A stretch of 64,000 nucleotides of DNA from a virus. Lineage: Duplodnaviria > Caudoviricetes. Shown here piece after piece: positions 1 through 64,000 of this stretch. The stretch spans positions 5,998-69,997 of IMG/VR virus record IMGVR_UViG_3300028603_000041, one strand, 5' to 3'. The position numbers and the translations under genes were made by a program. Numbering within the stretch: the first letter of the stretch is position 1; the number at the start of each line of letters is the position of its first letter. Under the pieces are notes generated by a model. That model did no database searches. It was not told the origin of the DNA and saw only the letters and a list, made by a program, of their open reading frames with translations.

Positions 1-1093
1 ACTCATACCGACTCCCCCACCCAGTGTCCAGGCTGGCTTCAATACCGTCCCAAGCTTCCTGCACCATCTGGTTCAGCTCGTCTTGCAGGTTATTTTCCAT
101 CACGTACTTGATAAGGTCCTTCATCTGCTTCTTCACGCCCCACTGCTTGACTTCGATCCAGCCTCCGAGCTTGGCTAGAATGTTTTCCTCGCAGAGGAAA
201 TCCACGCTGGTCATAATATCTTGTATTCCATACCGTTCATAAACCCACAGCTTGCAGTCACGTTTCTTTCCGGTGATATGGTTTTTAGTTACCTTGCATT
301 TTATCCTTCGCCCGATAGCTCGACCTTTCACCTTATCAACTTCCAGCTTGCTCAGCCAGCACCGCAGCCGGCAGAAAAACTCTAAAGCCCCGCCACCTGC
401 TACGGTTTTAGGATCAAACATACTGCCGATATTGGCTATGGTCTGGCTTACAATCATGAGCATGCTGTCTGAATCCGTGATGCCGCCTTTGATCTCACGG
501 AACATCTTTTTTACATACTTCTGTTTACTCATGTTGTAGGAGCCAGAGCCTTCTTTGTTGCTTTCATGAGCCTTTTTGTTCTTTCGTGTTTCTTCCAGCT
601 CGTTTTTGCTTGGCAGAGCATCAAAGCTATCTACAACGCAGACAAATGGCTGCTTTGAATCTAACAGCTCAAGTAAAAAATAATGCAGTTCTTCTATGGT
701 TTCTGGTGCTCTTAACTCCTCTTCCTCAGCATCTGGAGTTCGCAGTTCCACACGCTCTTTTACCTTGCTGCCAAACAAACTCATACAGGTCATGCTGGCT
801 TCTTCATCCAGATAGATCAGTCTGTAATCATTGAATTCTGGAAGCTCGCAAGCTTCTGCTAGGGAGTTCATGGCAAGCACAGTTTTACAAGTGTCGCTGT
901 CCCCAATCGGGTTCACTATCCTACCACAAGGCCACCCTCCATCTACCCTGTCACTCAGTACGCAGTTGAGAACAGCGCAACCAGTCGGCAGAAACAACCT
1001 TACAGGCGGCTCCCGATAGCTTTCCCCCTCCGAGACTGCTTTCTCTAGCACTTGCTCAGCAAGCGGCTTTTTGGTCCTCTCCTTAGGCGGCAT
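1..1093 (-). CDS. uvsX: RecA/UvsX-like recombinase (runs off left edge; absent from ORF track)
   Basis: Manual translation from ATG 1093: LPTGCAVLNCVLS..GGWPCGRIV, P-loop GDSDTCKT, Walker B VVDSFDAL, IVSQT, GGGALEFF, KVTKNH; 364 open codons to window edge. Confidence 0.85.
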   Translation of the reverse strand, partial: MPPKERTKKPLAEQVLEKAVSEGESYREPPVRLFLPTGCAVLNCVLSDRVDGGWPCGRIVNPIGDSDTCKTVLAMNSLAEACELPEFNDYRLIYLDEEASMTCMSLFGSKVKERVELRTPDAEEEELRAPETIEELHYFLLELLDSKQPFVCVVDSFDALPSKNELEETRKNKKAHESNKEGSGSYNMSKQKYVKKMFREIKGGITDSDSMLMIVSQTIANIGSMFDPKTVAGGGALEFFCRLRCWLSKLEVDKVKGRAIGRRIKCKVTKNHITGKKRDCKLWVYERYGIQDIMTSVDFLCEENILAKLGGWIEVKQWGVKKQMKDLIKYVMENNLQDELNQMVQEAWDGIEASLDTGWGSRYE

Positions 1094-1289
1094 TCTCTAC
1101 CTCCTCCTTTAACCATTGTTTGAACCTTTCATGGTGCACTATGTACGCTCCCTGCTTGCCGGTTGGTTGGATGGCAAGCTGCTTATCTTTCAGCAGCTTG
1201 AGGAAGGTAGGGTAACTGATCCCCCCTCCTGCCTCTATATATCGCCGATAGGCATCTGAGCCATTTATGTATTCTTGTTTTTCTGGCAT
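1083..1289 (-). CDS. small DNA-binding (excisionase/HTH-like) protein
   Basis: 68 aa with RBS AAGGAGG; ISYPTFLKLLK..GAYIVHHERFKQWL resembles Xis/MerR-type HTH. Confidence 0.5.
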   Translation of the reverse strand: MPEKQEYINGSDAYRRYIEAGGGISYPTFLKLLKDKQLAIQPTGKQGAYIVHHERFKQWLKEEVENAA

Positions 1290-1307
1290 TGTGTGTGCCT
1301 CCTTTAC

Positions 1308-1331
1308 AGGCTGGGGAATGACCCCCAGCCT
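1308..1331. other. intergenic hairpin downstream of SSB gene
   Basis: AGGCTGGGG / CCCCAGCCT 9-bp stem; no U-tract in the minus-strand direction. Confidence 0.55.
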
Positions 1332-1354
1332 AACCGTTACTTACTTCTTGTTAC

Positions 1355-2566
1355 TTACTCCGCTGCTTCCATACAAGCTTCGTAGCTTGTTTCAGGGCAG
1401 GTTTTGCATTCATCAAACTCGTTAAACCCTTGCGCCCCAAACGGATGACCGAATGGGCATTCCGTAGAGCCAGCTTCATCTTCCGTGGGAGCATCGTTAT
1501 CCCCAAACAACAGCACCCAGGCTCCGGACACCGCGCCATACACGAACTTGATATCGCTGCGGGCATAGAACTTGTGGATATCCTTACCTTTTGCGTCCTT
1601 TAGTTCTGCTTTTTTGGAGAACTCCAGCAGCTCTTCTTTGGACCATGCCTTCATGGCCTCGACCTGCTCAGCCACGCTCAGCTCGTCAAAAGGGATATCG
1701 TCCTCTTCGCCCCCTTCAGGTTCTTGTTCAGACTCCGGTCCTTGCTGGTCATTCGGCGGAACTATATCTTCCTCAGGGATCTCATAATAAGCAGCCTCAA
1801 GTGCAGCTGGTTCAGTCTTGATCAACAGTGAGGAAAGCTCGATAGCTCTTCCCCAAATGTCCTTAGGTACTGGGGCATCCTTACGAGCAACAAAGTCGAT
1901 GCTGATGGGCTTTATCCAGTCTTTCTTGCCTCCAAGCCCAGCACCTTTCCACTGGATATCCAGCGCCATCCCATCTTCACCATCCAGCCAGAAAGCCGCC
2001 CATTCCTCAGCCCGTGGGTTCTCGATTCTACTGTTTAACAGCATACCAAACCCTACCATATTTCCGCCACCATAGGGTTCGTTGATAAGGCAGAGTTCTT
2101 TGCTGTCATGGTTGTACACCAGCATCAGGTCCCTGTTCTTGGCTTTCTCTTCCCGAATCTGCTCCTGGTTAGCATCCCAGTTCTTGGAAAGCTCAGCAAC
2201 GTTTTCACAGATAGCACATTTGTTCCGCGGGTTGAAGGTGCGAGGGCAGACGTAATCCTTGCGGTCATCCCCAGCACCGATGCTGCGGTGCACCTTGAAC
2301 GGGCGCTTGTACCACAGCTCACCAGGCTCCACTTTGTCCGGGTGATGTTTCTCTTCCACAATGTAAGGGATCACGCTAAGAAGGGTCCTTGCTCCGTCCT
2401 TGTACTCCAGCATCTTAATATTCGCCGGCAGCTTCAAGTACCCTCTGCCCTGGTTTTCCTGCTGTTGTTCCCGTGCCCGCTGCTTTGCCCTGGCTGCGGC
2501 CGCTGCCTTACGATCTGAAGCTGCCGCCGGGCGCCCAGTTGTTCGTCCTCTTGGTTGTACTGCCAT
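1355..2566 (-). CDS. gp32-like single-stranded DNA-binding protein
   Basis: YKRPFKVHR..YVCPRT..CAICE Zn-binding core, acidic tail, position next to UvsX/UvsY. Confidence 0.75.
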   Translation of the reverse strand: MAVQPRGRTTGRPAAASDRKAAAAARAKQRAREQQQENQGRGYLKLPANIKMLEYKDGARTLLSVIPYIVEEKHHPDKVEPGELWYKRPFKVHRSIGAGDDRKDYVCPRTFNPRNKCAICENVAELSKNWDANQEQIREEKAKNRDLMLVYNHDSKELCLINEPYGGGNMVGFGMLLNSRIENPRAEEWAAFWLDGEDGMALDIQWKGAGLGGKKDWIKPISIDFVARKDAPVPKDIWGRAIELSSLLIKTEPAALEAAYYEIPEEDIVPPNDQQGPESEQEPEGGEEDDIPFDELSVAEQVEAMKAWSKEELLEFSKKAELKDAKGKDIHKFYARSDIKFVYGAVSGAWVLLFGDNDAPTEDEAGSTECPFGHPFGAQGFNEFDECKTCPETSYEACMEAAE

Positions 2567-2581
2567 AGTATTTTCCTTTCT

Positions 2582-3088
2582 CTACTTGGTTCTCGGTCTC
2601 CTGGCCGCTGCCGCAGCTTTTGCATTAGCATTGGCTCTGTCCTTTACTTTTTCCTGACTCTCTTCTCCAAACCTCTTTCCCGCCCATTGCTCATACTCTC
2701 TTGGCTCGATTGGTTGAGCAAAGTATTCTTGCCCGTGTAACCGCACCCAGTTTTCCAGGGCTGTTTTCTTCACCTGAACGGCGTCATAAGCTACCTGCAC
2801 AAGCCTCTGGTTGTGCTGGGCCATGTTGTAGGATTCCACTGCATTTAAGAAATCCGGGTCCAGATCAGCTGCGGCTTTTACCGCATCGACCGGTTTCTGC
2901 ACCTCAGCCAGGGCTTTCTGGAAAGCCTTTGCTTTGGCAACGTCAAGGGCTTCTTTAGCCTTGTCGGTCAGCCTCCTTGCTTCTGCCAGCTCCTCACCGT
3001 ATTGCAGGGTAAGGTCTGGTTGCCTAGCCCATTCAAAATGCAGGTTGTTATAATCGATTGAAACGTCCCGCGCGTAATTCACACCCAC
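2582..3088 (-). CDS. uvsY: UvsY-like recombination mediator
   Basis: VSIDYNNLHFEWARQPDL followed by long helices, YDAVQVKKTALE; neighbours SSB and UvsX. Confidence 0.65.
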   Translation of the reverse strand: MGVNYARDVSIDYNNLHFEWARQPDLTLQYGEELAEARRLTDKAKEALDVAKAKAFQKALAEVQKPVDAVKAAADLDPDFLNAVESYNMAQHNQRLVQVAYDAVQVKKTALENWVRLHGQEYFAQPIEPREYEQWAGKRFGEESQEKVKDRANANAKAAAAARRPRTK

Positions 3089-3109
3089 CTCCTCTCAGCA
3101 GTATTTGCG

Positions 3110-3199
3110 TCACCACGAATCCCGGCCGTGCTTGTATCCAGTGCCGTAACAGACTGCGCCGAAGATTGCTACAACTGCGATAATAAGATACGTTTCCAT
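3110..3199 (-). CDS. 29-aa single-pass membrane peptide
   Basis: METYLIIAVVAIFGAVCYGTGYKHGRDSW after a purine-rich RBS; fills the gap between genes. Confidence 0.4.
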   Translation of the reverse strand: METYLIIAVVAIFGAVCYGTGYKHGRDSW

Positions 3200-3244
3200 C
3201 AGTTCTTCCCCTTCCCGGCGTTTTCCAGTACCCCGAATATCTTC

Positions 3245-3403
3245 TTAGTGCGCTCCTGGATTTTGGGCCATCACGTTGCCCTGGGATATGATGGTTCCAA
3301 CTGCGGACATCAGTACTATCTGCATGTCCTCTTCCTTGGTCCCTTTGGACTCCAGGAATTCAATCACCTCATAGGCGAGCTTTAGCTTCTCACTCAGTTT
3401 CAC
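3245..3403 (-). CDS. small hypothetical protein (52 aa)
   Basis: GTG start overlapping the upstream TGA, RBS GGAGGT; MKLSEKLKLAYEVIEFLESKG. Confidence 0.5.
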   Translation of the reverse strand: MKLSEKLKLAYEVIEFLESKGTKEEDMQIVLMSAVGTIISQGNVMAQNPGAH

Positions 3404-3684
3404 AAATCACCTCCTCTGTGATAGTCGGCATAATCGATTGCTTGCCCGAGGCCGACGAAGAACCACCGGCTCAACTTCACCAAAGCGTAACCACAAGCCA
3501 ACCCATACACAAACATTAACATTTTCCCCTCCCCCTTCGGTATTGTCTTAACCAGTTCTCTAAGCTCCTTCTCCGCCCTGCCTGCCGCATCCAGGAACCG
3601 ATTATCTCCGGTCCTCCGTTTCCAGAGTTCTATATTGCCCTGGTAGACGGTCATGCAGTTGGCTATCTTACGATTCTCCGCCAT
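3400..3684 (-). CDS. hypothetical protein with C-terminal hydrophobic segment
   Basis: ATG 3684 has RBS AGGGGAGG; ORF track start 3726 is probably too long. Confidence 0.5.
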   Translation of the reverse strand: MAENRKIANCMTVYQGNIELWKRRTGDNRFLDAAGRAEKELRELVKTIPKGEGKMLMFVYGLACGYALVKLSRWFFVGLGQAIDYADYHRGGDL

Positions 3685-3710
3685 GCGTTCCCTCCCCTGA
3701 TACAGAAGGT

Positions 3711-3735
3711 TAATGTTTAATTTCAAAAAGTAAAG
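3711..3735 (-). promoter_or_regulatory. degenerate copy of the repeated early promoter motif
   Basis: TAATGTTTAATTTCAAAAAGTAAAG resembles TAATGGTTAAATTTTAAAAAGTAAAG at 16061 and 25632. Confidence 0.45.
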
Positions 3736-3743
3736 TAAAACTT

Positions 3744-4670
3744 TTATTCTCCTTCTGCAAACAAGCTGGTATGGATATTACTCAGCAGCCTAGCCATAGG
3801 AGTGTAATTGAACAGATGCACCACTGCCATAGCTCCCTCATCTCCTCCCAAAGCCACCTTGGCAAAGTATTCAGACATCACATATCCTGTGCTGTCCGGG
3901 TCCGTGTCTATGGTTTGGATTAGTTCGGTGATCTCCTTCCAACTGTAATTTCCACTCTTCCTGGCATCGTTTATTAACCGGCATAGGGTCACTGCTTGGT
4001 TCCTATTTTCTGCCCATTGCTTTGCACATGACGCCATTTGCTTCTCTGGCAGATCAATAACTTTATCCAGTATGTTCAGAGCTACGCCAGGGGAACCCAG
4101 GCTATCTTGAATGATCTGTTGGAGGATCTCTTTTGGTACTTTCTTTCCCTCAGCCTTCAAGGTGCGGTAGAGTAGTATGGAAAGCTCCCGGTCGCTTACT
4201 GGCTTCACTTGGAACTCTGTGCAGCGCCGCTTGAGAGTAGCCTTCAGCTTTTCAGGATTCGTTGTAGCTAGCAGGAACCAACAGTCCCGTGGTGGGTCTT
4301 CCAGCAGCTTCAGCATGGCTTCCTGCCCATCCGAGGAAATCTTGTGGCACTCATCCCACAACCACACCCTTGCTCTAGCTTGCCCGAGGGGTCGGTTCTG
4401 ACTTGCTGCTCTGACATCTCGTACCGTGTCGATACCGCGGAAGTCACTGGCGTTGAGCACCTTGAAGTTCCAGCCGTTCTTGTCGATTGCTCCAAGCTCG
4501 TTGGCTACACAAGTGGCTAAGGTGGTTTTGCCACAGCCTGAAGGTCCGATGAACAACAGGCTGCGGTTCGGCCTATCCTTAGCCAGGTGAGCTTTTAGGG
4601 TCATTACGGTATCCTGGTTACCTATGATCTGGTCCAGGTCGGTAGGCCGATGGTCGGTATGCAGTGGCAC
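3744..4670 (-). CDS. clamp-loader AAA+ ATPase (DnaX gamma / RFC-like)
   Basis: HRPTDLDQIIGN, GPSGCGKTT, WDECH, LLKLLEDPP, ATTNPEKL, arginine finger RRC. Confidence 0.88.
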   Translation of the reverse strand: MPLHTDHRPTDLDQIIGNQDTVMTLKAHLAKDRPNRSLLFIGPSGCGKTTLATCVANELGAIDKNGWNFKVLNASDFRGIDTVRDVRAASQNRPLGQARARVWLWDECHKISSDGQEAMLKLLEDPPRDCWFLLATTNPEKLKATLKRRCTEFQVKPVSDRELSILLYRTLKAEGKKVPKEILQQIIQDSLGSPGVALNILDKVIDLPEKQMASCAKQWAENRNQAVTLCRLINDARKSGNYSWKEITELIQTIDTDPDSTGYVMSEYFAKVALGGDEGAMAVVHLFNYTPMARLLSNIHTSLFAEGE

Positions 4671-4774
4671 TATTTCCCTCCTTTTCCTTTACTTACAGCA
4701 CCAATTGTATATTCATATTTTGGATAGTACCTTATACTTCTCAAGGCTAATCTTAGAACTTCTTTATTTTCCAT
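4670..4774 (-). CDS. small hypothetical protein (34 aa)
   Basis: RBS GGAGGTGAAGGA; stop overlaps the clamp-loader GTG start. Confidence 0.35.
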   Translation of the reverse strand: MENKEVLRLALRSIRYYPKYEYTIGAVSKGKGGK

Positions 4775-4929
4775 TCCTTCACCTCCTTGTTTAATAACTT
4801 TTTTGCAGCTTCAATCGCTTCTTCTCTGTTATTCACATCGTCAGACAAAGGCATTATTTGGCCGTCTTTGGACACCTACCACTGATTTCCAAACTTATAG
4901 ACGTAGGGAGACCATTTTAATTCGGTCAT
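4753..4929 (-). pseudogene. small ORF interrupted by an in-frame TAG
   Basis: MTELKWSPYVYKFGNQW*VSKDGQIMPLSDDVNNREEAIEAAKKLLNKEVKEWKIKKF; TAG at 4876-4878; RBS GGAG. Confidence 0.45.
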
Positions 4930-4950
4930 TGATCTCCGCATTCATAGATC

Positions 4951-6381
4951 CTATCTCACCTCCTTCTTTTCAAACCAGTTCCCATCTACCGGAGTGGCAT
5001 CCGCTTCAACCTCAAGCGGTACGATAATCCAGTCCCAGTGCTTGCGGATATCCTCAGCCATTATCGGGATCACTTCCTGCTGGTTGGTCTGGAACTCCTC
5101 ATCATGCTCATCAGTTGTAAGCTCATCATGGATCTGTCCAACTATCTTGCTCCTCCACCCCTCCCCTTTACCCTTCCACAGCTTGTTCACCTGTATCAGA
5201 GACCAGAGTAAACAATGGAATGCCGGCCCCTGGATCGGGTAGTTTCCGAGCTGAAACGGAGTTAAAACCCCTTCTACCCGGAACCCTGTGAGCATATCGA
5301 AGTACCCTTTTCTGTTGTAGGCCTCGATATGCTTATCCCGCCATTTCTTGAATCCAGGGAACATATCGGTCCAGAAACCCTCTATGACCTTGATGATGTG
5401 CTTCTCAAAAGCATCATAACTCTTGATGCCTTTTTCCTTCAGGTGTTGTTGCACGGTCTTGTCCGGATCATTTGGCATGCGCAAAGGCATCTCAACCATC
5501 TGCCCCCACAGCCCTCTTGCAGTATTCTCCGGTTGCTGCAGGTAAAACTGCGGGAACACATAGGCATTCTTCCCTGTCTGCCGTATCTCTCCACCGTACC
5601 TACCGGCTTTTTTAGTGCATAGCTCTTGAGGTAGCAGGAAGGCCATAGAAGCGCAGTCCCGGTGCATATCGTCCCCCTGCTCAATGTACCGGATCATATT
5701 CTTGTCCTGATGGTTGCAGGCACTTATCCTGACTTCAATGCCGCCATAATCCCTGCCTACCAGCCGGTGGCCTGGGCGAGGGAGGAAGGCTCTCCTAACC
5801 AGCTTCCTGTCCTGTTCGTGGCGGTTGGGTTGGTTCTGAAAGTTCGGATCTGAGCTTGAACCGCGGTAGCTCCTGGCTCCACCGCCTTTGTCATCATCAT
5901 AGCTGTTCAGGTGGAAGAAAGGGTGGATATATCCGTCTGCCTCGCTCTCCTGCAGTAGGTTCTTGAGGTAGGTGTTACCCATCTTTTGCACGTTCCTGAT
6001 CCGCAACAGCAGCCTGACATCATCCCTACCCAAGGATTCAAGGGCTGTATTATCCACTGAGGCCAGCTGCTGTCCCTTTTTACCGCCCCTTGTTTTCCTG
6101 CTGGTTTGCAGGCCCATATCGGTATAGAGTATTTGTCTTAGTTGGTGATCACTGCCGAAGTTGGTTGAGTTCCGGTACCGCTGCTTGAAAGCTATTCCAA
6201 GATCGGTCTTTTCCAGCTGAGCTGTGAGAGCCTTTTCCTGCCTTGCAAGGTTGGCTATCATCTTTTCGCAGTAATCCCGGTCACACCTTATGCCGTTGAA
6301 TTCGGCCTCAGCCAAGGCTAGGGAGCCCTCATGGAAGAGTTCGTATGCCTCTTTCGTGGTTGCGGTGATCTTAATCGACAT
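4951..6381 (-). CDS. polA: family A DNA polymerase, polymerase domain (split gene)
   Basis: SSSDPNFQNQP, motif A DYGGIEVR, motif B RQTGKNAYVFPQFY, NYPIQG, motif C QIHDEL; no exonuclease domain. Confidence 0.92.
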   Translation of the reverse strand: MSIKITATTKEAYELFHEGSLALAEAEFNGIRCDRDYCEKMIANLARQEKALTAQLEKTDLGIAFKQRYRNSTNFGSDHQLRQILYTDMGLQTSRKTRGGKKGQQLASVDNTALESLGRDDVRLLLRIRNVQKMGNTYLKNLLQESEADGYIHPFFHLNSYDDDKGGGARSYRGSSSDPNFQNQPNRHEQDRKLVRRAFLPRPGHRLVGRDYGGIEVRISACNHQDKNMIRYIEQGDDMHRDCASMAFLLPQELCTKKAGRYGGEIRQTGKNAYVFPQFYLQQPENTARGLWGQMVEMPLRMPNDPDKTVQQHLKEKGIKSYDAFEKHIIKVIEGFWTDMFPGFKKWRDKHIEAYNRKGYFDMLTGFRVEGVLTPFQLGNYPIQGPAFHCLLWSLIQVNKLWKGKGEGWRSKIVGQIHDELTTDEHDEEFQTNQQEVIPIMAEDIRKHWDWIIVPLEVEADATPVDGNWFEKKEVR

Positions 6382-7744
6382 ACCCGAACTCCTTCCTCTG
6401 CTCCATAGCTATAGCGAATTCATATGCACTATCAAGACCGTTTCTTTGTAACAGATCGGTCACTGGTATTTCATCGATACGGTTTAGGGCATTACTGTCT
6501 GCAGCCCTCAGCAGCGATTGAGTATCATCCTTGAAACCCAGTATCCCTAGCCTTGTGTAGGTCTGGAAGGCGACATTCGCATTGGCTCTACGGTTATCCA
6601 ATACATGAGCTGCCGTAACCGTATCCCACCACCACTGCTTGATCTCAAACCCTTCCTTTGCTCTTGTCCAGACATGCTCAAATTTTATGTTTGCCCCGAT
6701 CTTCCGGACCGTTTCAAGCTGCATTAGCTCCCGGTACAGAGCGGCAATCTTTGAGTCATTTAACTGCCACATCCATGCCCACACCTGCTCTGGTCCATCT
6801 GCTATAGAGCAGCTAACTATTCGGTGCTCCTTGCCGTAGGGTTTCAAACCAGTCGTTTCATAATCCAGGGCTATGGTAAGATGGTCAATCTTTAGCTGCT
6901 CTGTCTTTTCTGGATCGGCCTTGTAATCGAGCATGGCCTGGTGGTATTTGGGGTGTTCTTTCCACAACCGCATCCACTCCTTGCTGCCAGGCTTTACTCC
7001 AGCCCAGGGAGCAGATTCTTTGACTAAGCTCCTTGCTTTCCCATACTGCCACAGCTTCAGCAAACGTCCTTCTACCTGGTAGGGTTCGGTTAGCTGGATG
7101 ACATCTGGCTCAAGCTTCTTTGGAAGTAGTTGTTCGGTTAGAGAAAAAGCTCTCTGGATATCTTTTTTCCACAACACGGCAGCGGCCGGTGTTTGGTATT
7201 CGGCCCGCTCAACATAGCTTGGGTGAAAGGTAGGGCAGATCCAGCACCCGAGATCGTGGTCCGGTATAGTTAGGCCACGCCATCTGGATATCGTCAGGTC
7301 GCTATCATGCTTCCACCTTCCGCCTAGTAACGATATCACAGCAGGTCCACCTAGCAGCAGAATCACTTTGGGGTGGAATCTCTGGATCTCATCGAATATG
7401 TGCTTGCGGCACTGAGCTATTTCATCTGGTGTTGGGGTTCTGTTACCGGGCGGTCGGCACCTAACGCTATTTGTTTTTCTGCAATCCCTATCCAGATCAA
7501 TGCCGAGGGCTCTAAACTCCCACCTGACCCTCTGCCCCACCTTACCGATCAGCTGCACTCCCTTCTTGTCTTCATCCTCTCCAGGGGCCTCAGCCAGCAC
7601 AAGGATCTTTTTCCTACCCTCCCCGGTAGGTTCCATCTTCGGATGCAAACAGCCAGTCGCCAGCCCACAGGAAGAACAACCTGTGGTCCTAACTGGAACT
7701 ACTGCTATCTTCTTTAGCGAACTGTGAGTGAATAGCCTAGCCAT
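6371..7744 (-). CDS. family 4 uracil-DNA glycosylase domain fused to 3'-5' exonuclease (N-terminal half of SPO1-like polymerase)
   Basis: AEAPGEDED, NSVRCRPPGNRTP, TFHPSY (UDG); ALDYETTGL, ANIKFE, NGLDS (Exo I-III); likely start ATG 7744. Confidence 0.88.
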   Translation of the reverse strand: MARLFTHSSLKKIAVVPVRTTGCSSCGLATGCLHPKMEPTGEGRKKILVLAEAPGEDEDKKGVQLIGKVGQRVRWEFRALGIDLDRDCRKTNSVRCRPPGNRTPTPDEIAQCRKHIFDEIQRFHPKVILLLGGPAVISLLGGRWKHDSDLTISRWRGLTIPDHDLGCWICPTFHPSYVERAEYQTPAAAVLWKKDIQRAFSLTEQLLPKKLEPDVIQLTEPYQVEGRLLKLWQYGKARSLVKESAPWAGVKPGSKEWMRLWKEHPKYHQAMLDYKADPEKTEQLKIDHLTIALDYETTGLKPYGKEHRIVSCSIADGPEQVWAWMWQLNDSKIAALYRELMQLETVRKIGANIKFEHVWTRAKEGFEIKQWWWDTVTAAHVLDNRRANANVAFQTYTRLGILGFKDDTQSLLRAADSNALNRIDEIPVTDLLQRNGLDSAYEFAIAMEQRKEFGYVD

Positions 7745-7958
7745 GGTAAAGATCCTCCACAAACCGGATAGCCATTGCAGCCACCTGAATGGCTTCTTTT
7801 CGCATACGATCATCTGCCGTGACTAGCTTGCTACCTTTGATGCAATCCCACAATTCATCCAGCTCTTCCTTTATTACTGCCCAGCCTTCGTGGTTACTGT
7901 GAAATGCTGGGTAGTTTTCATATGATCTTTTTATTTCTTCCCGGATTTCGTTTTCCAT
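7737..7958 (-). CDS. all-alpha NTP pyrophosphohydrolase (MazG-like)
   Basis: HEGWAVIKEELDELW..EAIQVAAMAIRF. Confidence 0.65.
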   Translation of the reverse strand: MENEIREEIKRSYENYPAFHSNHEGWAVIKEELDELWDCIKGSKLVTADDRMRKEAIQVAAMAIRFVEDLYHG

Positions 7959-8980
7959 AGGTTGCCCTTTTTGTTTGCTGCTGTTTTGAGATACCTAACC
8001 ATCACGTTGAAATAGGTTTTCTTCAGTTCTACACCAATGAACTTGCGGCCCATTTTCAAAGCCTGATAACCTTCTGAGCCGATACCAGCAAACCAGCTCG
8101 CCACAGTTTCTCCAGGCATTGACCAAAGCTCAAGACATCTAGCTATCGCCTGTAGCTGCAGCGGGCATATATGCCGCTCATCATCTTTTTCTCTGGCCAG
8201 TCTGATGTTAAGCGTATCTGTCTGGTTTATGTCCATCCATACCGGACTCGCATATCTTTGCCAGACCATGTGGCTGTATTTGTTAGTTGCTGGATCATCG
8301 GTCTTGCCCGCTCTTGGTTCGTTCTTCTCCCCAATGTAGCTATCAAATCCATTCCCTCTATTTATTGGTACTGGATTTTCACCAGGCTTGACAAATGTAA
8401 GCAGCATATCGGGAATACCTGCTCTGCATCTGGAAGAGTCCTTTACTACTTGTTTGTGTGCCAAACCAAGAGCTTTGGTTCTAGTAGCTTCCACTAAAGG
8501 ATCTTTCCATATTATATGCCTACTGTAAAAGATCCAGCCGTGTTGTTCCATCATGGATCTCAAGTGGCTGGGAAAGTCTTTCAGTCCCATGTAGCCATCC
8601 CGCTCCAACATTGCCGGAATATCTGCGCAGTGCAAAGTACATAATCTGCCGGGTAGAGTGGTCCTCAACATCTCAGGCACAAGATATTCAAAATGATCAT
8701 AGAACTGCTTATCGCTAGAATTACCTAAGTCCCTGATGCTGGCTGAATATGTAAACAATGAGCTGAATGGAGGACTGAATATAGTGTAATGCACTGATTC
8801 AGTAGGAATCCCTTTTATGACTTCAATACTATCCCCATGATAAGCTGCCCAACCATCCCCGCTAGCTTGATCCAGCACTCTTGGAGCTTGTCTGTTCTTG
8901 TGGGTCTGTTTCAGCAGCTCAGCCTTCAGACGCTTGGCCTCACTTTCATGGTGCTCGATTTGCTTCAGGTAGTCATCCAT
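7931..8980 (-). CDS. N4-cytosine/N6-adenine DNA methyltransferase (beta class)
   Basis: catalytic FSPPF, HICPLQ, SAM-binding WFAGIGSEG, FIGVELK. Confidence 0.9.
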   Translation of the reverse strand: MDDYLKQIEHHESEAKRLKAELLKQTHKNRQAPRVLDQASGDGWAAYHGDSIEVIKGIPTESVHYTIFSPPFSSLFTYSASIRDLGNSSDKQFYDHFEYLVPEMLRTTLPGRLCTLHCADIPAMLERDGYMGLKDFPSHLRSMMEQHGWIFYSRHIIWKDPLVEATRTKALGLAHKQVVKDSSRCRAGIPDMLLTFVKPGENPVPINRGNGFDSYIGEKNEPRAGKTDDPATNKYSHMVWQRYASPVWMDINQTDTLNIRLAREKDDERHICPLQLQAIARCLELWSMPGETVASWFAGIGSEGYQALKMGRKFIGVELKKTYFNVMVRYLKTAANKKGNLWKTKSGKK

Positions 8981-10350
8981 GTTGGTATTTCCATTTTCAT
9001 CTTGGGTTCATAGCTGTCTGTTTCTTTGTATGCCTGTAGGACTTCTTTCTTTACCAGGTCCCTCATATGCTCTGTCATGGAAGCGGCCATTGCTCTAGAC
9101 TGTTCATCCTTGCGCTTGATGTTTTGGAGCACAGGTCCTTCTCGCTCCTCAACTATAATGTGAATGTCAACTGGCTGCTGCTGCCCAAATCTCCATATCC
9201 TGCGAGTTGCTTGGAACAGTGATTCCCAAGAATCATTTAATCCGACGAATACAGCCTTATGACACACTTGAAAGTTCATACCCCATCCGGCTATTTCAGG
9301 CTTACTAACCAATCTCCTTATCTTGCCGGAGGCAAACTCAAGCAATCTTTCCGCCTTGGTTTCATTGTCGTGTCTGCCGGCAACTTCAACCGCTTCATCA
9401 ATTAGCTTTGCGAGTAAAGTTCCTTCATCGTTTAGATTGCACCATATCAACCACCGATCATCAGTAGAATTGATAAGATCGGCAGCAGCTTTGCATCTAG
9501 TCTCTATCGTTTCCTTGCGAACCCTTCTGCGGTCATTCAAGTCAGTTACCTGAACAAGAAAAAATCCTCTCCGCTTTGCACCTTTTGGGGCAGAAAGTAT
9601 ATGCTCATGGTAGTTTATCGGTGGTAGGTCAAAACCTCCGTTATCAAACCCAAGGTCTTGAGGCATGTTCACTACCGCTCCCCAACTTGCCAACCAGCTC
9701 CAGAACACGTTGTCTTTCGCATGACCTTTCAAACGCCATTTGCCAGTATCTCCAGTATCATTTATGAAGAACGTGGAGCGCATTTCAGAATGAGTCATTA
9801 TGCCAAGGAACTCTGCTTGATTACCAAGTTCAGTGTAATCGTTAGGGGCTGGAGTAGCAGTACAGGACAGCCGGTATGGAGTTTCCTTGAATGCCTGGAT
9901 TATCTGGTTTCTCGTGGTTCCGGAAAACGACTTTAGGATGCTACTTTCATCCAACACTACACCGGCAAACGCTGAAGGATCAAATTTATGCAGCTTTTCA
10001 TAATTGGTTACATTCACACCATTCCAGACATCGTCTTGAGATTGAACAACTTTACTCTTGATACCGAACTTTTTACCTTCCTGCACTGTCTGCTCACTGA
10101 CCGCAAGTGGAGCAAGGATAAGCACAGGAGCCTTGGTGTGTCTATAGATTAGTCTTGCCCAGTCAAGCTGTTGGATAGTTTTACCAAGCCCTGTGCCTTC
10201 AAATAGTGCAGCTCTTCCTCTGGCTATAGACCATTTAACCAGAGCCTTTTGGAATGGAAATAAGGCTTGGTTAAGATCATTTTCAGACACAGTAAATCCA
10301 GACGGTTTATCTTTGATCTGTTTGTGCAGAAGGAATTCCTGATAATCCAT
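8965..10350 (-). CDS. SNF2/SF2 helicase paired with the methyltransferase
   Basis: GTGLGKT, VLDESSILK, TATPAPND, GMNFQ, RRIWRFGQ. Confidence 0.9.
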   Translation of the reverse strand: MDYQEFLLHKQIKDKPSGFTVSENDLNQALFPFQKALVKWSIARGRAALFEGTGLGKTIQQLDWARLIYRHTKAPVLILAPLAVSEQTVQEGKKFGIKSKVVQSQDDVWNGVNVTNYEKLHKFDPSAFAGVVLDESSILKSFSGTTRNQIIQAFKETPYRLSCTATPAPNDYTELGNQAEFLGIMTHSEMRSTFFINDTGDTGKWRLKGHAKDNVFWSWLASWGAVVNMPQDLGFDNGGFDLPPINYHEHILSAPKGAKRRGFFLVQVTDLNDRRRVRKETIETRCKAAADLINSTDDRWLIWCNLNDEGTLLAKLIDEAVEVAGRHDNETKAERLLEFASGKIRRLVSKPEIAGWGMNFQVCHKAVFVGLNDSWESLFQATRRIWRFGQQQPVDIHIIVEEREGPVLQNIKRKDEQSRAMAASMTEHMRDLVKKEVLQAYKETDSYEPKMKMEIPTWMTT

Positions 10351-11355
10351 CTATTCCTCCAGAGCTACAACGTGGACAAACCCGTTCTCCCCCTCAACCT
10401 TCAGAGCGGTATCGCCAACCGTGACTTTCTTCGCCAGCTTTGCCATTTCCTTGAGGAACAGAGGATGGGACTTGAAAGTGAGGTTATCGCCGGTGTACTT
10501 TAGCCTAAGGGTTTGTTCCGCCCAACCATCCGGCCCTTCGCCCCTGACTGTCATGTTGCCTTTGGTTAGCAGTACAGAAACCTCCTGCTCGTACTTGATT
10601 TTGTCATCCGCCATAACCGCAGCCCAATCCAGGGCTTCATTAAGTTCTTTGGGGAAGGATATCTCTACACCATCATTGATGATGAACCCTGAAAGGTCCG
10701 GATACTCACCCTCCACCATACGCACAGCATAAACCACCCCACCTTCATTGCGGAAATGGAGCCAGTGACCGTTTATTCCATCCTCGGTTGGTTTGTAATC
10801 CTTCAGCTGCTCAAGGTGTTTGGCAACGATTTTGATATCCCCTTCCATCTTTAAGGTAAAGCCACCCTGCCTTGTCATGCGGAACTCATCACAGGTTTCC
10901 ATGAATTCATCGGCGATGTGAACGCAGGTGAGGATCGGCAGGTGCCCGGAGCGTGAGGCTGAAAACAACACATTTTGCAGTGCAGGCAGGAACCCTTCCG
11001 GTATATCATTCCACTCCTCAGGCTCCACCAGCTCCTCGTCCAAAGGCAGCTTGATATCAGGGTCCATCCGTATCCCGGCACGGTTCCTGCCTGCTTTCAG
11101 CTTCAGCTCGTTTTCACCCTCAGCTATCTCTACCTCAACATCCGGGCTGAGCTTAGCGAGGAACTGGTAGAGGGGCTCTGCCGGTACTGCCCCAGTGATG
11201 CCGATCTCTAGCGGTGCCATCACGGCAACCTCATCGTTGAAGGTCCAGGCGTGCCCATCCTTGAAGATGATTGAGGTTGCCTGCTCCAGGATTTCCTTAT
11301 TAGCCAAGCCTGGTTTAACGAGTTCCAGTGTTTTCTTTAGTTCTTGTGTTTTCAT
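10351..11355 (-). CDS. dnaN: beta-type sliding clamp
   Basis: 334 aa, three repeated domains, ILTCVHI, ETCDEFRM, EGEYPDL motif typical of DnaN. Confidence 0.75.
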   Translation of the reverse strand: MKTQELKKTLELVKPGLANKEILEQATSIIFKDGHAWTFNDEVAVMAPLEIGITGAVPAEPLYQFLAKLSPDVEVEIAEGENELKLKAGRNRAGIRMDPDIKLPLDEELVEPEEWNDIPEGFLPALQNVLFSASRSGHLPILTCVHIADEFMETCDEFRMTRQGGFTLKMEGDIKIVAKHLEQLKDYKPTEDGINGHWLHFRNEGGVVYAVRMVEGEYPDLSGFIINDGVEISFPKELNEALDWAAVMADDKIKYEQEVSVLLTKGNMTVRGEGPDGWAEQTLRLKYTGDNLTFKSHPLFLKEMAKLAKKVTVGDTALKVEGENGFVHVVALEE

Positions 11356-11524
11356 CTACCCCTCCGATCAGATAGTTAAAACAGTAACCAGATGTGAACT
11401 TCGGGTCCTGGCAATGGTAATAGGAGAACAACCTGCCTCCAGGGCCATAATCCACAATGAATCTCTCTCTCTCAGCTCTTTGGTTGTTTGGCATTCCAGA
11501 TTCTGACGCTATGTAAATCAGCAT
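11315..11524 (-). CDS. DpdA N-terminal-like module F (only intact copy)
   Basis: MLIYIAS..AERERF..GRLFSYYHC; (GA)6 tract at 11462-11473 is in frame. Confidence 0.7.
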   Translation of the reverse strand: MLIYIASESGMPNNQRAERERFIVDYGPGGRLFSYYHCQDPKFTSGYCFNYLIGGVDENTRTKENTGTR

Positions 11525-11690
11525 TTAATTCCCTCATGCAAAACCTGAATATATGTCTGCGAATGAAGAACGGGCCATTTATTTCTCCGTAGGATAATAA
11601 CCTGCCCAAACACAAGCTACTCGATAATCGAGTAGCTTGTCAGCGGTTGTGTGGTAAGTCAGAACCACCACCAGCAAGGTAAATCCTCAC
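11472..11690 (-). pseudogene. DpdA N-terminal-like module E, in-frame TGA
   Basis: GTG 11690 overlaps the dpdA stop; MRIYLAGGGSDLPHNR*QATRLSSSLCLGRLLSYGEI; TGA at 11640-11642. Confidence 0.7.
11612..11640. repeat. perfect 14-bp inverted repeat abutting the TGA of module E
   Basis: ACAAGCTACTCGAT-A-ATCGAGTAGCTTGT. Confidence 0.9.
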
Positions 11691-12595
11691 AGTCCAAACC
11701 CCCGCTTCTTCTTCATCTTGAACGGCCAGGGCCACTCCGGCAGGTTCTTCTCCAGATCCGCATAATAGATGATATTCAGTTCATCCCGTTTGCGGTAATC
11801 ATTGGACAGCCCTGATTCCACCATTCGCTCAACCTTACCCTTACCGGCCTTTTCCCTGACTGCTTTCTTCTCACACCACCGCTCCCCATCTTTCAGCTCG
11901 TAGCTTGGAGGTTTATCGAACCATTCACTCTTACCGAGGGCATACCCCTTTGATGTGAAGTAATCCAGCACCAACTGTTTCACCCTCTTTGGCATCCGGT
12001 CTATGTGATCCGGGTCCACTGCTGAGTTGGGGGAACGGTTGGATACGGTGACTTTGAAGGGTGGTTCCTGGTAGCTGTACTCCCCATTACGCAATGCGGG
12101 GACGTATACCCCGCCAGTTCTGGCGGTAATGATCCAGCTTGTGCTGTCAACACTATACCAGGGGTAACGTAACATGACAGTGAAATTGGTGACAGCAAAT
12201 CCATGTACCTTTATAATGGGCATACCATCGGAATCAGTTAGATATTTAGAAAACAATGTATCCAACCAAGGGGATAGTTTATCCGTGGTGTTGTTTTGGG
12301 CAACTCCTAATGCGATATAGTCGTGCCCTCTATCAATGTATCGACGAAGCCATTTAATATCGCTACCGAAGTGGAACACCGGTAATGGTTCCAACCCAGC
12401 TTTTTCCATAATGAGTTGGTTTCTAAAGGTAGCATCTGGATTTTTTATAACATCCAGATTAGCGTACACCTCTAAATGCCGCTTGTACTTTTTGATAAAT
12501 TCGATGTATTCTTGGATATCGATCTTGATTCCCTGGGTAAAAGCCGAATAAGCTCCGGAGTCTAAGAATATTTTGATTGGTTTTTTACTTTGCAC
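11687..12595 (-). CDS. dpdA: DpdA-like (TGT-fold) DNA 7-deazaguanine transglycosylase, core starting at the DSG strand
   Basis: IFLDSGAYS, ANLDVI, PVFH, YIALG, VHGFA, PWYSVDSTSW; own RBS GGGAGG before GTG; linked to folE/queD/queE. Confidence 0.85.
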   Translation of the reverse strand: MQSKKPIKIFLDSGAYSAFTQGIKIDIQEYIEFIKKYKRHLEVYANLDVIKNPDATFRNQLIMEKAGLEPLPVFHFGSDIKWLRRYIDRGHDYIALGVAQNNTTDKLSPWLDTLFSKYLTDSDGMPIIKVHGFAVTNFTVMLRYPWYSVDSTSWIITARTGGVYVPALRNGEYSYQEPPFKVTVSNRSPNSAVDPDHIDRMPKRVKQLVLDYFTSKGYALGKSEWFDKPPSYELKDGERWCEKKAVREKAGKGKVERMVESGLSNDYRKRDELNIIYYADLEKNLPEWPWPFKMKKKRGFGL

Positions 12596-12731
12596 GATAT
12601 CCTCCCATGCCTCATGTTGGATTTGATTAGGTTGGCAGAAAAAGAAGGAGTTCAGTCTATCGGCTTTGAAATCGCAAATGTTTCTCTCTCTCTACCAGTA
12701 ACGTAGTGCCCGCTAAATACAAGGTTTGCAT
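12596..12731 (-). pseudogene. DpdA N-terminal-like module D, frameshifted in (AG)5
   Basis: MQTLYLAGTTLLVERE/RNICDFKADRLNSFFF; adding one AG at 12684-12693 gives a continuous frame into dpdA. Confidence 0.75.
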
Positions 12732-12844
12732 ATCTTTATCCTGAACCAACCAATGGTAGGACCAAAGCCTTTTGTCCCACAGGACCAATACCTCTCTCTC
12801 TTAGCCCAGCCCCCGCCCGGAACTCCCGCCAGGTAGATTCTCAT
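12713..12844 (-). pseudogene. DpdA N-terminal-like module C, frameshifted in (AG)5
   Basis: MRIYLAGVPGGGWAKRE/VLVLWDKRLWSYHWL; tract 12792-12801, -1 or +2 AG units restore the frame. Confidence 0.75.
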
Positions 12845-13001
12845 CCTCTCCCCCAACATGGAACAGGAAATACTGCATTATCCGATACCGATCTTCTTTC
12901 AGGTAAGCGTAGGAAAACATCCTGTTTGCTCCGACCTATTCAGCAAACCTTTCCTGATCCACCCCATGCCCCGCAACCCAACCGCTGATGTAGATGTTCA
13001 T
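12801..13001 (-). pseudogene. DpdA N-terminal-like module B, in-frame TAG
   Basis: MNIYISGWVAGHGVDQERFAE*VGANRMFSYAYL; TAG at 12936-12938. Confidence 0.7.
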
Positions 13002-13156
13002 TCCTTTTCTCGATTCTGCAGGTACAAATCCTTGTTGCCTCTTTTGTTATCGACTGCAAGGAAGAAATAGGACAAGAGCCGGCATTCGTACTGTTGAGAA
13101 TCAAGTACCTCTTTCTGCACTTTCTCTAACCAAGTGCTGAGATATTATATCTTCAT
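12998..13156 (-). pseudogene. DpdA N-terminal-like module A, in-frame TAA at codon 4
   Basis: ATG overlaps the folE stop; MKI*YLSTWLEKVQKEVLDSQQYECRLLSYFFL; TAA at 13145-13147 looks like a 3-nt insertion. Confidence 0.7.
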
Positions 13157-13713
13157 GCCCTAGCCCATAGTGTCATGAGTTCATTCCTGACAGCAACCCC
13201 GGCATTGGAATGCTCAAGGAATACTCCTTTGAGGCTGCTGTACCCCATCATGGAGCCCTGTTTCTTAACCCCGCGGCAAGCAATGCAAAGGTGCTTGGCC
13301 TCAATCAGACACGCAGCTCCAACCGGATTCAAATACTGCATCAGGGCTTCTGTAACCTGCTCCCCGATCCGTTCCTGAATCTGCAATCTCCTGGTGTAGA
13401 TATCCAGCAACCTTGCAAGCTTCGATACTCCGATCACCCTACCGTTTGGGATGTAAGCGATCATTGCAGTGCCCCAAAACGGCAGCATATGGTGTTCACA
13501 GGTGCTGTAAAATTCGACCCCTTTCAGGTAGATCAATCCCTTGGCTCCATCCCCATCAAAGTCTTTGAAAACGTCCTCCGGCTTTTGCTTGTAGCCGGCA
13601 AACATTTCATCCCATGAGCGAACCACCCTGGAAGGAGTTTCGAGCAGTCCTTCCCTGGTCGGGTCCTCACCGATATAGCGCAGAAGGCTTACAATATGTT
13701 CCTCGATCTTCAT
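13153..13713 (-). CDS. folE: GTP cyclohydrolase I
   Basis: GEDPTREGLLETPSRV, STCEHHMLPF, GVSKLARL, RRLQIQER, HLCIACRGV. Confidence 0.97.
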   Translation of the reverse strand: MKIEEHIVSLLRYIGEDPTREGLLETPSRVVRSWDEMFAGYKQKPEDVFKDFDGDGAKGLIYLKGVEFYSTCEHHMLPFWGTAMIAYIPNGRVIGVSKLARLLDIYTRRLQIQERIGEQVTEALMQYLNPVGAACLIEAKHLCIACRGVKKQGSMMGYSSLKGVFLEHSNAGVAVRNELMTLWARA

Positions 13714-13746
13714 TCCTCCTCCTTGGTTTCTATTGAACTTTCTCCA

Positions 13747-14622
13747 TCAACGTCCTCTTTTAGAAAACAGACCACGTTTTGGTAGGGGTTTCGACGCTAT
13801 AATTGCTATTTCTGTGGCTACCTCTGGGAACAATATCGGAAAGAAGGACATTAACCATTCATTTGGTAGATATTCGGAAAAGCGCTGATAAAGTTCCTTG
13901 ATGGTAACGTTGTTCTGTTCTTTTTCTATGTAATCGTCAAAATCCTTACGCTTACTAACCAACCCAAATACATTTAGTAGCTCAAACCCTATTTCTTTTA
14001 GTGCGGCGGACAATTCGTCCAAATCCCACTCATATAAATGGGCTTTGTACTGCGTATCGTATGGATCTTTCTTTTCCCGAGTATTTGGGCAAGATATGAA
14101 CAGGATCTTACCTGGTTTGAGAACATTGTGACAGGCTTGCAAAGATTTATACCCAGCTTCTTTTTGCATATGCTCGATGGCCGATGTGTATACAATCAGA
14201 TCAAACTTTTTTTGTAGGTGTTGGTCCATTTCTTCTGCGGAACAAAGAACGTGTTTGATTGGAAATGAGTAATACTCGTCGAGATTTTCGATGGTTTTGA
14301 TACCGCTGCGACGTAATTGTTCCTTAATGTTTTTTTCAGAAATATCAACGCCGGTGTACCCAGCAATGTCCCGTTTATACCAGCGTATCAGAGGGAGCAG
14401 TAAACCCCTTCCACAACAGACGTCTAACACCTGATCGTCTTTCCTCATCATGGTAACAACCTTATGGTGTTGGATGTAATTCATGACGTCCAGCGAACTA
14501 AAAAATCCATCTGCGAACTGTCTGTAAAAGTTTCGCATTTGGTAGGTAGTACAATATATTTCCCTTGGGTTCATATCATCTTCGACCCTGAAAACGATCT
14601 TTTTACCATCGTACTCTTTCAT
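13747..14622 (-). CDS. class I SAM-dependent methyltransferase in the deazaguanine cassette
   Basis: VLDVCCGRG, GVDIS, TSAIEHM, LKPGKILFISCPN. Confidence 0.85.
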   Translation of the reverse strand: MKEYDGKKIVFRVEDDMNPREIYCTTYQMRNFYRQFADGFFSSLDVMNYIQHHKVVTMMRKDDQVLDVCCGRGLLLPLIRWYKRDIAGYTGVDISEKNIKEQLRRSGIKTIENLDEYYSFPIKHVLCSAEEMDQHLQKKFDLIVYTSAIEHMQKEAGYKSLQACHNVLKPGKILFISCPNTREKKDPYDTQYKAHLYEWDLDELSAALKEIGFELLNVFGLVSKRKDFDDYIEKEQNNVTIKELYQRFSEYLPNEWLMSFFPILFPEVATEIAIIASKPLPKRGLFSKRGR

Positions 14623-14653
14623 GTTGTTCCTCCTTAACTGAAGGAAGCGGTTC

Positions 14654-14685
14654 GACCTTAGTAGTGCCGAGGAACTACTAAGGTC
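14654..14685. other. 12-bp intergenic hairpin
   Basis: GACCTTAGTAGT / ACTACTAAGGTC with an 8-nt loop. Confidence 0.7.
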
Positions 14686-14711
14686 TCTACTGATTGTGTT
14701 TCGGTACTTTT

Positions 14712-15572
14712 TTAGAAGGGATATTTATTGATCAACTTCAATGCCGAGAAACATCTACGGACGTTGCTGTATTCGGCCTGAATGGTGGTTTGTTTTACTA
14801 GAACTCCAAACGCTTCCACTTTTGTTATGATGGTTTTTAGATCAGCTTCCGGGTTTTCGCAGATTATTTTGGTTACTTGAGAAACGGCTGATGTGGGTTT
14901 TCCCTCACCATCCCCGGCCTTTTCCGGTTTCTTTCCCTTCTCACCGCCAGCAGCCTTCCCAGCTTTCTCCGGCTTCTTCCCCTTACCAGCCTTTTCCGCC
15001 TTAGGTGTCTGCTCAGCTACCGCGGCCTTGGCCAGTTCCTCTCTCATGGTGCCGAACAGTTCCCACGCCTTTTCTCCACCGTCGACTGCCAAGATGGTAT
15101 CCTTGTCCTCAGGTGTGAGTAAGGACACATGCTCTCCAAGCTCCATCTTGCACTGATCATCCGTCATTTCCGCGATGTTGGGTCGGTCTTTCTCCTCCCA
15201 AACCACCTCAGCCAAAATCTCAAAGGCTCTCCTCTCAGGAGCAACCTCTACCGGTTCGGTCTTCTTTCCTTTGTCCTTAGCCTTGGCGGCGGCCGCAGCA
15301 GCTGCCTTTCCTTTGTCGTTTCCTTTCTTTCCTGCCATTTCAATCTCCTTTTGGTAGTCTTGAATGAAGTATTCCGTCATCCTGGTTCCGAACCGGACGG
15401 CCCTCTCGTACTCAGCCCGCTCGCTATCGTAGCGGGAAATTAGCTTGCTGTAAGTATGCTTGTTGTCCCTGAACTCGCCCTTGCCAAGCTCCAGACTCAT
15501 CTGGTTGATGGCTTGGATCAAAGTTGCTCTAGTTTGGTTCTCTACGTTTTGGATTGCTGTCATGACGTTCAT
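14712..15572 (-). CDS. Lys/Ala-rich hypothetical protein, possible DNA-binding protein
   Basis: KAEKAGKGKKPEKAGK repeats and a helical C-terminal domain; strong RBS. Confidence 0.55.
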   Translation of the reverse strand: MNVMTAIQNVENQTRATLIQAINQMSLELGKGEFRDNKHTYSKLISRYDSERAEYERAVRFGTRMTEYFIQDYQKEIEMAGKKGNDKGKAAAAAAAKAKDKGKKTEPVEVAPERRAFEILAEVVWEEKDRPNIAEMTDDQCKMELGEHVSLLTPEDKDTILAVDGGEKAWELFGTMREELAKAAVAEQTPKAEKAGKGKKPEKAGKAAGGEKGKKPEKAGDGEGKPTSAVSQVTKIICENPEADLKTIITKVEAFGVLVKQTTIQAEYSNVRRCFSALKLINKYPF

Positions 15573-15595
15573 CTCTTCTCTCCTTTTGACCTTGC

Positions 15596-16015
15596 CTATT
15601 GGGAGTCTTCTACGGTGTTCATGGCAGCTAGTGCTTTGGCTACCGTGCCTCTACGCTGAATGATCTGGTTTGCCTGGTTGCGGGGGAGCTTCCTTTTGCG
15701 GCAGTTGTTGATGTGCTTGAGGATGTCCCCGGCGTCAGCTTGGACGTACTGGGCAACAGCAGCGGCGAACTCTTTCATAGAGCGATCTTGCCTGCTGCTG
15801 TTGCATTTTTTGCAGCTTGTGACCAGGTTGCTTGGGCTGTTGCTACCGCCCTTGCTGTGCGGGACGCAGTGGTCCATGCTAAGCTGAATCCCATCTTCCA
15901 AGCTAGCACCGCACCAGGCGCAGCTAAGTCCGCCCCGGAGGTAGATGGCTAAACGAGTGGTGGGGCGGCACCAGTTCATCCCCTGCCAGTTGTTTTTTCG
16001 ATCCCCGTTTGCCAT
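15596..16015 (-). CDS. HNH endonuclease-family protein
   Basis: CAWCG, MDHCVPHSKGGSNSPSNLVTSCKKCNS; likely start ATG 16015. Confidence 0.85.
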   Translation of the reverse strand: MANGDRKNNWQGMNWCRPTTRLAIYLRGGLSCAWCGASLEDGIQLSMDHCVPHSKGGSNSPSNLVTSCKKCNSSRQDRSMKEFAAAVAQYVQADAGDILKHINNCRKRKLPRNQANQIIQRRGTVAKALAAMNTVEDSQ

Positions 16016-16054
16016 CTTGTGTTCCTTTGTTTGAAATTTCCTCATCCGTTGATT

Positions 16055-16086
16055 AATATATAATGGTTAAATTTTAAAAAGTAAAG
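16055..16086 (-). promoter_or_regulatory. early promoter, exact 32-bp repeat (copy 1)
   Basis: identical to 25626-25657; minus strand reads TTTACT-N17-TATATA. Confidence 0.75.
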
Positions 16087-16135
16087 AACTATTTTGCCTT
16101 TTTTCCGCAAAATCGGCAAAAAAGTTTCACTTTTT

Positions 16136-16831
16136 TTAAGCCACCCCGATCAGTTTATGTAGCTGGAGGTTCAAGGTGATCGGCAGCTTGCTTTCTATGA
16201 TCCTTTTTGCCAATGTTTCCAGATCAATAACTATACCATTCGGGAATGATCTGTATCCGAATGCTCCGAGAGGCTTGTTCATAATCGGCGATATGGTAAG
16301 CCCAATCCAGGGCCAGGTCTTCAGCATTTCAGCAGCCTGCTCAAAGGCTCTATCCACATCTGCCCAGGAAGCCACAACAAATTTTACATAACACCCGTTA
16401 ATCCCGAGATCACCGGGGTAGAAGGTGTATGGAACTCTTCCCATAGCATCCATACCCTTGCAGTCCACAACCCAGTAATCGACCATGTACTGGGTGCCGA
16501 TTGGTAGGGTTCCATTGGTTTCAACCTGGATTTGTACCATCGGGTCACGCTTTTTCAGCTTGAAAATGAGCTCCTTTAATGCCTCTTTCTGTAGCAGTGG
16601 CTCCCCACCTGTAATGAGGATCTGTTCTCTGCCGTACTCCAGCAGCCTGCCCGCCAGCATATCAACATTCCATTCTTCCCCAGCCATAGGGTCACAAGCC
16701 CATTCGGTGTCACAGAACGGGCAGTGAAGAAAGCACCCAGCTAGACGGAGGAACAAGGTCGGAGAGCCCTGCTGGAACCCGCCTACCTCTCCGCTCAAGC
16801 TCTCGAATATTTCAGCAACCTGGATTTTCAT
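16136..16831 (-). CDS. queE: 7-carboxy-7-deazaguanine synthase (radical SAM)
   Basis: EIFESLSGE, FLRLAGCFLHCPFCDT, ITGGEPLLQ, VETNGT, LQLHK. Confidence 0.95.
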   Translation of the reverse strand: MKIQVAEIFESLSGEVGGFQQGSPTLFLRLAGCFLHCPFCDTEWACDPMAGEEWNVDMLAGRLLEYGREQILITGGEPLLQKEALKELIFKLKKRDPMVQIQVETNGTLPIGTQYMVDYWVVDCKGMDAMGRVPYTFYPGDLGINGCYVKFVVASWADVDRAFEQAAEMLKTWPWIGLTISPIMNKPLGAFGYRSFPNGIVIDLETLAKRIIESKLPITLNLQLHKLIGVA

Positions 16832-17274
16832 TTAGTTCTCCCATCTATGAAGACGTGAGCTTTGTATTCTGCCCAACTGTCTGGTGTTTCAGTCACCCGC
16901 AACCGTTCCAGCCTGCATCCATCCGGCAGAGCTGCTTCAATGTTTTGTGTCAGCCATCCGCATATTGTTTCCGCAGTAGCAGGTCTGTAGTAAGATCCAT
17001 CTGTTTCTTTACGGAACCTACCAGCACAGAAAGCCAGAGGACCGGTAACAAAGAACTCAGTCAGATCCTTATGATCTAGCTCCAACAATAACCCATTCAC
17101 AATAGCTTTGAGTTTACTGAAATCGATCACCATAGTTGGATAACCGTTCTCATCCCAGCCTGCGATCTCTACTTCTACCTCAGCGTTATGGCCGTGAAAA
17201 TCAGCGCATTTCCCGTCATAACCAGGCAACCTGTGCCCGTAACAAAAGCTGAATTTCTTGGTTACTGTGATCAT
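16828..17274 (-). CDS. queD: 6-carboxytetrahydropterin synthase
   Basis: FCYGHRL, CADFHGHN, IDFSKLK, LDHKDL, TAETI, VTETPDSWA. Confidence 0.95.
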   Translation of the reverse strand: MITVTKKFSFCYGHRLPGYDGKCADFHGHNAEVEVEIAGWDENGYPTMVIDFSKLKAIVNGLLLELDHKDLTEFFVTGPLAFCAGRFRKETDGSYYRPATAETICGWLTQNIEAALPDGCRLERLRVTETPDSWAEYKAHVFIDGRTK

Positions 17275-18791
17275 CTTTCATTCCTCCTCAACCAAAAGCT
17301 GCCTAGGTTTGGCATACCACGCTGCAAGCAATGATACACCACAACCTGATCCTTTATGTCAAACTCATCATCCCTGCTGATCAAAGGATTCATCCGCCAC
17401 CATCCCTTCCGCTTATCGTGCTCATCCTGGTTGATTCCGAAACCATCTGTTGGATGTGCCTTTTTCCGCTTGTCCTCCCCGAAGTGTTTTGGCTTCAGCA
17501 ACCTGCTCTGTTGTCCTTCCTGGTTCGCCTGGGTTACAGCCACAACCGCACATTGCCACTTCTGGCTGAACCTTCGCAAAGCCTTCCACTTCGCATTCTC
17601 TTGATGCCGGTACTCTCTACCACTCCCAGGCTCAGGAGCACAAATGTCGGGATAATCTACCACTACCAAACCAGCCTTCCATCCTCTGTACTCCCAAAGC
17701 CTGGTCTGTACTTCATCCATTTGCCCAACCGTTGCGGTATCATTCTGATAGGTTTCCAGCATGAATCTGTTAGGATGCGCTCTATCGTATTTTCCCCACA
17801 CCGCAAAGGCTTCATCCAAGGTGAGCTGAGGACAGGGAGGGATTTGCTCCCACCAGGTGGTAGGCCTGAAGTCCCTGCAAGCAGTGCAAGGCTTCCACCA
17901 TTCCCCCACCTTCCCAAAGCTCATCAGCTTAGGATACGGTTTACTGTCCTCCTCCACTATGCCTTCGTTCATTTCCCTTTCTGGCTTTGTGCACTCGTTT
18001 GCCTGGTTTAACCTGCAGTCCAGCACTGGCGCAAGCTGCGCTCCACAATACTTCCCGCGGATGTTGCGGCCGGTTAGCTGAATGCTCATTCTTGCTAATT
18101 TTTGCGAACGGGAAAGGTCCCCGCATTGAAAGGTAAGTACGTTCACCCCTGCCTTTATAGCTCCAAATTCGATAGCTTGCAGTAACCATGTTTTGCCTAC
18201 CTTCTCCCCGCCCAATAGCACGATAAAGCTGTCAGGCACAATCAGTTCCCCAATCATTTCCTGAAATGCTCCACCCAACCGCACTAATGAATCTGATCTT
18301 GCTTGGAAAGCTTCCGCCAGGGCTTCCCTGCACTTGGCTGGGTTGATAGCCGTGATCTCCACGATGCGTTTTGGCTTCATGGTTTCCCACAGCTCCCTGG
18401 CCTGCTCCAGGTTGTTTGCCTCAGCCGCGGCTTCAACCTCTATGGTACGCTTTAGAATGGTCTCAAGTTCCAGGTAATCGCTCGTCATCTTCAGGAGGGT
18501 ATCGGTGTCTGGCATGGCGGCTTCACCCTGCAGCAGATCACTTACCCGCTCAAGCACTCCCGCCAGATCCTCCCGCACTTCATCATCCAGTGGAGCCGCA
18601 GCCCAAAGCAGCTCGATGTTAGACCCTGGAGCTTCTCCTTTTTCCTCCAGCCACTTAAAACACTCCTCAGCCAGCCACAGCCACCCTGGTCCGACCAGGC
18701 TTGGGTCCCATAACTGTCTCAATCCCCGCAAATAGATCGAATCCGTCACCGTTGCCGCCATCATCCTCAGAACCAGTTCTCGCCGCTCCAT
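17271..18791 (-). CDS. dnaB: DnaB-like replicative helicase
   Basis: GGEKVGKT, VVDYPD, AVTQAN. Confidence 0.82.
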   Translation of the reverse strand: MERRELVLRMMAATVTDSIYLRGLRQLWDPSLVGPGWLWLAEECFKWLEEKGEAPGSNIELLWAAAPLDDEVREDLAGVLERVSDLLQGEAAMPDTDTLLKMTSDYLELETILKRTIEVEAAAEANNLEQARELWETMKPKRIVEITAINPAKCREALAEAFQARSDSLVRLGGAFQEMIGELIVPDSFIVLLGGEKVGKTWLLQAIEFGAIKAGVNVLTFQCGDLSRSQKLARMSIQLTGRNIRGKYCGAQLAPVLDCRLNQANECTKPEREMNEGIVEEDSKPYPKLMSFGKVGEWWKPCTACRDFRPTTWWEQIPPCPQLTLDEAFAVWGKYDRAHPNRFMLETYQNDTATVGQMDEVQTRLWEYRGWKAGLVVVDYPDICAPEPGSGREYRHQENAKWKALRRFSQKWQCAVVAVTQANQEGQQSRLLKPKHFGEDKRKKAHPTDGFGINQDEHDKRKGWWRMNPLISRDDEFDIKDQVVVYHCLQRGMPNLGSFWLRRNER

Positions 18792-19099
18792 TTCCGCCAG
18801 CCCCCTTGTCCTTTTCGTACCTGAGCATGTTTCAGCATAATTTTATCGATCTTTTTGTCCCTGATAGCTTCACGGAGTACTCCAGGATCAAGGCCGATCA
18901 CCTCACAGCAGTACCGGTAGCTGCCAATGTAATAGGCATCACTGAAGAACCATCCCTCAGCCTTGGCTGAAACATGCTGTTTCTGTTGCTGTAAGTATTT
19001 GGACTGGGCTACGTAGGTTTGTGAATCATATCCATGCACTTTGGGGAAGTACATATCCCTCAGTGCGTTAAAGATGCAGCTCTCCTGTTGTTCTTCCAT
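18767..19099 (-). CDS. hypothetical protein
   Basis: 110-aa ORF coupled to its neighbours. Confidence 0.5.
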   Translation of the reverse strand: MEEQQESCIFNALRDMYFPKVHGYDSQTYVAQSKYLQQQKQHVSAKAEGWFFSDAYYIGSYRYCCEVIGLDPGVLREAIRDKKIDKIMLKHAQVRKGQGGWRKWSGENWF

Positions 19100-19702
19100 C
19101 TACTTGGTCTCCTTTCTTGTCAGCCTCCTGTCCTGCCCTTCAGCCTTTATCACCTGGCACATATGCTGCAGCCTGTGAGCTATGCGCTCGCTGAGATTAT
19201 TTGCCAGATGTTCAAGGTCGAGATTGCTTGCAATGTAGGTGATCAACATCTCGTTATAGCGATGATTCAGGATGCCCGCGATGGTGCCCAAAGTCCAGTC
19301 GGTTATCCGTTCCATCCCTAAGTCGTCGATGGCAAGAATTGGCATTTCCTTGTAATAGGTGACAGCAGAATCCACAGCAGCCTCATTCTGCCCTTTGAAC
19401 CCGGACTTGATGTTTTCAAATAGATCATCTGCTGTGATAAATAAACAGCCTCTTTTATCCCATCGGCTAAGAGCCCTTTCCTTCACCATGGCACAGAGCA
19501 AGTGAGTCTTGCCCCTGCCGACAGGCCCGTGAATGTAGTAGGAGGCTTCCTGCTCAAAGCTTTCATTCATAGCTGGGAATTGTTCCAGGTCTGCTTCCAA
19601 GTAGCGTTTTGGTATCCCTACCTTGGTCAGCCTTGTAAGTACCAGTTCTGGTCGATGGAATCCCCGCTCCCGCCAATGCCTTTCTTCTGGATCGTACTGC
19701 AT
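19100..19702 (-). CDS. DnaC/IstB-like helicase loader ATPase
   Basis: HGPVGRGKTHL, LAIDDLG, LNHRYN, IASNL. Confidence 0.9.
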   Translation of the reverse strand: MQYDPEERHWRERGFHRPELVLTRLTKVGIPKRYLEADLEQFPAMNESFEQEASYYIHGPVGRGKTHLLCAMVKERALSRWDKRGCLFITADDLFENIKSGFKGQNEAAVDSAVTYYKEMPILAIDDLGMERITDWTLGTIAGILNHRYNEMLITYIASNLDLEHLANNLSERIAHRLQHMCQVIKAEGQDRRLTRKETK

Positions 19703-19715
19703 GCTCTTTTCTCCC

Positions 19716-20624
19716 TTAAATCGTTAGATCAACTCTTCGGAACACGCTAGGGTCGGTGCGCTCTGTTATGGTGGCATTCTGTTGTGGATATCGTTTGCCG
19801 TTGCCGTTGCTGGTCTTTGGAAAGATCCCCCGCCAGTTGTTGGTTATGGAGTGATCTATCGCTTCAACCCAGCTGGTGGGGCAGGTACCGAGCTGCTTCA
19901 GTAGTTGGGCTATCTTCTTTTTTAGGCCAGTATCAGTGTAACGCGGGGCGTTGTGCTGGGCGCGGTGGTCACAATAATCTTTCCAAGCTTTGTGGAACGC
20001 CCTATCATTCGCAAGTTCTTGTGGAAACAGCTTGAGCTGTCTGCGCCACACTGGCTCGGTCTTTTTCTTTGGAGAGGATGTTTCTTTATCTTCAGGAGTA
20101 GAGCCAATATCTCCATTGGCTCCCCCGTATGTATTTATACTATTATTACTTAAAGCATTTAATTTATCAGTACTTAAAGCATTTCCCTCCGGATTTTCTA
20201 CACTGTAGAAATTTCTACCCTGTAGAAAATCGTTAGGGTAGTATTTCTCCTCTGTAGCCCTGCTACATATGAAGTTTACCTGGATATACCAGCCAACTAT
20301 ACGGCTGTTAGTTTCCTTGTCGCGGGCTGGCACATCTTGTACTAGACCAAGCTCTTTCAGCACGTTCTTTGCTGATCGAACCCTGGCTTCAGGCCATTTC
20401 AGACCTTTTGCCGCATAGCCTGTGGTTGCTTTCGGTTTGTTGGTTTTCTGCCATTTGGCCGTGTAGTAATAGAAGGTGTAAAGAGCTATCAAGTCGGCCG
20501 GTTTATCCTGCTGCAGCAACTTGTCTAATGTAGCCTTGAACAGGATGATCGGTTCTTGATCCAAGTCGTATGAGTATTCTGCCGGTTGATTAGTCGGGTT
20601 GGTTCTTTCCTTCTTGTCTCCCAT
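19716..20624 (-). CDS. replication initiator protein (lambda O-like architecture)
   Basis: N-terminal HTH, repeat-containing linker, C-terminal AIDHSITNNWRGIF; directly upstream of DnaC. Confidence 0.72.
   Translation of the reverse strand: MGDKKERTNPTNQPAEYSYDLDQEPIILFKATLDKLLQQDKPADLIALYTFYYYTAKWQKTNKPKATTGYAAKGLKWPEARVRSAKNVLKELGLVQDVPARDKETNSRIVGWYIQVNFICSRATEEKYYPNDFLQGRNFYSVENPEGNALSTDKLNALSNNSINTYGGANGDIGSTPEDKETSSPKKKTEPVWRRQLKLFPQELANDRAFHKAWKDYCDHRAQHNAPRYTDTGLKKKIAQLLKQLGTCPTSWVEAIDHSITNNWRGIFPKTSNGNGKRYPQQNATITERTDPSVFRRVDLTI
20151..20228. repeat. iteron-like repeats (putative origin) inside the initiator gene
   Basis: two tandem palindromes TTTCTAC-NCT-GTAGAAA (20195-20211, 20212-20228) and two TAAAGCATTT copies (20151, 20175). 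Confidence 0.6.
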
Positions 20625-20775
20625 AACCCCAAGTCCCCCAAAGAATGTAGGTGCACTGCAATATACGACTGATCCACCCCCGGACCAGTTAAATATCTAG
20701 CTGAGAACAAATGGAATTTAAATTTTTTTGTTTTGGCTGTTTGCATTTACGGCCCCGATTATTGGAGAAGAGGCA

Positions 20776-20859
20776 AAGGAGGGAGGCTTCGTATCAATGA
20801 TGTAATCGGGAACATCATTAATCCACGGGTGCCTAGTCCGTGTTTTCCACCCCCTCCTT
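20776..20859 (-). other. putative structured leader RNA upstream of the initiator
   Basis: outer stem AAGGAGGG/CCCTCCTT enclosing hairpins AATGATGT/ACATCATT and CACGG/CCGTG. Confidence 0.4.
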
Positions 20860-20872
20860 CATTATCGCAGTT

Positions 20873-20901
20873 ATTATATTATAACTCCTTTTAAAGTTAA
20901 A
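20873..20901 (-). promoter_or_regulatory. sigma70-type promoter for the replication operon
   Basis: TTTAAC-N17-TATAAT on the minus strand. Confidence 0.6.
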
Positions 20902-21112
20902 GCTTTTTTTTATCCTTTAATTTCAACCGTTTACCGGCCATCAGCGTTTTCGTCCTCTCCAAATCCCTGGCATAGTGCTGGCACCTTAATTCAGCGGGTA
21001 ACCTCCCGTTCCACCCGCCAGCTCTCATCTTCGGGGTCCAGTAGGAACAGAAGATAGCAGTGGACAATCCGTCGCTGATGTTGTTCTTGCAGCTCCTGCA
21101 GTTCTCTTCCAC
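20897..21112 (-). CDS. small Cys-containing hypothetical protein
   Basis: CRSC..FC..RC pattern, RBS GGAAGG. Confidence 0.55.
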   Translation of the reverse strand: MEENCRSCKNNISDGLSTAIFCSYWTPKMRAGGWNGRLPAELRCQHYARDLERTKTLMAGKRLKLKDKKKL

Positions 21113-21127
21113 ATCACACCTTCCTTT

Positions 21128-21319
21128 TTACAACGGTCTTTCTAACCTTTCCAACCAGCTCGGTGGAGTGGCCCCACAGTTCATGCACCGTTTTGGGTAG
21201 AAGGGGAGCAGTAGTATCCACAACCCACCTGTCAGAACTACCATAATGATGGTACCGACCCCCAACTTGCGAGAAAACCCACGTATTTGTTGGCAGTTGA
21301 AACACTTTTGCATTTTCAT
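21128..21319 (-). CDS. Zn-ribbon / membrane-hairpin small protein (LITAF-like architecture)
   Basis: CFNC - hydrophobic GTIIMVVLTGGLWILLLPFYP - CMNC. Confidence 0.6.
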   Translation of the reverse strand: MKMQKCFNCQQIRGFSRKLGVGTIIMVVLTGGLWILLLPFYPKRCMNCGATPPSWLERLERPL

Positions 21320-22278
21320 CCCAACATCACCTCCTTTCTCTCTTCCTCACTTAGATCAGCCGGGTCTTTGCCCTTTGGCAGAGCAACGTTCCTTACTAAC
21401 ACTCCCCGATCCTCCAACGCCGTCTTTATCCGCCTTGCCTGCAGCTTAGCGGCTGGCTCAGGGTCCAGCACTAGATCGACCTCTTCAAACCTTTCAGCCA
21501 GCAACCTCACTTGCGGTTCCCGATACTTGATGCCAAAGCAGGCTACCGCTCCTGCGCCAAGGCTCCAAACATCTGTCACGCCCTCAACCAGCCTGCCTTT
21601 CTTCAGGCCGTCTGCTAGATCCATGCCGTACAGGATCTCTTTGTGGAACACACTTTCAAGCTCCTTTGGGCAGGTGATGTACTTCAGCTTGCTCTTACCA
21701 GTCCAGTCCCTACACTGCCAGCTAACCACTTTTCCTTTCCAGATGATCGGTACAACTATCCGGTAGCTCAGATCGAGCTTTCTGCCGCCTTGCAGCTCCA
21801 CTCCTGCTCCTGGCCCCGCGGCTTCTACTCCCCACTCTTCAGCCAGAAGCTTTGGATCGAACCCCCTTTTCTCCAGGTACCTGCAAGCTCCTTTCAGGCC
21901 AAACAAAGGCTTTGTGCCTGGCGGTAGTGGTATGCCGCGGATGATTTTAGCTGGTTTTGGCTTCTGTGGTGGAGGCAGATAAGAGCTACCGCCATAAGTA
22001 GTGAGAATGTTCCTTGCTTCATTCTCAGGTACCTTCAGCAGCTTAATGAGTACATCCACTGCTTTCTTACCACCACACCGCCAGCAAATGAACCTGCCGT
22101 AAAACGAACTCCTCAGATCCAGGCAGTAGCCGAGATGGTTGCCCGGCCTGCCGCTACCGTAGCAGAACGGGCACGGGATATTGATCCACCCATGCCGGTA
22201 GTGCCTTTGTCCTGGGGCAGCGTAGGGAACGTTGAAGTCTTGGTAAAGTTTGATGATGTTCATTTTGTTCCGTCCCAA
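21316..22278 (-). CDS. DNA primase (Zn finger + TOPRIM)
   Basis: CPFC..CWRC, VEGVTD, DPEPAA, GKDPAD. Confidence 0.88.
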   Translation of the reverse strand: MGRNKMNIIKLYQDFNVPYAAPGQRHYRHGWINIPCPFCYGSGRPGNHLGYCLDLRSSFYGRFICWRCGGKKAVDVLIKLLKVPENEARNILTTYGGSSYLPPPQKPKPAKIIRGIPLPPGTKPLFGLKGACRYLEKRGFDPKLLAEEWGVEAAGPGAGVELQGGRKLDLSYRIVVPIIWKGKVVSWQCRDWTGKSKLKYITCPKELESVFHKEILYGMDLADGLKKGRLVEGVTDVWSLGAGAVACFGIKYREPQVRLLAERFEEVDLVLDPEPAAKLQARRIKTALEDRGVLVRNVALPKGKDPADLSEEERKEVMLG

Positions 22279-22682
22279 ATAATTGGAACGGTTTCAGGGT
22301 TCGGGCACGACCAGTTCCACCACCAGATTTGTTGCCGCTTTAGTACATAGCACCAGCCCCCCTGAAATCCAGGCGCGAAAATTATCATTGCACGAGTTTC
22401 TCCGGTAACTGCATAGGCTTTGTATTCTTTTCTTGTGCTATCAAATCCATTCTGTTCCCAACTGGAGAATAGGGCCACTGCTATCTTGATGGCCTCATCG
22501 GCAGTTTTGATTATTTTGGCTTCGTTTGCCTTTAGCTCTTCACTCAGGTTGGCTCCGTACAGGTTGGCTCCGTACAGGTCAGCTCTCTGTTTGACAAGCA
22601 TTTTTACAGCATGTTTGATGCTATCTGCTTCGATTTCGTATAGTATATTCCCATTTTTCCATAATTTGATGTGGTGCACCAT
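22260..22682 (-). CDS. hypothetical protein with a short pentapeptide-repeat remnant
   Basis: ADLYGANLYGANLSE encoded by 15-nt tandem repeats at 22546-22575; start ATG 22682 with GGAGGT. Confidence 0.6.
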   Translation of the reverse strand: MVHHIKLWKNGNILYEIEADSIKHAVKMLVKQRADLYGANLYGANLSEELKANEAKIIKTADEAIKIAVALFSSWEQNGFDSTRKEYKAYAVTGETRAMIIFAPGFQGGWCYVLKRQQIWWWNWSCPNPETVPIIWDGTK

Positions 22683-22683
22683 T

Positions 22684-22938
22684 TTATTCACCTCCGTTTC
22701 CATTCCGCATCCGGTTTATTCTCCTTGCCCTGCCGCTGTCTTCCTCAACCCACCTTTCACAGATCCTTTCAAGCTTGCAGTACTTCCTTTCGCACAGGCA
22801 GTAGTCCACAACCATGATGGTCTCGTACTTCGCAGGGTTTGGGTTGTAGCTCCTCTGGTTAGGGCAATCCAGGGGAGGGTTATCCAGATGTCCCCCCGGC
22901 GTCCTTGGGATAGTTAGTTTAGTGCGCGGCCTTTTCAT
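22684..22938 (-). CDS. small Cys-containing hypothetical protein
   Basis: 84-aa coupled ORF, CLCERKYCKLERIC. Confidence 0.45.
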   Translation of the reverse strand: MKRPRTKLTIPRTPGGHLDNPPLDCPNQRSYNPNPAKYETIMVVDYCLCERKYCKLERICERWVEEDSGRARRINRMRNGNGGE

Positions 22939-23120
22939 AAGGACGCCCTCCTTTGGTAGCTCTCAGCTGCCTCCTTCTCAGCCCCTTCCCCGCAGCACTG
23001 CAGCACCACTACCAGCTGCACCCATTCTGCGCTACAGCACTTCGGGCACCGCTTCATTTCCATTGCATCAAATACCGTGTCACAAGTACCGCACAGTACA
23101 GCTCTGCTCAACGGAATCAT
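22935..23120 (-). CDS. small Zn-ribbon protein
   Basis: CGTC..CPKC. Confidence 0.5.
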   Translation of the reverse strand: MIPLSRAVLCGTCDTVFDAMEMKRCPKCCSAEWVQLVVVLQCCGEGAEKEAAESYQRRASL

Positions 23121-23123
23121 TTT

Positions 23124-25193
23124 TTACCCCTCCAATGCTCTTCTGATAAGTTCTGTCAACATCGATCCTTCCTCAACATCCCTGCCATCCAGCACAGCAT
23201 CCAGCACCTCACGCTTTTCATCCAGGATGCCAGCGATTTCCTCCTCAATCGTATTTGCGGCCACAAGGTACCAGGCATTGCATTGCTCCTCCTGCCCGAT
23301 CCTGTGGATACGGTCCTCAGCCTGGTCATGTTCTCCGGGAGTCCAACCAAACTCTAGGAAAACCACGTTGCTCGCGGCAGTGAGGGTAAGGCCAACCCCT
23401 GCAGCCTTGATGTTCCCGATGAACAGCCGGCAGCTTGGATCATTTTGGAAACTATCCACTGCCTTCTGCCTGTTTTCCTGGCTAACCCTGCCATCCACCA
23501 CAACCGGGTTGTAATTCCTCAATTCCTCCTGCAGATAATCGATCATGGTGTGATGTACGGCAAATAATACCAGCTTGTCGTTAGCGTACAGGCTGTCTTT
23601 GATCCACTGCACAGCCATCTCTCGCTTGCCCTCTGCTGCGATCTGCTTCAAGTAGTTGAACCTTGTGAGGGCTTCCGCCTGAGCTGTTTTCTCAGCTCTA
23701 CCCTTACCAAACTTATCAGCTACCCAGCTTATAAGATCATTGTTTGCGGCAGCATATTCGTTCCGGTTGCTGATATCCATCGGCACAACCAGCCTGCGCT
23801 TGCTGGATAGGTCTTTCAAAACGTCCTCTTTCTTCCGCCGAAGCATGAGAACATTATTGATTTTCTCGTGCAGCTCTGCGGTATTGGTGGCTCCGGAAAC
23901 ATTCCACCCGTACCCGTCATGGTAGGCACCGCAGTACCTACGGGTGAACCGCATCCAAGAGTTGAAATTCAGAGGGTCCAGCATATTCAGTACCGTGAAG
24001 AACTCAACCGGCCTGTTTACAACCGGTGTCCCTGTCAGGAATATCTTGTGCTCGACGGCTTTTCCCAGCTCCTTAACGGCTTTGGTTCTCTGCGCCTTAT
24101 TGCTCTTGATGTAATGCGATTCGTCAACAATCATGACCTTGGGTGATTGCAGCTTGATAGCATCCAACCAGTTCGCCAGGATGTCATAGTTGATAACGAT
24201 GAGGTCCTTGTTCCATATTGTTTTGCGGTTGGCTTTCTTGCCCTGCGGCAGAGCAACCGTTACGTTCTTACCTAGCCATTTCCTTGCTTCCCTCTCCCAG
24301 TTGATCTTTAGGGATGCAGGAACAACGATAACGGCAGGCCTACATTCAGGGTGCAGCTTCAACCACCCTAGGGCTTGGATGGTTTTCCCTAATCCCATCG
24401 AATCTGCTATTAATCCATTCCCATTTTTTGCTTCTAACCACATCACCCCTTCTCTCTGAAACGGATACAAGCCAGTCATTTTTTCATCATGCAAGCCCAG
24501 CTTTTCTTCTATGAGTGGTCCTAAATTGTTAGCAGGAATAGGCGGAGCCAACAGTTCCTGGCATCGCTCATCCAGCTCGAAGCCGAGACTTTCAAGCAGT
24601 TTCAGGTTCTCGGTACTGGCCCAAGCGGACCAGAACTTCTTTTCCCCGTTCCACCTCCGCCCTTCCAGCTTCCGCACAGCATCGACAAGTTGCGGGTCGT
24701 AAGGGAATTTTACGATAACGAACTTGCCGGTCTGGTCTATGGAAGCGGTTTTGGTGGGCTTGTTGGTCGGCTTGTTACCGTTCAGCATCTTGTGGTCTGG
24801 AGGTATATTCACAATCTCATCGGTAGGATTGGAACTCTGGATGCTCCCGATTGGGAGCCAACAATCGACTTTGATATCGCTGATCATGCTCTGCAGTTGC
24901 ACAACATCGGCTGGATCAGGGTTTTCAAAGTTGAACCTGTTGGCTCTCTCTTCCCAGCCGTTGAATCCCATCCTTGTCAGGCACTCAGGCCCGATGCCGA
25001 TCAGGATGGAGCCGGGGTGGGTTAATCTGCGCCCGCAACGAATGCAGGCACCTTCAGGGTCAGTTGTGCCGTGGCCGTAAAGGTAAACGGCGCCCCTAGC
25101 AGTAGATGCAAGCTCTACCGCAATGAAAGTCCGCGGGATACCCTTGCTTTGGGCTAGTCCTGCGCTGATCGTGTACTGTTTAGCCTTGCTCAT
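23124..25193 (-). CDS. HARP/SMARCAL1-like SNF2 annealing helicase with N-terminal Zn-finger (DUF6011-like) domain
   Basis: CIRCGRRLTHPGSI..GIGPEC; HARP FPYDPQLVDAVRKLEGRRWN; DSMGLGKT, VDESHYIK, LTGTPVVNR, QAEDRIHRIGQ. Confidence 0.88.
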   Translation of the reverse strand: MSKAKQYTISAGLAQSKGIPRTFIAVELASTARGAVYLYGHGTTDPEGACIRCGRRLTHPGSILIGIGPECLTRMGFNGWEERANRFNFENPDPADVVQLQSMISDIKVDCWLPIGSIQSSNPTDEIVNIPPDHKMLNGNKPTNKPTKTASIDQTGKFVIVKFPYDPQLVDAVRKLEGRRWNGEKKFWSAWASTENLKLLESLGFELDERCQELLAPPIPANNLGPLIEEKLGLHDEKMTGLYPFQREGVMWLEAKNGNGLIADSMGLGKTIQALGWLKLHPECRPAVIVVPASLKINWEREARKWLGKNVTVALPQGKKANRKTIWNKDLIVINYDILANWLDAIKLQSPKVMIVDESHYIKSNKAQRTKAVKELGKAVEHKIFLTGTPVVNRPVEFFTVLNMLDPLNFNSWMRFTRRYCGAYHDGYGWNVSGATNTAELHEKINNVLMLRRKKEDVLKDLSSKRRLVVPMDISNRNEYAAANNDLISWVADKFGKGRAEKTAQAEALTRFNYLKQIAAEGKREMAVQWIKDSLYANDKLVLFAVHHTMIDYLQEELRNYNPVVVDGRVSQENRQKAVDSFQNDPSCRLFIGNIKAAGVGLTLTAASNVVFLEFGWTPGEHDQAEDRIHRIGQEEQCNAWYLVAANTIEEEIAGILDEKREVLDAVLDGRDVEEGSMLTELIRRALEG

Positions 25194-25302
25194 TTGATTC
25201 TCCCTTGTCCTTAGAGGGTTAGTACCGGGCCGGAGCCCGGTGTGTTGGGGGTTATTCGTTTCCATGCCTTTCAAGAGCTGAAAGGTCTGATGGTTGGTTG
25301 TC

Positions 25303-25563
25303 CTAGGAGTTAGCCAAGGTCTTGATCTCTTTCATCATGGAGTAGGTAAGCTCCTCCTCGTAGAACTTACCCCATTTGTAGTTAGGTCCACCTTTTCTGG
25401 TGTATTCATATTTGTGAATGAGGTCTTTTAATTCTTGACCCATGCTGCTCCACTTTCCGTTGCAGTGGATTTTGGCTGTTTTGCCGGTGGGGGATTTGAC
25501 TGTGAAGACGTTTTTCCAATCCCATCCGTCGAAACTTACTTGGCAGGTAGCTTTCTTTTCCAT
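25303..25563 (-). CDS. hypothetical protein, first gene of the early arm
   Basis: 86-aa ORF just downstream of the repeated promoter. Confidence 0.6.
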   Translation of the reverse strand: MEKKATCQVSFDGWDWKNVFTVKSPTGKTAKIHCNGKWSSMGQELKDLIHKYEYTRKGGPNYKWGKFYEEELTYSMMKEIKTLANS

Positions 25564-25625
25564 CTTCTCTCTCCATCTGTTTGTCCTTGCCCTTGGGTGA
25601 CTTAAAAATCCTAAACTGTTACCTA

Positions 25626-25657
25626 AATATATAATGGTTAAATTTTAAAAAGTAAAG
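25626..25657 (-). promoter_or_regulatory. early promoter, exact 32-bp repeat (copy 2)
   Basis: AATATATAATGGTTAAATTTTAAAAAGTAAAG, identical to 16055-16086; A/T tracts upstream. Confidence 0.75.
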
Positions 25658-25755
25658 CACTTTCTGCTGTTTTTTTAAAAAAACTTAAAATTTTTTTCCT
25701 AAACAATACCAACCGTTTACCCACTACCCACAACCTGATTATTAAAAAAACCATT

Positions 25756-25784
25756 TTGAACTTTAGCCCCCTCTATAATATAAT
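25756..25784 (+). promoter_or_regulatory. sigma70-type promoter of the structural arm
   Basis: TTGAAC-N17-TATAAT upstream of terS. Confidence 0.7.
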
Positions 25785-25846
25785 AGTTTTCGACAGCCAG
25801 ATACAAAAGCATTTCACGAAAGATTTGGGAGGGGGACCCAAGGAAG

Positions 25847-26500
25847 GTGTCAAGCAACGGCGTAACCAAGAAACCCAGAACCAGATGGCCCAACAACAAC
25901 GGCCACCCGAACCCAGGCAATGGAGGGGGCAAGGGCAAAGGTGGCCGTCCCCCTATCTACAATCCAGACATCCATCCAGAAAAAGCCTACCAGCTCACAT
26001 CCATGTTCGGGTGCACTTACGCCCAAATGGGTGAACTATTTGGAATCACTGAACAAGGTATGAATCAGTGGGTAGCTAAGCACCCAGCATTTAAAAAGGC
26101 TATTAAAGATGGTATTGATATATTCCACACCAAGAATATCGAGGGTTCGCTGGCCAAGAGAGCATGTGGGTATGAGTACCATGAGAAGACCTATGAGATG
26201 GTAACAGACCCCACTACCGGAGTGAAGGATCTAACACTGACTAAGGTGGTTAAGAAACAACTCCCCCCAGACCCTACCAGTATGATATTCTGGCTCAAGT
26301 GCCGAGACCCCGAAAGGTGGCATGACCCTATACAACAACACAAGCACTCAGTTGAGCAGATTAATCTCAATGTGCATACCACCCTGGCCGATATGATTAG
26401 CCAGGTTAGAGATATTACCTCCCTGAAGGCCCTAAGAGACACCATCATTGCATTGCCCGCTAATAAGCCTACTAACGGGGATGCAACAGATGAGCACTAG
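25847..26500 (+). CDS. terS: terminase small subunit
   Basis: GRPPIY, HTH AQMGELFGITEQGMNQW, PPDPTSMIFWLKCRDPERW; precedes terL. Confidence 0.85.
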   Translation: MSSNGVTKKPRTRWPNNNGHPNPGNGGGKGKGGRPPIYNPDIHPEKAYQLTSMFGCTYAQMGELFGITEQGMNQWVAKHPAFKKAIKDGIDIFHTKNIEGSLAKRACGYEYHEKTYEMVTDPTTGVKDLTLTKVVKKQLPPDPTSMIFWLKCRDPERWHDPIQQHKHSVEQINLNVHTTLADMISQVRDITSLKALRDTIIALPANKPTNGDATDEH

Positions 26501-28037
26501 CAGCGACTGGCTAAACCATCCCATAATGCAGCACAAGGTTTCAGATGTTCTCTGGGCCGTGAATAAGACCTTGGCAGAGCAGGAGTTTGCTGAGTTCTGT
26601 CAGCAGGCCTGGCATGTAGTTGAACCAGGCAGGCAGCTGGTGTGGGGTTGGCACCTGCAGGCCAAGTGCGATCACCTCCAGGCAGTCTATAACTTCACAG
26701 TGCCTGAGGAAGTAGATCCCCAGGCTGTTAATAAAATAGGAATACAAAGGCTGATAATCAATGAGCCCCCCCGGTGCTCCAAATCCCTGTTCACTTCGGT
26801 CCTGTTCCCGGCATGGGTCTGGGCCAAGTGGCCAGGGGCAAGGTTCCTCTGCATCACCTACGCAGATGATCTAGCCCAGAGGGATGCTCTAAAGACCAGG
26901 CAGCTGATAGAATCCGCCTGGTACCAAGCATTCTGGCCCCATGTTAAGGTAAGCGATGACCAGCGGGCAAAGTCACGATACAACATAGATGACGGCGGGT
27001 TCCGGGTTTCCACAACAATCCTCGGTATGGCGACAGGTGAAGGTGGGGACTTCCGCATAATAGACGATCCACACAACGTCAAGAAAGCCCTGAGTGACGT
27101 TGAAAGACAGCAGGCCAACACTTTTATTGATCTCACCCTACCAACCCGCGTAGTCGACCCACAGAAGTCCTCCACCATCCTCTGTATGCAAAGGTTGCAT
27201 GAGGATGATGCTACGGGGCATGTTCAGGGTGGAGAACTCAAGTATGATCTTCTCTGCTTACCTATGGAATATGAAGCAACTGAGGGCAACCGGTGTAATA
27301 CGGCTCTTGGGTTTGTTGATCCCCGCAGCAGGGAAGGCGAATTGCTGCACCCTGACCGGTGGGGAGCCAAGGCAGTGGAAGAAGCCAAGCTGCAGTTACG
27401 CATGGAGCTTGGTGACTTCGGCGTGGACTCTCAGTTCCAACAGCGCCCTACTCCCTTGGGCGGCGGTATGTTCAAACCGGACAACATTGTAATGGTACCA
27501 GACTGGCCAGAGCTGCGCTGGTTGGATAAGCCTGTGCGGTACTGGGATAAAGCAGCTACGGAAGGTTCCGGGTGCTTCACCTCAGGCGCCTTGATGGCCC
27601 TCAATAAACGTACCCAGCGCACCATCATCCTGGAAGTACGGAGAGGGCAGTGGGGAACGGACAGAAGAGAACAACAGATCCAGCTCGCAGCCCATGAGGA
27701 TATAAAGAAGCTAGGGAAGCTGGCCGGTAAGTATGCGGTCAGGGTTGAGCAAGAGCCAGGCAGTGGTGGTAAGGATAGCGCCCGGTGGACTGTGCAGGGA
27801 TTAGCCGGGTTCAACGCCCAGGCAGTTCCCAAGACTCAGAGTAAAGAGGTGGATTGGATGCCTCTAGCTTCCCAGGTGAATGCAGGAGGGGTGGAGATGG
27901 TGATAGGGCCGTGGAACGCTGAAACCAAACGGCAGATGCGCCATGCTCCATTTGGCAAGCACAAGGATGACTTAGATTCGCTCTCGGGCGGATTCAAATA
28001 CATTTGGCTGGCCCCACGAGGGCGGGTGATAGCTTAG
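26490..28037 (+). CDS. terL: terminase large subunit
   Basis: NEPPRCSKS, IDDPH, YWDKAA, EQEPGSGG, KHKDDLDS; likely start 26490. Confidence 0.95.
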   Translation: MSTSSDWLNHPIMQHKVSDVLWAVNKTLAEQEFAEFCQQAWHVVEPGRQLVWGWHLQAKCDHLQAVYNFTVPEEVDPQAVNKIGIQRLIINEPPRCSKSLFTSVLFPAWVWAKWPGARFLCITYADDLAQRDALKTRQLIESAWYQAFWPHVKVSDDQRAKSRYNIDDGGFRVSTTILGMATGEGGDFRIIDDPHNVKKALSDVERQQANTFIDLTLPTRVVDPQKSSTILCMQRLHEDDATGHVQGGELKYDLLCLPMEYEATEGNRCNTALGFVDPRSREGELLHPDRWGAKAVEEAKLQLRMELGDFGVDSQFQQRPTPLGGGMFKPDNIVMVPDWPELRWLDKPVRYWDKAATEGSGCFTSGALMALNKRTQRTIILEVRRGQWGTDRREQQIQLAAHEDIKKLGKLAGKYAVRVEQEPGSGGKDSARWTVQGLAGFNAQAVPKTQSKEVDWMPLASQVNAGGVEMVIGPWNAETKRQMRHAPFGKHKDDLDSLSGGFKYIWLAPRGRVIA

Positions 28038-28049
28038 GAGGGGATTTGA

Positions 28050-28778
28050 ATGAAGCGCGTATTAATAGGTATTATAGGGGTGGTGGTGCTGACCTCAGTT
28101 ACCGGGTCTGCCTATGCCTGGTCCAAAGCCAAATCTATGGATCAGTGGTTCATAGGCGCCTCTAGCGACCGACCGACCTGCGATTCCCCAGGCAAGATGT
28201 TATACGAAACAGATACCAAGGACGTCCGGATCTGCGATAACGGAGGCAACTGGAATCTGTACGGCAACGCCAATATCCAAGTAGGCGACGCCGACGTTTC
28301 CGCAACCAATCCGGTGCCGGTAAAGACCGGCGACACCGTACTCGAAGCAACCCTGACACTCGACACCAATGCCTATGCTGATGGTGACTTGCTGGCAGAC
28401 ACGCAGCTTTTGGATGGCTCAGCCTTCCTCGCAAATGGTGGTGTAACCACTGTCCAGAATATCCAAATCCAGGACTACGATGATCAAAAGGGTGCCTTGG
28501 ACATTGTGCTGCTCCGTTCCAACACCAGCATGGGAACCGAGAACAGCGCACCGAACATAGCAGACGGTGACGGTGATGAAATACTCTTGGTCGTACCAGT
28601 CTACTCAACCGACTACCGAGACATGGGCGGATTCTCCATTGCCGAAGTCGATGTTGGCAAGGTAATCAAAGCCGCCGCCGCTGACGATGCGCTCTATATC
28701 GCCGCAATCAGCCGCGATGCTAAGACCTACACGGCAAGCGGTATCATGGTCCGGGTTGCTTTGGCTGGGAGGCAGTAG
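28050..28778 (+). CDS. hypothetical protein with Sec-type signal peptide
   Basis: MKR + hydrophobic stretch + AYA/WS; beta-rich, acidic mature part. Confidence 0.65.
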   Translation: MKRVLIGIIGVVVLTSVTGSAYAWSKAKSMDQWFIGASSDRPTCDSPGKMLYETDTKDVRICDNGGNWNLYGNANIQVGDADVSATNPVPVKTGDTVLEATLTLDTNAYADGDLLADTQLLDGSAFLANGGVTTVQNIQIQDYDDQKGALDIVLLRSNTSMGTENSAPNIADGDGDEILLVVPVYSTDYRDMGGFSIAEVDVGKVIKAAAADDALYIAAISRDAKTYTASGIMVRVALAGRQ

Positions 28779-28780
28779 CC

Positions 28781-30745
28781 ATGCTGATCGGTAGCAGACG
28801 CAGAAAGGGAACGGGGCGTAGACCACTGCTCTACGACCATTTTGGAAAGCCTCTACCAGCTGGCTCACTCAACGGCTCCCTGCCTGTGCCTGGGCCTGCA
28901 ACGGGACCGAGAACCGTAATCGACACAGAAAACAAACTAGCAATCGGCCCCTGGATAGGCGGCGCAAGCCTTTATGACGAAACAGACGGACCTGCGACCT
29001 TCGGTCTCGAGAACAACCGCTCAAGCTATGCTGACGGGCAAAGCTGGATCGGCTACGCTGGCGCAGATTTCGGCGCGGCTGGTCTGGTCGATGGCACCTG
29101 GTATCTGGTCGTGCAGAAAGACTCCGCCGGGCGTATGGCCTACGGCTATGTGCTTGGTGGGGCTGCCGGGCTGGGTACGGGGGAGGTGCTTGGGGAGGAG
29201 TTGGTTACAACGTGGACGAATCATGCCTCTGCATCGTTTGATACTTTCATCAGCTCTGGCTCGGACATCACGAGTGCTATCTACCTGGGTAGCACTGCTG
29301 TTCTAGCCTATAGCACATTGTCATCGGCAACGGTAGCCAAAAAACAGTACAAAGTAACATCCAATTTAACTATCAATTCAGGCACAGTCTATAAATTTGG
29401 GTTACGTGTGAGGTCTGGTAGTGGTGCGCTTTACTCAATATCTACAGTCGGCTCTTCATCAAATATTACGCTATATCCAGTTGCATACCTATCTTTCACA
29501 GTCCTTACCTATCGGGCGAACAGTGCCGTAGACTTTTCGGCCACTGGGCATTCAGTCAAAGAAGTCCTCACTCCCGACGCAACCTGCGCCTACGTCCACA
29601 AATCCGTAAACGGCCCCCAGGGCTGGAACATGGACGGCAACTTCAACATAGACTACACGGCGTACACGTTTAACCTGTATCCGCTGGGCGCGAGTCGGTT
29701 GATTAGTGTTGGGGGGAAAACTACGGCAGCCTACGGTGATCCAGGACTCTGGTATCCTGCTGTCACGCGGGAGCTTGGGCGGACTGTGATATTTGGGCCG
29801 GTTACTGTTGAGGATGCTTCTGTCTTTGCGGAAATTGGAACTGATACTAATACTACAGGCGAGTTTAATGGGTCATCCTTTTTGTTGAATAATGACAAAT
29901 TATCGACAAGAGATGGTGGATTAAACGGTCCTCAAGTTCACACCCCATCAGACAACACCCCCTACTACCTAGCAATCCGCCTCCTAGCAGCCGGAGCCGA
30001 ATACTACCTAAAGACCGTGGGAGGCAACTGGAAAAAGCTCTGGCGAGGCGGAACCGACGCAACAGCCACGCTCTACCCCGGCATATCGAACTACAGCGCA
30101 GCCTTCAACCTGAGCGAGCCTGGTGTGATTGTGCCTGCTGAGCTTTGGCATCCTCCGGTGTTGCTGTATGACTCATTCGGCAGAGCGGACGGTAGCCCTA
30201 CTCAAAGCGAAAGCCTCGATGCTGATAGCAAACCCGCACCCGTTAAGACCTATACCGAAGTAGGAACTTGGGCAATCTCAAGTAACGCGCTCACCTGCTC
30301 AGCTCTTGATGGCGGCATAGGGATGCTGCTTGCTGATGCAGGAGTAGTGGACACCTTAACGGACGTCCTTGTCACCCATGCAGGCGGAACCGCTGGTATT
30401 GTCTTTAGGTATGCCGATGCCGACAACTACATTCGCCTGATTCACAACGGGACCAATGTGCAGTTGATTAAGAAAGTCGGCGGCTCTGACACCACTGTTA
30501 CCAATGTCGCTGCGGCATATGTGGCGGGCGCACAGATACGGGTTATCTGTGAAGGGACCAAGTTCAACGCTTATTATAACAATGTTCTCATTGGAACCGA
30601 AGCTACCATAGCAGATGCGGGGCTACAGACCGGGACAAAGGCTGGAGTATACACCGACGATATTACCAATTCATTTGATGTGTTTTCGTCTGCTGCTCGT
30701 GGGACAAATGGTGAATATGACTCCTTGAACCGATATTTGAGGTAA
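28781..30745 (+). CDS. large beta-sandwich (lectin/ConA-like) virion fibre or decoration protein
   Basis: 654 aa, Gly/Thr/Ser-rich, two LLYDxFG modules, GIVFRYADADNY. Confidence 0.55.
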   Translation: MLIGSRRRKGTGRRPLLYDHFGKPLPAGSLNGSLPVPGPATGPRTVIDTENKLAIGPWIGGASLYDETDGPATFGLENNRSSYADGQSWIGYAGADFGAAGLVDGTWYLVVQKDSAGRMAYGYVLGGAAGLGTGEVLGEELVTTWTNHASASFDTFISSGSDITSAIYLGSTAVLAYSTLSSATVAKKQYKVTSNLTINSGTVYKFGLRVRSGSGALYSISTVGSSSNITLYPVAYLSFTVLTYRANSAVDFSATGHSVKEVLTPDATCAYVHKSVNGPQGWNMDGNFNIDYTAYTFNLYPLGASRLISVGGKTTAAYGDPGLWYPAVTRELGRTVIFGPVTVEDASVFAEIGTDTNTTGEFNGSSFLLNNDKLSTRDGGLNGPQVHTPSDNTPYYLAIRLLAAGAEYYLKTVGGNWKKLWRGGTDATATLYPGISNYSAAFNLSEPGVIVPAELWHPPVLLYDSFGRADGSPTQSESLDADSKPAPVKTYTEVGTWAISSNALTCSALDGGIGMLLADAGVVDTLTDVLVTHAGGTAGIVFRYADADNYIRLIHNGTNVQLIKKVGGSDTTVTNVAAAYVAGAQIRVICEGTKFNAYYNNVLIGTEATIADAGLQTGTKAGVYTDDITNSFDVFSSAARGTNGEYDSLNRYLR

Positions 30746-30749
30746 TGAT

Positions 30750-31073
30750 ATGGCGCTGCAAGAAGTAAGATTTTTGATGCGAATAGACCGAGAAGCCGGG
30801 CATGATGGCCTGGTGCAGTTGTTTGATGAGGCTAATGTTCTGTTTGTCGGTGACGGATGCGGCTACACCATGGAAGATGAGTTTGCAACCCCGACTCAGG
30901 CGCGGATATGGGCAAAGACTGACAGTGCTATTATTGACGCATATCTGGCCGATCCTCGTGTGACGCTGATCGAAATGAAACTCGTTTGCTCCGAGTGCGG
31001 TGCTGAATGGTGGGGGTTGCCGGATGGCTCGGGGCTTTGCGCTGAGTGTGCGGCTCAGGGGGAGGTGGAATGA
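30750..31073 (+). CDS. hypothetical protein with C-terminal Zn ribbon
   Basis: CSEC..CAEC. Confidence 0.55.
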   Translation: MALQEVRFLMRIDREAGHDGLVQLFDEANVLFVGDGCGYTMEDEFATPTQARIWAKTDSAIIDAYLADPRVTLIEMKLVCSECGAEWWGLPDGSGLCAECAAQGEVE

Positions 31074-31168
31074 AGACCTTCCTTCAATCAACCCTCATGG
31101 GAGCGTGGCTAATCTCCTGCCTGCTCTCATGCGCCTGGCTCTTTACCGGTTGCGCCAATCAACTTTGA
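31070..31168 (+). CDS. tiny lipoprotein-signal ORF (32 aa)
   Basis: MKTFLQSTLMGAWLISCLLSCAWLFTGCANQL; ATGA overlap, RBS GGAGG, lipobox FTGC. Confidence 0.4.
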   Translation: MKTFLQSTLMGAWLISCLLSCAWLFTGCANQL

Positions 31169-31185
31169 TATAGGGAGAACAAACC

Positions 31186-31689
31186 ATGAAAAAGTTGGCA
31201 CTATTTTTAATTTTAGTCCTGGTAACTGGCTGCGCTGGAACCCAGGTAGACACCAAAGACGTGGTGAATAGCTTGGCTGAAAAAGCTGGCATTGCCTGTT
31301 ACGCCTACCTTCCCGAGCACCGTGATCTGATCGAGCAGGTGTGTGTGGTAATGACTATCCTCGATGAAACCGATCCAGTGTTGGCGCAGGAAAAGATCAA
31401 AGAGGTAATCGGTAACCTTTGGATTGCGGCTGACGAGTGTGGCATGTGGTTGGTCCAAACTACACTCAACGACTTTGTGCGCTTTAGTGGTCTCAACACG
31501 GAAAGTCCAACTACTGAGAAGGTCAAAGAGTGGTTGTCTTTCCTTGATGCGTTCTGCGCTGGCGCTGAAATGGCAAAGAAGATGAAAACCGAAGAGCTGA
31601 CAGATTTTTTCGACGACTCAACGCGCCTGTGCAAACTTACCGAGTGGCAAAGCCAGAGTTGTGGGCTATCAAACCACAACATTCGATAA
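31186..31689 (+). CDS. lipoprotein (spanin-like or exclusion protein)
   Basis: MKKLALFLILVLVTGC lipobox. Confidence 0.7.
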   Translation: MKKLALFLILVLVTGCAGTQVDTKDVVNSLAEKAGIACYAYLPEHRDLIEQVCVVMTILDETDPVLAQEKIKEVIGNLWIAADECGMWLVQTTLNDFVRFSGLNTESPTTEKVKEWLSFLDAFCAGAEMAKKMKTEELTDFFDDSTRLCKLTEWQSQSCGLSNHNIR

Positions 31690-31715
31690 CGATCAAGGTT
31701 TGGAGGTGGTGACAG

Positions 31716-31943
31716 ATGGAAAGTGTTCTCGGGTATCTGCTTAGTTTTTCAAACTTCATCCATTCGATCATTGCGTGGGCGGTTGCTAACCCTGAGGCCG
31801 CAGTTCTGTATACCATGTTGTTCAACCGCCTTTATGAAAAACTCCCGCTCTCAGGTCGGGGCAAGGATGCGGTGGATGCTGTCACGGGCGCTCTTGGAAC
31901 AGTTGCTAGGCGCAAGGGGCTGAAGCTCGGAGGACAGGGATGA
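31716..31943 (+). CDS. holin-like small membrane protein
   Basis: 75 aa, hydrophobic N-terminus, basic C-terminus. Confidence 0.45.
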   Translation: MESVLGYLLSFSNFIHSIIAWAVANPEAAVLYTMLFNRLYEKLPLSGRGKDAVDAVTGALGTVARRKGLKLGGQG

Positions 31944-32323
31944 CTGGAGCAGAAATCACTCTCGCCATTTCAACGGCCATAACTCTCACTGCTCTTATAA
32001 CCAAGGGGATCGGGGACCGGAACCGTGCGACCAAGAAGGATTTGGAAATTGCCAATGCTACTACTCAGAAAGGTATAGATGAGATTAAGAAGGATTTGAA
32101 GGACAAGTCAGAGAAGGTAGTTTACAAAGATGAGTGTAGTACCTGGCGGAAAGGCTGCAGAGAGCGGAATGAATTGATAGATGGTGGTCATGAAGCCTGG
32201 AACGTCCGGCTGGAGAAGAAGGTCGATGAACTAATTAAGCAGTTTGATGAGTTTCGTACTCTCAGAGTACAGGAATATGAGCAGGTAAAAGTATTACTTG
32301 GCCAAATTGGGGGAAATAAATGA
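31940..32323 (+). CDS. membrane-anchored coiled-coil protein (XhlA / i-spanin-like)
   Basis: N-terminal TM segment followed by a charged coiled coil. Confidence 0.5.
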   Translation: MTGAEITLAISTAITLTALITKGIGDRNRATKKDLEIANATTQKGIDEIKKDLKDKSEKVVYKDECSTWRKGCRERNELIDGGHEAWNVRLEKKVDELIKQFDEFRTLRVQEYEQVKVLLGQIGGNK

Positions 32324-33837
32324 GCAGGGATGGTCAATATCGGGAGCTTCTATCACTGGTAACTAAGATGAGCCGAATGGCCTCGTCCTCCATTTGGCCC
32401 ACAGCCCTGCTCCGCACTCGTGCCGATATCATGGCTAAGGAGGGCACTAGCTACGGTGGTGACCGCAGGCTGTATGAGATATTCGGCTGGCCGGTGGCCC
32501 CTAGCTATGACGATTATATCCACCAGTATCGCCGTGGTGGGATAGCCAAGCGTATTGTCAACGCCTACCCACAGGCCACTTGGAGAAGCCAGCCGGTAGT
32601 GGCCGAAGACAGGACAAACAAGGAGGACACAGCCTTCGAGTTGGCCTGGAAATCCCTGGTAGAGAAACGCAGGGTGTTCCATTACCTGGAGCGGGTGGAT
32701 AGGCTGGCAAGGATTGGTGAATATGCTGTGCTGTTCCTCGGGTTTAATGACGGAGCTGCCTGGGATGAGATGAAAGACCCTGTTGGTGCACTGCAGGGCA
32801 AGGAGCCGTGGGAACGGCTGCTGTACCTCTATCCATTCGGGGAAAGCAAGGTGCAGGTACAAGAGTGGGAAACAGATCCGAGGGATGAGAGGTACGGACA
32901 ACCTAAGCTTTACCAGCTGGAGTTTTCCATGCCGATGCTAGGGAATCATGCCCTTCCTACTACCACAGTAATCGTTCATTGGTCCAGGATGCTGCACGTA
33001 GCTGAGGATGTGCTGGAGGAGGATCTGGAAGGTGAGCCCTGCTTGAAGGCCGTGCTGAATGACATACTGGATCTGCGGAAGACTTTGGGGGCAGCTTCGG
33101 AAGCCTTCTTCCAGCAGTGGCCTCCAGGGATGACGATAACCAGTGACAAAGACACTACCATTGACACCACCGAATTCACCGGTTCAGGCGCCGGTAAGGA
33201 TATGATTGAGGATTTCATTCACGGCTTTAAGCGCTACCTGGTGTTGCAGGGGCTGCAGATTGATAAGATAGCTCCAACTATGGGAGATCCAAGGCCGATA
33301 GTTGAGAGCCTGCTGGAGATGATCGCTGGTACAACGGGCATACCGAAACGGATTCTGGTAGGCAGTGAGCGTGGAGAGCTGGCGTCTGAGCAGGATGAAA
33401 CAAACTGGAACAAACGCATTGAGGAGAGACAGCAGAACTGGGCTGAGCCATTTCTGCTGCGCCCCTTCATAGACCGGATCATTGCCAAAGGGGTATTGGC
33501 GCCGCCAGCTAAGGGCGAGTATACGGTAGAGTGGCAGGAAGCCAGGGCTCTCAGCGAGCAGGTGCTGGCAGAAATCAGCGAAAAGAAGGCTTCAGCTCTA
33601 TCCAAATACACACAAGGGGGCTCTGACAGTGTGATGCCTCCGGAAGTGTTCCTACGGGAAGTGATGGGAGAAAGTCAGGAGACTGTTGAGGAGTGCAAGA
33701 AGCTCCTGCAAGAGCTTTGGGACAAAGATTTGGAGGATTCGCTGAGCGATGAAGAAGAACTCATGGACGGACCTGCTCAGGGCCAAGTACCCACACAGGG
33801 AGGAAGAGCCGGTGAACCTGTGCCAAAAGTGCGCTAG
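32320..33837 (+). CDS. portal protein (DUF1073-like)
   Basis: YRRGGIAKRIVNAYP, RLARIGEYAVL, VHWSRMLH, TGIPKRILVGSERGELAS. Confidence 0.88.
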   Translation: MSRDGQYRELLSLVTKMSRMASSSIWPTALLRTRADIMAKEGTSYGGDRRLYEIFGWPVAPSYDDYIHQYRRGGIAKRIVNAYPQATWRSQPVVAEDRTNKEDTAFELAWKSLVEKRRVFHYLERVDRLARIGEYAVLFLGFNDGAAWDEMKDPVGALQGKEPWERLLYLYPFGESKVQVQEWETDPRDERYGQPKLYQLEFSMPMLGNHALPTTTVIVHWSRMLHVAEDVLEEDLEGEPCLKAVLNDILDLRKTLGAASEAFFQQWPPGMTITSDKDTTIDTTEFTGSGAGKDMIEDFIHGFKRYLVLQGLQIDKIAPTMGDPRPIVESLLEMIAGTTGIPKRILVGSERGELASEQDETNWNKRIEERQQNWAEPFLLRPFIDRIIAKGVLAPPAKGEYTVEWQEARALSEQVLAEISEKKASALSKYTQGGSDSVMPPEVFLREVMGESQETVEECKKLLQELWDKDLEDSLSDEEELMDGPAQGQVPTQGGRAGEPVPKVR

Positions 33838-33943
33838 GTTCAGTCTGGTCAGGAGTAATGGTGAGTGGGTATGTCACAGCTGCAGAACATTTGAGGAGAA
33901 AAGTAGTGGAAGACAAGTTTTTGAAGTTCCTGGTAGATGCTGA
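33812..33943 (+). CDS. small Zn-ribbon protein (43 aa)
   Basis: GTG with GGAGG; CQKC..CHSC. Confidence 0.45.
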   Translation: MNLCQKCARFSLVRSNGEWVCHSCRTFEEKSSGRQVFEVPGRC

Positions 33944-34385
33944 AAGCTGGGAGAACCGTGCTTATCCTGATTCATCGGGGTTCTGGACCATCGGGGTGGG
34001 GCACAGACTGACACAGTCTGAGCTGTCCTCAGGCAAGATATCGATCAATGGGGAAGTTGTGAAGTGGTCGGATGGCCTGACGGACAAACAGGTTAGGGGT
34101 CTGCTGGAGCAGGATCTGGAAAGGTTCAGGCTGATAGTTGATGTGTTAAGACAGCAGGCCCCGGTTGGACTCAACCAGGACCAGCGGGATGCTTTAGTGA
34201 GCTTTGCTTTCAATATAGGGGCGGTGGCTTTCCGGCGCTCTACTCTGTGGAAGCGGGTAGTGGCTGGGGATCTGGGGGATGTACCAAGGCAGATGCGCCG
34301 GTGGGTGTACTCTGCCGGTAAGAAGTGGGACGGGCTGAAGAACAGGCGGGAAAAAGAAATCAAGTACTGGCTCGGGGAAATATGA
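33906..34385 (+). CDS. endolysin, GH24 lysozyme
   Basis: ESWENRAYPDSSGFWTIGVGH, ALVSFAFNIG, GLKNRREKE; likely start GTG 33906. Confidence 0.93.
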   Translation: MEDKFLKFLVDAESWENRAYPDSSGFWTIGVGHRLTQSELSSGKISINGEVVKWSDGLTDKQVRGLLEQDLERFRLIVDVLRQQAPVGLNQDQRDALVSFAFNIGAVAFRRSTLWKRVVAGDLGDVPRQMRRWVYSAGKKWDGLKNRREKEIKYWLGEI

Positions 34386-35437
34386 CTAGCTATACTTCTC
34401 TGCTCTTTAACCAGCTCGCTAAAGCCGATCCTACCAGGACGCTCACCTTGCGTTCCAGGTGGGCTGCGGACTGGAAGCGGAGGATTAAGGAGCTGCAGAG
34501 AGTTATCAGAATATCAGTTGTGGACAACGACGGGTTTGGGTTGAGCCGCCCCGATGTGACTCCTGGTACCGCTCGCCAGCTCCTAGCCCAAGTCCCGTCA
34601 GTCCACGCAGCCCTGGAGCCTGCTAGTTCAGGCTCCTGGGCCTACCGCTGGAGCCATGAGAAAGTAGACGCCTTTATGCGGTGGCTAAAGGAGATGGAAG
34701 AGCGAGGGTTGCTGGAGATTACCTACAGGTCTGCTACCGCTAGGCCGATGGGGGAGCCTTGGAGCAATGTGTATGTGAGGTCGGCTTATCAGTCCGGAAT
34801 TAAGCAGGCTCTGGCTGAGGTGAAGAAGAACGATAAGAAGCTGGCCCAGTGGTTGGGCATGCCGGGTGGGGCGGTTTCCCCGATGTTCGATTATACCGGT
34901 GGGGCGGTTTCTGCCATAATGATGCAGCCCTTCCACGCTGACAGACTGGCTCTGGCTTATACCAGGGTGTTTGATGAGCTTAAAGGCGTTACGGCTGAGA
35001 TGGACAGGCAGATCAGCCGGATACTTACAAGAGCCTTGGCTGAGGGGAAGAACCCGCGGGAAATAGGGGCTCTGATAGCGGATAGGGTGGATAAGGTTGG
35101 GCTGACAAGAGGCACCTTAATCGCCAGGACCGAAACCATCCACGTACACCAACAGGCGGCACTGAACGAGTATTACTCCTTGGAGGAACAGACTGGAGAG
35201 GTAATACTGGTTCAGTGGAACGCAACGCAGGACAGCCGCACTCGAGACACCCACATGACCAGGCATGGAAGGGTGTACACAAAGGAGGAGGCTTATCCGC
35301 TGTTGGGAGAACCTAACTGCCGGTGTGCTCTGAAGCCATGGATACCAGCCACTATGGGGATGCCAGCCAAGGCTACCGATAAGGCTAGAGAGATATGCAG
35401 GAGAGTGTTAGAGGAGGAAGGGAAAAGAAATGAATAA
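34382..35437 (+). CDS. minor head morphogenesis protein (Mu gpF / SPP1 gp7-like)
   Basis: IARTETI, QDSRTRDTH, PNCRC. Confidence 0.88.
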   Translation: MTSYTSLLFNQLAKADPTRTLTLRSRWAADWKRRIKELQRVIRISVVDNDGFGLSRPDVTPGTARQLLAQVPSVHAALEPASSGSWAYRWSHEKVDAFMRWLKEMEERGLLEITYRSATARPMGEPWSNVYVRSAYQSGIKQALAEVKKNDKKLAQWLGMPGGAVSPMFDYTGGAVSAIMMQPFHADRLALAYTRVFDELKGVTAEMDRQISRILTRALAEGKNPREIGALIADRVDKVGLTRGTLIARTETIHVHQQAALNEYYSLEEQTGEVILVQWNATQDSRTRDTHMTRHGRVYTKEEAYPLLGEPNCRCALKPWIPATMGMPAKATDKAREICRRVLEEEGKRNE

Positions 35438-36875
35438 CCAAACGTTCCAACCACTAACGGCGAATATAGACACCGCCCAGGCTAAGATCAAAACCTACAA
35501 AAAGCGACAATACTATGTTGCCCCGGTTACCATGATTGCCGCCCCTATCGTCATGAATGATCTACTGTATTCGGTGGATGAGGTGAGCAAGTTTCCTGGA
35601 GCGTGGAACGGGCGCCCAGTCACCTTGTTCCATCCCAAGGGGAGTGATGGGGATTACATCTCAGCCAATGATGAATCTGTGGCAGAGGATGTCCATCTTG
35701 GTATCCTCCGCAACACGAAGTTCACTGATGAAGCCAAGCTGATTGCAGAAGCCTGGGTAGATATTGAGCATACCAGAACCACTCGCCCTGAGGTACTGGA
35801 GTATTACGAGGGGAAGAAGCAGGGACTAGAGGTCAGCACCGGGCTCTGGGGGGATATTCAGACAGTCAGTGGGGAGCTGGATGGGGTCAAATACTCAGGG
35901 GTTATGATGAACTTCCGGCCGGATCACTTGGCTCTGCTGCCCGGCGGTGAGGGGGCGTGTAACTGGGAGGATGGATGTGGGCTAAGAGCAAATGAAGAAC
36001 CTGAATCTGGTTTTACCAAATTCTTCGATAACTCCATGTCGGATGATGAAGTCAGAAAAGCACTTATCCAAGCCCTTGATACTAAACGCTCCAAAGGCGT
36101 AGATGTCTACATTGAGGCCATCTATCAGAAGGAAAAGAAAGTCATTTACGAGGAGAACAGATACGAAGGCTCACGGCGTTACTCCAGGTTATTCCGGGTT
36201 TCGTATGAGATTGATAAAAACGGTTCTGCCACGTTTGGGACAGACGCCGAAGAGGTGAGAAGAAAAGTCACCTATGAGACCATAAAGACCAATGAAAAGG
36301 AGATCAGTACAATGAGTGACAAAATCAAGGCAAAAGTGGATGCCCTCATCGCCTGCGAGCGCTGTAGGTTTGGGGAGAAGGACCGGGAGTGGCTTATGAC
36401 TCTGAACGAGGAGCAATTGGAACTGGTCACTCCCCCGGACAATGTGGTGGTGTTGGAGGAGCCCAAACCCAACCAACAGCAGCCCAAGAATGAAGATTCT
36501 AAGCCGGATCAGCAGCAACCGATTACCGCCGAGTCCTGGCTGATGAACCAGAAAGACATGCCGAAGGAAGTGGCAGACACCATTCTGGAGGGCCTGGCTC
36601 ACAATCACCTGCTGCGGGCTGAGCTGATTGAAAACATCAGCAAGAATCCCCGCAACAAGTTCACCGCAGAGCAGCTTCAGACCATGAACACCAATACCCT
36701 GAAGAACCTGTCTGCTCTGGCGGATGATCCTAAGCCCGATACCAACCAGCAGCCCCAGGGGTTTTTCGGCATGAAGCCTTTCACTAACCTGGGCCAGGAC
36801 CAAAAGCCCAAAGACCCTGAGCCCTTGGTGGTGCAATCCCTCGCCGAGGCTTGTAAGGAGAGCAGGAAGAGATAA
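35430..36875 (+). CDS. prohead protease/scaffold (DUF2213-like)
   Basis: WNGRPVTLFHP, EVSTG, RPDHLALL, GAC..EDGCG, followed by a coiled scaffold region. Confidence 0.82.
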   Translation: MNNQTFQPLTANIDTAQAKIKTYKKRQYYVAPVTMIAAPIVMNDLLYSVDEVSKFPGAWNGRPVTLFHPKGSDGDYISANDESVAEDVHLGILRNTKFTDEAKLIAEAWVDIEHTRTTRPEVLEYYEGKKQGLEVSTGLWGDIQTVSGELDGVKYSGVMMNFRPDHLALLPGGEGACNWEDGCGLRANEEPESGFTKFFDNSMSDDEVRKALIQALDTKRSKGVDVYIEAIYQKEKKVIYEENRYEGSRRYSRLFRVSYEIDKNGSATFGTDAEEVRRKVTYETIKTNEKEISTMSDKIKAKVDALIACERCRFGEKDREWLMTLNEEQLELVTPPDNVVVLEEPKPNQQQPKNEDSKPDQQQPITAESWLMNQKDMPKEVADTILEGLAHNHLLRAELIENISKNPRNKFTAEQLQTMNTNTLKNLSALADDPKPDTNQQPQGFFGMKPFTNLGQDQKPKDPEPLVVQSLAEACKESRKR

Positions 36876-36931
36876 CAAATCGGCAGTTTAGCCTGTCTGA
36901 TGAAAACATTTCATTTAGGAGGGTTTAAGAG

Positions 36932-37402
36932 ATGAGTGCGTACAGCTACAAAACGATTTTCTTGAAAGGTCAGGAGTTCTCGCCTTCCGAGGAGGCTCCG
37001 GCAGGTGAGTCCGGGATTTATCCTGGCATGTTTCTCAAGTTCACCTCGGATGGGGATTTTGAGCTGCAGGATGAGTCTGAGGTTCCTGGTCCTTTGCTGG
37101 TTGCGGTAGAGGACGACAAAGAGGGTGGCACTATCGACACCGTTTATATTAGTGGCCGGCAGGTAACGGCTCGCTGGGTGTCGATTGGTGCAGAAGTGTT
37201 TGCTTATCTGGCACCGGGCCACAGCGTTACCAAAGGCACCAGCTTGCTGAGCTTTGCCGGGTACGAGAGCCCTGGAGCCTTGGGCGCTGCTGAGCATACC
37301 AGTGCCGACAAAGGCAGCGGTGCAAACTTCGTGGCGAAAGAAACCGTGGACAACTCTACTGGCTCTACCGCAGTGCGGATCGTGGCCCAGAGAATCAGAT
37401 AA
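36932..37402 (+). CDS. head decoration/cement protein
   Basis: located between scaffold and MCP; GIYPGMFL. Confidence 0.65.
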   Translation: MSAYSYKTIFLKGQEFSPSEEAPAGESGIYPGMFLKFTSDGDFELQDESEVPGPLLVAVEDDKEGGTIDTVYISGRQVTARWVSIGAEVFAYLAPGHSVTKGTSLLSFAGYESPGALGAAEHTSADKGSGANFVAKETVDNSTGSTAVRIVAQRIR

Positions 37403-37449
37403 TCAGGGCTAATACGGCCCCAGAACATATTGAAGGAGGGTTTAAAGAG

Positions 37450-38664
37450 ATGAGTGGACAAGCGAGTTTGGTGGCTCAGCCCTATGTGGTGAATGCCCGG
37501 TCTGGAGCATGGAGCCCTGGCACTGACCAGCTCATGAACACCATGAGCCCTATGCTGGCCAACAACCTGATGAGGTTCGGTATGAACCATCAGGCGTTGC
37601 GCCCCTGGGTGAACATGGATCAGCAGCAGGCAGTGATCCAGGCCAACCTGAAAGAGCTGGAGCTGATGGCGAATGACCTCGGCCTTGACACAGACAACTT
37701 GTTCAAGGGTGTTGAGGCGTTCATTACCATTAACAAGAAGAACTACCGAGTCAATGCGGCCACGCTGCTCAAGGATGAGTGGAAGCTGTATGACGATGTG
37801 GTGCTGATGGTGGCTCAGGAGCGTCTTGTGGCGGTTGGGGATGTGCTGGCCAAAGGGCTGGTGCTGAACGTGCCTAATGCTCTGGGTACCACCGTGCTTG
37901 AGTATGAGGACATGACCCACCCTGGAGAGGCGGTTATGAGTATGGACGCCATCACCAGGGGTAGAAGTGACCGGCCTGAGTTCACGATGAACTACCTGCC
38001 GCTCCCGATCATCCATGATGACTTTAGCCTGACCATTCGGGCTCTGACGGCATCGAGGAAGCGGGGCACGGCACTGGATACCTTGCGGGCGGCTGCGGCA
38101 AGCCGGAATGTGTCTGAGTACATCGAGAATATGTTCTTCAACGGGCCTGCCGGTACTGCAACTGCTGCTACTTTTGTTTATGGTGGTGGTACCATTTACG
38201 GATGCCGTAACTTCACTGGCTGCAACACCTATACCACTATGGCGGACTGGGGAAGCTCCGGCATCACCGGGACAGAAGTCCTGAAGGACTTGCTCAACAT
38301 GAAGCAGCTCTTGATCGACGACAAGCACTACGGGCCGTATGGTGTGTATATTCCAACCGCATACGAAACCGTGCTCGATGATGAATTCAAGACCTCCAGC
38401 GACAAGCCGATCCGGCAGCGGATGCTTGAGATCAGCGGGATTGAGTTTATCAAAGTCGCAGACAAGCTACCGGATGACAACGTTATCATGATCGAGATGA
38501 AGCCGGAAACGGTGCGGATGGTGGTAGGGTTCCAGCCCATGATGCTTGAGTGGCAGGCTATGGGCGGAATGCAGTTCGAGTATAAGGTGATGGCCATTAT
38601 GGTTCCTCAGTTCCGCAGTGACTCCAGCGGTCAGTGCGGCATTGTGCTTGGCACCACCAGCTAA
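37450..38664 (+). CDS. major capsid protein (HK97 fold, encapsulin/linocin-like subgroup)
   Basis: 404 aa, strong RBS, PLPIIHDDF, ENMFFNG, GPYGVYIP, VMAIMVPQFR. Confidence 0.88.
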   Translation: MSGQASLVAQPYVVNARSGAWSPGTDQLMNTMSPMLANNLMRFGMNHQALRPWVNMDQQQAVIQANLKELELMANDLGLDTDNLFKGVEAFITINKKNYRVNAATLLKDEWKLYDDVVLMVAQERLVAVGDVLAKGLVLNVPNALGTTVLEYEDMTHPGEAVMSMDAITRGRSDRPEFTMNYLPLPIIHDDFSLTIRALTASRKRGTALDTLRAAAASRNVSEYIENMFFNGPAGTATAATFVYGGGTIYGCRNFTGCNTYTTMADWGSSGITGTEVLKDLLNMKQLLIDDKHYGPYGVYIPTAYETVLDDEFKTSSDKPIRQRMLEISGIEFIKVADKLPDDNVIMIEMKPETVRMVVGFQPMMLEWQAMGGMQFEYKVMAIMVPQFRSDSSGQCGIVLGTTS

Positions 38665-38678
38665 CAGTGAGGCGCCCT

Positions 38679-38700
38679 GGCCGGGGGCAAATACCCGGCC
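38679..38700 (+). other. hairpin after the major capsid gene
   Basis: GGCCGGG / CCCGGCC stem, no U tract. Confidence 0.5.
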
Positions 38701-38724
38701 AACAAAAGGAGGGGAACACTTACC

Positions 38725-38970
38725 ATGCTGACTTACCGAAGAAAAGCAAAAAGCGGCAAGATGCACATGATGGACCGGAAGGGCGGGGCCAGGCAACGCA
38801 GAGCCTCCCTAAAGACCTTACGGCCCGGAGATGAGCTGACTGTAAACCGGGTTGAGGAACTTCCTGGCTATCCGTACTCGATGGATGGTTGGGAGTTGGT
38901 CGGGGAAGAGGCCGAGCCTATTAATGAGGAGCAACAGGTTACTACCCGCCGCACTAGGACAAGGAGCTAG
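38725..38970 (+). CDS. small basic hypothetical protein
   Basis: 81 aa with RBS GGAGGGG. Confidence 0.55.
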   Translation: MLTYRRKAKSGKMHMMDRKGGARQRRASLKTLRPGDELTVNRVEELPGYPYSMDGWELVGEEAEPINEEQQVTTRRTRTRS

Positions 38971-38975
38971 GTACC

Positions 38976-39617
38976 ATGAGCTGGGGGAAGGTACCCAAGC
39001 TGTTTGCCAGTGGCGGCAGGGCCTACGTGGTTGGTGGGGGACCATCGGCGGCTGACGTAGATTGGGAGAAGCTGCGCGGCAAGGCTGTTGTGGCTTGCAA
39101 CGCTGCAGGGTTCCTGTTACCGGAAGGAATAGTTAAGGCAACCGTGGTGGTTGATAAACGCTTTATGAACCTGTTCCGACCAAGGCTGCTCGCTATGGAT
39201 AGCCCAGTGTTTTATGCTCCAACCCCAGGCAGGCCGGTTGATGAAAAAAACGGTTATGCGGTTCACCTGAAACGCCTCCAGAGCCGGAAGTACTGGGGGA
39301 TAAGCGAGGACCCAGGCGTTGTCCGCTACAACCGGGGCTGCGGAGGCACGGCTATCAATATTGCTTACCTGATGGGGGCCAGGGAGCTGATACTGATAGG
39401 GTTTGATTGCTCTATCAGGCACGGATTCAACTGGCACAGGGAATACACCGATCTGATGAAGGCGGACAGGCTAGTCACTCCAGGCAGCGAGTATTATGTC
39501 GGGGTCAGTCTGGCGATGGAGAAGGTGAGAGAGGATCTGGAGCGGCTAGGGGTGCTGGTGTGGAACACTGTTAAGGGTACTCCCTTTAGCTACTGGCCCT
39601 TGGAGGACTTGCTGTGA
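38976..39617 (+). CDS. Maf/DUF115-like (sialyltransferase-like fold) putative glycosyltransferase
   Basis: VVGGGPS, VACNAA, GTAINIAYLMGA..LIGFD. Confidence 0.65.
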   Translation: MSWGKVPKLFASGGRAYVVGGGPSAADVDWEKLRGKAVVACNAAGFLLPEGIVKATVVVDKRFMNLFRPRLLAMDSPVFYAPTPGRPVDEKNGYAVHLKRLQSRKYWGISEDPGVVRYNRGCGGTAINIAYLMGARELILIGFDCSIRHGFNWHREYTDLMKADRLVTPGSEYYVGVSLAMEKVREDLERLGVLVWNTVKGTPFSYWPLEDLL

Positions 39618-40234
39618 TGTTCAGCCCTGACTGGATACATCTGGTGCTCCCGGAATACAGGCTGGCTTTCCTCCATGTGCCCAAGTGTGGAGGCACCACT
39701 GTTAAGCAGGCCATAGCTAAAGCGGTAGGGCTGGAGTTGAAAGAATTCAAGCGTTTTCGGCCAAGGTGGAGTAAGGAAAAGATTTTGCGGGAAGGCTCAG
39801 GGTTCCTGAAGTTTGCGGTAGTTCGCAACCCGTATGACCGGCTGGTTAGCTACTGGGAATATAATGTGCGGGGAGTGGGCTGTCACGAGTTTCCGAAGCA
39901 GATCGGGTTCAGGGAGATGGTTGGGGTAATCTGTAACGATATTGCGGAGCAAAGGCACGTGGATATTCATTACAGGCCCATCAGCCAGATCCTTACCGAC
40001 GATAGAGGGGAGCTGATCCCAGACATCATTCTGCAGTTGGAAACCTTGGAGCAGGAATGGACCTACCTGAGGAGAACGGTAGAAAAATTCTGCAGGCTCA
40101 CTTTGCCGTCCCACCTGGACCGGGCAAAGCGATCCGACAGGAAGCCCTATCAGCAGTATTATGACGATTACTTTGGGGCTTTGGTTTGGGAACGGTACCT
40201 GAGTGACTTCCTGGCTTTCGGTTATTCGTTCTGA
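39614..40234 (+). CDS. sulfotransferase (Sulfotransfer_2-like)
   Basis: 5'-PSB FLHVPKCGGTTV, 3'-PB VRNPYDRLVSYW, HYRP. Confidence 0.88.
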   Translation: MMFSPDWIHLVLPEYRLAFLHVPKCGGTTVKQAIAKAVGLELKEFKRFRPRWSKEKILREGSGFLKFAVVRNPYDRLVSYWEYNVRGVGCHEFPKQIGFREMVGVICNDIAEQRHVDIHYRPISQILTDDRGELIPDIILQLETLEQEWTYLRRTVEKFCRLTLPSHLDRAKRSDRKPYQQYYDDYFGALVWERYLSDFLAFGYSF

Positions 40235-40242
40235 GGTTATTT

Positions 40243-40959
40243 ATGGGGAAAACAATTGGATTAGGACAATCGAATAAGAAGTACGGAGGCTGGTTAGCCT
40301 GGTTCAGGCCGGAGATCCGGGATGAGTTTGACTCACTCCCTAGGTGTTACGAAGGCCAGACCGTGTTTGTGATAGGTGGAGGCCCTAGCATCAACCACCT
40401 GCCATTGAAGCTCATCCGCGACCGCCCGGTACTGGGGTGCAATGACGCCTTCCGGCTGGGGGATTGGGTGGATTGGCTGGTGTTTGCAGACAGGCGCTGG
40501 TGGATGTGGAACTGTGATGAGGTGGCAAAGTGGAAGAACCGGGAAAACGTGATCAGCCTGGTCCCTCAGCTCCTGGACGAGCGGGCGGAGAAATGGAACT
40601 GGCTATGGATACTACGGCGGGACGAGGCCCGGTTTGGCCTCTCTGTAGAGCAGGATACTGTCTGTTGGAATCGGGGCTGTGGTGGGGCTGCAATCAATGT
40701 CGCTTACTTGCTTGGAGCTTCCAGGGTGGTGCTGTTAGGATTTGATATGCAGATGTGGAAGGGCAAGCACAACTGGCATGATTACCACAGGGTTGAGGAG
40801 CGGCCACAGATATACCAGAATTCCATGATGCCGTTTCTCAAGCCGATGAGTGACGCAATGAAGGTTACGGGGTTGCAGATTTGCAATGCTACCCCTAAGA
40901 GTGCTCTGGATATATTTCCAGTCAAGCCGCTGGAGGAATTATTGGAGATGGGGTGGTGA
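40243..40959 (+). CDS. second Maf/DUF115-like putative glycosyltransferase
   Basis: VIGGGPS, LGCNDA, FADRRWW, GAAINVAYLLGA..LLGFDM; paralog of 38976-39617. Confidence 0.65.
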   Translation: MGKTIGLGQSNKKYGGWLAWFRPEIRDEFDSLPRCYEGQTVFVIGGGPSINHLPLKLIRDRPVLGCNDAFRLGDWVDWLVFADRRWWMWNCDEVAKWKNRENVISLVPQLLDERAEKWNWLWILRRDEARFGLSVEQDTVCWNRGCGGAAINVAYLLGASRVVLLGFDMQMWKGKHNWHDYHRVEERPQIYQNSMMPFLKPMSDAMKVTGLQICNATPKSALDIFPVKPLEELLEMGW

Positions 40960-41642
40960 GGATTTTTAACAGGACCAAACAACAGGAACCGATGCCTCAC
41001 TTTTACCGTACCATACCTGGCATGTTCCACTTCGCGGGGCTGTATCGCAGGGCAGTTGAAAGAGCCCCAGACCCAGCAATATTTGTTGAGATTGGGTGCC
41101 ATCTTGGTTGCTCCACGGCTTTCCTTGTGGTGGAAGCCCTTAATAGCGGCAAGGATATAACCATCTATGCGGTCGATCTGTGGGACAAGGAAAGTAAGTG
41201 GAAGGCTGGACCAGAGGATTTCCTTGGTTATCTCGGACATATGCCGAATGTTGTTCCTCTCCACATGCACAGCCAGGAGGCAGTGAGGCAGTTCGCTGAT
41301 GGTTCCCTGGACTTCATCTGGATAGATGGGAATCACAGGTACCCAGGCTGCTGGCTGGATATCCGCAGCTGGTGGCACCGGCTAAAGAGCGGTGGCTGGA
41401 TGGGTGGTGATGATCTCAATTACCACGGAGTAGCTAAGTCTGTGCGGCTGTTCTTTGGGGAGGAGTGCGTGGTGGACCACCCTAACGGGGCTTGGGCCAG
41501 GTATCAGGAAACATACCTGATTGAGCCTACCGGCCTCTGCAGGCCGGATGCAAGGCGCCTCTGCTGGTGGGTTAGGGATAAGGATGATAGCTGGAATCCC
41601 ACAGGTCTGCACAGGAAGGTAAGATGGCAAGGAAACGGATAA
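40953..41642 (+). CDS. SAM methyltransferase (Methyltransf_24-like)
   Basis: VEIGCHLGCS, FIWIDGNH, GGDD. Confidence 0.85.
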   Translation: MVRIFNRTKQQEPMPHFYRTIPGMFHFAGLYRRAVERAPDPAIFVEIGCHLGCSTAFLVVEALNSGKDITIYAVDLWDKESKWKAGPEDFLGYLGHMPNVVPLHMHSQEAVRQFADGSLDFIWIDGNHRYPGCWLDIRSWWHRLKSGGWMGGDDLNYHGVAKSVRLFFGEECVVDHPNGAWARYQETYLIEPTGLCRPDARRLCWWVRDKDDSWNPTGLHRKVRWQGNG

Positions 41643-42499
41643 CCAAAGCAGTGATCAAGGCTAAAGCCGATGAGCGAAAAAGGGCCTTGACCGAGCGAAT
41701 GATAGCGGCCGCAAAGAAGGCTGCTGAAGAGGAGAGGCGATTGGGGAAGACCATAAACGGTTTCCGCGTCCCCACAGTCATGAATGAGTGGCAGACCCTT
41801 TACCAGGTGCTGAACGGTAAGAGCTTGAGCCGCTACGGGGATGGAGAGCTAAAGCACATGGAAGGCAAGCGCAACGTCAGTCAGGTGTGGGTGGACACCT
41901 TGGCTGCAGCGCTCAAGGCCGTATTCCGCTCCAGAATGAAAAATCATCTGGTGGCTATCCCCAATGTTTACAGCGGCAGGTACTTTATCGATGTTAAAGA
42001 GGATTATGTGGATGCTATGCGGCGCCGGTTTCTCCGAATTTCCGACAATAAATACATCTATGGCTCAGCCTACGTAAGCCGTGGGGATATGAATGGTTAC
42101 ATGCAGTGGGCTAGTTATTGGGGGGTAGTGAGTGAGCTGTGGAGAGGTAGGGATGTGGTGCTGGTGCGCGGGGTGGCCAGGCGGGCAGCTCCCGATGGCA
42201 TGATGCTGCAGGCTCGCAACATAGCTCATGTGGAAACCCCGTCTGTCGGGGCCTGGGAGAAGTACCCGAGCATTTTTAAGGAGTGCCTGAAGCACGCCAA
42301 GTCTTCCATATTTCTGTTATGTGTTGGCCCAACAGCAACGGTGCTGGCGGCAGACCTGGCACAAAATGGCAGGTGGGCTGTGGATATTGGGCATCTTGGA
42401 CTGTTCTACAAAAAGTGGGGGATTGAGTTCGACTACAACCCTCAGGTCTGGCACCACAGGCCGACCGATCCAGGCTATAAGCCGGGGAATCCATACTGA
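41624..42499 (+). CDS. GT-D fold glycosyltransferase (DUF1792-like)
   Basis: SLSRYGDGE, CVGPTATVLA, VDIGHL. Confidence 0.88.
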   Translation: MARKRITKAVIKAKADERKRALTERMIAAAKKAAEEERRLGKTINGFRVPTVMNEWQTLYQVLNGKSLSRYGDGELKHMEGKRNVSQVWVDTLAAALKAVFRSRMKNHLVAIPNVYSGRYFIDVKEDYVDAMRRRFLRISDNKYIYGSAYVSRGDMNGYMQWASYWGVVSELWRGRDVVLVRGVARRAAPDGMMLQARNIAHVETPSVGAWEKYPSIFKECLKHAKSSIFLLCVGPTATVLAADLAQNGRWAVDIGHLGLFYKKWGIEFDYNPQVWHHRPTDPGYKPGNPY

Positions 42500-43149
42500 T
42501 GCTGACTGTAGCTTGCGTGTGGATAAAGAGCGATACCTACCGGACCGAGGAATGGGTGCTGAAGCTTAGGAGCATGGTGGCTAGGCGTATGGGGATGATC
42601 CATCCATACCAGTTCATATGCATCACTAAAGAGGACCTTAGCCAGCACGGTATACCGACCGTTAAGCCGAGGATCAAAGTACCGGGCAACGTGCCTCTGT
42701 GGTGGCATAAGCTCAACCTGTTTTCGTTAGAGGCGCCTTGGGTGCTGTATTTTGATCTGGATGTGGTGCTGACTGGGCATTTAGGGGAACTGGTAGATTT
42801 TCCCTCTGACTTCTGCGTGGCTCCAAGCAATGGGGTTCCGATGCGAGGGCATGATTTCAACAGCTCGGTCATGATGTTCAGGACAGATTCGGACCAGGCC
42901 AGAATGGTGAAACATCTAGTGACCGATTCTCACGTACCGTTTACCAAGTTCGCCGGTGATCAGCAATGGTTGGCTTCATTGCCGATGCGGGTGGATTTGT
43001 TCCCAAGCAGATGGGTACATAAGTATCTGCCGGGCCAAGGGGTCTACTTACCGCCGGAAGGAACAAAAGTGGTGCTGATGATCCAGGGCGGCAAAAACAA
43101 GGTACTGTTGGAGGCTGGTCACGAATGGATCGGGGAGTACTGGAAATGA
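42499..43149 (+). CDS. GT-A fold glycosyltransferase (GT8-like)
   Basis: WWHKLNLF, YFDLDVV, FNSSVMMF, GDQQW. Confidence 0.8.
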   Translation: MLTVACVWIKSDTYRTEEWVLKLRSMVARRMGMIHPYQFICITKEDLSQHGIPTVKPRIKVPGNVPLWWHKLNLFSLEAPWVLYFDLDVVLTGHLGELVDFPSDFCVAPSNGVPMRGHDFNSSVMMFRTDSDQARMVKHLVTDSHVPFTKFAGDQQWLASLPMRVDLFPSRWVHKYLPGQGVYLPPEGTKVVLMIQGGKNKVLLEAGHEWIGEYWK

Positions 43150-43901
43150 TGACGTTGATCTATCCATATTACAATTCAGCCGGTATGCTGAAAAAGCAGC
43201 TGGAGGGATGGCTGGCTCTGCCGGATAAGGTGCTTGAGCAGATAGCGATTATTCTGATAGATGATTGCAGCCCCAAGACTCCAGCCATGCCAGTGCTGAA
43301 GAAGCACGGATTCCCGAATGCAGATTTCCCTCTCAGCCATTACCGGGTATTGAGGGACATACCGTGGAATCAACACGGCTGCAGAAACCTGGGAGCCAAG
43401 ATAGCTGAGGATGGCTGGTTGTTCCTGAGCGACATCGATCACGTGCTGCCAGTCGAAAGCATTGAGGGGTTGCTCTGTAGGGAGCTGGATCAGGGAAAGT
43501 TTTATACCCTGCAGAGAGTGACAGCGGTGAAAAAGGAGGACGGCAATCTCAAGTACGACCTCATGACAGATATTCACGGTAAGCCCAAGCCCCACCCCAA
43601 CACTTTCCTCGTCACTAGGGAGAAGTTCTGGGAGTGTGGTGGGTATGATGAGGACTACTGTGGTACGTACGGCGGGGACGGACCATTTTCCAGGGCTCTT
43701 GAGCGGGTGGCCAAGCGCGAGCACATACAGGAGCTTATGCTGATTCGCTGGACCAGGGATCAGATACCGGATGCCAGCCAGCCTCCGGAGTATCGGGAAA
43801 AGTACCGGAAGCTTTACCGCTCCAGGTTTGAAAACAAAGGCTGTAGCAGAGCAGAGAAACCGACTAGGCACATTAGATTTCAGTGGGAGAGAGTGTTTTG
43901 A
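43146..43901 (+). CDS. GT2/GT7-like glycosyltransferase
   Basis: IDDCS, WNQHGCRNLG, SDIDH, GGYDEDY..YGGD. Confidence 0.85.
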   Translation: MMTLIYPYYNSAGMLKKQLEGWLALPDKVLEQIAIILIDDCSPKTPAMPVLKKHGFPNADFPLSHYRVLRDIPWNQHGCRNLGAKIAEDGWLFLSDIDHVLPVESIEGLLCRELDQGKFYTLQRVTAVKKEDGNLKYDLMTDIHGKPKPHPNTFLVTREKFWECGGYDEDYCGTYGGDGPFSRALERVAKREHIQELMLIRWTRDQIPDASQPPEYREKYRKLYRSRFENKGCSRAEKPTRHIRFQWERVF

Positions 43902-44473
43902 AACGACACAGAGGCAGATACCCATACCCGCTGGTACACATACCAGGCTGGATGAATGGTCCTGAGCTGGAGTGGTTGTACCTCAGGGCCAGGGAGAATC
44001 AAGTGATTATTGAAGTCGGGTCTGCCTACGGCCGCTCTTCTCATGCGTTACTTGTCGGGAATTTTGAGTGCTTTGAATTCGGTGGTCGGGTGTATTGTGT
44101 GGATTACTGGCCGATGCCGATTAAGGGCGGTGGGGATGATAGCCTGTTCGATGAGCACAAGAAAGATCATGTTAGGAAGTCCACCTTTTTGCGGCGCCTC
44201 GGGCACTGGCCGAATCTTAACATAATTGAGCTGCCTCAGCACCTAGCCCACCCAGCCCTTAGCAGGCTGGAGGTTAACATGGTGTTTTTGGATGGCGGTA
44301 CAGCCAATATCAGGGAAGAACTGGGGTTGTGGAAGAAAGTCCCAAATAAGCTTCTGTGCGGTCATGATTACTGTGAGGAGAAGTACCCTGGGGTGGTGGA
44401 AGCGGTCGACGAGATACTGGGCAGGAAGCCGAGCGTGGTTGAGGGCGGTACGGTTTGGTATGCCTACAAATGA
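43883..44473 (+). CDS. SAM methyltransferase (Methyltransf_24-like)
   Basis: IEVGSAYGRS, VFLDGG, CGHDY. Confidence 0.82.
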   Translation: MGESVLKRHRGRYPYPLVHIPGWMNGPELEWLYLRARENQVIIEVGSAYGRSSHALLVGNFECFEFGGRVYCVDYWPMPIKGGGDDSLFDEHKKDHVRKSTFLRRLGHWPNLNIIELPQHLAHPALSRLEVNMVFLDGGTANIREELGLWKKVPNKLLCGHDYCEEKYPGVVEAVDEILGRKPSVVEGGTVWYAYK

Positions 44474-44480
44474 GGGGGAA

Positions 44481-45266
44481 ATGAGCAAAGAACCATTAAC
44501 CATAGTGTGCTGGAAGTGGTTACCCGAGCACAAAAGCAAGCACCCGGAGAAGCGAGCAGCATTTAGCTGTGAGCACGTGAACAGGCTTTACCGGATGCTG
44601 GAAAGGAACCTCACCAGGCCCTTTGAGCTGGTGTGCGTGACGGATAACCGGTGCGGGTTGGATAGCGCCGTTAGGACTCTCAACATCGACCGCCACTTTG
44701 GGGAGTACAAGGAGCTTGGGGGGTGTTATAGGAGACTCAAGGCATTCTCCCAGATGCCCGCTTTGGTGTGCTTCGGTAAGAGCTTCGTGAGCATGGACAT
44801 AGACGTTGTGATCACCGGGAACCTGGATGAGCTGCTGGTATGGGATGAGTTCAGGATCTGGGAGGATAAGTGGCGGCGCCGGACACCTTACTGCGGGAGT
44901 CTCTGGGCCATGAAAGCAGGAGCCAGAGAGAAGGTCTGGGAGGAGTTCAAGACGGACCCGGGAAAGGCGGTGCAGAAGGCAGCGGGGATGAAGTACATAG
45001 GCACAGACCAGGCTCATGTGTCCGCCTGCCTGTGGCCAGGTGAGCAGGTGTGGAGTATCCGGGATGGGGTTTACAATTTCAATACGCAGGTAAGACGTAG
45101 CCGCAGCCGGATAGTGATTGATGGGGATGGGAACAAAAAGCTGGATATCGGTAGACCTGGGGAGCTGCCGGAGGATGCGAAGATCGTGTTTTTCAACGGC
45201 AAATATGACCCTAGCCAAGTATGGCTGCAGAAGAAATATGACTGGATAGGGGATTTGTGGAGGTAG
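44481..45266 (+). CDS. GT-A fold glycosyltransferase (GT8-like)
   Basis: VCWKW, RRLKAF, MDIDVV, GTDQA, VFFNG; start ATG 44481. Confidence 0.8.
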   Translation: MSKEPLTIVCWKWLPEHKSKHPEKRAAFSCEHVNRLYRMLERNLTRPFELVCVTDNRCGLDSAVRTLNIDRHFGEYKELGGCYRRLKAFSQMPALVCFGKSFVSMDIDVVITGNLDELLVWDEFRIWEDKWRRRTPYCGSLWAMKAGAREKVWEEFKTDPGKAVQKAAGMKYIGTDQAHVSACLWPGEQVWSIRDGVYNFNTQVRRSRSRIVIDGDGNKKLDIGRPGELPEDAKIVFFNGKYDPSQVWLQKKYDWIGDLWR

Positions 45267-45269
45267 TAA

Positions 45270-45518
45270 ATGGGAATGGGAAGAGACTATAATTGTCATG
45301 ATAAGCTTGATACTAAAATTTGTCTTGATGAACTTTCCGAATCTGCAGATTACGGTCTCGGCCGTATTGCATACGAAGCATACTGTGCTACTACAGGTTG
45401 GAAAAGTGCTATTACGAATGCTGCTTTGCCCAAGTTTGATGACTGCCAGGAGCTGGTAAAGAAGGGATGGATAGCTGCGGCAAAAGCGGTACAAAAGGAA
45501 CTAGATTATGGGCAATGA
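45270..45518 (+). CDS. small hypothetical protein
   Basis: GRIAYEAY..W..AA. Confidence 0.55.
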   Translation: MGMGRDYNCHDKLDTKICLDELSESADYGLGRIAYEAYCATTGWKSAITNAALPKFDDCQELVKKGWIAAAKAVQKELDYGQ

Positions 45519-45888
45519 GCCCTACAAATGGCAACTCAACCCCAAGGCCTGCCTCAAGGAACTGGGCCGGATGGAGGATGATCCTGGTTACACCAAGACC
45601 ATCTGCGGCATTCACCGGGTCCTCTGGTCCTATATAAATATTGAGGCTGCAGGGCATCTACCAGAACCCATACGCCGTAGGATCAATGAGCTGCTGGAAG
45701 AGTGCTTCAGGATGGGGAAGCGGATGGACTACCGGCTAAAACAGTACTTTGCGGCCACTGGCGGGCAGATACCGGATGGGGTGGAATGGGAGCCTGGGAA
45801 CAAGTTGAGCGAAAGGATGCAGGCGGAGGTTAATTTCCCCAAGTCTCCGACCAAAACAAAGCAGGAAAAGAGGAGCGGCAAGAAGTGA
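45508..45888 (+). CDS. hypothetical protein
   Basis: 126-aa coupled ORF. Confidence 0.55.
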   Translation: MGNEPYKWQLNPKACLKELGRMEDDPGYTKTICGIHRVLWSYINIEAAGHLPEPIRRRINELLEECFRMGKRMDYRLKQYFAATGGQIPDGVEWEPGNKLSERMQAEVNFPKSPTKTKQEKRSGKK

Positions 45889-46601
45889 GACGGGTAGCGG
45901 CAGTGAGCTTTCTCTACGGGGAATGGCCAGAATCAGCCCCATACCTCGCCGGGCAGTACGTGAGGCGGCTGTATGATGGGGTGAGGCGCAACACGAGCTT
46001 TCCTGTAGACTTTTGGGTTGTTACGGATACTCGGAATTGGGACTATGTTGGTAGGCTGTTTTGCGGCAAGGTTTTCTACCACTCCTTTTTGCCAGTGTGG
46101 TGGGAGGGGTTGCGGTGGAACTTGAAGAAGGTCAGAGCGTTTGATCCTGAGCTAGGGTTAGGAATCTATGATTGGGTGCTGCTGCTCGATCTGGACCTGG
46201 TGATTACAGGGAGCTTGGATGAGTTCTTTCAGCCTCGGGACCGAATGATCACTTGCCGCGGGGCTTACCGGGATGCAATCGGCGGCAGTGTGATTGGGTT
46301 CGATCCAAATAGTGAGGAGCCAACCGGACTGGTGAGCTACCTAAAACACAACCAGAGGCTGATCGAGCAGGACACCAGAGGCAGCGAGAGAAAGTTCCTG
46401 GCCAAGGCTGTAAGTACCTGCGTCATCAGACAGCCGGGTTACTGGCAGGACATTCTGCCGGGGAAAGTGTTGAGTTACAAAGTGGATGGGGGGTTTGAGA
46501 ACGGGGCCAGCATAGTCAGGTTCCACGGTAGCCCAAGGCCCCATGAGGTCGATCATCTGGAGTGGATGGGCAAGCATTGGAGAGGAAATGGAGCGCACTA
46601 G
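45885..46601 (+). CDS. GT-A fold glycosyltransferase (GT8-like)
   Basis: LLDLDLVI, VRFHGSPRPHE. Confidence 0.8.
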   Translation: MRRVAAVSFLYGEWPESAPYLAGQYVRRLYDGVRRNTSFPVDFWVVTDTRNWDYVGRLFCGKVFYHSFLPVWWEGLRWNLKKVRAFDPELGLGIYDWVLLLDLDLVITGSLDEFFQPRDRMITCRGAYRDAIGGSVIGFDPNSEEPTGLVSYLKHNQRLIEQDTRGSERKFLAKAVSTCVIRQPGYWQDILPGKVLSYKVDGGFENGASIVRFHGSPRPHEVDHLEWMGKHWRGNGAH

Positions 46602-46947
46602 AAAGATTTGGGGAGAGCGGTGGTTGATACGGCAGGACAGCACTCATGCGAATTCTGTCCTGCTGCTTGAGCTAGGGATGGAGTGCAGTTGGCACCGGCA
46701 CCGGGAGAAATACAACGTATTCGCCTTGGTGGACGGTAAGGTCGGGATAGTGACTGAGGAGATCAGTGGCAGGAAAGAGACCATACTCCGCGGGGGCCAG
46801 AGTTTCATAGTGAAGCCTGGGCAGTGGCACAAATTCCGGGCCTACGAAGACAGCATTATGGTTGAGGAAATGTATGTGGAGTATGATGAGGGGGATATTG
46901 AACGACAGACCGTGGGTGGGAAATTCGAGTCTAGGGAGATCATTTGA
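46588..46947 (+). CDS. cupin-fold protein (sugar isomerase-like)
   Basis: CSWHRHREKYNVF..VKPGQWHKF. Confidence 0.78.
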   Translation: MERTRKIWGERWLIRQDSTHANSVLLLELGMECSWHRHREKYNVFALVDGKVGIVTEEISGRKETILRGGQSFIVKPGQWHKFRAYEDSIMVEEMYVEYDEGDIERQTVGGKFESREII

Positions 46948-47636
46948 TGCCTAATTACACAGACTCCCCAATCCTTGTTACCGGCTGCGCCCGCTCCGGT
47001 ACCTCACTCACTGCTGGTATCCTCGCCATCTGTGGAGCTTGGATAGGACAGACAACCGGCCCAACCAGCCACAATCGCCGGGGGCAGTTTGAGAACGAAT
47101 ACATTCGGGACAAGCTCACTAAACCTTTCCTGCGCTCCATCGGGGCTGATCCTATGGGACAGAAACCTTTGCCGGACTTATCCGAGGAGGCATTGAGGAA
47201 GTTCGGGCCAGAATGGCGGCTAAAGGTGATTTCTGCTATCCAGCATCAGGGTTATGTCGGTTCCTGCCCTTGGATGTATAAGGGAGCCAAGGCTTGTCTG
47301 GTCTGGCCAAAGTGGGCCGAAGCCTTCCCTGCTGCCAACTGGGTAATAGTCCGCAGGGCTGACGAAAGAATCATAGACTCCTGCCTGCACACAGGTTTCA
47401 TGCGGAAGTACCGAACCAGGGAAGGTTGGCAGGAGTGGATAGATCATCACAAGAGGCAGTGGGACGCCATGCACAAAACCAAACTGAACATTACTGAGGT
47501 TTGGCCGGATGAGTTGGTGCGGGCGATGCACTGGGATGAATACCGGATTGTTCGGTGGTTGGTTGAGAGCTTCGGCCTGAAGTGGCGGGAGCGGGAGGTC
47601 AAGGATTTTGTCGACCCCAAACTTTGGAACGGGTGA
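46944..47636 (+). CDS. sulfotransferase (Sulfotransfer_3-like)
   Basis: ILVTGCARSGTS, WMYKG, WVIVRR. Confidence 0.8.
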   Translation: MMPNYTDSPILVTGCARSGTSLTAGILAICGAWIGQTTGPTSHNRRGQFENEYIRDKLTKPFLRSIGADPMGQKPLPDLSEEALRKFGPEWRLKVISAIQHQGYVGSCPWMYKGAKACLVWPKWAEAFPAANWVIVRRADERIIDSCLHTGFMRKYRTREGWQEWIDHHKRQWDAMHKTKLNITEVWPDELVRAMHWDEYRIVRWLVESFGLKWREREVKDFVDPKLWNG

Positions 47637-47781
47637 AAGGACTAGGCTAAAGTGTACCCTGTGTCCGAGTTTCCGGGTCTACAGGACCTGTAAGGGCTGC
47701 ACGTACCTCTGCTGTCCCTGGTGCTGTAAAGGTGAGCCGGGAAAACCTGAGCGGCCAGTGGATTGCTGGAAGAAGGATTAG
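47608..47781 (+). CDS. Cys-rich small protein (57 aa, 9 Cys)
   Basis: TTG start with GGAGGT; KCTLC..TCKGC..LCCPWCC..DC; stop 3 nt before the next ATG. Confidence 0.45.
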   Translation: MSTPNFGTGERTRLKCTLCPSFRVYRTCKGCTYLCCPWCCKGEPGKPERPVDCWKKD

Positions 47782-47784
47782 GCA

Positions 47785-48183
47785 ATGGCAAATCGAGTTA
47801 CCGGAGCAGAAGTCAAAGAGATCATAAATACCGTTCTCACAGGAGACGAGGTTACGCCTTTCATTACTGCTGCAAATGCTGTGGTTACTGGTAAATGTGC
47901 TAACTATTACACCGAGGCAGAACTGAAGGAGATTGAGAGGTGGTTTTCAGCGCATCTGGTATCCATACGAGACCCCAGCAGATCAGCGGTTACAGAGCAG
48001 GGTATTGACGGTGGACCAAAACAGAGGTTTGCCCTTATGCCAAACTATCGGATAGGGCTGGCTACTACTCCATACGGGAGTCAAGTGCTGTTGCTCGATT
48101 ATGGGAACAAGCTGTCTGATCTTGGGCTGCGGCGCCTGATAAAGTTTACTTCGGTTGGTTCTCCAAATAAGGACTTTGGCTGA
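47785..48183 (+). CDS. head-tail connector (adaptor) protein
   Basis: ERWFSAHL, TPYGSQV; first neck gene. Confidence 0.75.
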   Translation: MANRVTGAEVKEIINTVLTGDEVTPFITAANAVVTGKCANYYTEAELKEIERWFSAHLVSIRDPSRSAVTEQGIDGGPKQRFALMPNYRIGLATTPYGSQVLLLDYGNKLSDLGLRRLIKFTSVGSPNKDFG

Positions 48184-48276
48184 TGTGGGTATGGGTGGCG
48201 GTAATAGTAGCATGTTCCGATTCTCGGAACGAGAATGCCTGATGGCTTTGGTCTACCTTGGCAAGAGGATTAGGTA

Positions 48277-48618
48277 ATGGACTATACCTGGGCACTGAAT
48301 CAGACTGCCGTATACTGGAAAAGGCTAGGACCTGATGGCTACGGGGACTGGCTATGGGAGGACCCGGTGGAGATAGACGTTCGCTGGGATGATGTGAGCG
48401 AAATGTTTACGGATGTGAATGGCGAACAGCGGATGAGTTTGGCAAAAGTGTTGGTGAACCAGGATGTTAAGGTTGGGGATTACCTGTACCTGGGGGATCT
48501 GGATGATATTGACAGCGCAGTTACCCCAGCCAATACCAAGACAGCTTACAGGGTACAGAAATTCGACAAGATCCCAGACCTTAGCGGCCAGGAGTTCTTT
48601 AGGAGGGCATGGGTATAA
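48277..48618 (+). CDS. head-closure protein
   Basis: NQTAVYW, PVEIDVRW; neck position. Confidence 0.72.
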   Translation: MDYTWALNQTAVYWKRLGPDGYGDWLWEDPVEIDVRWDDVSEMFTDVNGEQRMSLAKVLVNQDVKVGDYLYLGDLDDIDSAVTPANTKTAYRVQKFDKIPDLSGQEFFRRAWV

Positions 48619-48622
48619 ATAA

Positions 48623-49099
48623 ATGGCTGCAACCGTTTACCGCAAAACCAACCTTGATGCTGTACTAAAGCGCCTGAACCGCGAGATAGGCAAAATTGAG
48701 GGGGACGTGCAGAAGGGCCTTAGCCTTGGGATGGCCGAGATCAAGGGGGATAGCATGGAAAATACCCCGGTAGACACAGGCAACCTCAAAGGCAGTCATT
48801 ACTTGGTAAGCGGTAAAGGGGGAACAAATGAACTGGGTGGTGGTAATTTCAAGACCAGAGATGCTTCAAGCGCCAGGGTGGCCGCAGAGCACCAAGGTCA
48901 TGTGAGTGAAGCCAAGAGCAGAGCTGATGGTAAACGCTACCCGTTTTGTGAGATCGGGTGCACGGCCCACTATGCGGAAGAAGTACATGAGAACCTGGAA
49001 GCCCACCACCCCTCCGGTAAGGCCAAGTTTATGGAGGATGCCATAAGAGCCAAACAAAAGAAGCTTGTAGACGTAATTAAGAGGTTTGCTGCGAGATGA
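48623..49099 (+). CDS. HK97 gp10-like tail completion protein
   Basis: TPVDTGNLKGS, YAEEVHE, KAKFME. Confidence 0.82.
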   Translation: MAATVYRKTNLDAVLKRLNREIGKIEGDVQKGLSLGMAEIKGDSMENTPVDTGNLKGSHYLVSGKGGTNELGGGNFKTRDASSARVAAEHQGHVSEAKSRADGKRYPFCEIGCTAHYAEEVHENLEAHHPSGKAKFMEDAIRAKQKKLVDVIKRFAAR

Positions 49100-49509
49100 G
49101 CTACATAATCACCGACTACACTCCAGCTAGAGACATAGCAACCCTGCTGAACACCCTGGATTATGGCAGTATAGGGGTGGATATCCATGTGCACAGGGAG
49201 CCTGATGGGGATGAGGTGCTGGATAATGTGATCACCGTATATGATACCTCTCCCTGGCGCCCACCAGAGCTTGAGTACTCCTGGGAGTACCCGAGCTGCC
49301 AGATCAGGGTCCGTCGCAAGGCCGGTAACAAGGAAACTGCCAAGGCTGCTGTGCTGGCAATTATGGATTCTCTGCATGCCTATACCGGATCGGTTGGGAG
49401 TAATACTTACCACCTAATCCGGGTGGTAAATGGTCCTGTAGATATTGGAGAGGATGACCGGGGGCGTTCCCGGTTCACCTTCAACATAGAGATGCATCGG
49501 TCAACGTAG
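49096..49509 (+). CDS. tail terminator protein
   Basis: YPSCQIRVR, GEDDRGRSRFTFN. Confidence 0.72.
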   Translation: MSYIITDYTPARDIATLLNTLDYGSIGVDIHVHREPDGDEVLDNVITVYDTSPWRPPELEYSWEYPSCQIRVRRKAGNKETAKAAVLAIMDSLHAYTGSVGSNTYHLIRVVNGPVDIGEDDRGRSRFTFNIEMHRST

Positions 49510-49539
49510 TTGACAGTTAAAACGAAAGGAGAGGGTTAG

Positions 49540-49983
49540 ATGAGCAATGCGTTTGTACCTATTGGCACCCAATTCCTGATTGGGGACAAGCACAGTGGTG
49601 AGACCTTTACCGCTGTGGCAGAGGTGAATCGGATCAGCGGTCTTGGATGGTCGAGGGACCTGGTGGAAACCACCTCACTCGACACCACAGGCGGCTATCG
49701 TACCTGGTTGCCTACGCTCCGCGATGGAGATGAAATCACCGTTGACATGAACTTCACCGTAGTCAACTGGGACAAGTTCCGCGACATCTTTGAGAGCCAG
49801 GAGGAAGAATCAGACTCTTGGGACTTCCGAATCAACATCAAGGCTGGGGCGGTTTCCAAGTACACCTGGGAATTCCAGGCGTTCATCCGCAACATTGCGG
49901 TTGGTGACATCAGCCCGGATGACAAGCTCTCCATGAGCCTGACCCTGAAGATCACCGGAGCCCCGACTGAGACCAGTGGTTAA
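49540..49983 (+). CDS. major tail tube protein
   Basis: ETTSLD, PTLRDG, LKITG; siphoviral TTP position. Confidence 0.85.
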   Translation: MSNAFVPIGTQFLIGDKHSGETFTAVAEVNRISGLGWSRDLVETTSLDTTGGYRTWLPTLRDGDEITVDMNFTVVNWDKFRDIFESQEEESDSWDFRINIKAGAVSKYTWEFQAFIRNIAVGDISPDDKLSMSLTLKITGAPTETSG

Positions 49984-50002
49984 TTGATGTGAACCTTTAA
50001 AC

Positions 50003-50052
50003 CTGAGTGGCTGGGTTCTAGGGGGAGCGGTTCCCCCTACCAGCCAACTCAG
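50003..50052 (+). other. long nested hairpin between tail tube and chaperone genes
   Basis: CTGAG..GGCTGG / CCAGCC..CTCAG enclosing TAGGGGGA / TCCCCCTA. Confidence 0.55.
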
Positions 50053-50079
50053 AAAACCAAGCGGAAGGAGATCAAACAG

Positions 50080-50496
50080 ATGGATGTAGCAGCAGACAAA
50101 CCTAAGATTCTCGGCAGAGACCAGATCCTGAAGGCTGAGGACATTAAGCGGGAATTCGTGGACATGAGCTACTGGTGGGGTGATGGTGGTGTCGTTGTCC
50201 GCGGAATGACCGGCAAGCAGCGTGGTCGCTTCGAGGCCAAGATGGGTCTCAATAAGGGCAAGGATCAGCAGAAGAACTGGGAGCGATTCCGCGCAGAGAT
50301 GCTGGTTGAAACCGTGGTGGACTATGACGACCAACCCATCTTCCGCCTGCAGGATGTTGAGGCTCTGAACGAGAAAAGTGCAGAAGCCCTGGACCATTTG
50401 GTTAATGTGGCCAGGCGCCTTTCCGGGTACCGCAAAGAAGATGTGGACGAGATGACAAAAAACTCGCAAGAAGACCAGAGCGACGATTTTATCTAA
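50080..50496 (+). CDS. tail assembly chaperone G
   Basis: located between TTP and TMP; slippery A AAA AAC near the 3' end. Confidence 0.85.
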   Translation: MDVAADKPKILGRDQILKAEDIKREFVDMSYWWGDGGVVVRGMTGKQRGRFEAKMGLNKGKDQQKNWERFRAEMLVETVVDYDDQPIFRLQDVEALNEKSAEALDHLVNVARRLSGYRKEDVDEMTKNSQEDQSDDFI

Positions 50497-50951
50497 GGCT
50501 AGCTCTGGAGCTGGGATATCCCAGTGCAAACCGGATGCTCACTGAAATGTCGAGTGAGGAGGTAACGGAGTGGATGGCTTACGACAGGCTGGAGCCAATC
50601 GGACACACCAGAAGGGAGTGGGAACTTGCCAGGTTGGTTTCAGCTGTTTGGTCGGCGGCACTAGCAACTGCCATGACCAAGAAGAGGCCCAAGCTCCCAC
50701 CCCCGGGCGAGTTCCTGGAGCAGTGGGATCTGGTGAGCAAAGTGTTGAAGAAGCTGGAGAGCGAGGATGTGGAGGAGGGAGTGGCCAGCAGCACGATTCA
50801 AACCATTACTTCCAGCATCGGTAAGGGTGTGTCGGTGTTCGAGGGGGATGCCCCAACAGTGAAGCGTATCGGAAAACGAGCCACCAAACCCAACAGCAAA
50901 CGCAGGGCCAGGATTGACAAGCTTCTGCGAGAAATGGAACCGATAGATTGA
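50457..50951 (+). CDS. tail assembly chaperone T portion, reached by -1 frameshift
   Basis: AAAAAAC at 50457-50463; -1 frame is open: KLARRPERRFYLRLALELG..MSSEEVTEWMAY. Confidence 0.82.
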   Translation, partial: KKLARRPERRFYLRLALELGYPSANRMLTEMSSEEVTEWMAYDRLEPIGHTRREWELARLVSAVWSAALATAMTKKRPKLPPPGEFLEQWDLVSKVLKKLESEDVEEGVASSTIQTITSSIGKGVSVFEGDAPTVKRIGKRATKPNSKRRARIDKLLREMEPID

Positions 50952-53900
50952 ACCTCGGGTCTTTGCTCTACCAGATCGGTGCAGACACATCCCCGCTGAA
51001 GAACGCTGTTCGAGAAGTGCGGAATGCTACCAAACAAATGGACAGCGACTTCGGTAGGGTTAAAAGCTCTGTGAGCAGGGTAGCTGCCAGCTTTACTAGC
51101 CTGAAGGCAGCGGTGGCTGGAGTTGTGGCAGGAGCAGCAGTTAAGGGATTGTTGGACACTGCCACAGCCCTGGACTCGATGGCCATTAAGATGAAATTCG
51201 CCACCGGGGAAGCCAGCAAAGCCAGCAAGGAATTCGCATATGTCAGCCAGCAAGCAGAGAAGCTGGGGCTGGATATAAAGAGTTCGGTTGATTTTTTTGC
51301 GAGCTTTGCGGCAGCGGCCAGAGGCACTAGGGTAGAGGGCCAGGGGGTTAGGGAAGTATGGACTGCTGTGGCGGAATCTGCGGCCGTTATGCAGTTGTCG
51401 GCTGAGGAGTCTGAGGGGGCCATGAGAGCCCTCACGCAGATCATGTCCAAGGGCAAGGTGCAGGCTGAAGAACTCAGAGGACAACTGGGTGAAAGAATTC
51501 CTGGCGCCTTTCAGATAGCAGCCAGGGCTATGGACATGACAACCCAGGAACTAGATAAGTTCATGGCTGAGGGTAAGTTGCTGGCTGAAGACTTCCTGCC
51601 AAAGTTCGCCGCCCAGATGCGCAAAGAGATGGCTGGTAGTGTGGGAGAGGCTGGGGAAACTATGCGGGCCGAACTCAACCGCATGTCTACGGCTTGGTTG
51701 GAGTTGCAGAAGACGTTACTGGATGTGGGCCTTGGGGATGCCTTGAAAGAGGCAGTAAAAGCCTCAACCTCTGCCATGCAGGACCTGATCGGTTGGATAG
51801 AGGACAATGAAGCCGCCATTGATGGGCTGAAGCAGGTAATAGGGGAGCTGATTGATTTTATTGGGGACCTGATAGCAATCCTGGGTTCCATTAATTTCGG
51901 CTTTATTGACTTCCTTATCTCAGCACAGGAGGAGACTGATAAAGCGGCTGAGGCCATGCGTAACTATGGTAGGGACACTAAGGACACGCTTGAGGCCAAT
52001 ACCACTAACTGGAGTATCTTTGTTGCCTCGATGGGGGATTATGGTAGGGATGTAATAGCCACATTCAAGTTCATGGGGAAGGCGATTGGTGAGGTGTTTG
52101 GGTACATCGTACTTGCGGCTTCTGAGGGATTCGGCCTGGTGGTTAAGGTAGCCTATGAAGCAGCTAGGTTGGTGACAGATGCTTTTACCAACATCGGGTC
52201 CCTGCTAATCAGTGTGTTTACTTTCGACATTAGGGGTATCCAGGATGCTATGGGTTCTCTGGTGTCTGATTTCCAGGGCTCAGCTTCTGGACTCCTACAG
52301 ATTGGGGACCAAACCTCAGCTAAGTTACAGGCCCAGTTTAAGGCGCTGGTTAAGGGAATCGGTGATGGGCTGGATGAGCTTGGTAGGGAGTACGCCAGGG
52401 TTCCAGAATTTGTCGAACCTACCAGAAAGGCCGTGAACAAGTTAGAGCAGGCTTTTGATGATGCTCAGAACCCAGAGCTTGCTTTCGCCAGGGGAATGGA
52501 GGATGCGGCTAGTAGAGCCAGTGAACTCATCAAGGCTATGGAGCCTATACCTGGGGTTATTGATAAGACAGGCAAGCAATCCAAAAAGACTATGGAGGAC
52601 GTTGATCAGTTCTTCCGTGGTTTTGATGATGCTGTGGAGGATCTGAAGAGGGACCTGGCAGAGCTGCAGGGAACTTTCGATCCTGAAGAACTGCAGATTG
52701 AGAAGTGGGGGGAGCAATTAAAGGAGGAGTTTGATAAGGGGGTCACCGATCTTTACGAAAGCTTGGTTGAACTTGAACAGAAGTTGAAGAAAGCCAAGAT
52801 AGTGGACCCGACAATTCTGGATCAGATAGATGAGGAGAGGCAGAAGCTTGAGGACCTAAAAAAGACTCAGGAGGATTACAATGAAGTAGTTGATGAAACG
52901 GTGAAGGCCAAGAAGAGACTGAAGCAAGTTCAAGAGGATATGTCGGTAGCGGAACTGAATGTCCAGTATAAGCAGCTAACAGGCACTATACGGGATCAGA
53001 TCACGGCGGAAAACCAGTGGATAGACCTCAAGCTTGAGGAACTCAGAATCCAGAGGGACGTTACTCATAAGATCAGTGCTGCTGAGACAGCAATGCAGGA
53101 ACAAATATACCTGTACCAGCAGCAGTACAACGAACTGAGGAAAACCGGTAGCCTGTTGGACGGTATGGCTCATGGGTTTAGAGAGCTTGGTCGGGAGATG
53201 GGTACAGCCTTCGATCTCGGCGTACAGTTGGCCGATGACCTCTACAACGCCATAGGGGATGTATTTGATAGTGTTGTCAAGAACGGGCGCGATATCGAGG
53301 AAGTATTCTCAGACATGGCCGACGCGATTCTAGCCGCCATTGCCAAGATAGCCACCCAGCAAATAATAATACCTGTGATTTTCGATATCACCGGACTTGG
53401 TGGGTTGTTTGGCGCGGGGGGTAGTTCATCGGCTGCTGTGAATGCCTCAGTTGGGGCTATTCAAGGTGGGGGAAGTGGTGGGTTAGGTGATTTATTGGGT
53501 TTGGGGAGCCTTTTAAAAGGTGATTGGTTATCCGGGATTCTCGGAACAGAATTATTTACATTCGGTGGTGGTGCAGGCTCAACCGGGTCGCTAGGTTTGT
53601 TGAACGCTGGTTTTCTTGACGCTGCTAATGCCACAAACGCATACACTTTCACTCTTGGCAGTGTGATCACAGGGCTTGGCGGATTAGCTTCAGCGGCATT
53701 CGGCGTTATGGACTTGCTGGAAGGTGATTGGCTTTCCGGCGGTGGCGGGGTGCTTGGTGGTGGCTTAATGATGGCGAGCCTTATACCAGGTATGCAGTTT
53801 CTTGCTCCCATTGGAGCAGCGGTATCCCTGCTCTCTTCTCTTTTCGGAGGGCTTTTCGAATCTGAGCCTCGAATCGAAATGGACATCGGCCCCGAAGGCT

Positions 53901-56900
53901 GGGAGATTGGTGGAGATATAGAAGATGACGCCAAAGCCGAGGTCGAAAAGGCGATAGAGAATTATTTTGACAGTCTGGAGCAAGCCTTCAAGGTCGACAT
54001 CGGGCAGATACTCAGAGACAACCCGGATCTCGCCACCAACTGGACGATCAAGGGTGAGGACGAGATCGGCGAAGTAACCGACCTTGCCGGCCGCTGGCTG
54101 GACGACTTCTGGCGGCAATATGCGGATGCTATAGCAGATGCCGTATTCGGTGAGGGCATGGGCTTCAATGTCGAGTTCTTCGAGGGGCTTGGACTCTCAT
54201 GGTACGGCATGGAAGAGGGTGAGCTTGCCGAACAAATTACAGAGATTGTGGGCTATTTGTACGCCCTGCAAGAGGCCGGGATAGACGTTAATCAGGCGCT
54301 CAACGACCTTAAATTCACTTTCTTCGAAGCCGGTGGCGATCCGTTCGAAGACTTGGGCGATTTCTTTCAAAACCTGCAGGCCGAAGGTGAGGAAATCGGC
54401 GCGACGATGGCGCGGGTGATCTCAACACTTGACATCATTCCTGACGGCCTAGAGCGCATGGCCGAACTGGTTTCTGGCATCGACCGAAGCATAGCCGATG
54501 CCTGGGAACCTGCCATTGCCGAGATTTACGGCGCAGAGGGGGCAAGCGCGATAATCGAGACGATCATGAACGACCTGGCTGCCGGGTGGTCAATCGAAGA
54601 GATCATGGCGCAGATGGAGTCATGGGGTATCAGCGACTACGGCTACCAGATGGTCAATGCTTTTGCGCAAGCACTTATCGCCGGCATTGGTGAGGGGATG
54701 AGCGAGGAAGAAGCCTACCAACTGCTCGAAAATCAACTCACATTCGCCAGCGAGCTGATGATGCCTGCCATTGATGCAGCACTGGCGGCGGCCATCGAGG
54801 ATGATTTCAACCTTGATACATTCGAGGAAGCCTTTATCGAGTCGATGGAAGCAAGCCTTGTAGCGGCCCTGACCCAAGTTGCTATGGATAAGATTTTTAA
54901 TGAATTGATCGTCTCTACCTTCTCCGACTTCGGCAATCTGTACGACTTGATAGCCAGCTATGTTGCCGGGGATATTACCGCAATCGACCTGACAACTGGG
55001 TTCACCGGCATTATGGATCAACTCGGGCCTGCGCTAGAGGCGATCAGTCCGATTATTGAAGAGCTTTTTGAAGTCATCCAAACCTTCTATACGGGAGTCG
55101 ATGAGGTAGTTGACGATGCAGAAAATTATACCGAGTGGTTGGACAATCTAAATAATGCTTTCGATGCCAGCGGGATAGAGGCATACGTTGATGAATACGA
55201 AGATTTAGTCAAGTGGCGTGATGATGAAATAGAAGCATTGGGTAAGCTTGAAACTACCTCAGCGGAAGCTGCCCAAGGCATTGCTCGGGTACTTACAATT
55301 TTTTACGAGCAGGTGCAAGAAATTCTTTCCGATATCACTGGGAATTGGGATGTAGAGTCAGGTAACGAGTATCAAGATGTGCTAGATGACTTAAATGAGA
55401 AATACGATGAAACCATAGACACCTTGAATGAACTGGCCGCTGTCGGTATAGATGTTTCAGATGCGGTCGATCAAGTCACAGAAAGCTACCAACAACAAGT
55501 CAATGTAATTGTCGGTGATCTAATACGGGCAATAAAAGATGTCCAGTGGGCGATGCTGGAATGGACATATCAGATTGAGAGTATGATTGCCGACATTACC
55601 CAAGACTTCACACAGCTCGCCAGTATCGCCTCCGAGATGAACCAGCAGGCTTATGCGGACTTCCAGGAAGCCTTTGCGATGGGAGACTATACCGCTGCTT
55701 TAGGCTATCTGCAGAACATGATCGACGCCTCCATGAATTGGTATAACGCGATGGTGAGCCAGATCACCGCCAAGTATGCAGCCATGATCGATGCTGCAAA
55801 TGCGGCGGCGGATGCAGCAAGGAATGCGATTGAAGCTAGTTATGAAGCTCAGATTGAGGCAATCGAAGCCGAGATTGATGCCTTGGATGACCTGAGAGAC
55901 GAGCGCCAAGAGTATTGGGAAGCTGAGATTGACGCAGTACAGGAGCTGTTGGACGTGGCAGAGGCTTTTGCCAGGGTGGTGGACCAAGTTCACGATCAGA
56001 TTATGGACATGCTACTGACTGAAGTCAACCCGACAGACGAGTTCGAGCGGTTGGCCATAGCGCAAAGCGAAGTAAACCGGCTCATGGCATTGTGGCAAGG
56101 GGCGAGTGGGGAGGAACGGGCAGACTATGCTTCCGAGCTGGCCGATGCCTTGCGAGACTTGCTGGGACTAGCCGGGGAAGCCTATCCTGATGTCGCAAGC
56201 TCAGGTTATCAGCAGATTTATGATTATGTGCTGGATGCCTTGCAGAATATCCAAGCTGACGCAGAAAGCCAAGCTGCCAGCATCGAAGATCTAACTCAGC
56301 AGCTGGTTGACCTCAACGAAGCTATGGAAGCAGAACTGGCCTCTATTGATGACCAACAGGAAGCTCTAAGAGATGAGATCGATGCGCTAAATGAAGCCAT
56401 GCAAGATGCACTAGATTCTATCGACTCCGGTGTAGATGAACTCAATGAGGCCATGCAAGCCGAGCTTGATGCCTTGGCTGCCCAAATGGTTCAACACTTG
56501 GAATGGATTCAAGAACTCGGTGAGTATACCTATGAGATGGAGGCCGAGAAGCTACAACAGACGCTGGAGGGGATTTTGGGCACCAACGAGCTACTGGAAG
56601 CCGGAGTGGTGGATACTGGGCTATTGCAGTTGAACGAAATGCACGATATCAATCTTTGGAGTCAGGAATTGGCCCGTATAGCGAATGAGCAATATTCTCT
56701 CACCGCCGAGACAAACCGCATAGGAAATGAACAATACGCTATGCTGTACTATATCTACCAAGCCATTTCTGGGCTGGCATCATACGATGTAGGTACGCCG
56801 TATGTACCTCAAACCGGGCTGGCGATGCTGCATGCTGGCGAAGCGGTAATCCCGGCAGCTTATAACAATGGTGGCAGCAGCACATCCAGCGGCGATATTA

Positions 56901-57049
56901 ACGCTAACATCACCTATGCGCCGGTGATCCAGGTTTCCGGCACTGTGGACGAAAAGAAATTGAGCGCGGAAATGACAAGACAATTCGATCTTTACCTTAA
57001 ACACAAGGGCCGCAAGCTCCTGCAAGATGTTGCGAGCGGGAGGGCTTAA
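50948..57049 (+). CDS. tape measure protein
   Basis: 2033 aa, tape-measure domain [24 protein letters not shown], helical, C-terminal [11 protein letters not shown]. Confidence 0.93.
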   Translation: [2033 protein letters not shown]

Positions 57050-57052
57050 CCG

Positions 57053-57859
57053 ATGGCCAACTTCCTCTTCGCACTTCCCGGCATATCATACACGGCAACG
57101 CCCAGCTCCGAGGACTCGAATCATCCGGCTACCAACCTCAAGCTGTATGGCAATATCCAGCAGGATTATCGCTCGGAAGTCATAACTGAGGTTAACATAG
57201 TATTCGACCTCGGGAATACTTACAGCAATGTATTGATGTTGATGGATGGCTGTAATTTCACCAACTTCGCTCTGCAAGCCCATACCACAGATTCATGGGG
57301 GGCACCTACCGTAAATAATACTGGCCTGAAAATGGTTGCAAAACCTTGGGTGCAGCCCAATACTGCACTGACCGGGATCATGCACAGATATGCCTACCAA
57401 TGGCAGCCGAGCGGCTTTACCAACCTTCGTTATGTGCGCTTGGTAATTGCTGCACAGACACCGACTGACAGTGCAGCCTATTTTCGCATCGGGCGCATTG
57501 CAATTATTGCTTCGACGAGCCAGTGGAGTTTGTCGCAGAATCCAGATTGGGAATTTGAGGAATGGTCCGACGCGCCGACCGGCAAGCTGGAATACCCCGG
57601 CGGCGGCTCTTATTATGCATTGGGCGATAACCTTCAGTGGCGCGGGTCAATCCAATTTGATCCATTTCTAAAAACCTACCTTTCCGAGATCCAGGCGCTC
57701 AACGCAATCCCGAAAGATAGGGTGATCGTCATGTGCACCAATATAAGCGGTACGAAAGAGGATTTCTGGTTCTGTTATCGGGAAAGCGCATTTGAGCATA
57801 CGCATCAATACGTAACCTACTCTAAAATTAATCGGATAGACTTTATGGAGGCTTTGTGA
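57053..57859 (+). CDS. distal tail (Dit-like) protein
   Basis: immediately after TMP; beta-rich. Confidence 0.55.
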   Translation: MANFLFALPGISYTATPSSEDSNHPATNLKLYGNIQQDYRSEVITEVNIVFDLGNTYSNVLMLMDGCNFTNFALQAHTTDSWGAPTVNNTGLKMVAKPWVQPNTALTGIMHRYAYQWQPSGFTNLRYVRLVIAAQTPTDSAAYFRIGRIAIIASTSQWSLSQNPDWEFEEWSDAPTGKLEYPGGGSYYALGDNLQWRGSIQFDPFLKTYLSEIQALNAIPKDRVIVMCTNISGTKEDFWFCYRESAFEHTHQYVTYSKINRIDFMEAL

Positions 57860-57860
57860 G

Positions 57861-60431
57861 ATGGGCGGATTATGGGATATGTCAGGTGGTAATGCCGGGA
57901 ATACGATTGACTCGTCCGCGCACATTCTAAGGGTGGATTCAGCCAGTCAGTCTTATTATCTATACCTCAACGACCTCTCTACTGTTATAGGCAACGGTGC
58001 AGCCGTGAACACAGAGGCCGGACTTGCAGCAGCCATTACGGCCAATGCCCCGCTGATCCTGATAACTGGTGATATCACCTTGACCGGCGCGCACAACCTT
58101 TCGGCTTCCGGTAGTGTCATAGATTTTGTGCCCGGTGCGGTCATTACTACGGATGGCAACGCCTTGACACTAGGCAACCAAATCCCATTACATCACCGCC
58201 AACAACTATTCGATGCAACAGGCGGTGAAGTGGTTTTTGTGACAGGTGGCATGGTCAGACCAGAGTGGTGGTACGATGGCAGTGGAAATTACCTGAATGC
58301 AATCAATTATGCCTGGGAGAGCTTGTCTGGGGTTGGTGGTACGCTTCTGATAGGTTCTAACACCTATGCAATAGATCTGAGCGGCGGCTATCTCATTCCA
58401 CGGTCAAACACCACATTAACCGGCATAGATAAGGCTTCATCGGTTCTTTCCTTCACCTTTGCCGGCTCCCCCGACAGGGAAACTACTAACGGCATAGTCT
58501 TCACCAATCAAACGAATGTTGCTATCCGTAATCTCTCGCTGGTTGGCGATTCAGACATAACTCAGCCCTATTCTTCGGCTAATGGCACCATGTCCGGCAT
58601 CTGGTTTCAGCCGTCAAGCAACGATGCTGTAGCCGACATAGAGATAGAGGACTGTTATTTCAGCACATGGTATTTGGCCGGTATCCTCAGTTACGGAACA
58701 TCTGGGGAAGATTATCCACACTACACAACAACAAGAGTAAGGGTTAACAAATGCACCTTTGAGAACATCGGCGGGCACGGTGTCGGAATGAATGAGTTGA
58801 CTGATTCATCTGTCACCAACTGCCATATGATCAATATCGGCCAGATTCCAATAGTGAATTCTAATGGTTCAGGGCTTGGAGTGGATGTAAGTGGTGGATG
58901 TAGGGATATTGTGGTATGCAACAATGTTGTTGATGGTGCGGGTGGAGGGTTTAAGTCTGAAACTCACAATGTCAATCCATCCTTGCAAAAGACTGTAGAT
59001 AATGGGGTATCTTACACCAACTACACTACAGAAATCAACGGGGCTGGAGTAGCTGACATCAGTTCGTTTGATACGGCTGCTAATGGTGACTGGATTGTCG
59101 TAGGAGGTGATGCGCCTTTCAGGGCTGTGCATTTTGTGATGACAACTGTAAACGCCAACGCCTCAGTTGCAACCATTGAATACTGGAATGGGGCGTGGGA
59201 ATCCATGCCAAAAGCTCACGATAATACTTCCCTTTCCGGTGCGACTTTAGGGCAAACCGGAGCAATGTATTGGGATGACGCACCGGATGACTGGGTTGCC
59301 AGTACCATTAACAGCATTGAAAAATATTGGGTTAGGATCTCGGTCAGTGCCACCCTGGATGCCGCTGTCACTATTGATACGGTTTATGCTTTAATTCCCA
59401 GTCAAAATGTTAAGTTTGTAGGCAATACTGTTAAAAATCTATACACAAGTATTGTGTACTTTGGCATAAAAAGTTCTGGTTGGGATAATGTAATAGATAA
59501 CAATACAATAGAATCATATTACCACGGCATTAGTGTCAATACACCCTACGGGACGCCAAAGAATAACTCAATAATTAATAATACCATATTGAGTACAGTG
59601 CATAGCGGCTCTATCGGGATTTATGTCAATAAGCCTGTTATTGGGGTTACTCATATTGAAAATAATAAAGTTTACAGGAGTGGATCGCATGGTATCTATA
59701 CAACCGCAAATGATATTGAAATCATCTCCAATACTATAGCAGACTGTGTTGTAAGTGGCATTTACGTCAATGGCGCAGATAGAATTTCAGTGGTCAATAA
59801 TAAAGTGTATAACAATAACACTGGAGGTTCTGGTTACGGCATATTCTTTCTAAATACCTGTTCTAATATACAGATACTTAATAATAAGGTATATGACACC
59901 AGGACTGGTGATAATAGGACTCAGCTCTATGGGTTGTACTGCCCTGCTGACACTGTGACTGGGATTATCAAGGGTAACTGGTTTTACAACAATAAGACCG
60001 CTGCAATATATCCACTTGCAACCGCTTACACTGGTATAGTCGGGGAGCTGGAAACAGTCAAGATTGCAGACCTTGCGGCAGGTACATCCGATGAGGTGCC
60101 GATCTTGGTTGCATCCGGTAACGGTATCTATGTGATGAATGTCTATCTGGTTCCGGCTGCATCCATAACCCAAAATGATACTGACTATATCTCATTCAAT
60201 GTACTCAACAAAGGAGCCGATGGAACCGGAACATCCGCGCTGTGTTCCGCCTCTAAGACAACGAAGGTCACTGGAGGGACTGCTTTCAACGCCTTTGTTC
60301 CTACTTCACTGGGAGTCAACGCGAATAGAGAGCTTGCCCCTGGTCATGTGCTATCTCTTCTGAAATCTGATTCAGGAGGTGGTCAAGAACTAGATGAGGC
60401 TATCGTCGTGATTGATTATATATCGTTCTAG
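57861..60431 (+). CDS. tailspike with right-handed beta-helix (depolymerase-like)
   Basis: repeated Asn/Ile/Gly beta-helix rungs (NNTI, GIY, IENN), AT-rich C-terminal part. Confidence 0.8.
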   Translation: MGGLWDMSGGNAGNTIDSSAHILRVDSASQSYYLYLNDLSTVIGNGAAVNTEAGLAAAITANAPLILITGDITLTGAHNLSASGSVIDFVPGAVITTDGNALTLGNQIPLHHRQQLFDATGGEVVFVTGGMVRPEWWYDGSGNYLNAINYAWESLSGVGGTLLIGSNTYAIDLSGGYLIPRSNTTLTGIDKASSVLSFTFAGSPDRETTNGIVFTNQTNVAIRNLSLVGDSDITQPYSSANGTMSGIWFQPSSNDAVADIEIEDCYFSTWYLAGILSYGTSGEDYPHYTTTRVRVNKCTFENIGGHGVGMNELTDSSVTNCHMINIGQIPIVNSNGSGLGVDVSGGCRDIVVCNNVVDGAGGGFKSETHNVNPSLQKTVDNGVSYTNYTTEINGAGVADISSFDTAANGDWIVVGGDAPFRAVHFVMTTVNANASVATIEYWNGAWESMPKAHDNTSLSGATLGQTGAMYWDDAPDDWVASTINSIEKYWVRISVSATLDAAVTIDTVYALIPSQNVKFVGNTVKNLYTSIVYFGIKSSGWDNVIDNNTIESYYHGISVNTPYGTPKNNSIINNTILSTVHSGSIGIYVNKPVIGVTHIENNKVYRSGSHGIYTTANDIEIISNTIADCVVSGIYVNGADRISVVNNKVYNNNTGGSGYGIFFLNTCSNIQILNNKVYDTRTGDNRTQLYGLYCPADTVTGIIKGNWFYNNKTAAIYPLATAYTGIVGELETVKIADLAAGTSDEVPILVASGNGIYVMNVYLVPAASITQNDTDYISFNVLNKGADGTGTSALCSASKTTKVTGGTAFNAFVPTSLGVNANRELAPGHVLSLLKSDSGGGQELDEAIVVIDYISF

Positions 60432-60626
60432 GCGAGAGGTAGTCAAATGCCAACACTTTACCTAAGAAACCTCAGAAACCCAGGCTCAATCAAAATCCGC
60501 CGCTCTATCTCGGGCGGGCGCGAGATGCCGGAAAACAAATGTGGTTCCGGCGTGGCTTGAGTTCCGGGACTTCTGATGTCTGGGGAAATTGGGTCCAAGT
60601 AGATATAGTAGTACCTTAACCGGAGA

Positions 60627-63600
60627 TTGAATAATTTGAATTATCGCTACCTAATCACCTTATCGCTCGCCTCCGGGGATGTTACGGTATCCTCCGAGCA
60701 CCTTTATGTGGCAACTGAAGAGTTTGAGCGATTGCTGTTATCTGAGCCGGAGATAAATCAGGAAGTAGCTGACGGCATTGTCCTGCCCAACGATATAACG
60801 CTAAAGATCGAGGACAAGCAAGGCTTCCTGTCGCGCAAGATTCACTCGGGCGAGGAAGTGCGCAATCGCCAAATAAAAGTTGAGCGCTACGATCTGGAGG
60901 ACACCAGCCGGACAACGCTGCTGCTCAGTAACGTGAGTGAGATCAAGATTACTGGCAAGGTGGTCGAGATCAAGACCCAAGCAATAGATGATGATGTTCT
61001 CTCGACACTGTTGCCTGCTCAAGTATACGAGACGGATGACTGGCGCACTGTGACTGACGGTGCTCCGGCCTTGGTGAATGATACCACGATCACCAACCCG
61101 GAGGTCGATCTGGGCAGACCATACCCGGTTTATTGGGGACATGCCAAAAAGGTCAAGGCCGTTTATGTCTTCCGCGATACGGTAAACGACAAGTATTATT
61201 TCATTTTCAACAAGGGTGTGATTGAAAGTGTCGGTGCGGTTTACGCTAACAATGTGGTCGTCGATCCGGGCGATTACACCACGGGTGACGGTTCGCAGGT
61301 TTCCCCGTTCCCCGGCTTCGCTTATGTGTGCTTCGATGCGGAGCGGCGAGATAATAGCGGCAACCTGCTAGACATAACGGTTGACTTCTACGCTTCTACC
61401 TTCGGCGGGGCTAGTGCGGAGCGGAATGTCGCAAATGTGATCAAGACACTGCTCTCGGATTCTTCTGTCGGGCTAGGACAAATGGTCAATGCCGCATCCT
61501 TTGCAGCAGCGGCAGTTCACCTTGCAGCAATCTACACGGACGGCGGACTTACAGAGCAGCAATCGGCTCGTGAGATACTGTATGGCAGCGGCGGCCTGCT
61601 GCATTGTGCTCTCGGCTCGGTGATACGGAAGAATACGTCTAACGAGTGGGAAATCCTGATCGATGAGGCGCAAACCACCTCCCAACAGGCTTTCGCCAAT
61701 GGGTTCGAATACCTAATCCCTGAGTTGCAGATGGACGGCACGCCAGTCTACCAGATGGACGGTACGCCAGTCTACCAGATGGTGATGATTGATGGTCCGG
61801 CCCCGGTGAACATTATCGATGAGCCGGAGCTTGTTTACCCTAGCAGGGACAACACCACCAAGGCGATCAAATACAAATACCGTTACAACGCCTGGACCGG
61901 GGAATACGCACTGAAGATCGAGCGCACCGTCAATAGCGACTTTGGCCAAGACGTTGAAATCGAGCTGCCGTATATTCGCAACTCCGATTCGGTTGATAGA
62001 ATAGCCTACTATTGGCAGCAGAGGGAGAAGAGAGGTTATCCCTATGTAAAGCAAAAGGTTAATGAGGACGGCGCGAATGTAGATATACTCGATAAGGTTT
62101 CCTCTTATTGGTTGTGGCGGGAGGACGGGGACCTTCATGCACACCATAACAATTATTTCCTGGTTGAAGCCTTTTCCGGCAAAATCCCGGAATACGAACT
62201 GCTGCTTCGGAAATATGATGAACGCATTTACTCTTACGTAGCAGGCACATTGCCCACTGACCCGGTGGACGATGATTATGTGGACTACTCGCAGACTCCA
62301 CCCGCCACGCCAACAGGGTTATCTGTGTCCCTAAGCACTAGGCAGGGGACAGATGGCACGACAGTTGGAGTAATTCTATTCACAGCTACCATTCCGGCGG
62401 TCAATGCCACCTCAGCTGAGTTCGGCTACAGACTATCCAGCAGCGACAATTACACCTGGTTTCCCGGTCAGCAATCGAGTGGATACGTCTGGAAGGCTGA
62501 AGTTGAAGGTCCTATACCAGGGCAGATTTACGAATACGCAGCAAGAGCAGTAAATGCCAACGGGCTTAAAGGCGCATTGGTGGTCTATGAACCTGGATCT
62601 GTATTTCCTGGAGATACAACGGCACCGACCGTAACCACACTGTCACTAACTGCGCAGGTCAAGGAAATAAAACTATCCTGGACGGCACCAACTGCAACGG
62701 ACTGGTCAGACACGATCATTTACCGGGGAGCGAGTGCAAACCCGACTACAGAACTGACCAAGGCAGGCAAAGTCACATCGTGGACTGACCAGAACCCCGG
62801 CTACGACACATGGAATTATCGAATCAAGTTTCTCGATTTTACGGGCAATGCGAGCGCTTACTCGAACAATGTGTCGGGAGTGGTTACGGGCACAGAGCCA
62901 AGCAGTACTTATCCCACCAACGGAATAGAAATCAATTGGAATACAGGGGCTATTACAGTAGTCGGTACGGGGTCGATTTCTGTTTCAGGTGCATTGACCA
63001 TCGAGTCGGGCGGCAGCTTGACTATTGAGTCGGGAGGTTCTCTCTCTATAGCATCAGGTGGCACCTTCGCTATAGTCTCTGGAGGCGACTTAACTATAGA
63101 GTCGGGCGGCACTATAACTGTCGAGTCGGGTGGCGTGATAACGATCAGTTCACCAGATGGCTTGGTGGTGGATACAGAGGGCGGGATAAAGATCGAGGCG
63201 GCAAGCAACCCCAACCTTAAAGTGTACAACACTTCCTCCGGGGCAACTGCTTTTATCTGGTCGGGATCGGCCACTACAGTCTCTTTTGGAGTGTTCGGGG
63301 CGACCGGCGGTTACTCGACGCTTCGCTTTGGTTCCGGATCAACGCTCTGGTCCAGTTATGAGGACAGGCTGGAACTCACAACCTCCTCTTTCCGTCCGCT
63401 GGTGACGATGGACCTGGGGCGTTCAGATTCAAATTTCGCCAGACTGTACCTGAATGACGCAGTGTATGTCGACAATGTCAAGGTTGTTGGTTCGCAGAAA
63501 GCCGCTGTTGCTTTCATGCCAATCTCGTATTCGACATCATCTTTCGGGGAAGTCGATACCCAGCTTGCAACCATTTCAGGCACATTCAACAACCTGCTAA

Positions 63601-63638
63601 CTAAGTTAATGCAACATGGTTTAATCGCATCATCATAG
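60627..63638 (+). CDS. baseplate hub / central tail fibre with FN3-like domains and beta-repeat tip
   Basis: PVYWG, PPATPTGL, DTTAP..LSWTAP, LTIESGGS repeats. Confidence 0.72.
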   Translation: MNNLNYRYLITLSLASGDVTVSSEHLYVATEEFERLLLSEPEINQEVADGIVLPNDITLKIEDKQGFLSRKIHSGEEVRNRQIKVERYDLEDTSRTTLLLSNVSEIKITGKVVEIKTQAIDDDVLSTLLPAQVYETDDWRTVTDGAPALVNDTTITNPEVDLGRPYPVYWGHAKKVKAVYVFRDTVNDKYYFIFNKGVIESVGAVYANNVVVDPGDYTTGDGSQVSPFPGFAYVCFDAERRDNSGNLLDITVDFYASTFGGASAERNVANVIKTLLSDSSVGLGQMVNAASFAAAAVHLAAIYTDGGLTEQQSAREILYGSGGLLHCALGSVIRKNTSNEWEILIDEAQTTSQQAFANGFEYLIPELQMDGTPVYQMDGTPVYQMVMIDGPAPVNIIDEPELVYPSRDNTTKAIKYKYRYNAWTGEYALKIERTVNSDFGQDVEIELPYIRNSDSVDRIAYYWQQREKRGYPYVKQKVNEDGANVDILDKVSSYWLWREDGDLHAHHNNYFLVEAFSGKIPEYELLLRKYDERIYSYVAGTLPTDPVDDDYVDYSQTPPATPTGLSVSLSTRQGTDGTTVGVILFTATIPAVNATSAEFGYRLSSSDNYTWFPGQQSSGYVWKAEVEGPIPGQIYEYAARAVNANGLKGALVVYEPGSVFPGDTTAPTVTTLSLTAQVKEIKLSWTAPTATDWSDTIIYRGASANPTTELTKAGKVTSWTDQNPGYDTWNYRIKFLDFTGNASAYSNNVSGVVTGTEPSSTYPTNGIEINWNTGAITVVGTGSISVSGALTIESGGSLTIESGGSLSIASGGTFAIVSGGDLTIESGGTITVESGGVITISSPDGLVVDTEGGIKIEAASNPNLKVYNTSSGATAFIWSGSATTVSFGVFGATGGYSTLRFGSGSTLWSSYEDRLELTTSSFRPLVTMDLGRSDSNFARLYLNDAVYVDNVKVVGSQKAAVAFMPISYSTSSFGEVDTQLATISGTFNNLLTKLMQHGLIASS

Positions 63639-63659
63639 TAATGAGGGAGGGAGGACACA

Positions 63660-63821
63660 ATGAGTCAGAATCAAGTAAATATGATCTATGTTGAACGGGC
63701 CGCAGGACAGGCTATTCTCGAAAAGGCCATGCTGCTGCAAAAGATTGACCAATTGGTCGCCGAGAATGCCTCCCTGCGAGCTGAACTGGAAAAGCTGAAA
63801 TCTAACGGTGGTGCTCAATGA
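63660..63821 (+). CDS. small coiled-coil protein (fibre chaperone-like)
   Basis: 53 aa, RBS GGAGG, LVAENASLRAELEKL. Confidence 0.55.
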   Translation: MSQNQVNMIYVERAAGQAILEKAMLLQKIDQLVAENASLRAELEKLKSNGGAQ

Positions 63822-63999
63822 GCATCGGAACATCAACGTACACTCGATCCCCGAGATACCATATGCGCTCATTGCAGATTTTAATATCTTCGCCATCGAC
63901 AATCAGGATATGCGGTGTGACACCAGGATGTAGGAAAGTGATCTTATAATAATTGTCAACGCCGATCTTATCGCAGAATGAGCAATAGAATGGAGCGGC
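63802..63999 (-). CDS. C-terminal part of a minus-strand gene entering from the right edge
   Basis: 66 open codons: APFYCSFCDKIG..ILIVDGEDIKICNE..HHR*; converges on the tail operon. Confidence 0.5.
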   Translation of the reverse strand, partial: AAPFYCSFCDKIGVDNYYKITFLHPGVTPHILIVDGEDIKICNERIWYLGDRVYVDVPMLIEHHR

Positions 64000-64000
64000 G

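What the first reader, a model, noticed from the sequence alone, without database searches (positions are those of the whole stretch)
11315..13156. Split DpdA transglycosylase with a library of six alternative N-terminal modules, five switched off
Seen: six translationally coupled small ORFs surround dpdA (A 12998-13156, B 12801-13001, C from 12844, D from 12731, E 11472-11690, F 11315-11524). All share MxIY(L/I)(A/S)(G/S/T)...RLxS(Y/F). A has an in-frame TAA, B an in-frame TAG and E an in-frame TGA. C and D are frameshifted in (AG)5 tracts, and only F is open. Neighbouring folE, dpdA, the MTase and the clamp gene are intact. The dpdA ORF begins just before IFLDSG and has its own RBS. Established: in TGT barrels the DSG strand is preceded by beta1 and a beta2 NTYH-type segment near the substrate site. 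Inference: the modules are interchangeable beta1-alpha1-beta2 subunits that complete the barrel in trans or by fusion. Each could set a different target sequence, with one expressed at a time, as an hsdS-like specificity switch for 7-deazaguanine DNA modification. I know of no described system like this.
Basis: partly seen in the sequence, partly recalled or inferred. Interest (0 to 1): 0.92.

Follow-up and report, generated by a model that had tools for sequence, protein, structure and literature searches.

The report
Split phage DpdA with switchable modules
A phage enzyme that swaps guanine in DNA for a 7-deazaguanine base is encoded without the first quarter of its barrel fold. That quarter is supplied by a family of tiny neighbouring genes, several of which carry slippery DNA repeats that turn them on or off; I found no paper describing this.

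Summary
Six module-like mini-ORFs (A-F) flank a 302-aa "headless" DpdA1-type core. A carries an in-frame TAA, B a TAG and E a TGA. C and D are frameshifted inside AG-repeat tracts, and only F is open.

The modules are real protein parts. Relatives carry the A, B, C and D types fused in frame to the core. A model of a fused form shows the module as beta1-alpha1-beta2-alpha2 of a DpdA/TGT barrel. A complex prediction docks F onto the core strands that would close the barrel.

The architecture is family-wide. Of 79 related viral and assembly loci, 49 have headless cores, and I counted 188 open against 33 broken modules. Free-standing modules are under purifying selection. A profile search finds 721 protein clusters, mostly 46-117 aa.

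All 18 frameshifted modules analysed break at an AG-repeat, poly-G or poly-C tract. These tracts are strongly enriched in modules and differ in length between relatives.

"One module ON at a time, hsdS-like" is not supported: relatives usually keep 2-3 modules open. Different target specificities remain untested. Reads could not be obtained.

This scan has already noted the same architecture in other genomes. I found no paper describing it.

The parts
13153..13713 (-). folE (GTP cyclohydrolase I), intact. Its stop overlaps the start of module A.
   Evidence: Pfam PF01227, E 1e-62; ATGA overlap seen in the sequence.
12998..13156 (-). Module A ('YLSTW' type), broken by an in-frame TAA at codon 4 (13145-13147). 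Compared with relative L081, an upstream module (G') is missing here, and the junction lies in the shared 5' ends of the modules.
   Evidence: Against the open L081 orthologue, pN is 0.049 and pS 0.627. The type is fused to the core in P0004/L001.
12801..13001 (-). Module B ('NGWVAG' type), broken by a TAG at 12936-12938 where L081 has GAG.
   Evidence: pN 0.085, pS 0.328. The type is fused to the core in P0005/L083.
12732..12844 (-). Module C ('GVPGGGW' type), frameshifted in the (AG)5 tract at 12792-12801. The second half (RLWSY) lies in the -1 frame and runs into the D start codon.
   Evidence: The tract is 4 nt shorter than in L081, where C is open. The type is open with a 14-nt tract in L081, L106 and L107, and shifted with 9-12 nt tracts in four genomes.
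12596..12731 (-). Module D ('AGTT' type), frameshifted in AGAGAGAGAGA at 12683-12693. The second half (RLNSFF ... AWED) is in frame with the core, so one more AG unit would give a D-core fusion.
   Evidence: The tract is 4 nt shorter than in L081, which is also out of frame, on the other side of the in-frame length. D is fused in frame in P0008/L082. A C-D-core fusion exists as P0013.
11687..12595 (-). Headless DpdA1-type core (302 aa). It starts 7 codons before IFLDSG, at a GTG with a GGGAGGA ribosome-binding site at 12600-12606.
   Evidence: PHROG 887, E 3e-50, matching profile positions 52-233, so about 50 N-terminal positions are missing. 3118 relatives with a bimodal length of about 300 or about 348 aa. 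35-41% identity to Seuratvirus and Nipunavirus DpdA.
11472..11690 (-). Module E, decayed. Its GTG overlaps the core stop, it has a TGA at 11640-11642, and a perfect palindrome (11612-11642) sits where other modules have the RERE tract.
   Evidence: Not detected by the module profile. Positionally equivalent to the E and E2 modules of L081.
11315..11524 (-). Module F, the only open module (69 aa). It has its own GAGGGA ribosome-binding site, carries (GA)6 at 11462-11473, and its end overlaps the clamp gene.
   Evidence: Profile E 2e-7. Orthologues are open in 6 of 6 clade genomes. Predicted to dock on the core.
10351..11355 (-). DNA polymerase sliding clamp. This is the conserved downstream neighbour of the module array.
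   Evidence: PHROG 947, E 1e-22. Same synteny in L081-L083 and in cultured DpdA1 phages.

Best explanation
This is a DpdA1-type DNA 7-deazaguanine transglycosylase from a large uncultured phage clade. In this clade the first quarter of the TIM barrel (beta1-alpha1-beta2-alpha2, about 45 aa) has become an exchangeable part.

The catalytic core is translated from its own start just before the DSG strand, so it lacks two barrel strands. The missing quarter comes from paralogous mini-proteins (45-75 aa) encoded in arrays on both sides of the core. Alternatively, the core-proximal module is fused in cis when its reading frame is in register.

AG-repeat, poly-G and poly-C tracts at fixed places inside the modules change length by replication slippage. 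This turns single modules, or the fusion to the core, on and off.

In this phage only F is open, so the working enzyme is most likely core plus F. C and D are off through AG-tract length and could revert. A, B and E were inactivated recently by other lesions.

Shown here: the anatomy, the homology, the family-wide architecture, purifying selection on free modules, and the concentration and variability of the repeats.

Inferred: binding in trans, slippage as the switching mechanism, and, most speculative, that different modules give the enzyme different DNA-context preferences.
For: 1. Each module type occurs fused in frame to the core in relatives: A in P0004, B in P0005, C in P0054 and others, D in P0008, and C+D in P0013. 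Long forms align from residue 1 with cultured DpdA1 enzymes.

2. An AlphaFold2 model of P0008 (pLDDT 84; module residues 57-66) shows strand 3-7, helix 13-22, strand 26-29 and helix 40-48, followed by the DSG strand at 55-58. The best structural match is bacterial DpdA 7ui4 (Z 17.8, rmsd 3.3 A, 268 residues aligned, model 1-333). Model residue 1 aligns with residue 39 of Z. mobilis TGT.

3. Complex prediction of core plus F: score 0.87, best of 3 controls 0.00. This mark was reached by 58 of 80 solved complexes and 2 of 110 mismatched pairs. The runs agree in at least 69% of contacts, and the partner's pLDDT is at least 56. F residues 31-35 pair with core residues 8-13, and F residues 2-4 pair with core residues 146-152. 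Because this is one domain cut in two and resembles solved TGT barrels, the pass may reflect that likeness.

4. Of 79 loci, 30 are fused and 49 headless; 42 of the headless loci have at least one open free module nearby. I counted 188 open and 33 broken modules, usually 2-3 open per locus.

5. Free modules show pN/pS of about 0.37 pooled, and about 0 to 0.14 in close pairs. A profile of 56 free modules finds 721 representative clusters, and almost all of the best 150 are 46-117 aa.

6. All 18 frameshifted modules analysed break at an AG tract of 7-19 nt or at a poly-G/poly-C tract of 7-9 nt. (AG)>=5 tracts number 41 in 33 kb of module DNA against 9 in 620 kb elsewhere; poly-G>=7 tracts number 16 against 15. 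Codon choice in the RE tract favours AGA and GAG (P 3e-4 and 3e-5).

7. Tract lengths and open/closed states differ between relatives at the same module.

8. The docking residues coincide with invariant columns of both the core and the module alignments, while the module loops vary.

9. Fused forms keep an internal ATG before the core (26 of 29). A Shine-Dalgarno-like motif precedes it in 14 of 29, against 8% for other internal ATGs.
Against: - No experiment or read data supports this. Binding in trans is a prediction, and the module part of the model has only moderate confidence.
- Seven headless loci show no open module within the DNA held. The core might therefore work alone, or modules may lie elsewhere or escape the profile.
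- In this window five of six modules are broken, three of them by lesions that are not repeat slippage.
- The record lacks QueC, which relatives have. The whole system could therefore be decaying here.
- Within-population variation in tract length was not observed. Two samples carrying the same phage (L107, L108) have identical tracts.
- Nothing tested here bears directly on target specificity.
Confidence: 0.62

Rival explanations
1. The locus is decaying. The modules are real quarter-barrel subunits but functionally redundant isoforms. In this phage the array is being lost under relaxed selection, perhaps together with QueC. The repeat-associated frameshifts are simply the most likely mutations, not a switch that selection has favoured.
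For: Five of six modules are broken here, three of them by lesions other than repeat slippage. No QueC is found in a record estimated at 93% complete. Relative L082 gets by with a single fused module. Broken modules with stop codons also occur elsewhere.
Against: Several module types are conserved across phages whose cores are only about 50% identical, and they are under purifying selection. A, B and C show low pN/pS against L081, so they were constrained until very recently. The codon bias that builds AG repeats, and the roughly 86-fold enrichment per kb of (AG)>=5 tracts in modules, are hard to explain without selection or a self-sustaining repeat process. folE, queD, queE and the core are intact.
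Confidence: 0.2
2. The modules have a different role. The mini-proteins bind the core, or the host TGT, as regulators, assembly chaperones or decoys against a host factor that targets DpdA, rather than as alternative specificity subunits.
For: Fused forms nearly always coexist with free modules (28 of 30 loci). This is unexpected if a cis module already completes the barrel. Tandem two-module mini-proteins and C-D-core fusions exist.
Against: The predicted contacts are exactly those of the missing barrel strands. Headless cores outnumber fused ones, and most have free modules beside them. The module residues conserved across types are the strand residues, as expected for a structural part.
Confidence: 0.1
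3. The lesions are sequencing or assembly artefacts. The stops and frameshifts in this metagenome-derived record are errors, and the real phage has intact modules.
For: There are five lesions in 1.8 kb while all neighbouring genes are intact. The low pN/pS of the broken modules fits genes that are in fact functional.
Against: The lesions are of four different kinds. The same type of repeat-tract frameshift recurs in many independent assemblies from different projects. Tracts of 10-14 nt are short for assembly errors. Reads could not be consulted.
Confidence: 0.05
4. The broken frames are expressed by programmed recoding. Ribosomal frameshifting or transcriptional slippage at the AG tracts, and stop-codon read-through, would produce full modules or fusions from them.
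For: The breaks recur at one conserved position in the modules. A strong hairpin starts at the TGA of E.
Against: Both shift directions occur, and the DNA tract lengths themselves differ between relatives. The three stop codons are all different. No known slippery heptamer is present. Open alleles exist with other tract lengths.
Confidence: 0.03

Closest known systems
Phage DpdA1 7-deazaguanine DNA transglycosylases (Seuratvirus/Nonagvirus such as CAjan and 9g, Nipunavirus such as PaMx25 and iggy, Rhizobium Kleczkowskavirus)
   Same: Homologous over the whole length: 35-41% identity for the core, and long forms align from residue 1. The synteny is the same, running folE ... dpdA ... clamp, polymerase. 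The expected chemistry is the same (PMC6884629, PMC10516641).
   Different: The cultured enzymes are single polypeptides with one fused N-terminal quarter. The small ORFs that flank them are not modules. Here the quarter is split off, multiplied into paralogous mini-genes and fitted with repeat tracts.
Bacterial DpdA of the Dpd system (Salmonella Montevideo, PDB 7ui4; PMC10164549)
   Same: Best structural match (Z 17.8). [quoted passage not shown] Its beta1/alpha1 and beta2/alpha2 insertions (Ins1, Ins2) lie on the DNA face, which is where the module types differ.
   Different: The bacterial enzyme is one chain of about 400 aa, has a CXCX2CX22H zinc site and works with DpdB. The family here shows no invariant cysteines, and its first quarter is a separate, exchangeable protein.
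Phase-variable DNA methyltransferases (phasevarions: Type III mod genes with coding-region repeats in Haemophilus, Neisseria, Helicobacter). From my own knowledge.
   Same: A DNA-modifying activity is switched by length changes of a simple repeat inside the coding sequence, and alleles differ between close relatives.
   Different: Those are bacterial. They switch a whole enzyme on or off and mostly use tetra- or pentanucleotide or homopolymer repeats. Here the host is a phage, and the repeats sit in small alternative subunits or decide whether a subunit is fused to the core.
Type I restriction-modification hsdS specificity shufflons, and multispecific phage C5-methyltransferases (SPR, phi3T) with several target-recognising domains. 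From my own knowledge.
   Same: One catalytic machine combines with several alternative recognition parts, including silent or inactive copies, and is used in the contest with restriction systems.
   Different: hsdS switching works by site-specific inversion between inverted cassettes. The multispecific methyltransferases carry their recognition domains in one chain. Here all modules are co-oriented separate genes, no inversion is involved, and several modules are open at once.
Fragment complementation and modular-evolution models of (beta/alpha)8 barrels (HisF/HisA half-barrels, quarter-barrel hypotheses). From my own knowledge.
   Same: A barrel assembled from a (beta/alpha)2 quarter plus the remainder as separate chains.
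   Different: Those are laboratory constructs or inferred ancestors. This would be a natural, widespread case with many interchangeable quarters.

Membership tests
TGT/DpdA transglycosylase superfamily | (beta/alpha)8 barrel of the TGT/DpdA type | tested here: met
   A model of the fused relative P0008 matches 7ui4 (Z 17.8, rmsd 3.3 A, 268 aligned) and bacterial, archaeal and human TGTs (Z about 17). Foldseek E 1e-6 to ArcTGT.
TGT/DpdA transglycosylase superfamily | Conserved Asp of the DSG(G/A) strand (Asp102 in Z. mobilis TGT, Asp95 in S. Montevideo DpdA) | tested here: met
   FLDSGA is invariant in 44 long and 57 short family members and is present in the window core. Equivalence to the catalytic Asp rests on homology.
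TGT/DpdA transglycosylase superfamily | Nucleophilic Asp on a later barrel strand | tested here: inconclusive
   An invariant Asp lies in YPWYSVDSTSW. No residue-level superposition was available to assign it.
TGT/DpdA transglycosylase superfamily | Structural zinc site (CXCX2CX22H in DpdA, PMC10164549) | tested here: not met
   No invariant or nearly invariant cysteine appears in either family alignment.
TGT/DpdA transglycosylase superfamily | Match to curated family models | tested here: inconclusive
   PHROG 887 'queuine tRNA-ribosyltransferase', E 3e-50. NCBIfam DpdA NF041059 gives only 20.5 bits against a cut-off of 200. No Pfam family matches.
Phage 7-deazaguanine DNA modification system (DpdA1 type) | Linkage to preQ0-pathway genes FolE, QueD, QueE and QueC | tested here: inconclusive
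   FolE, QueD (PTPS) and a QueE-like radical SAM enzyme are present. QueC is absent from the 70-kb record but adjacent in relatives.
Phage 7-deazaguanine DNA modification system (DpdA1 type) | Insertion of a 7-deazaguanine base into DNA | not testable with these tools
   Needs LC-MS of phage or plasmid DNA.
Split enzyme with trans-acting quarter-barrel subunits (architecture proposed here) | Core lacks beta1-beta2 and has its own start codon | tested here: met
   PHROG match starts at profile position 52. GTG with GGGAGGA. 49 of 79 loci are headless.
Split enzyme with trans-acting quarter-barrel subunits (architecture proposed here) | Free-standing modules are conserved protein-coding genes | tested here: met
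   pN/pS about 0.37 pooled and near 0 in close pairs. 721 representative clusters, mostly 46-117 aa.
Split enzyme with trans-acting quarter-barrel subunits (architecture proposed here) | Module binds the core and restores activity | not testable with these tools
   Only a prediction is available: score 0.87 against 0.00 for the best control.
Simple-repeat contingency (phase-variable) locus | Simple repeats concentrated in the coding sequence | tested here: met
   (AG)>=5: 41 in 33 kb of module DNA against 9 in 620 kb elsewhere. Poly-G>=7: 16 against 15. Three of three (AG)5 tracts in the window lie in modules.
Simple-repeat contingency (phase-variable) locus | Repeat number differs between relatives and sets the reading frame | tested here: met
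   C and D tracts differ by 4 nt between the window and L081. Tables of clade alleles. L002, L003, L004 and L072 differ at AG, G and C tracts. All 18 frameshifts analysed lie at repeats.
Simple-repeat contingency (phase-variable) locus | Length heterogeneity within a population, or measured switching | not testable with these tools
hsdS-like recombinational specificity switch | Inverted silent cassettes exchanged by a recombinase, with one active copy at a time | tested here: not met
   All six modules are co-oriented. Relatives have 2-3 open modules at once, and up to 5.

The most novel reading that the evidence does not exclude
Each module type gives the DpdA core a different DNA-context preference, or a different base preference. 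Repeat slippage in the modules then makes a phage population a mixture of genomes with different 7-deazaguanine modification patterns. This would be bet-hedging against both classical restriction enzymes and modification-dependent nucleases. It would also be the first natural enzyme whose TIM barrel is completed by interchangeable quarter-barrel subunits.
Probability: 0.3. Interest if true: 0.92.

Novelty: new variant of a known kind. Interest (0 to 1): 0.82.

Why it matters
DpdA enzymes are the entry point of every known 7-deazaguanine DNA modification in phages. What sets their sequence specificity and their level of modification is an open question.

A natural split form offers direct experimental handles: many exchangeable first-quarter subunits, whose differences lie in the loops that face DNA in the solved bacterial enzyme. 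One core could be combined with a panel of 50-residue partners.

It would also bring contingency-locus logic, known from bacterial methyltransferases, to a phage anti-restriction system.

For protein evolution, it would be a living example of a (beta/alpha)8 barrel assembled from a quarter plus three quarters.

In practical terms, hundreds of unannotated mini-genes beside dpdA in viral metagenomes would gain a name.

Tried and rejected
Neither the lesions nor tract heterogeneity could be checked in reads.
- Near-identical genomes: megablast against phage records found nothing. A gapped pattern across the D tract found nothing in viral contigs. The metagenome scan gave only relatives at or below 64% identity.
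- Stop-codon reassignment: rejected, because the three in-frame stops are TAA, TAG and TGA.
- A link to the two modification motifs of phage CAjan: the small ORFs flanking dpdA in a Seuratvirus, a Nipunavirus and a Rhizobium phage are not modules. Those phages and Sulfitobacter phage M39 have one fused module only.
- Curated families: no Pfam, NCBIfam or PHROG family matches module F, and no Pfam or NCBIfam family matches other mini-proteins tested.
- The hairpin in E as a terminator: no T-run follows it, and the scan reports no terminator.
- Sorting modules into discrete types by single-linkage BLAST: this merged nearly all of them into one cluster. The types are therefore described by motif only.


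Full report
**What is in the sequence**

All genes between 8.9 and 20 kb lie on the minus strand. A 302-aa ORF (11687-12595) matches PHROG 887, "queuine tRNA-ribosyltransferase", with E 3e-50. The match covers only profile positions 52-233, so about 50 N-terminal positions are missing. The ORF starts at a GTG seven codons before IFLDSG, five bases after GGAGG.

Upstream, between folE and this core, lie four units that each begin M-x-I-Y-L-(A/S) and carry R-L-x-S-(Y/F) about 25 residues later. Two more lie downstream, before the clamp gene.
- A has TAA as codon 4.
- B has a TAG.
- E has a TGA.
- C and D change frame inside AGAGAGAGAG(A).
- F is open (69 aa) and has its own ribosome-binding site.

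After its tract, D continues in the frame of the core. After its tract, C continues into the ATG of D.

A profile made from 49 fused N-termini finds A, B, both halves of C, the second half of D, and F. It finds nothing else in the 64 kb. (AG)5 occurs three times in the window, all in modules, against 0.23 expected. E is recognised only by its motifs and position.

**What the modules are**

A search with the core gave 3118 relatives with a bimodal length, about 300 or about 348 aa. The long forms carry exactly these modules fused to the core:
- the A type in P0004;
- the B type in P0005 and P0007;
- the C type in many, for example P0054;
- the D type in P0008;
- C and D in tandem in the 395-aa P0013.

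Long forms align from residue 1 with DpdA of cultured Nipunavirus and Seuratvirus phages at about 37% identity. The core alone is 35-41% identical to them.

An AlphaFold2 model of P0008 has pLDDT 84 overall and 57-66 for the module. It places a strand at residues 3-7, a helix at 13-22, a strand at 26-29 and a helix at 40-48, ahead of the DSG strand at 55-58. Its best structural match is bacterial DpdA 7ui4 (Z 17.8, rmsd 3.3 A, 268 residues aligned). Model residue 1 aligns with residue 39 of Z. mobilis TGT, just before beta1.

So the module is beta1-alpha1-beta2-alpha2 of the barrel, and the core ORF lacks two of the eight strands.

**Binding in trans (predicted, not shown)**

A complex prediction of the window core with F supports binding. 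Both chains were given as family alignments.
- Score 0.87, best of 3 controls 0.00.
- The mark was reached by 58 of 80 solved complexes and 2 of 110 mismatched pairs.
- The runs agree in at least 69% of contacts, and the partner's pLDDT is at least 56.

F residues 31-35 (RLFSY) pair with core residues 8-13, the DSG strand. F residues 2-4 pair with core residues 146-152, the last barrel strand. This is the geometry that closes the barrel.

This is one domain cut in two and resembles solved TGT barrels, so the pass may reflect that likeness.

The contact residues coincide with the invariant columns of both alignments, while the loops of the modules vary.

**The architecture is family-wide**

I scanned 80 viral contigs and several assembly contigs with the module profile.
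- Of 79 loci with the core motif, 30 have a fused module and 49 are headless.
- 42 of the 49 headless loci have at least one open free-standing module in the DNA held.
- 28 of the 30 fused loci also have free modules.
- In total, 188 modules are open and 33 broken. Most loci have 2-3 open modules (range 0-5).
- A module ORF starting at the core's stop codon is especially common.

Free modules are under purifying selection. pN/pS is about 0.37 pooled at saturating pS. In close pairs, pN is 0-0.05 against pS 0.12-0.39.

A profile of 56 free modules finds 721 representative clusters among 1.84 billion proteins. Almost all of the best 150 are 46-117 aa, with a few tandem or fused forms.

No Pfam or NCBIfam model matches the mini-proteins tested, and no PHROG model matches F.

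Cultured relatives have one fused module and no extra ones. These were a Seuratvirus, a Nipunavirus, a Rhizobium phage and Sulfitobacter phage M39. The split, multi-module form therefore belongs to an uncultured clade.

**Repeat tracts as switches**

Every one of the 18 frameshifted modules I could analyse breaks at a simple repeat. The repeat is either an AG tract of 7-19 nt at the conserved "RERE" position, or a poly-G or poly-C tract of 7-9 nt.

These tracts are concentrated in modules:
- (AG)>=5: 41 in 33 kb of module DNA against 9 in 620 kb of other DNA;
- poly-G>=7: 16 against 15.

Within RE tracts, AGA makes up 61% of Arg codons and GAG 60% of Glu codons. Elsewhere the figures are 29-38% and 33% (P 3e-4 and 3e-5).

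Relatives differ at the same tracts:
- Against L081 (core 79% identical), the window's C and D tracts are each 4 nt shorter while the flanks are conserved.
- C is open in L081.
- D is out of frame in both genomes, on opposite sides of the in-frame length.
- Across the clade, the C type is open in three genomes (14-nt tract) and shifted in four (9-12 nt).
- The D type is open in five and shifted in four.
- The F type is open in six of six.
- L002, L003, L004 and L072 differ at AG, G and C tracts, and in which modules are open.

Both shift directions occur. This fits gain or loss of repeat units in DNA and argues against a fixed ribosomal frameshift.

Where the proximal module is in register, a fused enzyme results. 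Otherwise the core's own start is used. Fused forms keep that internal ATG (26 of 29). A Shine-Dalgarno-like motif precedes it in 14 of 29, against 8% for other internal ATGs.

**This phage in particular**

L081 carries the same array in fuller form: G', A, B, C, D, core, E, E2, F. A, B, C, E and F are open there.

In the window:
- G' is deleted. The junction lies in the shared 5' ends and carries the TAA.
- B has TAG where L081 has GAG.
- E is a remnant in which a perfect palindrome replaces the RERE tract.

The broken modules were constrained until recently:

| Region | pN | pS |
|---|---|---|
| A | 0.049 | 0.627 |
| B | 0.085 | 0.328 |
| First half of C | 0.026 | 0.42 |
| Core | 0.141 | 0.864 |

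The record is 69,997 bp and estimated 93% complete. It has no QueC, whereas relatives keep QueC beside folE. The working enzyme here is therefore most likely core plus F, in a locus that has recently lost most of its repertoire.

The structural reading is supported: the modules complete the barrel, either in trans or by fusion.

The regulatory reading is not. Several modules are normally open together, all are co-oriented, and three of the five "off" states here are not reversible switches. This is not an hsdS-like system with one module on at a time.

The specificity idea is untested. It gains plausibility from the solved bacterial DpdA. There, the beta1/alpha1 and beta2/alpha2 insertions help form the DNA-binding surface and flank the active site (PMC10164549). 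Those are the two places where the module types differ.

**Literature and earlier notes**

Full-text searches found nothing relevant. I searched for DpdA together with frameshift, phase variation, TIM barrel and subunit. I also made targeted look-ups in the main DpdA papers (PMC6884629, PMC10516641, PMC10484667, PMC10164549). None mentions split enzymes, mini-genes or repeat switches.

Earlier notes of this scan describe the same mini-subunit architecture in other genomes (e1-5359594, e1-5351293). A separate note on this window flags the AG tracts (e1-5847259). I tested these points independently here.

**Verdict**

This is a real and unusual architecture of a known enzyme family. The window holds a degenerate but informative example. 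The main gaps are read-level evidence for switching and any functional test.

Noticed in passing
window 13153-17274 and the whole record: The 70-kb virus record (CheckV 93% complete) has FolE, QueD and a QueE-like radical SAM enzyme but no QueC. Relatives keep QueC next to folE. Here a SAM methyltransferase (13747-14622), a 286-aa protein of unknown function and an HNH endonuclease sit between folE and queE/queD.
   Followed up: partly
window 11612-11642: A perfect palindrome (13-bp stem, 3-nt loop; RNA fold z-score -4.7) begins at the in-frame TGA of module E. It occupies the place where the related E2 module of L081 has its AG tract. No T-run follows it.
   Followed up: partly
window 13145-13156 against L081:100-300; L004 against L002/L072: Whole modules are deleted precisely between the conserved 5' ends (ATGAARATHTAYYT...) of neighbouring modules. 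Module order also differs between relatives: L083 has C, G', D, A, B, while L081 has G', A, B, C, D. This suggests frequent recombination among module starts.
   Followed up: partly
P0013; P0121, P0122; L109:1544-1800: Tandem modules occur in a single chain: a 395-aa C-D-core fusion and two-module mini-proteins of 99-117 aa. In L109 the D module has no start codon of its own, so it could be expressed only as a C-D-core fusion when the C tract is in register.
   Followed up: no
alignments A1 and A5 (core family): The family has no invariant cysteines, so the structural zinc site described for bacterial DpdA and the TGTs appears to be missing.
   Followed up: no
L078:3240-5100: In one viral contig, a second dpdA copy with a fused module (341 aa) starts about 760 nt after the first core motif, giving two transglycosylase genes in tandem.
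   Followed up: no
window 6371-7813: A 480-aa ORF combines a uracil-DNA-glycosylase-superfamily domain with a 3'-5' exonuclease domain, directly upstream of a family A DNA polymerase ORF. Relatives show the same UDG-bearing gene after the clamp.
   Followed up: no

What the first reader, a model, noticed from the sequence alone, without database searches (positions are those of the whole stretch)
11462..12801. Three (AG)n microsatellites encoding ERER in the modules: slippage ON/OFF switches
Seen: (AG)5 at 12792-12801 (module C, out of frame), (AG)5 at 12684-12693 (module D, out of frame) and (GA)6 at 11462-11473 (module F, in frame). One extra AG in D gives a continuous ORF MQTLYLAG..VERERNICDFKADRLNSFFF..IVQSKKPIKIFLDSG, i.e. 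a full-length DpdA. Losing one AG in C puts C in frame with the start of D. Established: dinucleotide slippage drives phase variation of methyltransferases (phasevarions). Inference: the phage population toggles between fused full-length and split DpdA forms.
Basis: partly seen in the sequence, partly recalled or inferred. Interest (0 to 1): 0.75.

Follow-up and report, generated by a model that had tools for sequence, protein, structure and literature searches.

The report
Slippery AG repeats toggle phage DpdA
Three short AG repeats in a phage gene cluster for a DNA-modifying enzyme (DpdA) are real slippage-prone tracts: a 99.9%-identical phage from another sample has one extra AG that fuses a small N-terminal piece to the enzyme core, so the phage population holds both split and full-length forms.

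Summary
Observation confirmed. The three tracts, (AG)5 at 12792-12801, (AG)5A at 12683-12693 and (GA)6 at 11462-11473 on the minus strand, are the three longest dinucleotide repeats in the 64 kb window. All lie within 1.3 kb around a DpdA-type DNA transglycosylase gene.

Each tract encodes an R-E-R-E stretch in the first helix of a ~45-aa module (M.IYLAG ... RERE ... RL.SYYH). Structure comparison shows the module is the first two beta/alpha units of the TGT/DpdA barrel. The 302-aa core (11687-12595) is strands 3 to 8.

Interpretation supported.
- Contigs 99.93-99.94% identical over 7 kb carry one extra AG at tract D, the only indel.
- A 79%-identical relative has (AG)7 at tracts C and D.
- In 172 related loci, about 43% of tract-bearing modules are out of frame at the tract, yet both halves stay conserved (pN much lower than pS).
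- R and E in the motif use AGA and GAG about 80% of the time, against 29% and 34% in the cores.
- Another lineage toggles the same position with a heptanucleotide repeat.

Not shown: switching rate, reversibility, adaptive value, and whether free modules complement the core.

Caveat: in this phage three other modules carry nonsense codons, and tract C is out of frame in all four near-identical contigs.

An earlier first-reader note on this same stretch describes the split DpdA and its module library.

The parts
12792..12801 (-). Tract C: (AG)5 in the RERE helix codons of module C. Out of frame here; in frame as (AG)7 in relative L010.
12683..12693 (-). Tract D: (AG)5A. Out of frame here and in L178. 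(AG)6 in the 99.9%-identical L176/L177 gives the fused 348-aa DpdA. (AG)7 in L010 is out of frame in the other direction.
11462..11473 (-). Tract F: (GA)6, in frame, within the stand-alone module F ORF.
11687..12595 (-). DpdA core, 302 aa, barrel strands 3-8. It has its own GTG start preceded by GGGAGG and carries the invariant LDSG and SVDSTSW motifs.
12596..12682 (-). Second half of module D (NICDF..RLNSFFF..EDI), in the core frame, with no start codon of its own. Under purifying selection (pS 0.67, pN 0.04 against L010).
12657..12731 (-). Module D first half: ATG at 12731 (MQTLYLAGTTLLVERE). In the (AG)5 state it is a 24-codon stub ending at TAG 12657-12659.
12732..12859 (-). Module C. First half runs from ATG 12844 (MRIYLAGVPGGGWAKRER; an upstream ATG lies at 12859). 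Second half is at 12732-12785 (VLWDKRLWSYHWLVQDKD), in the frame of the D start. The two halves are separated by the frameshift at tract C.
12837..13001 (-). Module A/B (MNIYISGWVAGH..ERFAE / ..RMFSYAYL). It has an in-frame TAG at 12936-12938. Position 12937 is polymorphic: TAG in the window and L178, TGG in L176/L177, where the 66-aa ORF is intact.
13001..13156 (-). Module 0 (..YLSTW..RLLSYFFLAVD..). Its start region is degenerate (MKI then TAA) and overlaps the FolE stop codon. The rest is conserved (pS 0.63, pN 0.05 against L010).
11580..11690 (-). Module E. Its GTG start overlaps the core stop (GTGA). It has an in-frame TGA at 11640-11642 and no AG tract. The relative L010 has an intact 71-aa version with (GA)6.
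11315..11524 (-). Module F: an intact stand-alone 69-aa ORF (MLIYIASESG..AERERF..RLFSYYH) that overlaps the start of the clamp-like gene (10351-11355).

Best explanation
The three (AG)n tracts are hypermutable simple-sequence repeats inside small coding modules that supply the N-terminal quarter of a phage DpdA, a DNA 7-deazaguanine transglycosylase. That quarter is beta1-alpha1-beta2-alpha2 of the TGT-type barrel. Each tract encodes the R-E-R-E turns of helix alpha1, and because (AG)n reads R-E in every frame the motif survives slippage. Slipped-strand mispairing during phage DNA replication adds or removes AG units. This moves the second half of a module (the beta2 strand RL.SYYH) in or out of frame with its first half (M.IYLAG). 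At tract D, (AG)6 gives a fused 348-aa full-length enzyme. (AG)5, the window's state, gives a 24-codon stub plus the 302-aa core translated from its own GTG and ribosome-binding site. The phage population therefore holds heritable, probably reversible, split and fused forms. Shown: the tracts, the frames, the natural (AG)5 and (AG)6 alleles, family-wide tract-length variation with conserved halves, codon bias towards the repeat, and the module's place in the barrel. Inferred: that switching is fast and reversible, that it is selected (a contingency locus), that the core without a cis module works with a stand-alone module such as F in trans, and that the module choice changes activity or specificity.
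For: (1) The tracts are real and non-random: 3 against 0.23 expected, and they are the 3 longest dinucleotide repeats in the window.
(2) Natural alleles exist. L178 carries the window allele.
(3) L010 (79% aa identity in the core) has (AG)7 at C (in frame) and (AG)7 at D (out of frame the other way).
(4) Family scale. 172 loci hold 151 AG tracts of 9 nt or more on the coding strand, against 4 CT tracts. Of 105 tract-bearing modules with both halves found, 60 are in frame and 45 are shifted at the tract. In-frame lengths peak at 12-13 nt and shifted ones at 10-11 and 14 or more. The direction of the shift fits one-unit loss or gain (p = 0.008). Modules with a tract of 8 nt or more are shifted 5.3 times more often than those without (44 of 103 against 24 of 194; odds ratio 5.3, p = 1e-8).
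(5) Shifted modules are not decayed. Profile scores of their halves equal those of intact modules (about 19 bits each; p = 0.76 and 0.59). pN is much lower than pS in every half-module between the window and L010. Only 4 nonsense cases were found against at least 51 shifted among 432 unique modules.
(6) Codon bias. In RER/ERE motifs R is AGA in 80% and E is GAG in 81%, against 29% and 34% in the cores.
(7) Convergence. In another lineage a (CAGAAGA) repeat at the same helix has 4 copies (358-aa fused form) or 3 copies (300-aa split form), with identical flanks.
(8) Structure. In the AF2 model of long form P0008 (pLDDT 86.8) the module forms strand-helix-strand-helix before the LDSG strand. The whole model aligns from residue 1 to Z. 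mobilis TGT residues 39-363 and to DpdA 7UI4 (Z 18). Cultured Queuovirinae DpdAs carry the same module in cis.
Against: No read-level data were available, so within-population heterogeneity, switching rate and reversibility are unmeasured. In this phage tract C is (AG)5 and tract F is (GA)6 in all four near-identical contigs. Three other modules (0, A/B, E) carry nonsense codons that slippage cannot reverse, which looks like partial decay of a redundant array. The core has its own start, so the phenotypic effect of the toggle is unknown. Only about a third of modules in the family carry a tract. Some long/short length differences within 90% protein clusters come from gene-caller start choices, not real frameshifts. 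In the AF2 model the module has lower confidence (pLDDT 55-72) than the core.
Confidence: 0.8

Rival explanations
1. Neutral decay of redundant modules. The modules upstream of the core are dispensable leftovers, because the core has its own start and module F is intact. The AG tracts are simply the most mutable sites, where inactivating frameshifts land first. There is no selected switch.
For: The window has nonsense codons in modules 0, A/B and E. Tract C is out of frame in all four near-identical contigs. Among core-adjacent tract-bearing modules, 16 are shifted against 10 in frame, close to the two-thirds expected for a freely drifting tract length. The core has a GTG start with GGGAGG.
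Against: pN is much lower than pS in every half-module, including those with stops or shifts. Halves of shifted modules score like intact ones. Nonsense cases are rare: 4 of 432. The in-frame allele exists in a 99.9%-identical phage. AGA and GAG codons are kept against the local codon preference. A different repeat type sits at the same position in another lineage.
Confidence: 0.13
2. Recoding. Out-of-frame tracts are read through by programmed ribosomal frameshifting on the AGA/GAG run, or by RNA polymerase stuttering. Fused protein would then be made from alleles that look 'off', and the DNA-level variation would be secondary.
For: 43% of tract-bearing modules are out of frame in consensus sequences, yet their downstream halves are conserved. 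In one group of close relatives all four alleles (11, 17, 17 and 19 nt) are out of frame, and the substitutions downstream are synonymous.
Against: Close relatives would need shifts in opposite directions: +1 for the window and -1 for L010 at tract D. Both shift directions are common. No RNA structure stronger than shuffled controls lies downstream of the three tracts (z = +1.5, 0.0 and -0.8). DNA-level length polymorphism is directly seen. This reading is not exclusive of the main one.
Confidence: 0.05
3. Sequencing or assembly artefact at short tandem repeats.
For: Dinucleotide repeats are error-prone on some platforms, and no reads were available here.
Against: The (AG)6 allele is linked to another substitution (TAG to TGG at 12937) and appears in two records. 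The (AG)5 allele appears in the window and in L178. Identical alleles recur in separate assemblies of other lineages. The rest of the region has intact long ORFs.
Confidence: 0.02

Closest known systems
Phase-variable DNA methyltransferases (phasevarions; simple-sequence repeats in mod/hsd genes of Haemophilus, Neisseria, Helicobacter and Campylobacter; e.g. PMC7383803, PMC4889913)
   Same: A simple-sequence repeat lies inside the coding region of a DNA-modifying enzyme. Changes in unit number shift the frame and create heritable subpopulations.
   Different: Here the host is a phage genome, not a bacterium. The enzyme is a base-exchanging transglycosylase, not a methyltransferase. The shift does not truncate the catalytic body. 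It fuses or unfuses a 45-aa barrel fragment, and several alternative fragments are present. No regulon effect is implied.
Hypermutable polyG tracts of Campylobacter phages (Sorensen et al. 2021, Cell Rep 35:109214, seen as a reference in PMC10877375)
   Same: Phage-encoded repeats that slip and give phenotypically mixed phage populations.
   Different: Those are homopolymers in receptor-binding genes. These are dinucleotide repeats (heptanucleotide in one lineage) in a DNA-modification gene.
DpdA1 of cultured Queuovirinae (Escherichia phage GottfriedDienst bas21_0039, Pseudomonas phage NP1; family described in PMC6884629 and PMC10516641)
   Same: Same enzyme family (35-41% identity to the core). 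Same gene order: FolE, small ORF, DpdA, small ORFs, clamp, polymerase. The same N-terminal module is present in cis (MNVFMAAVY..ILESYHYV..KVFLDSGAFSA).
   Different: In the two cultured phages inspected the module is a fixed part of one ORF, with no AG tract and no array of alternative modules. The papers read do not mention repeats, frameshifts or split forms.
tRNA-guanine transglycosylase (TGT) and bacterial DpdA (PDB 7UI4)
   Same: Same barrel fold (Z 18). The module aligns with the first two beta/alpha units and LDSG aligns with the catalytic-Asp strand. The correspondence of LGNTYH to L.SYYH is from memory of TGT sequences.
   Different: No solved relative is known to be encoded in pieces or with alternative N-terminal units.

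Membership tests
Simple-sequence-repeat contingency locus (phase-variable gene) | Tandem repeat inside the reading frame, over-represented relative to chance | tested here: met
   3 tracts against 0.23 expected in the window. 151 AG against 4 CT tracts in 816 kb of related loci.
Simple-sequence-repeat contingency locus (phase-variable gene) | Repeat number differs between otherwise near-identical genomes | tested here: met
   Tract D is (AG)5 or (AG)6, and this is the only indel in 7,047 nt at 99.93-99.94% identity. 17-nt against 19-nt alleles occur in another group. (CAGAAGA)3 against (CAGAAGA)4 occur with identical flanks.
Simple-sequence-repeat contingency locus (phase-variable gene) | A change in unit number changes the protein made | tested here: met
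   302-aa core plus a stub against the 348-aa fusion P0122.
Simple-sequence-repeat contingency locus (phase-variable gene) | High-frequency, reversible switching within a clonal population | not testable with these tools
   No reads and no cultured phage are available. Only consensus contigs were compared.
DpdA / TGT superfamily (DNA 7-deazaguanine transglycosylase) | TGT-type (beta/alpha)8 barrel | tested here: met
   AF2 model of the long form has pLDDT 86.8. VIA-align gives Z 18.1 to DpdA 7UI4, archaeosine TGT and human TGT, covering the model from residue 1.
DpdA / TGT superfamily (DNA 7-deazaguanine transglycosylase) | Sequence-profile membership | tested here: met
   phrog_887 'queuine tRNA-ribosyltransferase' at E = 3e-50. 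tblastn gives 35-41% identity to annotated phage DpdA. Pfam gave no hit for the core at E <= 0.1, and the PDB profile hit to 7UI4 is weak (E = 0.5).
DpdA / TGT superfamily (DNA 7-deazaguanine transglycosylase) | Context with 7-deazaguanine precursor genes | tested here: met
   FolE lies at 13153-13713. ORFs in the QueE and QueD positions lie at 16136-17274; they were read from the ORF list only and were not profile-tested. QueC is absent from the genome.
DpdA / TGT superfamily (DNA 7-deazaguanine transglycosylase) | Base-exchange activity on DNA | not testable with these tools
   This needs biochemistry or nucleoside mass spectrometry.
Phasevarion (phase-variable methyltransferase controlling a regulon) | The switching enzyme is a DNA methyltransferase whose state changes host gene expression | tested here: not met
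   The enzyme is a transglycosylase of a phage. It works like a phasevarion switch but is not a member.

The most novel reading that the evidence does not exclude
The modules are alternative, interchangeable beta1-beta2 cassettes of a split DpdA barrel. Repeat slippage decides which cassette is fused in cis, or leaves the core free to pair with a stand-alone cassette in trans. One phage lineage would then stochastically produce DpdA variants that differ in target sequence context, substrate or extent of DNA modification. That would be a bet-hedging modification switch against restriction and modification-dependent defences.
Probability: 0.25. Interest if true: 0.92.

Novelty: new variant of a known kind. 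Interest (0 to 1): 0.8.

Why it matters
Repeat-driven phase variation is a classic bacterial strategy. In phages it is known only for polyG tracts in receptor-binding genes. Here it acts on the enzyme that hypermodifies phage DNA, and in an unusual way: it fuses or unfuses a structural quarter of a TIM barrel that is also present as several alternative small ORFs. The pattern is not a one-off. It recurs across at least a hundred tract-bearing modules in environmental phages, and it has arisen with a different repeat unit at the same position. If module choice affects activity or specificity, phage DNA modification would be a stochastic, heritable population trait. This bears on how phages escape restriction and on reading modification motifs from metagenomes. 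It also warns annotators that 'short' DpdA genes and the tiny ORFs around them belong together.

Tried and rejected
- Nucleotide search of the cultured-phage collection with the locus found nothing. The closest cultured DpdAs are below 60% identity.
- Pfam gave no family for the core or the modules.
- Stop-codon recoding was considered as an explanation for the in-frame TAA, TAG and TGA in modules 0, A/B and E. It was rejected because all three stop codons end long ORFs in the genome, and the TAG is a TAG/TGG polymorphism.
- A frameshift-stimulating RNA structure downstream of the tracts was looked for. None was stronger than shuffled controls.
- Promoter and terminator scans showed nothing above chance.
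- Clustering tracts by flank identity gave few close pairs: 5 clusters, of which 3 were length-polymorphic.
- Length differences within 90% protein clusters looked like widespread toggling, but at least one cluster reflects a gene-caller start choice. This count is not used as evidence.
- Complex prediction (core plus stand-alone module F) was requested several times.
- The module profile search also hit a 2,519-aa protein with 41 stretches. It was not examined.
Full report
**1. What is in the sequence**

On the minus strand, the window carries an operon-like run:
- FolE (13153-13713).
- A series of small overlapping ORFs.
- A 302-aa ORF (11687-12595).
- Two more small ORFs.
- A clamp-like gene (10351-11355).

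- Tract C is (AG)5 at 12792-12801.
- Tract D is an 11-nt AG run at 12683-12693.
- Tract F is (GA)6 at 11462-11473.

They are the three longest dinucleotide repeats of the whole 64 kb; nothing else exceeds 4 units. AGAGAGAGAG occurs 3 times against 0.23 expected, and no shuffle out of 100 reaches 3.

The window is 64,000 nt of a 69,997-nt virus record whose first 30 nt recur 160 nt from its end. The genome uses all three stop codons, and modules occur only at this locus.

**2. What the tracts sit in**

The 302-aa ORF is a phage DpdA:
- It matches phrog_887 at E = 3e-50.
- It is 35-41% identical to annotated DpdA of Queuovirinae.

Its homologs come in two lengths, about 300 aa and about 350 aa. 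The extra 50 residues are an N-terminal module with the pattern M.IYLAG, then often (K)RERE, then RL.SYYH.

Cultured-phage DpdAs (Escherichia phage GottfriedDienst, Pseudomonas phage NP1) carry the same module as a fixed part of the protein.

An AlphaFold model of a long form (P0008, 69% identical in the core, mean pLDDT 86.8) gives this order:
- Strand 3-7.
- Helix 13-22, which is the RERE helix.
- Strand 26-29.
- Helix 40-48.
- The LDSG strand 55-58.

The whole model, from residue 1, aligns with Z. mobilis TGT residues 39-363 and with bacterial DpdA 7UI4 at Z about 18. The module is therefore the first two beta/alpha units of the barrel, and the 302-aa core is the remaining six. Confidence for the module part of the model is lower (pLDDT 55-72).

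**3. The array in the window**

Reading the minus strand:
- **Module 0** (13001-13156). The start is degenerate, with a TAA at codon 4.
- **Module A/B** (12837-13001). It has an in-frame TAG at 12936-12938.
- **Module C.** The start is at 12844. The frame is broken at tract C. The second half, at 12732-12785, is in frame with the start of D.
- **Module D.** The ATG is at 12731. The frame is broken at tract D. The second half, at 12596-12682, runs in the core frame straight into the core.
- **Core.** It has its own GTG at 12595, preceded by GGGAGG.
- **Module E.** The GTG start overlaps the core stop. There is an in-frame TGA.
- **Module F** (11315-11524). An intact 69-aa ORF with tract F in frame.

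At both C and D the downstream frame opens exactly at the tract, with a TAA or TAG immediately 5' of it. Because (AG)n reads R-E in every frame, the motif survives slippage.

**4. Direct test of the toggle**

The 90%-identity cluster of the window's core holds two more proteins:
- P0121, 302 aa, from a 69,955-nt contig.
- P0122, 348 aa.

Their DNA gives three loci:
- L178 matches the window genome over 6,909 nt with 1 mismatch and no gap.
- L176 matches over 7,047 nt with 3 mismatches and one 2-nt gap.
- L177 matches over 7,047 nt with 2 mismatches and one 2-nt gap.

That single gap is one extra AG at tract D. In the 2.5-kb stretch from FolE to the clamp gene, the only other difference is TAG versus TGG at 12937, in module A/B.

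P0122 begins MQTLYLAGTTLLVERERNICDFKADRLNSFFF... and continues into a core 100% identical to the window's. Tracts C and F have the same length in all four sequences.

**5. More distant relatives**

L010 (79% aa identity in the core) has the same array. Its tract C is (AG)7 and in frame. Its tract D is (AG)7 and out of frame in the opposite direction to the window.

Between the window and L010, every half-module shows pS far above pN in its own frame, and not in the other two frames. For example:
- Second half of D: pS 0.67, pN 0.04.
- Module 0: pS 0.63, pN 0.05.

This holds although the second half of D has no start codon of its own in either genome.

**6. Family scale**

I fetched 172 loci with this core from viral and metagenome contigs.
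- **Strand bias.** AG tracts of 9 nt or more number 151 on the coding strand, against 4 CT, 20 AT and 2 GT.
- **Frame state.** Anchoring on tracts, 105 unique tracts have a recognisable first half upstream and second half downstream. Of these, 60 are in one frame and 45 are shifted at the tract.
- **Length pattern.** In-frame lengths peak at 12-13 nt. Shifted ones are at 10-11 nt, mostly the shift expected from losing one unit, and at 14 nt or more, mostly the shift expected from gaining one (p = 0.008).
- **Tract-independent scan.** This gives 297 unique modules, with only 5 hits on the reverse strand as a control. Modules with a tract of 8 nt or more are shifted in 44 of 103 cases; those without are shifted in 24 of 194 (p = 1e-8).
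- **Profile-based scan.** This gives 432 unique modules: 306 intact, at least 51 shifted and 4 with nonsense codons.
- **No decay.** Halves of shifted modules fit the profile as well as those of intact modules.
- **Codon use.** In RER/ERE motifs R is AGA in 80% and E is GAG in 81%. In the cores AGA is 29% and GAG is 34%.

**7. Convergence**

In the lineage of P0006, the same helix carries a heptanucleotide repeat. Flanks are 100% identical over the compared stretch.
- (CAGAAGA)4 gives a 358-aa fused form, seen on 23 contigs.
- (CAGAAGA)3 gives a 300-aa split form.

A third lineage seems to shift in an A-rich linker between module and core. This was not confirmed at the DNA level for the long form.

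**8. Architecture**

Of 74 unique loci with at least 1.5 kb on both sides of the core:
- The median number of modules is 3, with a range of 0 to 8.
- 28 loci have an intact fused module.
- Of the 46 without one, 42 have at least one intact stand-alone module.

Stand-alone module ORFs have a median length of 59 aa. A profile of them finds 475 representatives at E <= 1e-3, nearly all 45-90 aa long.

This fits a split enzyme completed in trans, but it is inference.

**9. Weighing the explanations**

The evidence supports slippage-driven toggling between fused and split DpdA forms in natural populations.
- **Pure decay.** The conserved halves, the rarity of nonsense codons, the repeat-favouring codon use and the convergent heptamer repeat argue against it. 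Even so, this particular phage carries three modules with nonsense codons, and its tract C is out of frame in all four near-identical contigs. Part of its array may be eroding.
- **Programmed recoding.** It is not needed. It is disfavoured because opposite shift directions would be required in close relatives, and no downstream RNA structure stands out.
- **Artefact.** It is unlikely because alleles recur in separate records and the (AG)6 allele is linked to a SNP.

**10. Literature**

The DpdA papers read describe the subfamilies bDpdA and DpdA1 to DpdA4. They do not mention repeats, frameshifts, N-terminal modules or split forms. No paper in the library links DpdA with phase variation in this sense.

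Phage repeat-driven variation is known for polyG tracts in Campylobacter phages (the reference was seen). Bacterial phase-variable methyltransferases are the closest mechanistic analogue.

**Verdict**

- It is a new variant of a known kind of switch, in a new place and with an unusual consequence.
- Rate, reversibility, selective value and the role of the modules remain to be shown.

Noticed in passing
window 12937 (minus-strand codon 12936-12938): The in-frame stop of module A/B is a single-base polymorphism. It is TAG in the window and L178, and TGG (Trp) in the 99.9%-identical L176/L177, where the 66-aa module ORF is intact. L010 has GAG at this codon.
   Followed up: partly
L182:1101-1125, L183, L184-L186:668-700: A heptanucleotide repeat (CAGAAGA) sits in the alpha1 codons of another lineage's module. 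Four copies give a 358-aa fused DpdA and three copies a 300-aa split form, with identical flanks. This is an independent repeat type at the same position.
   Followed up: yes
L181:1160-1200: In the cluster of P0029 (357 aa) and P0315 (298 aa), module and core are out of frame around an A-rich stretch (..AAATTAAAAAAACTGG..) in the linker. This may be a homopolymer slip. The DNA of the long form was not fetched.
   Followed up: partly
window 11612-11642: A 14-bp perfect inverted repeat (..CAAGCTACTCGAT / ATCGAGTAGCTTG..) starts at the in-frame TGA of module E, where other modules have the RERE tract. It was not scored as a terminator by the simple scan.
   Followed up: no
whole genome G000 (69,997 nt): No QueC (PF06508) match anywhere in the genome, although FolE is present and ORFs in the QueE and QueD positions were read from the ORF list. 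A SAM methyltransferase (13747-14622) sits next to FolE. Relatives L011 and L013 do encode QueC.
   Followed up: partly
L179:1040-1210, L180: Some 'short' DpdA calls in public protein sets come from gene-caller start choices. The upstream module is open and in frame, so length differences within protein clusters overstate real toggling.
   Followed up: yes
P0123 (2,519 aa): The best hit of the module profile search is a 2,519-aa protein with 41 matched stretches. It is probably a repeat or low-complexity match. It was not examined.
   Followed up: no

What the first reader, a model, noticed from the sequence alone, without database searches (positions are those of the whole stretch)
38976..47636. 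8.7-kb glycan-building island between major capsid and neck genes: likely virion glycosylation
Seen: a coupled run in the late operon of two Maf/DUF115-like proteins, one GT-D (DUF1792-like), three GT8-like, one GT2/7-like, two methyltransferases, two sulfotransferases and a cupin. None has an obvious signal peptide or TM segment. Established: GT-D enzymes glycosylate streptococcal serine-rich adhesins, Maf proteins glycosylate flagellin, and glycosylated virions are known in some actinobacteriophages. Inference: cytoplasmic enzymes build a complex glycan on capsid or tail proteins, an unusually large toolkit for a phage of this size.
Basis: partly seen in the sequence, partly recalled or inferred. 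Interest (0 to 1): 0.8.

Follow-up and report, generated by a model that had tools for sequence, protein, structure and literature searches.

The report
Phage virion glycan-building gene island
An uncultured 70-kb tailed phage carries 14 tightly packed genes between its capsid and neck genes, mostly soluble sugar-adding, methylating and sulfating enzymes. They most likely coat the phage's own particle with a complex, possibly sulfated sugar, which has been shown so far only, in simpler form, for mycobacteriophages.

Summary
Window 38976-47636 holds 14 co-oriented, overlapping ORFs:
- two Maf/CstII-fold transferases
- one GT-D
- three GT8-fold enzymes
- one GT2
- two Methyltransf_24 enzymes
- two sulfotransferases with intact PAPS motifs
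- a cupin

None has a membrane segment.

The block fills a hypervariable slot. Among 57 informative relatives with the same capsid family, the capsid-to-adaptor gap runs from 231 to 9163 nt, and it is 9121 nt here. Of these, 38 carry island genes. A Maf-like gene comes first in 34 of the 38, and the Sulfotransfer_3-like gene lies directly before the adaptor in 17 of 27.

A core of GT-D, Maf-like, GT2 and GT8-like genes recurs inside the morphogenesis operons of unrelated phages. Cultured examples include Tetraselmis viridis virus S20, Pseudomonas phage PAJU2 and Citrobacter phage phiNP.

The genome has no integrase. It has no nucleotide-sugar or PAPS genes, so the donors must come from the host. 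It also lacks the hydroxymethyl-pyrimidine genes needed for DNA glycosylation.

Virion glycosylation is the best reading (about 0.6), but the acceptor is not shown. I found no paper describing this toolkit. Earlier runs of this scan noted similar islands in at least 43 other genomes.

The parts
37450..38664 (+). Major capsid protein (DUF6260 / Linocin_M18 type, HK97-like). It forms the upstream border of the slot.
   Evidence: Pfam. 36% identical to the annotated major capsid protein of Brevundimonas phage MaInes.
38725..38970 (+). Small conserved protein that follows the capsid gene in both island-bearing and island-less relatives. Here it is a short 81-aa form.
   Evidence: the N-terminal motif (K/R)xG(K/R)H...GD is shared across loci. 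Close relatives L010-L012 have 145-147 aa.
38976..39617 (+). Maf/MptE-like transferase A (sialyltransferase-like fold family).
   Evidence: Pfam PF01973 E 4e-5 and phrog_4603. Paralogue of 40243-40959 (33% identity).
39614..40234 (+). Sulfotransferase (Sulfotransfer_2) with PKCGGTT and RNPYDRLVS PAPS-binding motifs.
   Evidence: Pfam 74 bits against a cut-off of 22. Motifs read from the translation.
40243..40959 (+). Maf/MptE-like transferase B. This family is found in nearly all island-bearing relatives and is usually the first gene after the capsid gene.
   Evidence: phrog_4603 E 2e-30. AF2 pLDDT 91.7. Z 14.2 to Maf 5mu5, 12.8 to CstII, 11.6 to MptE. First after the capsid gene in 34 of 38.
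40953..41642 (+). SAM-dependent methyltransferase (Methyltransf_24).
   Evidence: Pfam 68 bits against a cut-off of 26.3.
41624..42499 (+). GT-D fold glycosyltransferase (DUF1792 type) with a lysine/arginine/glutamate-rich N-terminal extension of about 50 aa.
   Evidence: Pfam 124 bits. PDB 4phr E 1e-24, with GDGE aligned to GDGE. RYGDGE is invariant in 17 homologues.
42499..43149 (+). GT8-like GT-A glycosyltransferase, subfamily a (DLD motif).
   Evidence: phrog_1962. Alignment A4 has an invariant DxD.
43125..43901 (+). GT2 family glycosyltransferase.
   Evidence: Pfam PF00535 24.5 bits against a cut-off of 23.3. Orthologues are present in all seven cassette-bearing loci compared.
43883..44473 (+). 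Second Methyltransf_24-like methyltransferase.
   Evidence: Pfam 22 bits, below the cut-off. The L004 orthologue carries PF13578.
44481..45266 (+). GT8-like GT-A glycosyltransferase, subfamily b (DID motif). This is a core member shared with unrelated phages.
   Evidence: phrog_1962 E 8e-19. AF2 pLDDT 92.4. Z 17.5 to LgtC, 16.6 to glycogenin, 16.1 to GlyE.
45270..45518 (+). 82-aa ORF of unknown function. No relatives were found in the compared loci.
45508..45888 (+). 126-aa protein of unknown function, conserved next to GT8-like c in L004, L006, L012, L088 and L090.
   Evidence: No Pfam, PHROG or Atlas lead.
45885..46601 (+). GT8-like GT-A glycosyltransferase, subfamily c (DLD motif).
   Evidence: phrog_1962 E 4e-15. 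Alignment A4.
46588..46947 (+). Small cupin, possibly a sugar isomerase or epimerase.
   Evidence: Pfam Cupin_2 32 bits. Weak hits to Lyx_isomer and FdtA.
46944..47636 (+). Sulfotransfer_3-like sulfotransferase. In relatives it is usually the last island gene before the adaptor.
   Evidence: Weak Pfam hit. Invariant TGxxRSGTS and VRRxxxxIxxSC in 17 homologues. Atlas neighbours are virus-dominated Sulfotransfer_3 clusters. It lies just before the adaptor in 17 of 27.
47785..48618 (+). Two head-tail adaptor (neck) genes, 47785-48183 and 48277-48618. They form the downstream border of the slot.
   Evidence: Orthologues follow the capsid gene directly in island-less relatives, including Brevundimonas phage MaInes.
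49540..49983 (+). Tail tube protein with a short Ser/Thr-rich C-terminal tail (…ITGAPTETSG). It is a candidate acceptor.
   Evidence: every relative of this tail tube family ends in a 6-14-residue Ser/Thr/Gly-rich tail.

Best explanation
The island is a late-expressed, cytoplasmic, lipid-carrier-free glycosylation pathway. It most likely builds an O-linked, methylated and sulfated oligosaccharide directly on the phage's own structural proteins before or during assembly.

Proposed steps, all inferred:
1. A Maf/CstII-fold enzyme starts or caps the chain, using a host CMP-activated sugar of the Kdo or nonulosonic-acid type.
2. The GT-D, GT2 and three GT8-fold enzymes extend the chain from host UDP- or NDP-sugars.
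3. The cupin may isomerise a sugar.
4. The two methyltransferases (SAM) and the two sulfotransferases (host PAPS) tailor the glycan.

Likely acceptors are exposed Ser/Thr residues, for example the Ser/Thr-rich C-terminal tail of the tail tube protein, the capsid protein or the putative decoration protein.

Shown here: the enzyme families, their conserved catalytic or cofactor motifs, their soluble nature, their place in the late operon and the comparative pattern.
Not shown here: the acceptor, the sugars, the order of steps and the biological benefit.
For: 1. Families and folds are confirmed.

2. The genes are translationally coupled inside the + strand late operon, with no excess of promoter-like or terminator-like sites. 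The G+C content matches the flanks.

3. The slot between the capsid gene and adaptor 1 is empty in 19 of 57 informative relatives and filled in 38, with gaps from 231 to 9163 nt.

4. In L004, L015, L018, L050 and L067-72, island genes are interleaved with the adaptor genes.

5. The core of GT-D, Maf-like, GT2 and GT8-like genes recurs inside the morphogenesis modules of phages with unrelated capsid and terminase types:
- between TerL and portal (L007)
- between connector and head completion (L008)
- between head completion and tail completion (L009)
- between capsid and head closure (Tetraselmis viridis virus S20)

6. Cultured Pseudomonas phage PAJU2 has a Maf-like gene plus a methyltransferase between head closure and tail terminator.

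7. GT-D, GT8 and GT2 are the families that glycosylate serine-rich adhesins in the cytoplasm without a lipid carrier. GlyE, a GT8 of that pathway, matches at Z 16.1. Maf enzymes O-glycosylate flagellin. Both statements about pathway roles rest on established knowledge.

8. The genome lacks an integrase, APS kinase, CMP-sugar synthetase and thymidylate-synthase-like hydroxymethylase, each with positive controls. Its DNA-modification genes (FolE, QueD, QueE and the DpdA region) sit on the opposite, early strand.

9. Precedent: mycobacteriophage glycosyltransferases and an O-methyltransferase modify capsid and tail tube C-termini (Freeman et al. 2023, as cited in PMC12619734 and PMC11600133).
Against: - No direct evidence shows that any virion protein is modified.
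- Capsid C-termini do not separate island-bearing from island-less relatives. The ending GTTS occurs in both.
- The Ser/Thr tail of the tail tube protein has no island-less control, because almost every relative of that tail tube family carries an island.
- GT-D, GT8 and Maf/CstII folds also act on lipid-linked or lipooligosaccharide glycans. A bacterial GT-D plus MptE-like pair lies in an ABC-transporter polysaccharide locus in Gottfriedia.
- The Maf-like fold is nearly as close to the pyrophosphokinase MptE (Z 11.6) as to the sialyltransferases, so a non-glycosyltransferase activity is not excluded.
Confidence: 0.6

Rival explanations
1. The enzymes remodel a host glycoconjugate at the cytoplasmic face, such as undecaprenyl-linked O-antigen or capsule intermediates, the lipooligosaccharide core or flagellin. 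This could mask receptors, so that progeny are not trapped on debris or so that superinfection is blocked.
For: CstII and LgtC, the fold neighbours, act on lipooligosaccharide. Bacterial GT-D relatives lie in polysaccharide loci. The phage has a beta-helix tailspike-like protein, which implies a polysaccharide receptor. In the lambdoid phage phiNP the cassette sits in the moron-prone region between Rz and terS.
Against: There is no membrane protein, initiating phosphoglycosyltransferase, flippase or transporter. No integrase was found, and the genes are coupled to late structural genes, which leaves little time for export before lysis. The cassette is interleaved with neck genes in relatives.
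Confidence: 0.15
2. The enzymes hypermodify phage DNA with glycans, as shown for GT-A and GT-B enzymes that act on 5-hydroxymethylcytosine.
For: Phage GT-A enzymes related to GT8 glycosylate 5hmC DNA (bioRxiv 10.1101/2023.12.21.572611). This phage invests in DNA modification through 7-deazaguanine genes.
Against: There is no thymidylate-synthase-like hydroxymethylase, and the control rang. No Tet/JBP was found, although that control was silent. The DNA-modification genes are on the early strand, 25 kb away. Sulfotransferases and Maf-like enzymes have no known DNA role. The position within head-tail genes is conserved across unrelated phages.
Confidence: 0.04
3. Part of the island modifies proteins directly rather than through a glycan. 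The Sulfotransfer_3-like enzyme would sulfate tyrosine or serine on virion proteins. The Maf/MptE-like enzyme would be a (pyro)phosphotransferase or nucleotidyl-utilising enzyme rather than a glycosyltransferase.
For: Minimal islands hold only a Maf-like gene, or a Maf-like gene plus the Sulfotransfer_3-like gene, with no other glycosyltransferase. The weak best PDB profile hits of the sulfotransferase family include protein-tyrosine sulfotransferases (E 0.08-0.8, not significant). MptE HPPK matches at Z 11.6.
Against: The PDB hits are not significant. An Atlas structural neighbour is a GT2-sulfotransferase fusion, which points to glycan substrates. The best fold match of the Maf-like model is Maf itself, followed by sialyltransferases. 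In this window both enzymes sit among seven glycosyltransferases.
Confidence: 0.1

Closest known systems
Mycobacteriophage virion glycosylation (Che8, Corndog and other cluster O phages, Myrna; Freeman et al. 2023, known here through PMC12619734 and PMC11600133)
   Same: Both have phage-encoded soluble glycosyltransferases plus an O-methyltransferase. In the mycobacteriophages these modify capsid and tail tube subunits at their C-termini. Here the genes are in tandem, and the tail tube protein has a Ser/Thr-rich C-terminal tail.
   Different: This island has 7 transferases rather than 2-4. It uses other families (Maf/CstII-fold, GT-D, GT8-fold) and adds two sulfotransferases and a cupin. It lies inside the head-neck operon, in a hypervariable slot. 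The hosts of the cultured phages that carry homologues are Gram-negative (Pseudomonas, Caulobacter, Citrobacter). No modification has been demonstrated.
Cytoplasmic O-glycosylation of serine-rich repeat adhesins (Fap1, PsrP: GtfA/B, Gtf3, dGT1 with its DUF1792 GT-D domain, GlyE and other GT8 and GT2 enzymes)
   Same: The same three elongating families (GT-D, GT8, GT2) act stepwise on a protein in the cytoplasm without a lipid carrier. GT-D matches 4phr at E 1e-24 with the DXE motif kept. The GT8-like model matches GlyE at Z 16.1.
   Different: No GtfA/B-type GT4 initiator, no accessory Sec system and no serine-rich repeat protein were seen. A Maf-like enzyme takes the first position instead.
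Maf flagellin glycosyltransferases and GT42 sialyltransferases (CstI, CstII)
   Same: They share the fold (Z 14.2 and 12-12.8) and a GGGPS-type N-terminal nucleotide loop, nearly invariant in 40 homologues. Maf enzymes act directly on Ser/Thr of a cytoplasmic protein that later self-assembles.
   Different: The phage proteins are only the ~210-240-aa catalytic core, without the flanking substrate-recognition domains of Maf. The donor sugar is unknown, and there are no nonulosonic-acid synthesis genes in the phage.
Phage DNA glycan hypermodification (Pyle et al., bioRxiv 10.1101/2023.12.21.572611)
   Same: Several phage GT-A-type enzymes act in series to build oligosaccharides.
   Different: Those clusters sit next to a cytosine methyltransferase and a 5mYOX/TET enzyme, and none was found here. 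This island sits among structural genes.

Membership tests
GT-D (DUF1792, PF08759) | Profile match over the curated cut-off | tested here: met
   124.4 bits against a cut-off of 27. PDB 4phr/4pfx/5v4a at E 1e-24 to 2e-23.
GT-D (DUF1792, PF08759) | Metal-binding DXE motif | tested here: met
   Query GDGE aligns with GDGE of 4phr. D73, G74 and E75 are invariant in 17 homologues. That this motif binds the metal comes from my knowledge of the dGT1 structure paper.
Maf / GT42 sialyltransferase-like fold (PF01973 MptE-like) | Fold similarity covering the catalytic domain | tested here: met
   Z 14.2, rmsd 4.3, 201 residues aligned to 5mu5 residues 240-513. Z 12.8 to CstII 1ro8.
Maf / GT42 sialyltransferase-like fold (PF01973 MptE-like) | Pfam gathering score | tested here: not met
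   23.9 and 21.0 bits against a cut-off of 34.6. The PHROG family 4603 match is strong (E 2e-30).
Maf / GT42 sialyltransferase-like fold (PF01973 MptE-like) | Transfer of a CMP-activated nonulosonic acid or Kdo; catalytic base equivalent to CstII His188 | not tested
   Only the motif-level conservation of GGGPS and GFD was seen. No residue-level superposition was made. MptE kinase matches at Z 11.6, so the activity remains open.
GT8 (retaining GT-A) | GT-A fold closest to GT8 members | tested here: met
   Z 17.5 to LgtC, 16.6 to glycogenin, 16.5 to the LARGE1 GT8 domain, 15.9 to 3tzt, a GT8 protein.
GT8 (retaining GT-A) | DxD metal and nucleotide-sugar motif | tested here: met
   D106 and D108 are invariant in 26 sequences of the three subfamilies.
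GT8 (retaining GT-A) | Sequence-profile membership (Pfam PF01501) | tested here: not met
   No Pfam hit at E <= 0.1 for any of the three. I therefore call them GT8-like, not GT8 members.
Sulfotransferases (PF03567, PF13469) | 5'-PSB and 3'-PB PAPS-binding motifs | tested here: met
   Sulfotransfer_2 enzyme: PKCGGTT and RNPYDRLVS, with Pfam at 74 bits. Sulfotransfer_3-like enzyme: TGxxRSGTS and VRRxxxxIxxSC are invariant in 17 homologues. Pfam is below the cut-off at 21.7 against 27. Atlas neighbours are Sulfotransfer_3 clusters.
Phage virion glycosylation system (mycobacteriophage type) | Glycans demonstrated on capsid or tail tube subunits, dependent on the phage glycosyltransferases | not testable with these tools
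   This needs mass spectrometry of virions. Only context supports it.
Phage virion glycosylation system (mycobacteriophage type) | Homology of the enzymes to the Che8 or Corndog glycosyltransferases | tested here: not met
   tblastn of the GT-D, Maf-like and GT8-like proteins against 50,697 phage records found no actinobacteriophage. The resemblance is functional, not by descent.
DNA glycan hypermodification clusters | Adjacent 5-methylpyrimidine dioxygenase or hydroxymethylase that supplies the acceptor base | tested here: not met
   PF00303 is absent and its controls rang. PF12851 is absent but its control was silent. Neither was found among the 30 ORFs of 127 aa or more upstream of the head module that were scanned against Pfam, which leaves a handful in that range unscanned.

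The most novel reading that the evidence does not exclude
A large group of environmental tailed phages, many probably infecting Gram-negative hosts, coat their heads or tails with strain-specific O-glycans. These glycans would be started by a minimal Maf-type enzyme using a host CMP-sugar and finished by sulfation. The slot between capsid and neck would then behave like a phage 'serotype locus' that gains and loses enzymes much as bacterial O-antigen loci do. Sulfated glycoprotein virions have not been described for any bacterial virus.
Probability: 0.3. Interest if true: 0.8.

Novelty: new variant of a known kind. Interest (0 to 1): 0.6.

Why it matters
If the virion is the target, particle glycosylation would not be an oddity of mycobacteriophages. 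It would be a widespread, modular and fast-evolving trait of environmental phages. It would also add chemistries not yet seen on phage particles: sulfate, methyl groups and sialic-acid-like sugars.

Such a coat could change several properties:
- adsorption
- stickiness to mucus or particles
- stability of the particle
- recognition by grazers or by immune systems, which matters for phage ecology and phage therapy

Homologous mini-cassettes occur in cultured phages of Pseudomonas, Caulobacter and Citrobacter, so the idea can be tested directly.

Tried and rejected
- **Near-identical DNA:** megablast of the region against 50,697 phage records found nothing.
- **Single-protein GT-D scan of viral contigs:** it found no close relative. 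An alignment or exact look-ups were needed.
- **Maf-like alignment as a query:** it was too diverse to scan genome contigs.
- **PDB sequence searches:** the GT8-like, Maf-like, cupin, Methyltransf_24 and Sulfotransfer_2 proteins gave no significant hit.
- **The 126-aa protein:** no Pfam, PHROG or Atlas lead.
- **Capsid C-terminus as a marker of the island:** rejected, because the same endings occur with and without an island.
- **Tail tube C-terminal Ser/Thr tail as a correlate:** it could not be tested for lack of island-less members of that tail tube family.
- **Bacterial GT-D relatives (about 30% identity, 79 loci):** they almost never carry the cassette partners, so the cassette is not simply a copy of a common bacterial locus. 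The Bacillaceae loci that have both GT-D and an MptE-like gene proved to be a polysaccharide locus, not a flagellin island, in the one case examined.
- **Promoter and terminator scan:** nothing beyond chance.
- **Literature:** nine searches found no paper on Maf-like, GT-D or sulfotransferase islands in phage structural operons. The Freeman et al. paper itself (PMC10527164) is not held.

Full report
**Where the window lies**

The window is bases 5998-69997 of a 69,997-bp IMG/VR virus record that is estimated to be 93% complete.

- The minus strand up to about 25.3 kb carries replication and DNA-modification genes: RecA-like, clamp loader, PolA, UDG-exonuclease, an N6/N4 methylase, SNF2 helicases, primase, and FolE, QueD and QueE.
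- The plus strand from about 25.8 kb is one long late operon. In order it holds portal (32320), lysozyme, MuF-like protein, a 481-aa DUF2213 protein, a 156-aa protein, the major capsid protein (37450-38664, DUF6260/Linocin type), an 81-aa ORF, the island (38976-47636), two adaptor genes (47785, 48277), the tail tube gene (49540), chaperones, a 2033-aa tape measure protein and a beta-helix tailspike-like protein.

**Observation**

The island has 14 ORFs on one strand. They overlap by 1-25 nt or lie 3-8 nt apart.

Pfam and PHROG place them as follows:
- two MptE/Maf-like proteins
- one Sulfotransfer_2
- two Methyltransf_24, one of them below the cut-off
- one GT-D
- one GT2
- three phrog_1962 'glycosyltransferases'
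- one Cupin_2
- one Sulfotransfer_3-like protein, below the cut-off
- two small ORFs with no match

I checked the doubtful assignments further.

- *Maf-like protein.* The AF2 model of 40243-40959 was built on 40 homologues and has pLDDT 91.7. It matches the catalytic domain of the flagellin glycosyltransferase Maf (5mu5) at Z 14.2, the sialyltransferases CstII and Cst-I at Z 12-12.8, and the kinase MptE at Z 11.6.
- *GT8-like protein.* The model of 44481-45266 was built on 26 homologues and has pLDDT 92.4. It matches the GT8 enzymes LgtC (Z 17.5), glycogenin (16.6), the LARGE1 GT8 domain (16.5) and GlyE (16.1). The DxD motif is invariant in all three subfamilies.
- *GT-D.* It matches the DUF1792 structures at E 1e-24, with its GDGE aligned to their GDGE.
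- *Sulfotransfer_3-like family.* It keeps both PAPS-binding motifs in 17 homologues. Its Atlas neighbours are virus-dominated Sulfotransfer_3 clusters, and one structural neighbour is a bacterial GT2-sulfotransferase fusion.

No protein has a membrane-like segment. G+C content does not differ from the flanks. Promoter-like and terminator-like sites are no more frequent than in shuffles.

**Comparative anatomy**

Exact look-ups of GT-D homologues gave two related phage contigs, L004 and L006. Both have the same capsid family and an island directly after the capsid gene.

A scan of viral contigs with a capsid alignment gave 80 loci. I built my own HMMs of the island families, the capsid protein, the adaptors and the tail tube protein, and scored every locus with them. 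After collapsing capsids that are at least 95% identical, the picture is as follows:
- There are 63 lineages, of which 57 are informative.
- 19 go straight from the capsid gene and the small ORF to adaptor 1.
- 38 carry island genes.
- The capsid-to-adaptor gap runs from 231 to 9163 nt, and the window's gap is 9121 nt.
- A Maf-like gene is the first recognised gene in 34 of the 38.
- The Sulfotransfer_3-like gene lies directly before the adaptor in 17 of the 27 that reach it.

Minimal versions are a Maf-like gene alone (for example L059, L085, L027) or a Maf-like gene plus the sulfotransferase (L024, L035, L038).

On a capsid tree the island-bearing lineages form a few large clades. This suggests few gains followed by much turnover.

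Close relatives differ by single genes. L012 lacks the Sulfotransfer_2 gene and places a methyltransferase elsewhere, and L006 lacks one GT8-like gene.

In L004, L015, L018, L050 and L067-72, island genes lie on both sides of the adaptor genes. Brevundimonas phage MaInes, whose capsid protein is 36% identical, has no island.

**The core cassette in unrelated phages**

More distant GT-D homologues (35-38% identity) sit in phages with other capsid and terminase families. The cassette is still inside the morphogenesis module:
- between TerL and portal in L007
- between connector and head completion in L008
- between head completion and tail completion in L009
- between capsid and head closure in Tetraselmis viridis virus S20, whose record (taxonomy Caudoviricetes) is annotated with a tape measure and a major tail protein

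BLAST shows that all of them share GT-D, one or two Maf-like genes, GT2 and the GT8-like b gene, usually together with methyltransferases.

Maf-like homologues also occur in cultured phages: phiCbK-like Caulobacter phages, Brevundimonas and Xanthomonas jumbo phages, D3-like Pseudomonas phages and Citrobacter phage phiNP. In PAJU2 the Maf-like gene, an unknown gene and a methyltransferase lie between head closure and tail terminator. In phiNP the cassette lies between Rz and terS.

In bacterial genomes the nearest GT-D genes are only about 30% identical and nearly always lack the partner genes. The one close hit, L090, is a 15-kb contig binned in a Syntrophobacteraceae MAG. It is itself a phage fragment carrying the full island, the adaptors and the tail tube gene.

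**Interpretation**

The enzymes are soluble, co-transcribed and probably co-translated with head and neck proteins. The phage shows no integrase. The phage also lacks genes for PAPS, CMP-sugars or other nucleotide sugars among the ORFs scanned.

A substrate that is present in the cytoplasm late in infection fits best, and the virion proteins are the obvious candidates.

The family set supports this. GT-D, GT8 and GT2 are the elongating enzymes of the lipid-free cytoplasmic glycosylation of serine-rich adhesins. Maf enzymes glycosylate flagellin directly.

Mycobacteriophages provide the precedent of glycosyltransferases and an O-methyltransferase that modify capsid and tail tube C-termini.

The tail tube protein here ends in …ITGAPTETSG, and every relative of this tail tube family carries a 6-14-residue Ser/Thr/Gly-rich tail. 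Almost all of those relatives also carry an island, so there is no control group. I count this as consistent with the reading, not as evidence for it.

**Rivals**

- *Host envelope remodelling* is plausible from the fold neighbours and from one bacterial locus. It fits poorly with late coupled expression, the absence of any membrane component and the interleaving with neck genes.
- *DNA glycosylation* lacks its acceptor pathway here, and the DNA-modification genes lie elsewhere.
- *Direct protein sulfation or a kinase-like role for the Maf-like enzyme* cannot be excluded for the minimal islands. It is less likely in this window, where seven glycosyltransferases surround these genes.

**Novelty**

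Nine literature searches found no description of this toolkit in phages. Earlier runs of this scan noted similar capsid-adjacent glycosylation and sulfation islands in at least 43 other genomes. Those are unchecked AI notes that agree with my reading, and I tested the shared claims only on this lineage.

I rate the finding as a new variant of a known kind. It is virion glycosylation by inference, with new enzyme families, sulfation and a hypervariable locus architecture.

Noticed in passing
window 38725-38970; L004:6257-6544; L012:2169-2606 and others: A small protein follows the capsid gene in both island-bearing and island-less relatives. Its N-terminal part is conserved ((K/R)xG(K/R)H…GD). 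Most island-bearing relatives add a C-terminal module of the type GGGKYNV(I/V)N…PIND…EA. The window's 81-aa copy and most island-less copies lack this module. It could be an adaptor or an acceptor for the Maf-like enzyme.
   Followed up: partly
window 41624-41790: The GT-D of this clade has a lysine/arginine/glutamate-rich, probably helical N-terminal extension of about 50 residues. The GT-D of the unrelated cassettes (L007-L009) lacks it. Its role is unknown; it might be a docking helix.
   Followed up: no
L004:6531-8648: In this relative the two adaptor genes lie inside the island. The order is Maf-like, sulfotransferase, adaptor 1, adaptor 2, then 11 more island genes.
   Followed up: partly
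L170 (Pseudomonas phage PAJU2, NC_011373) 5980-7923: A cultured D3-like phage has a three-gene mini-cassette between head closure and tail terminator: a Maf-like gene, a 275-aa unknown gene and a methyltransferase. This gives a ready experimental handle.
   Followed up: partly
L003 (Tetraselmis viridis virus S20, NC_020840) 6455-12038: This record lists an algal host, but its taxonomy line is Caudoviricetes and it is annotated with a tape measure and a major tail protein, so it reads as a tailed phage. It carries the GT-D, Maf-like, GT2 and GT8-like cassette between its capsid and head-closure genes.
   Followed up: partly
window 33858-34385: A phage lysozyme gene (Pfam E 5e-33) sits between the portal gene and the MuF-like head gene, which is an unusual place for a lysis enzyme. 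It might be a virion-associated or ejected lysozyme.
   Followed up: no
window 57861-60431: A right-handed beta-helix protein (Pfam Beta_helix E 2e-21) follows the tape measure gene. It looks like a tailspike or depolymerase, which implies a polysaccharide receptor on the host.
   Followed up: no
L090 (CAZDKX010000094.1, 15-kb contig of a Syntrophobacteraceae MAG): This contig is a phage fragment with the full island, the adaptors and the tail tube gene. It is either a binning artefact or a weak hint about the host.
   Followed up: no
L172:5085-5423 (record bases 5085-5423, just outside the window): A 112-aa protein matches the Lcl C-terminal domain (PF07603, E 9e-21) among the early genes.
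   Followed up: no
L100 (Gottfriedia luciferensis) 854-14762: This bacterial locus holds three GT4, three GT2, a GT-D, an ABC transporter, a polysaccharide deacetylase and an MptE-like protein. GT-D and MptE-like enzymes therefore also co-occur in a cell-wall polysaccharide pathway.
   Followed up: partly
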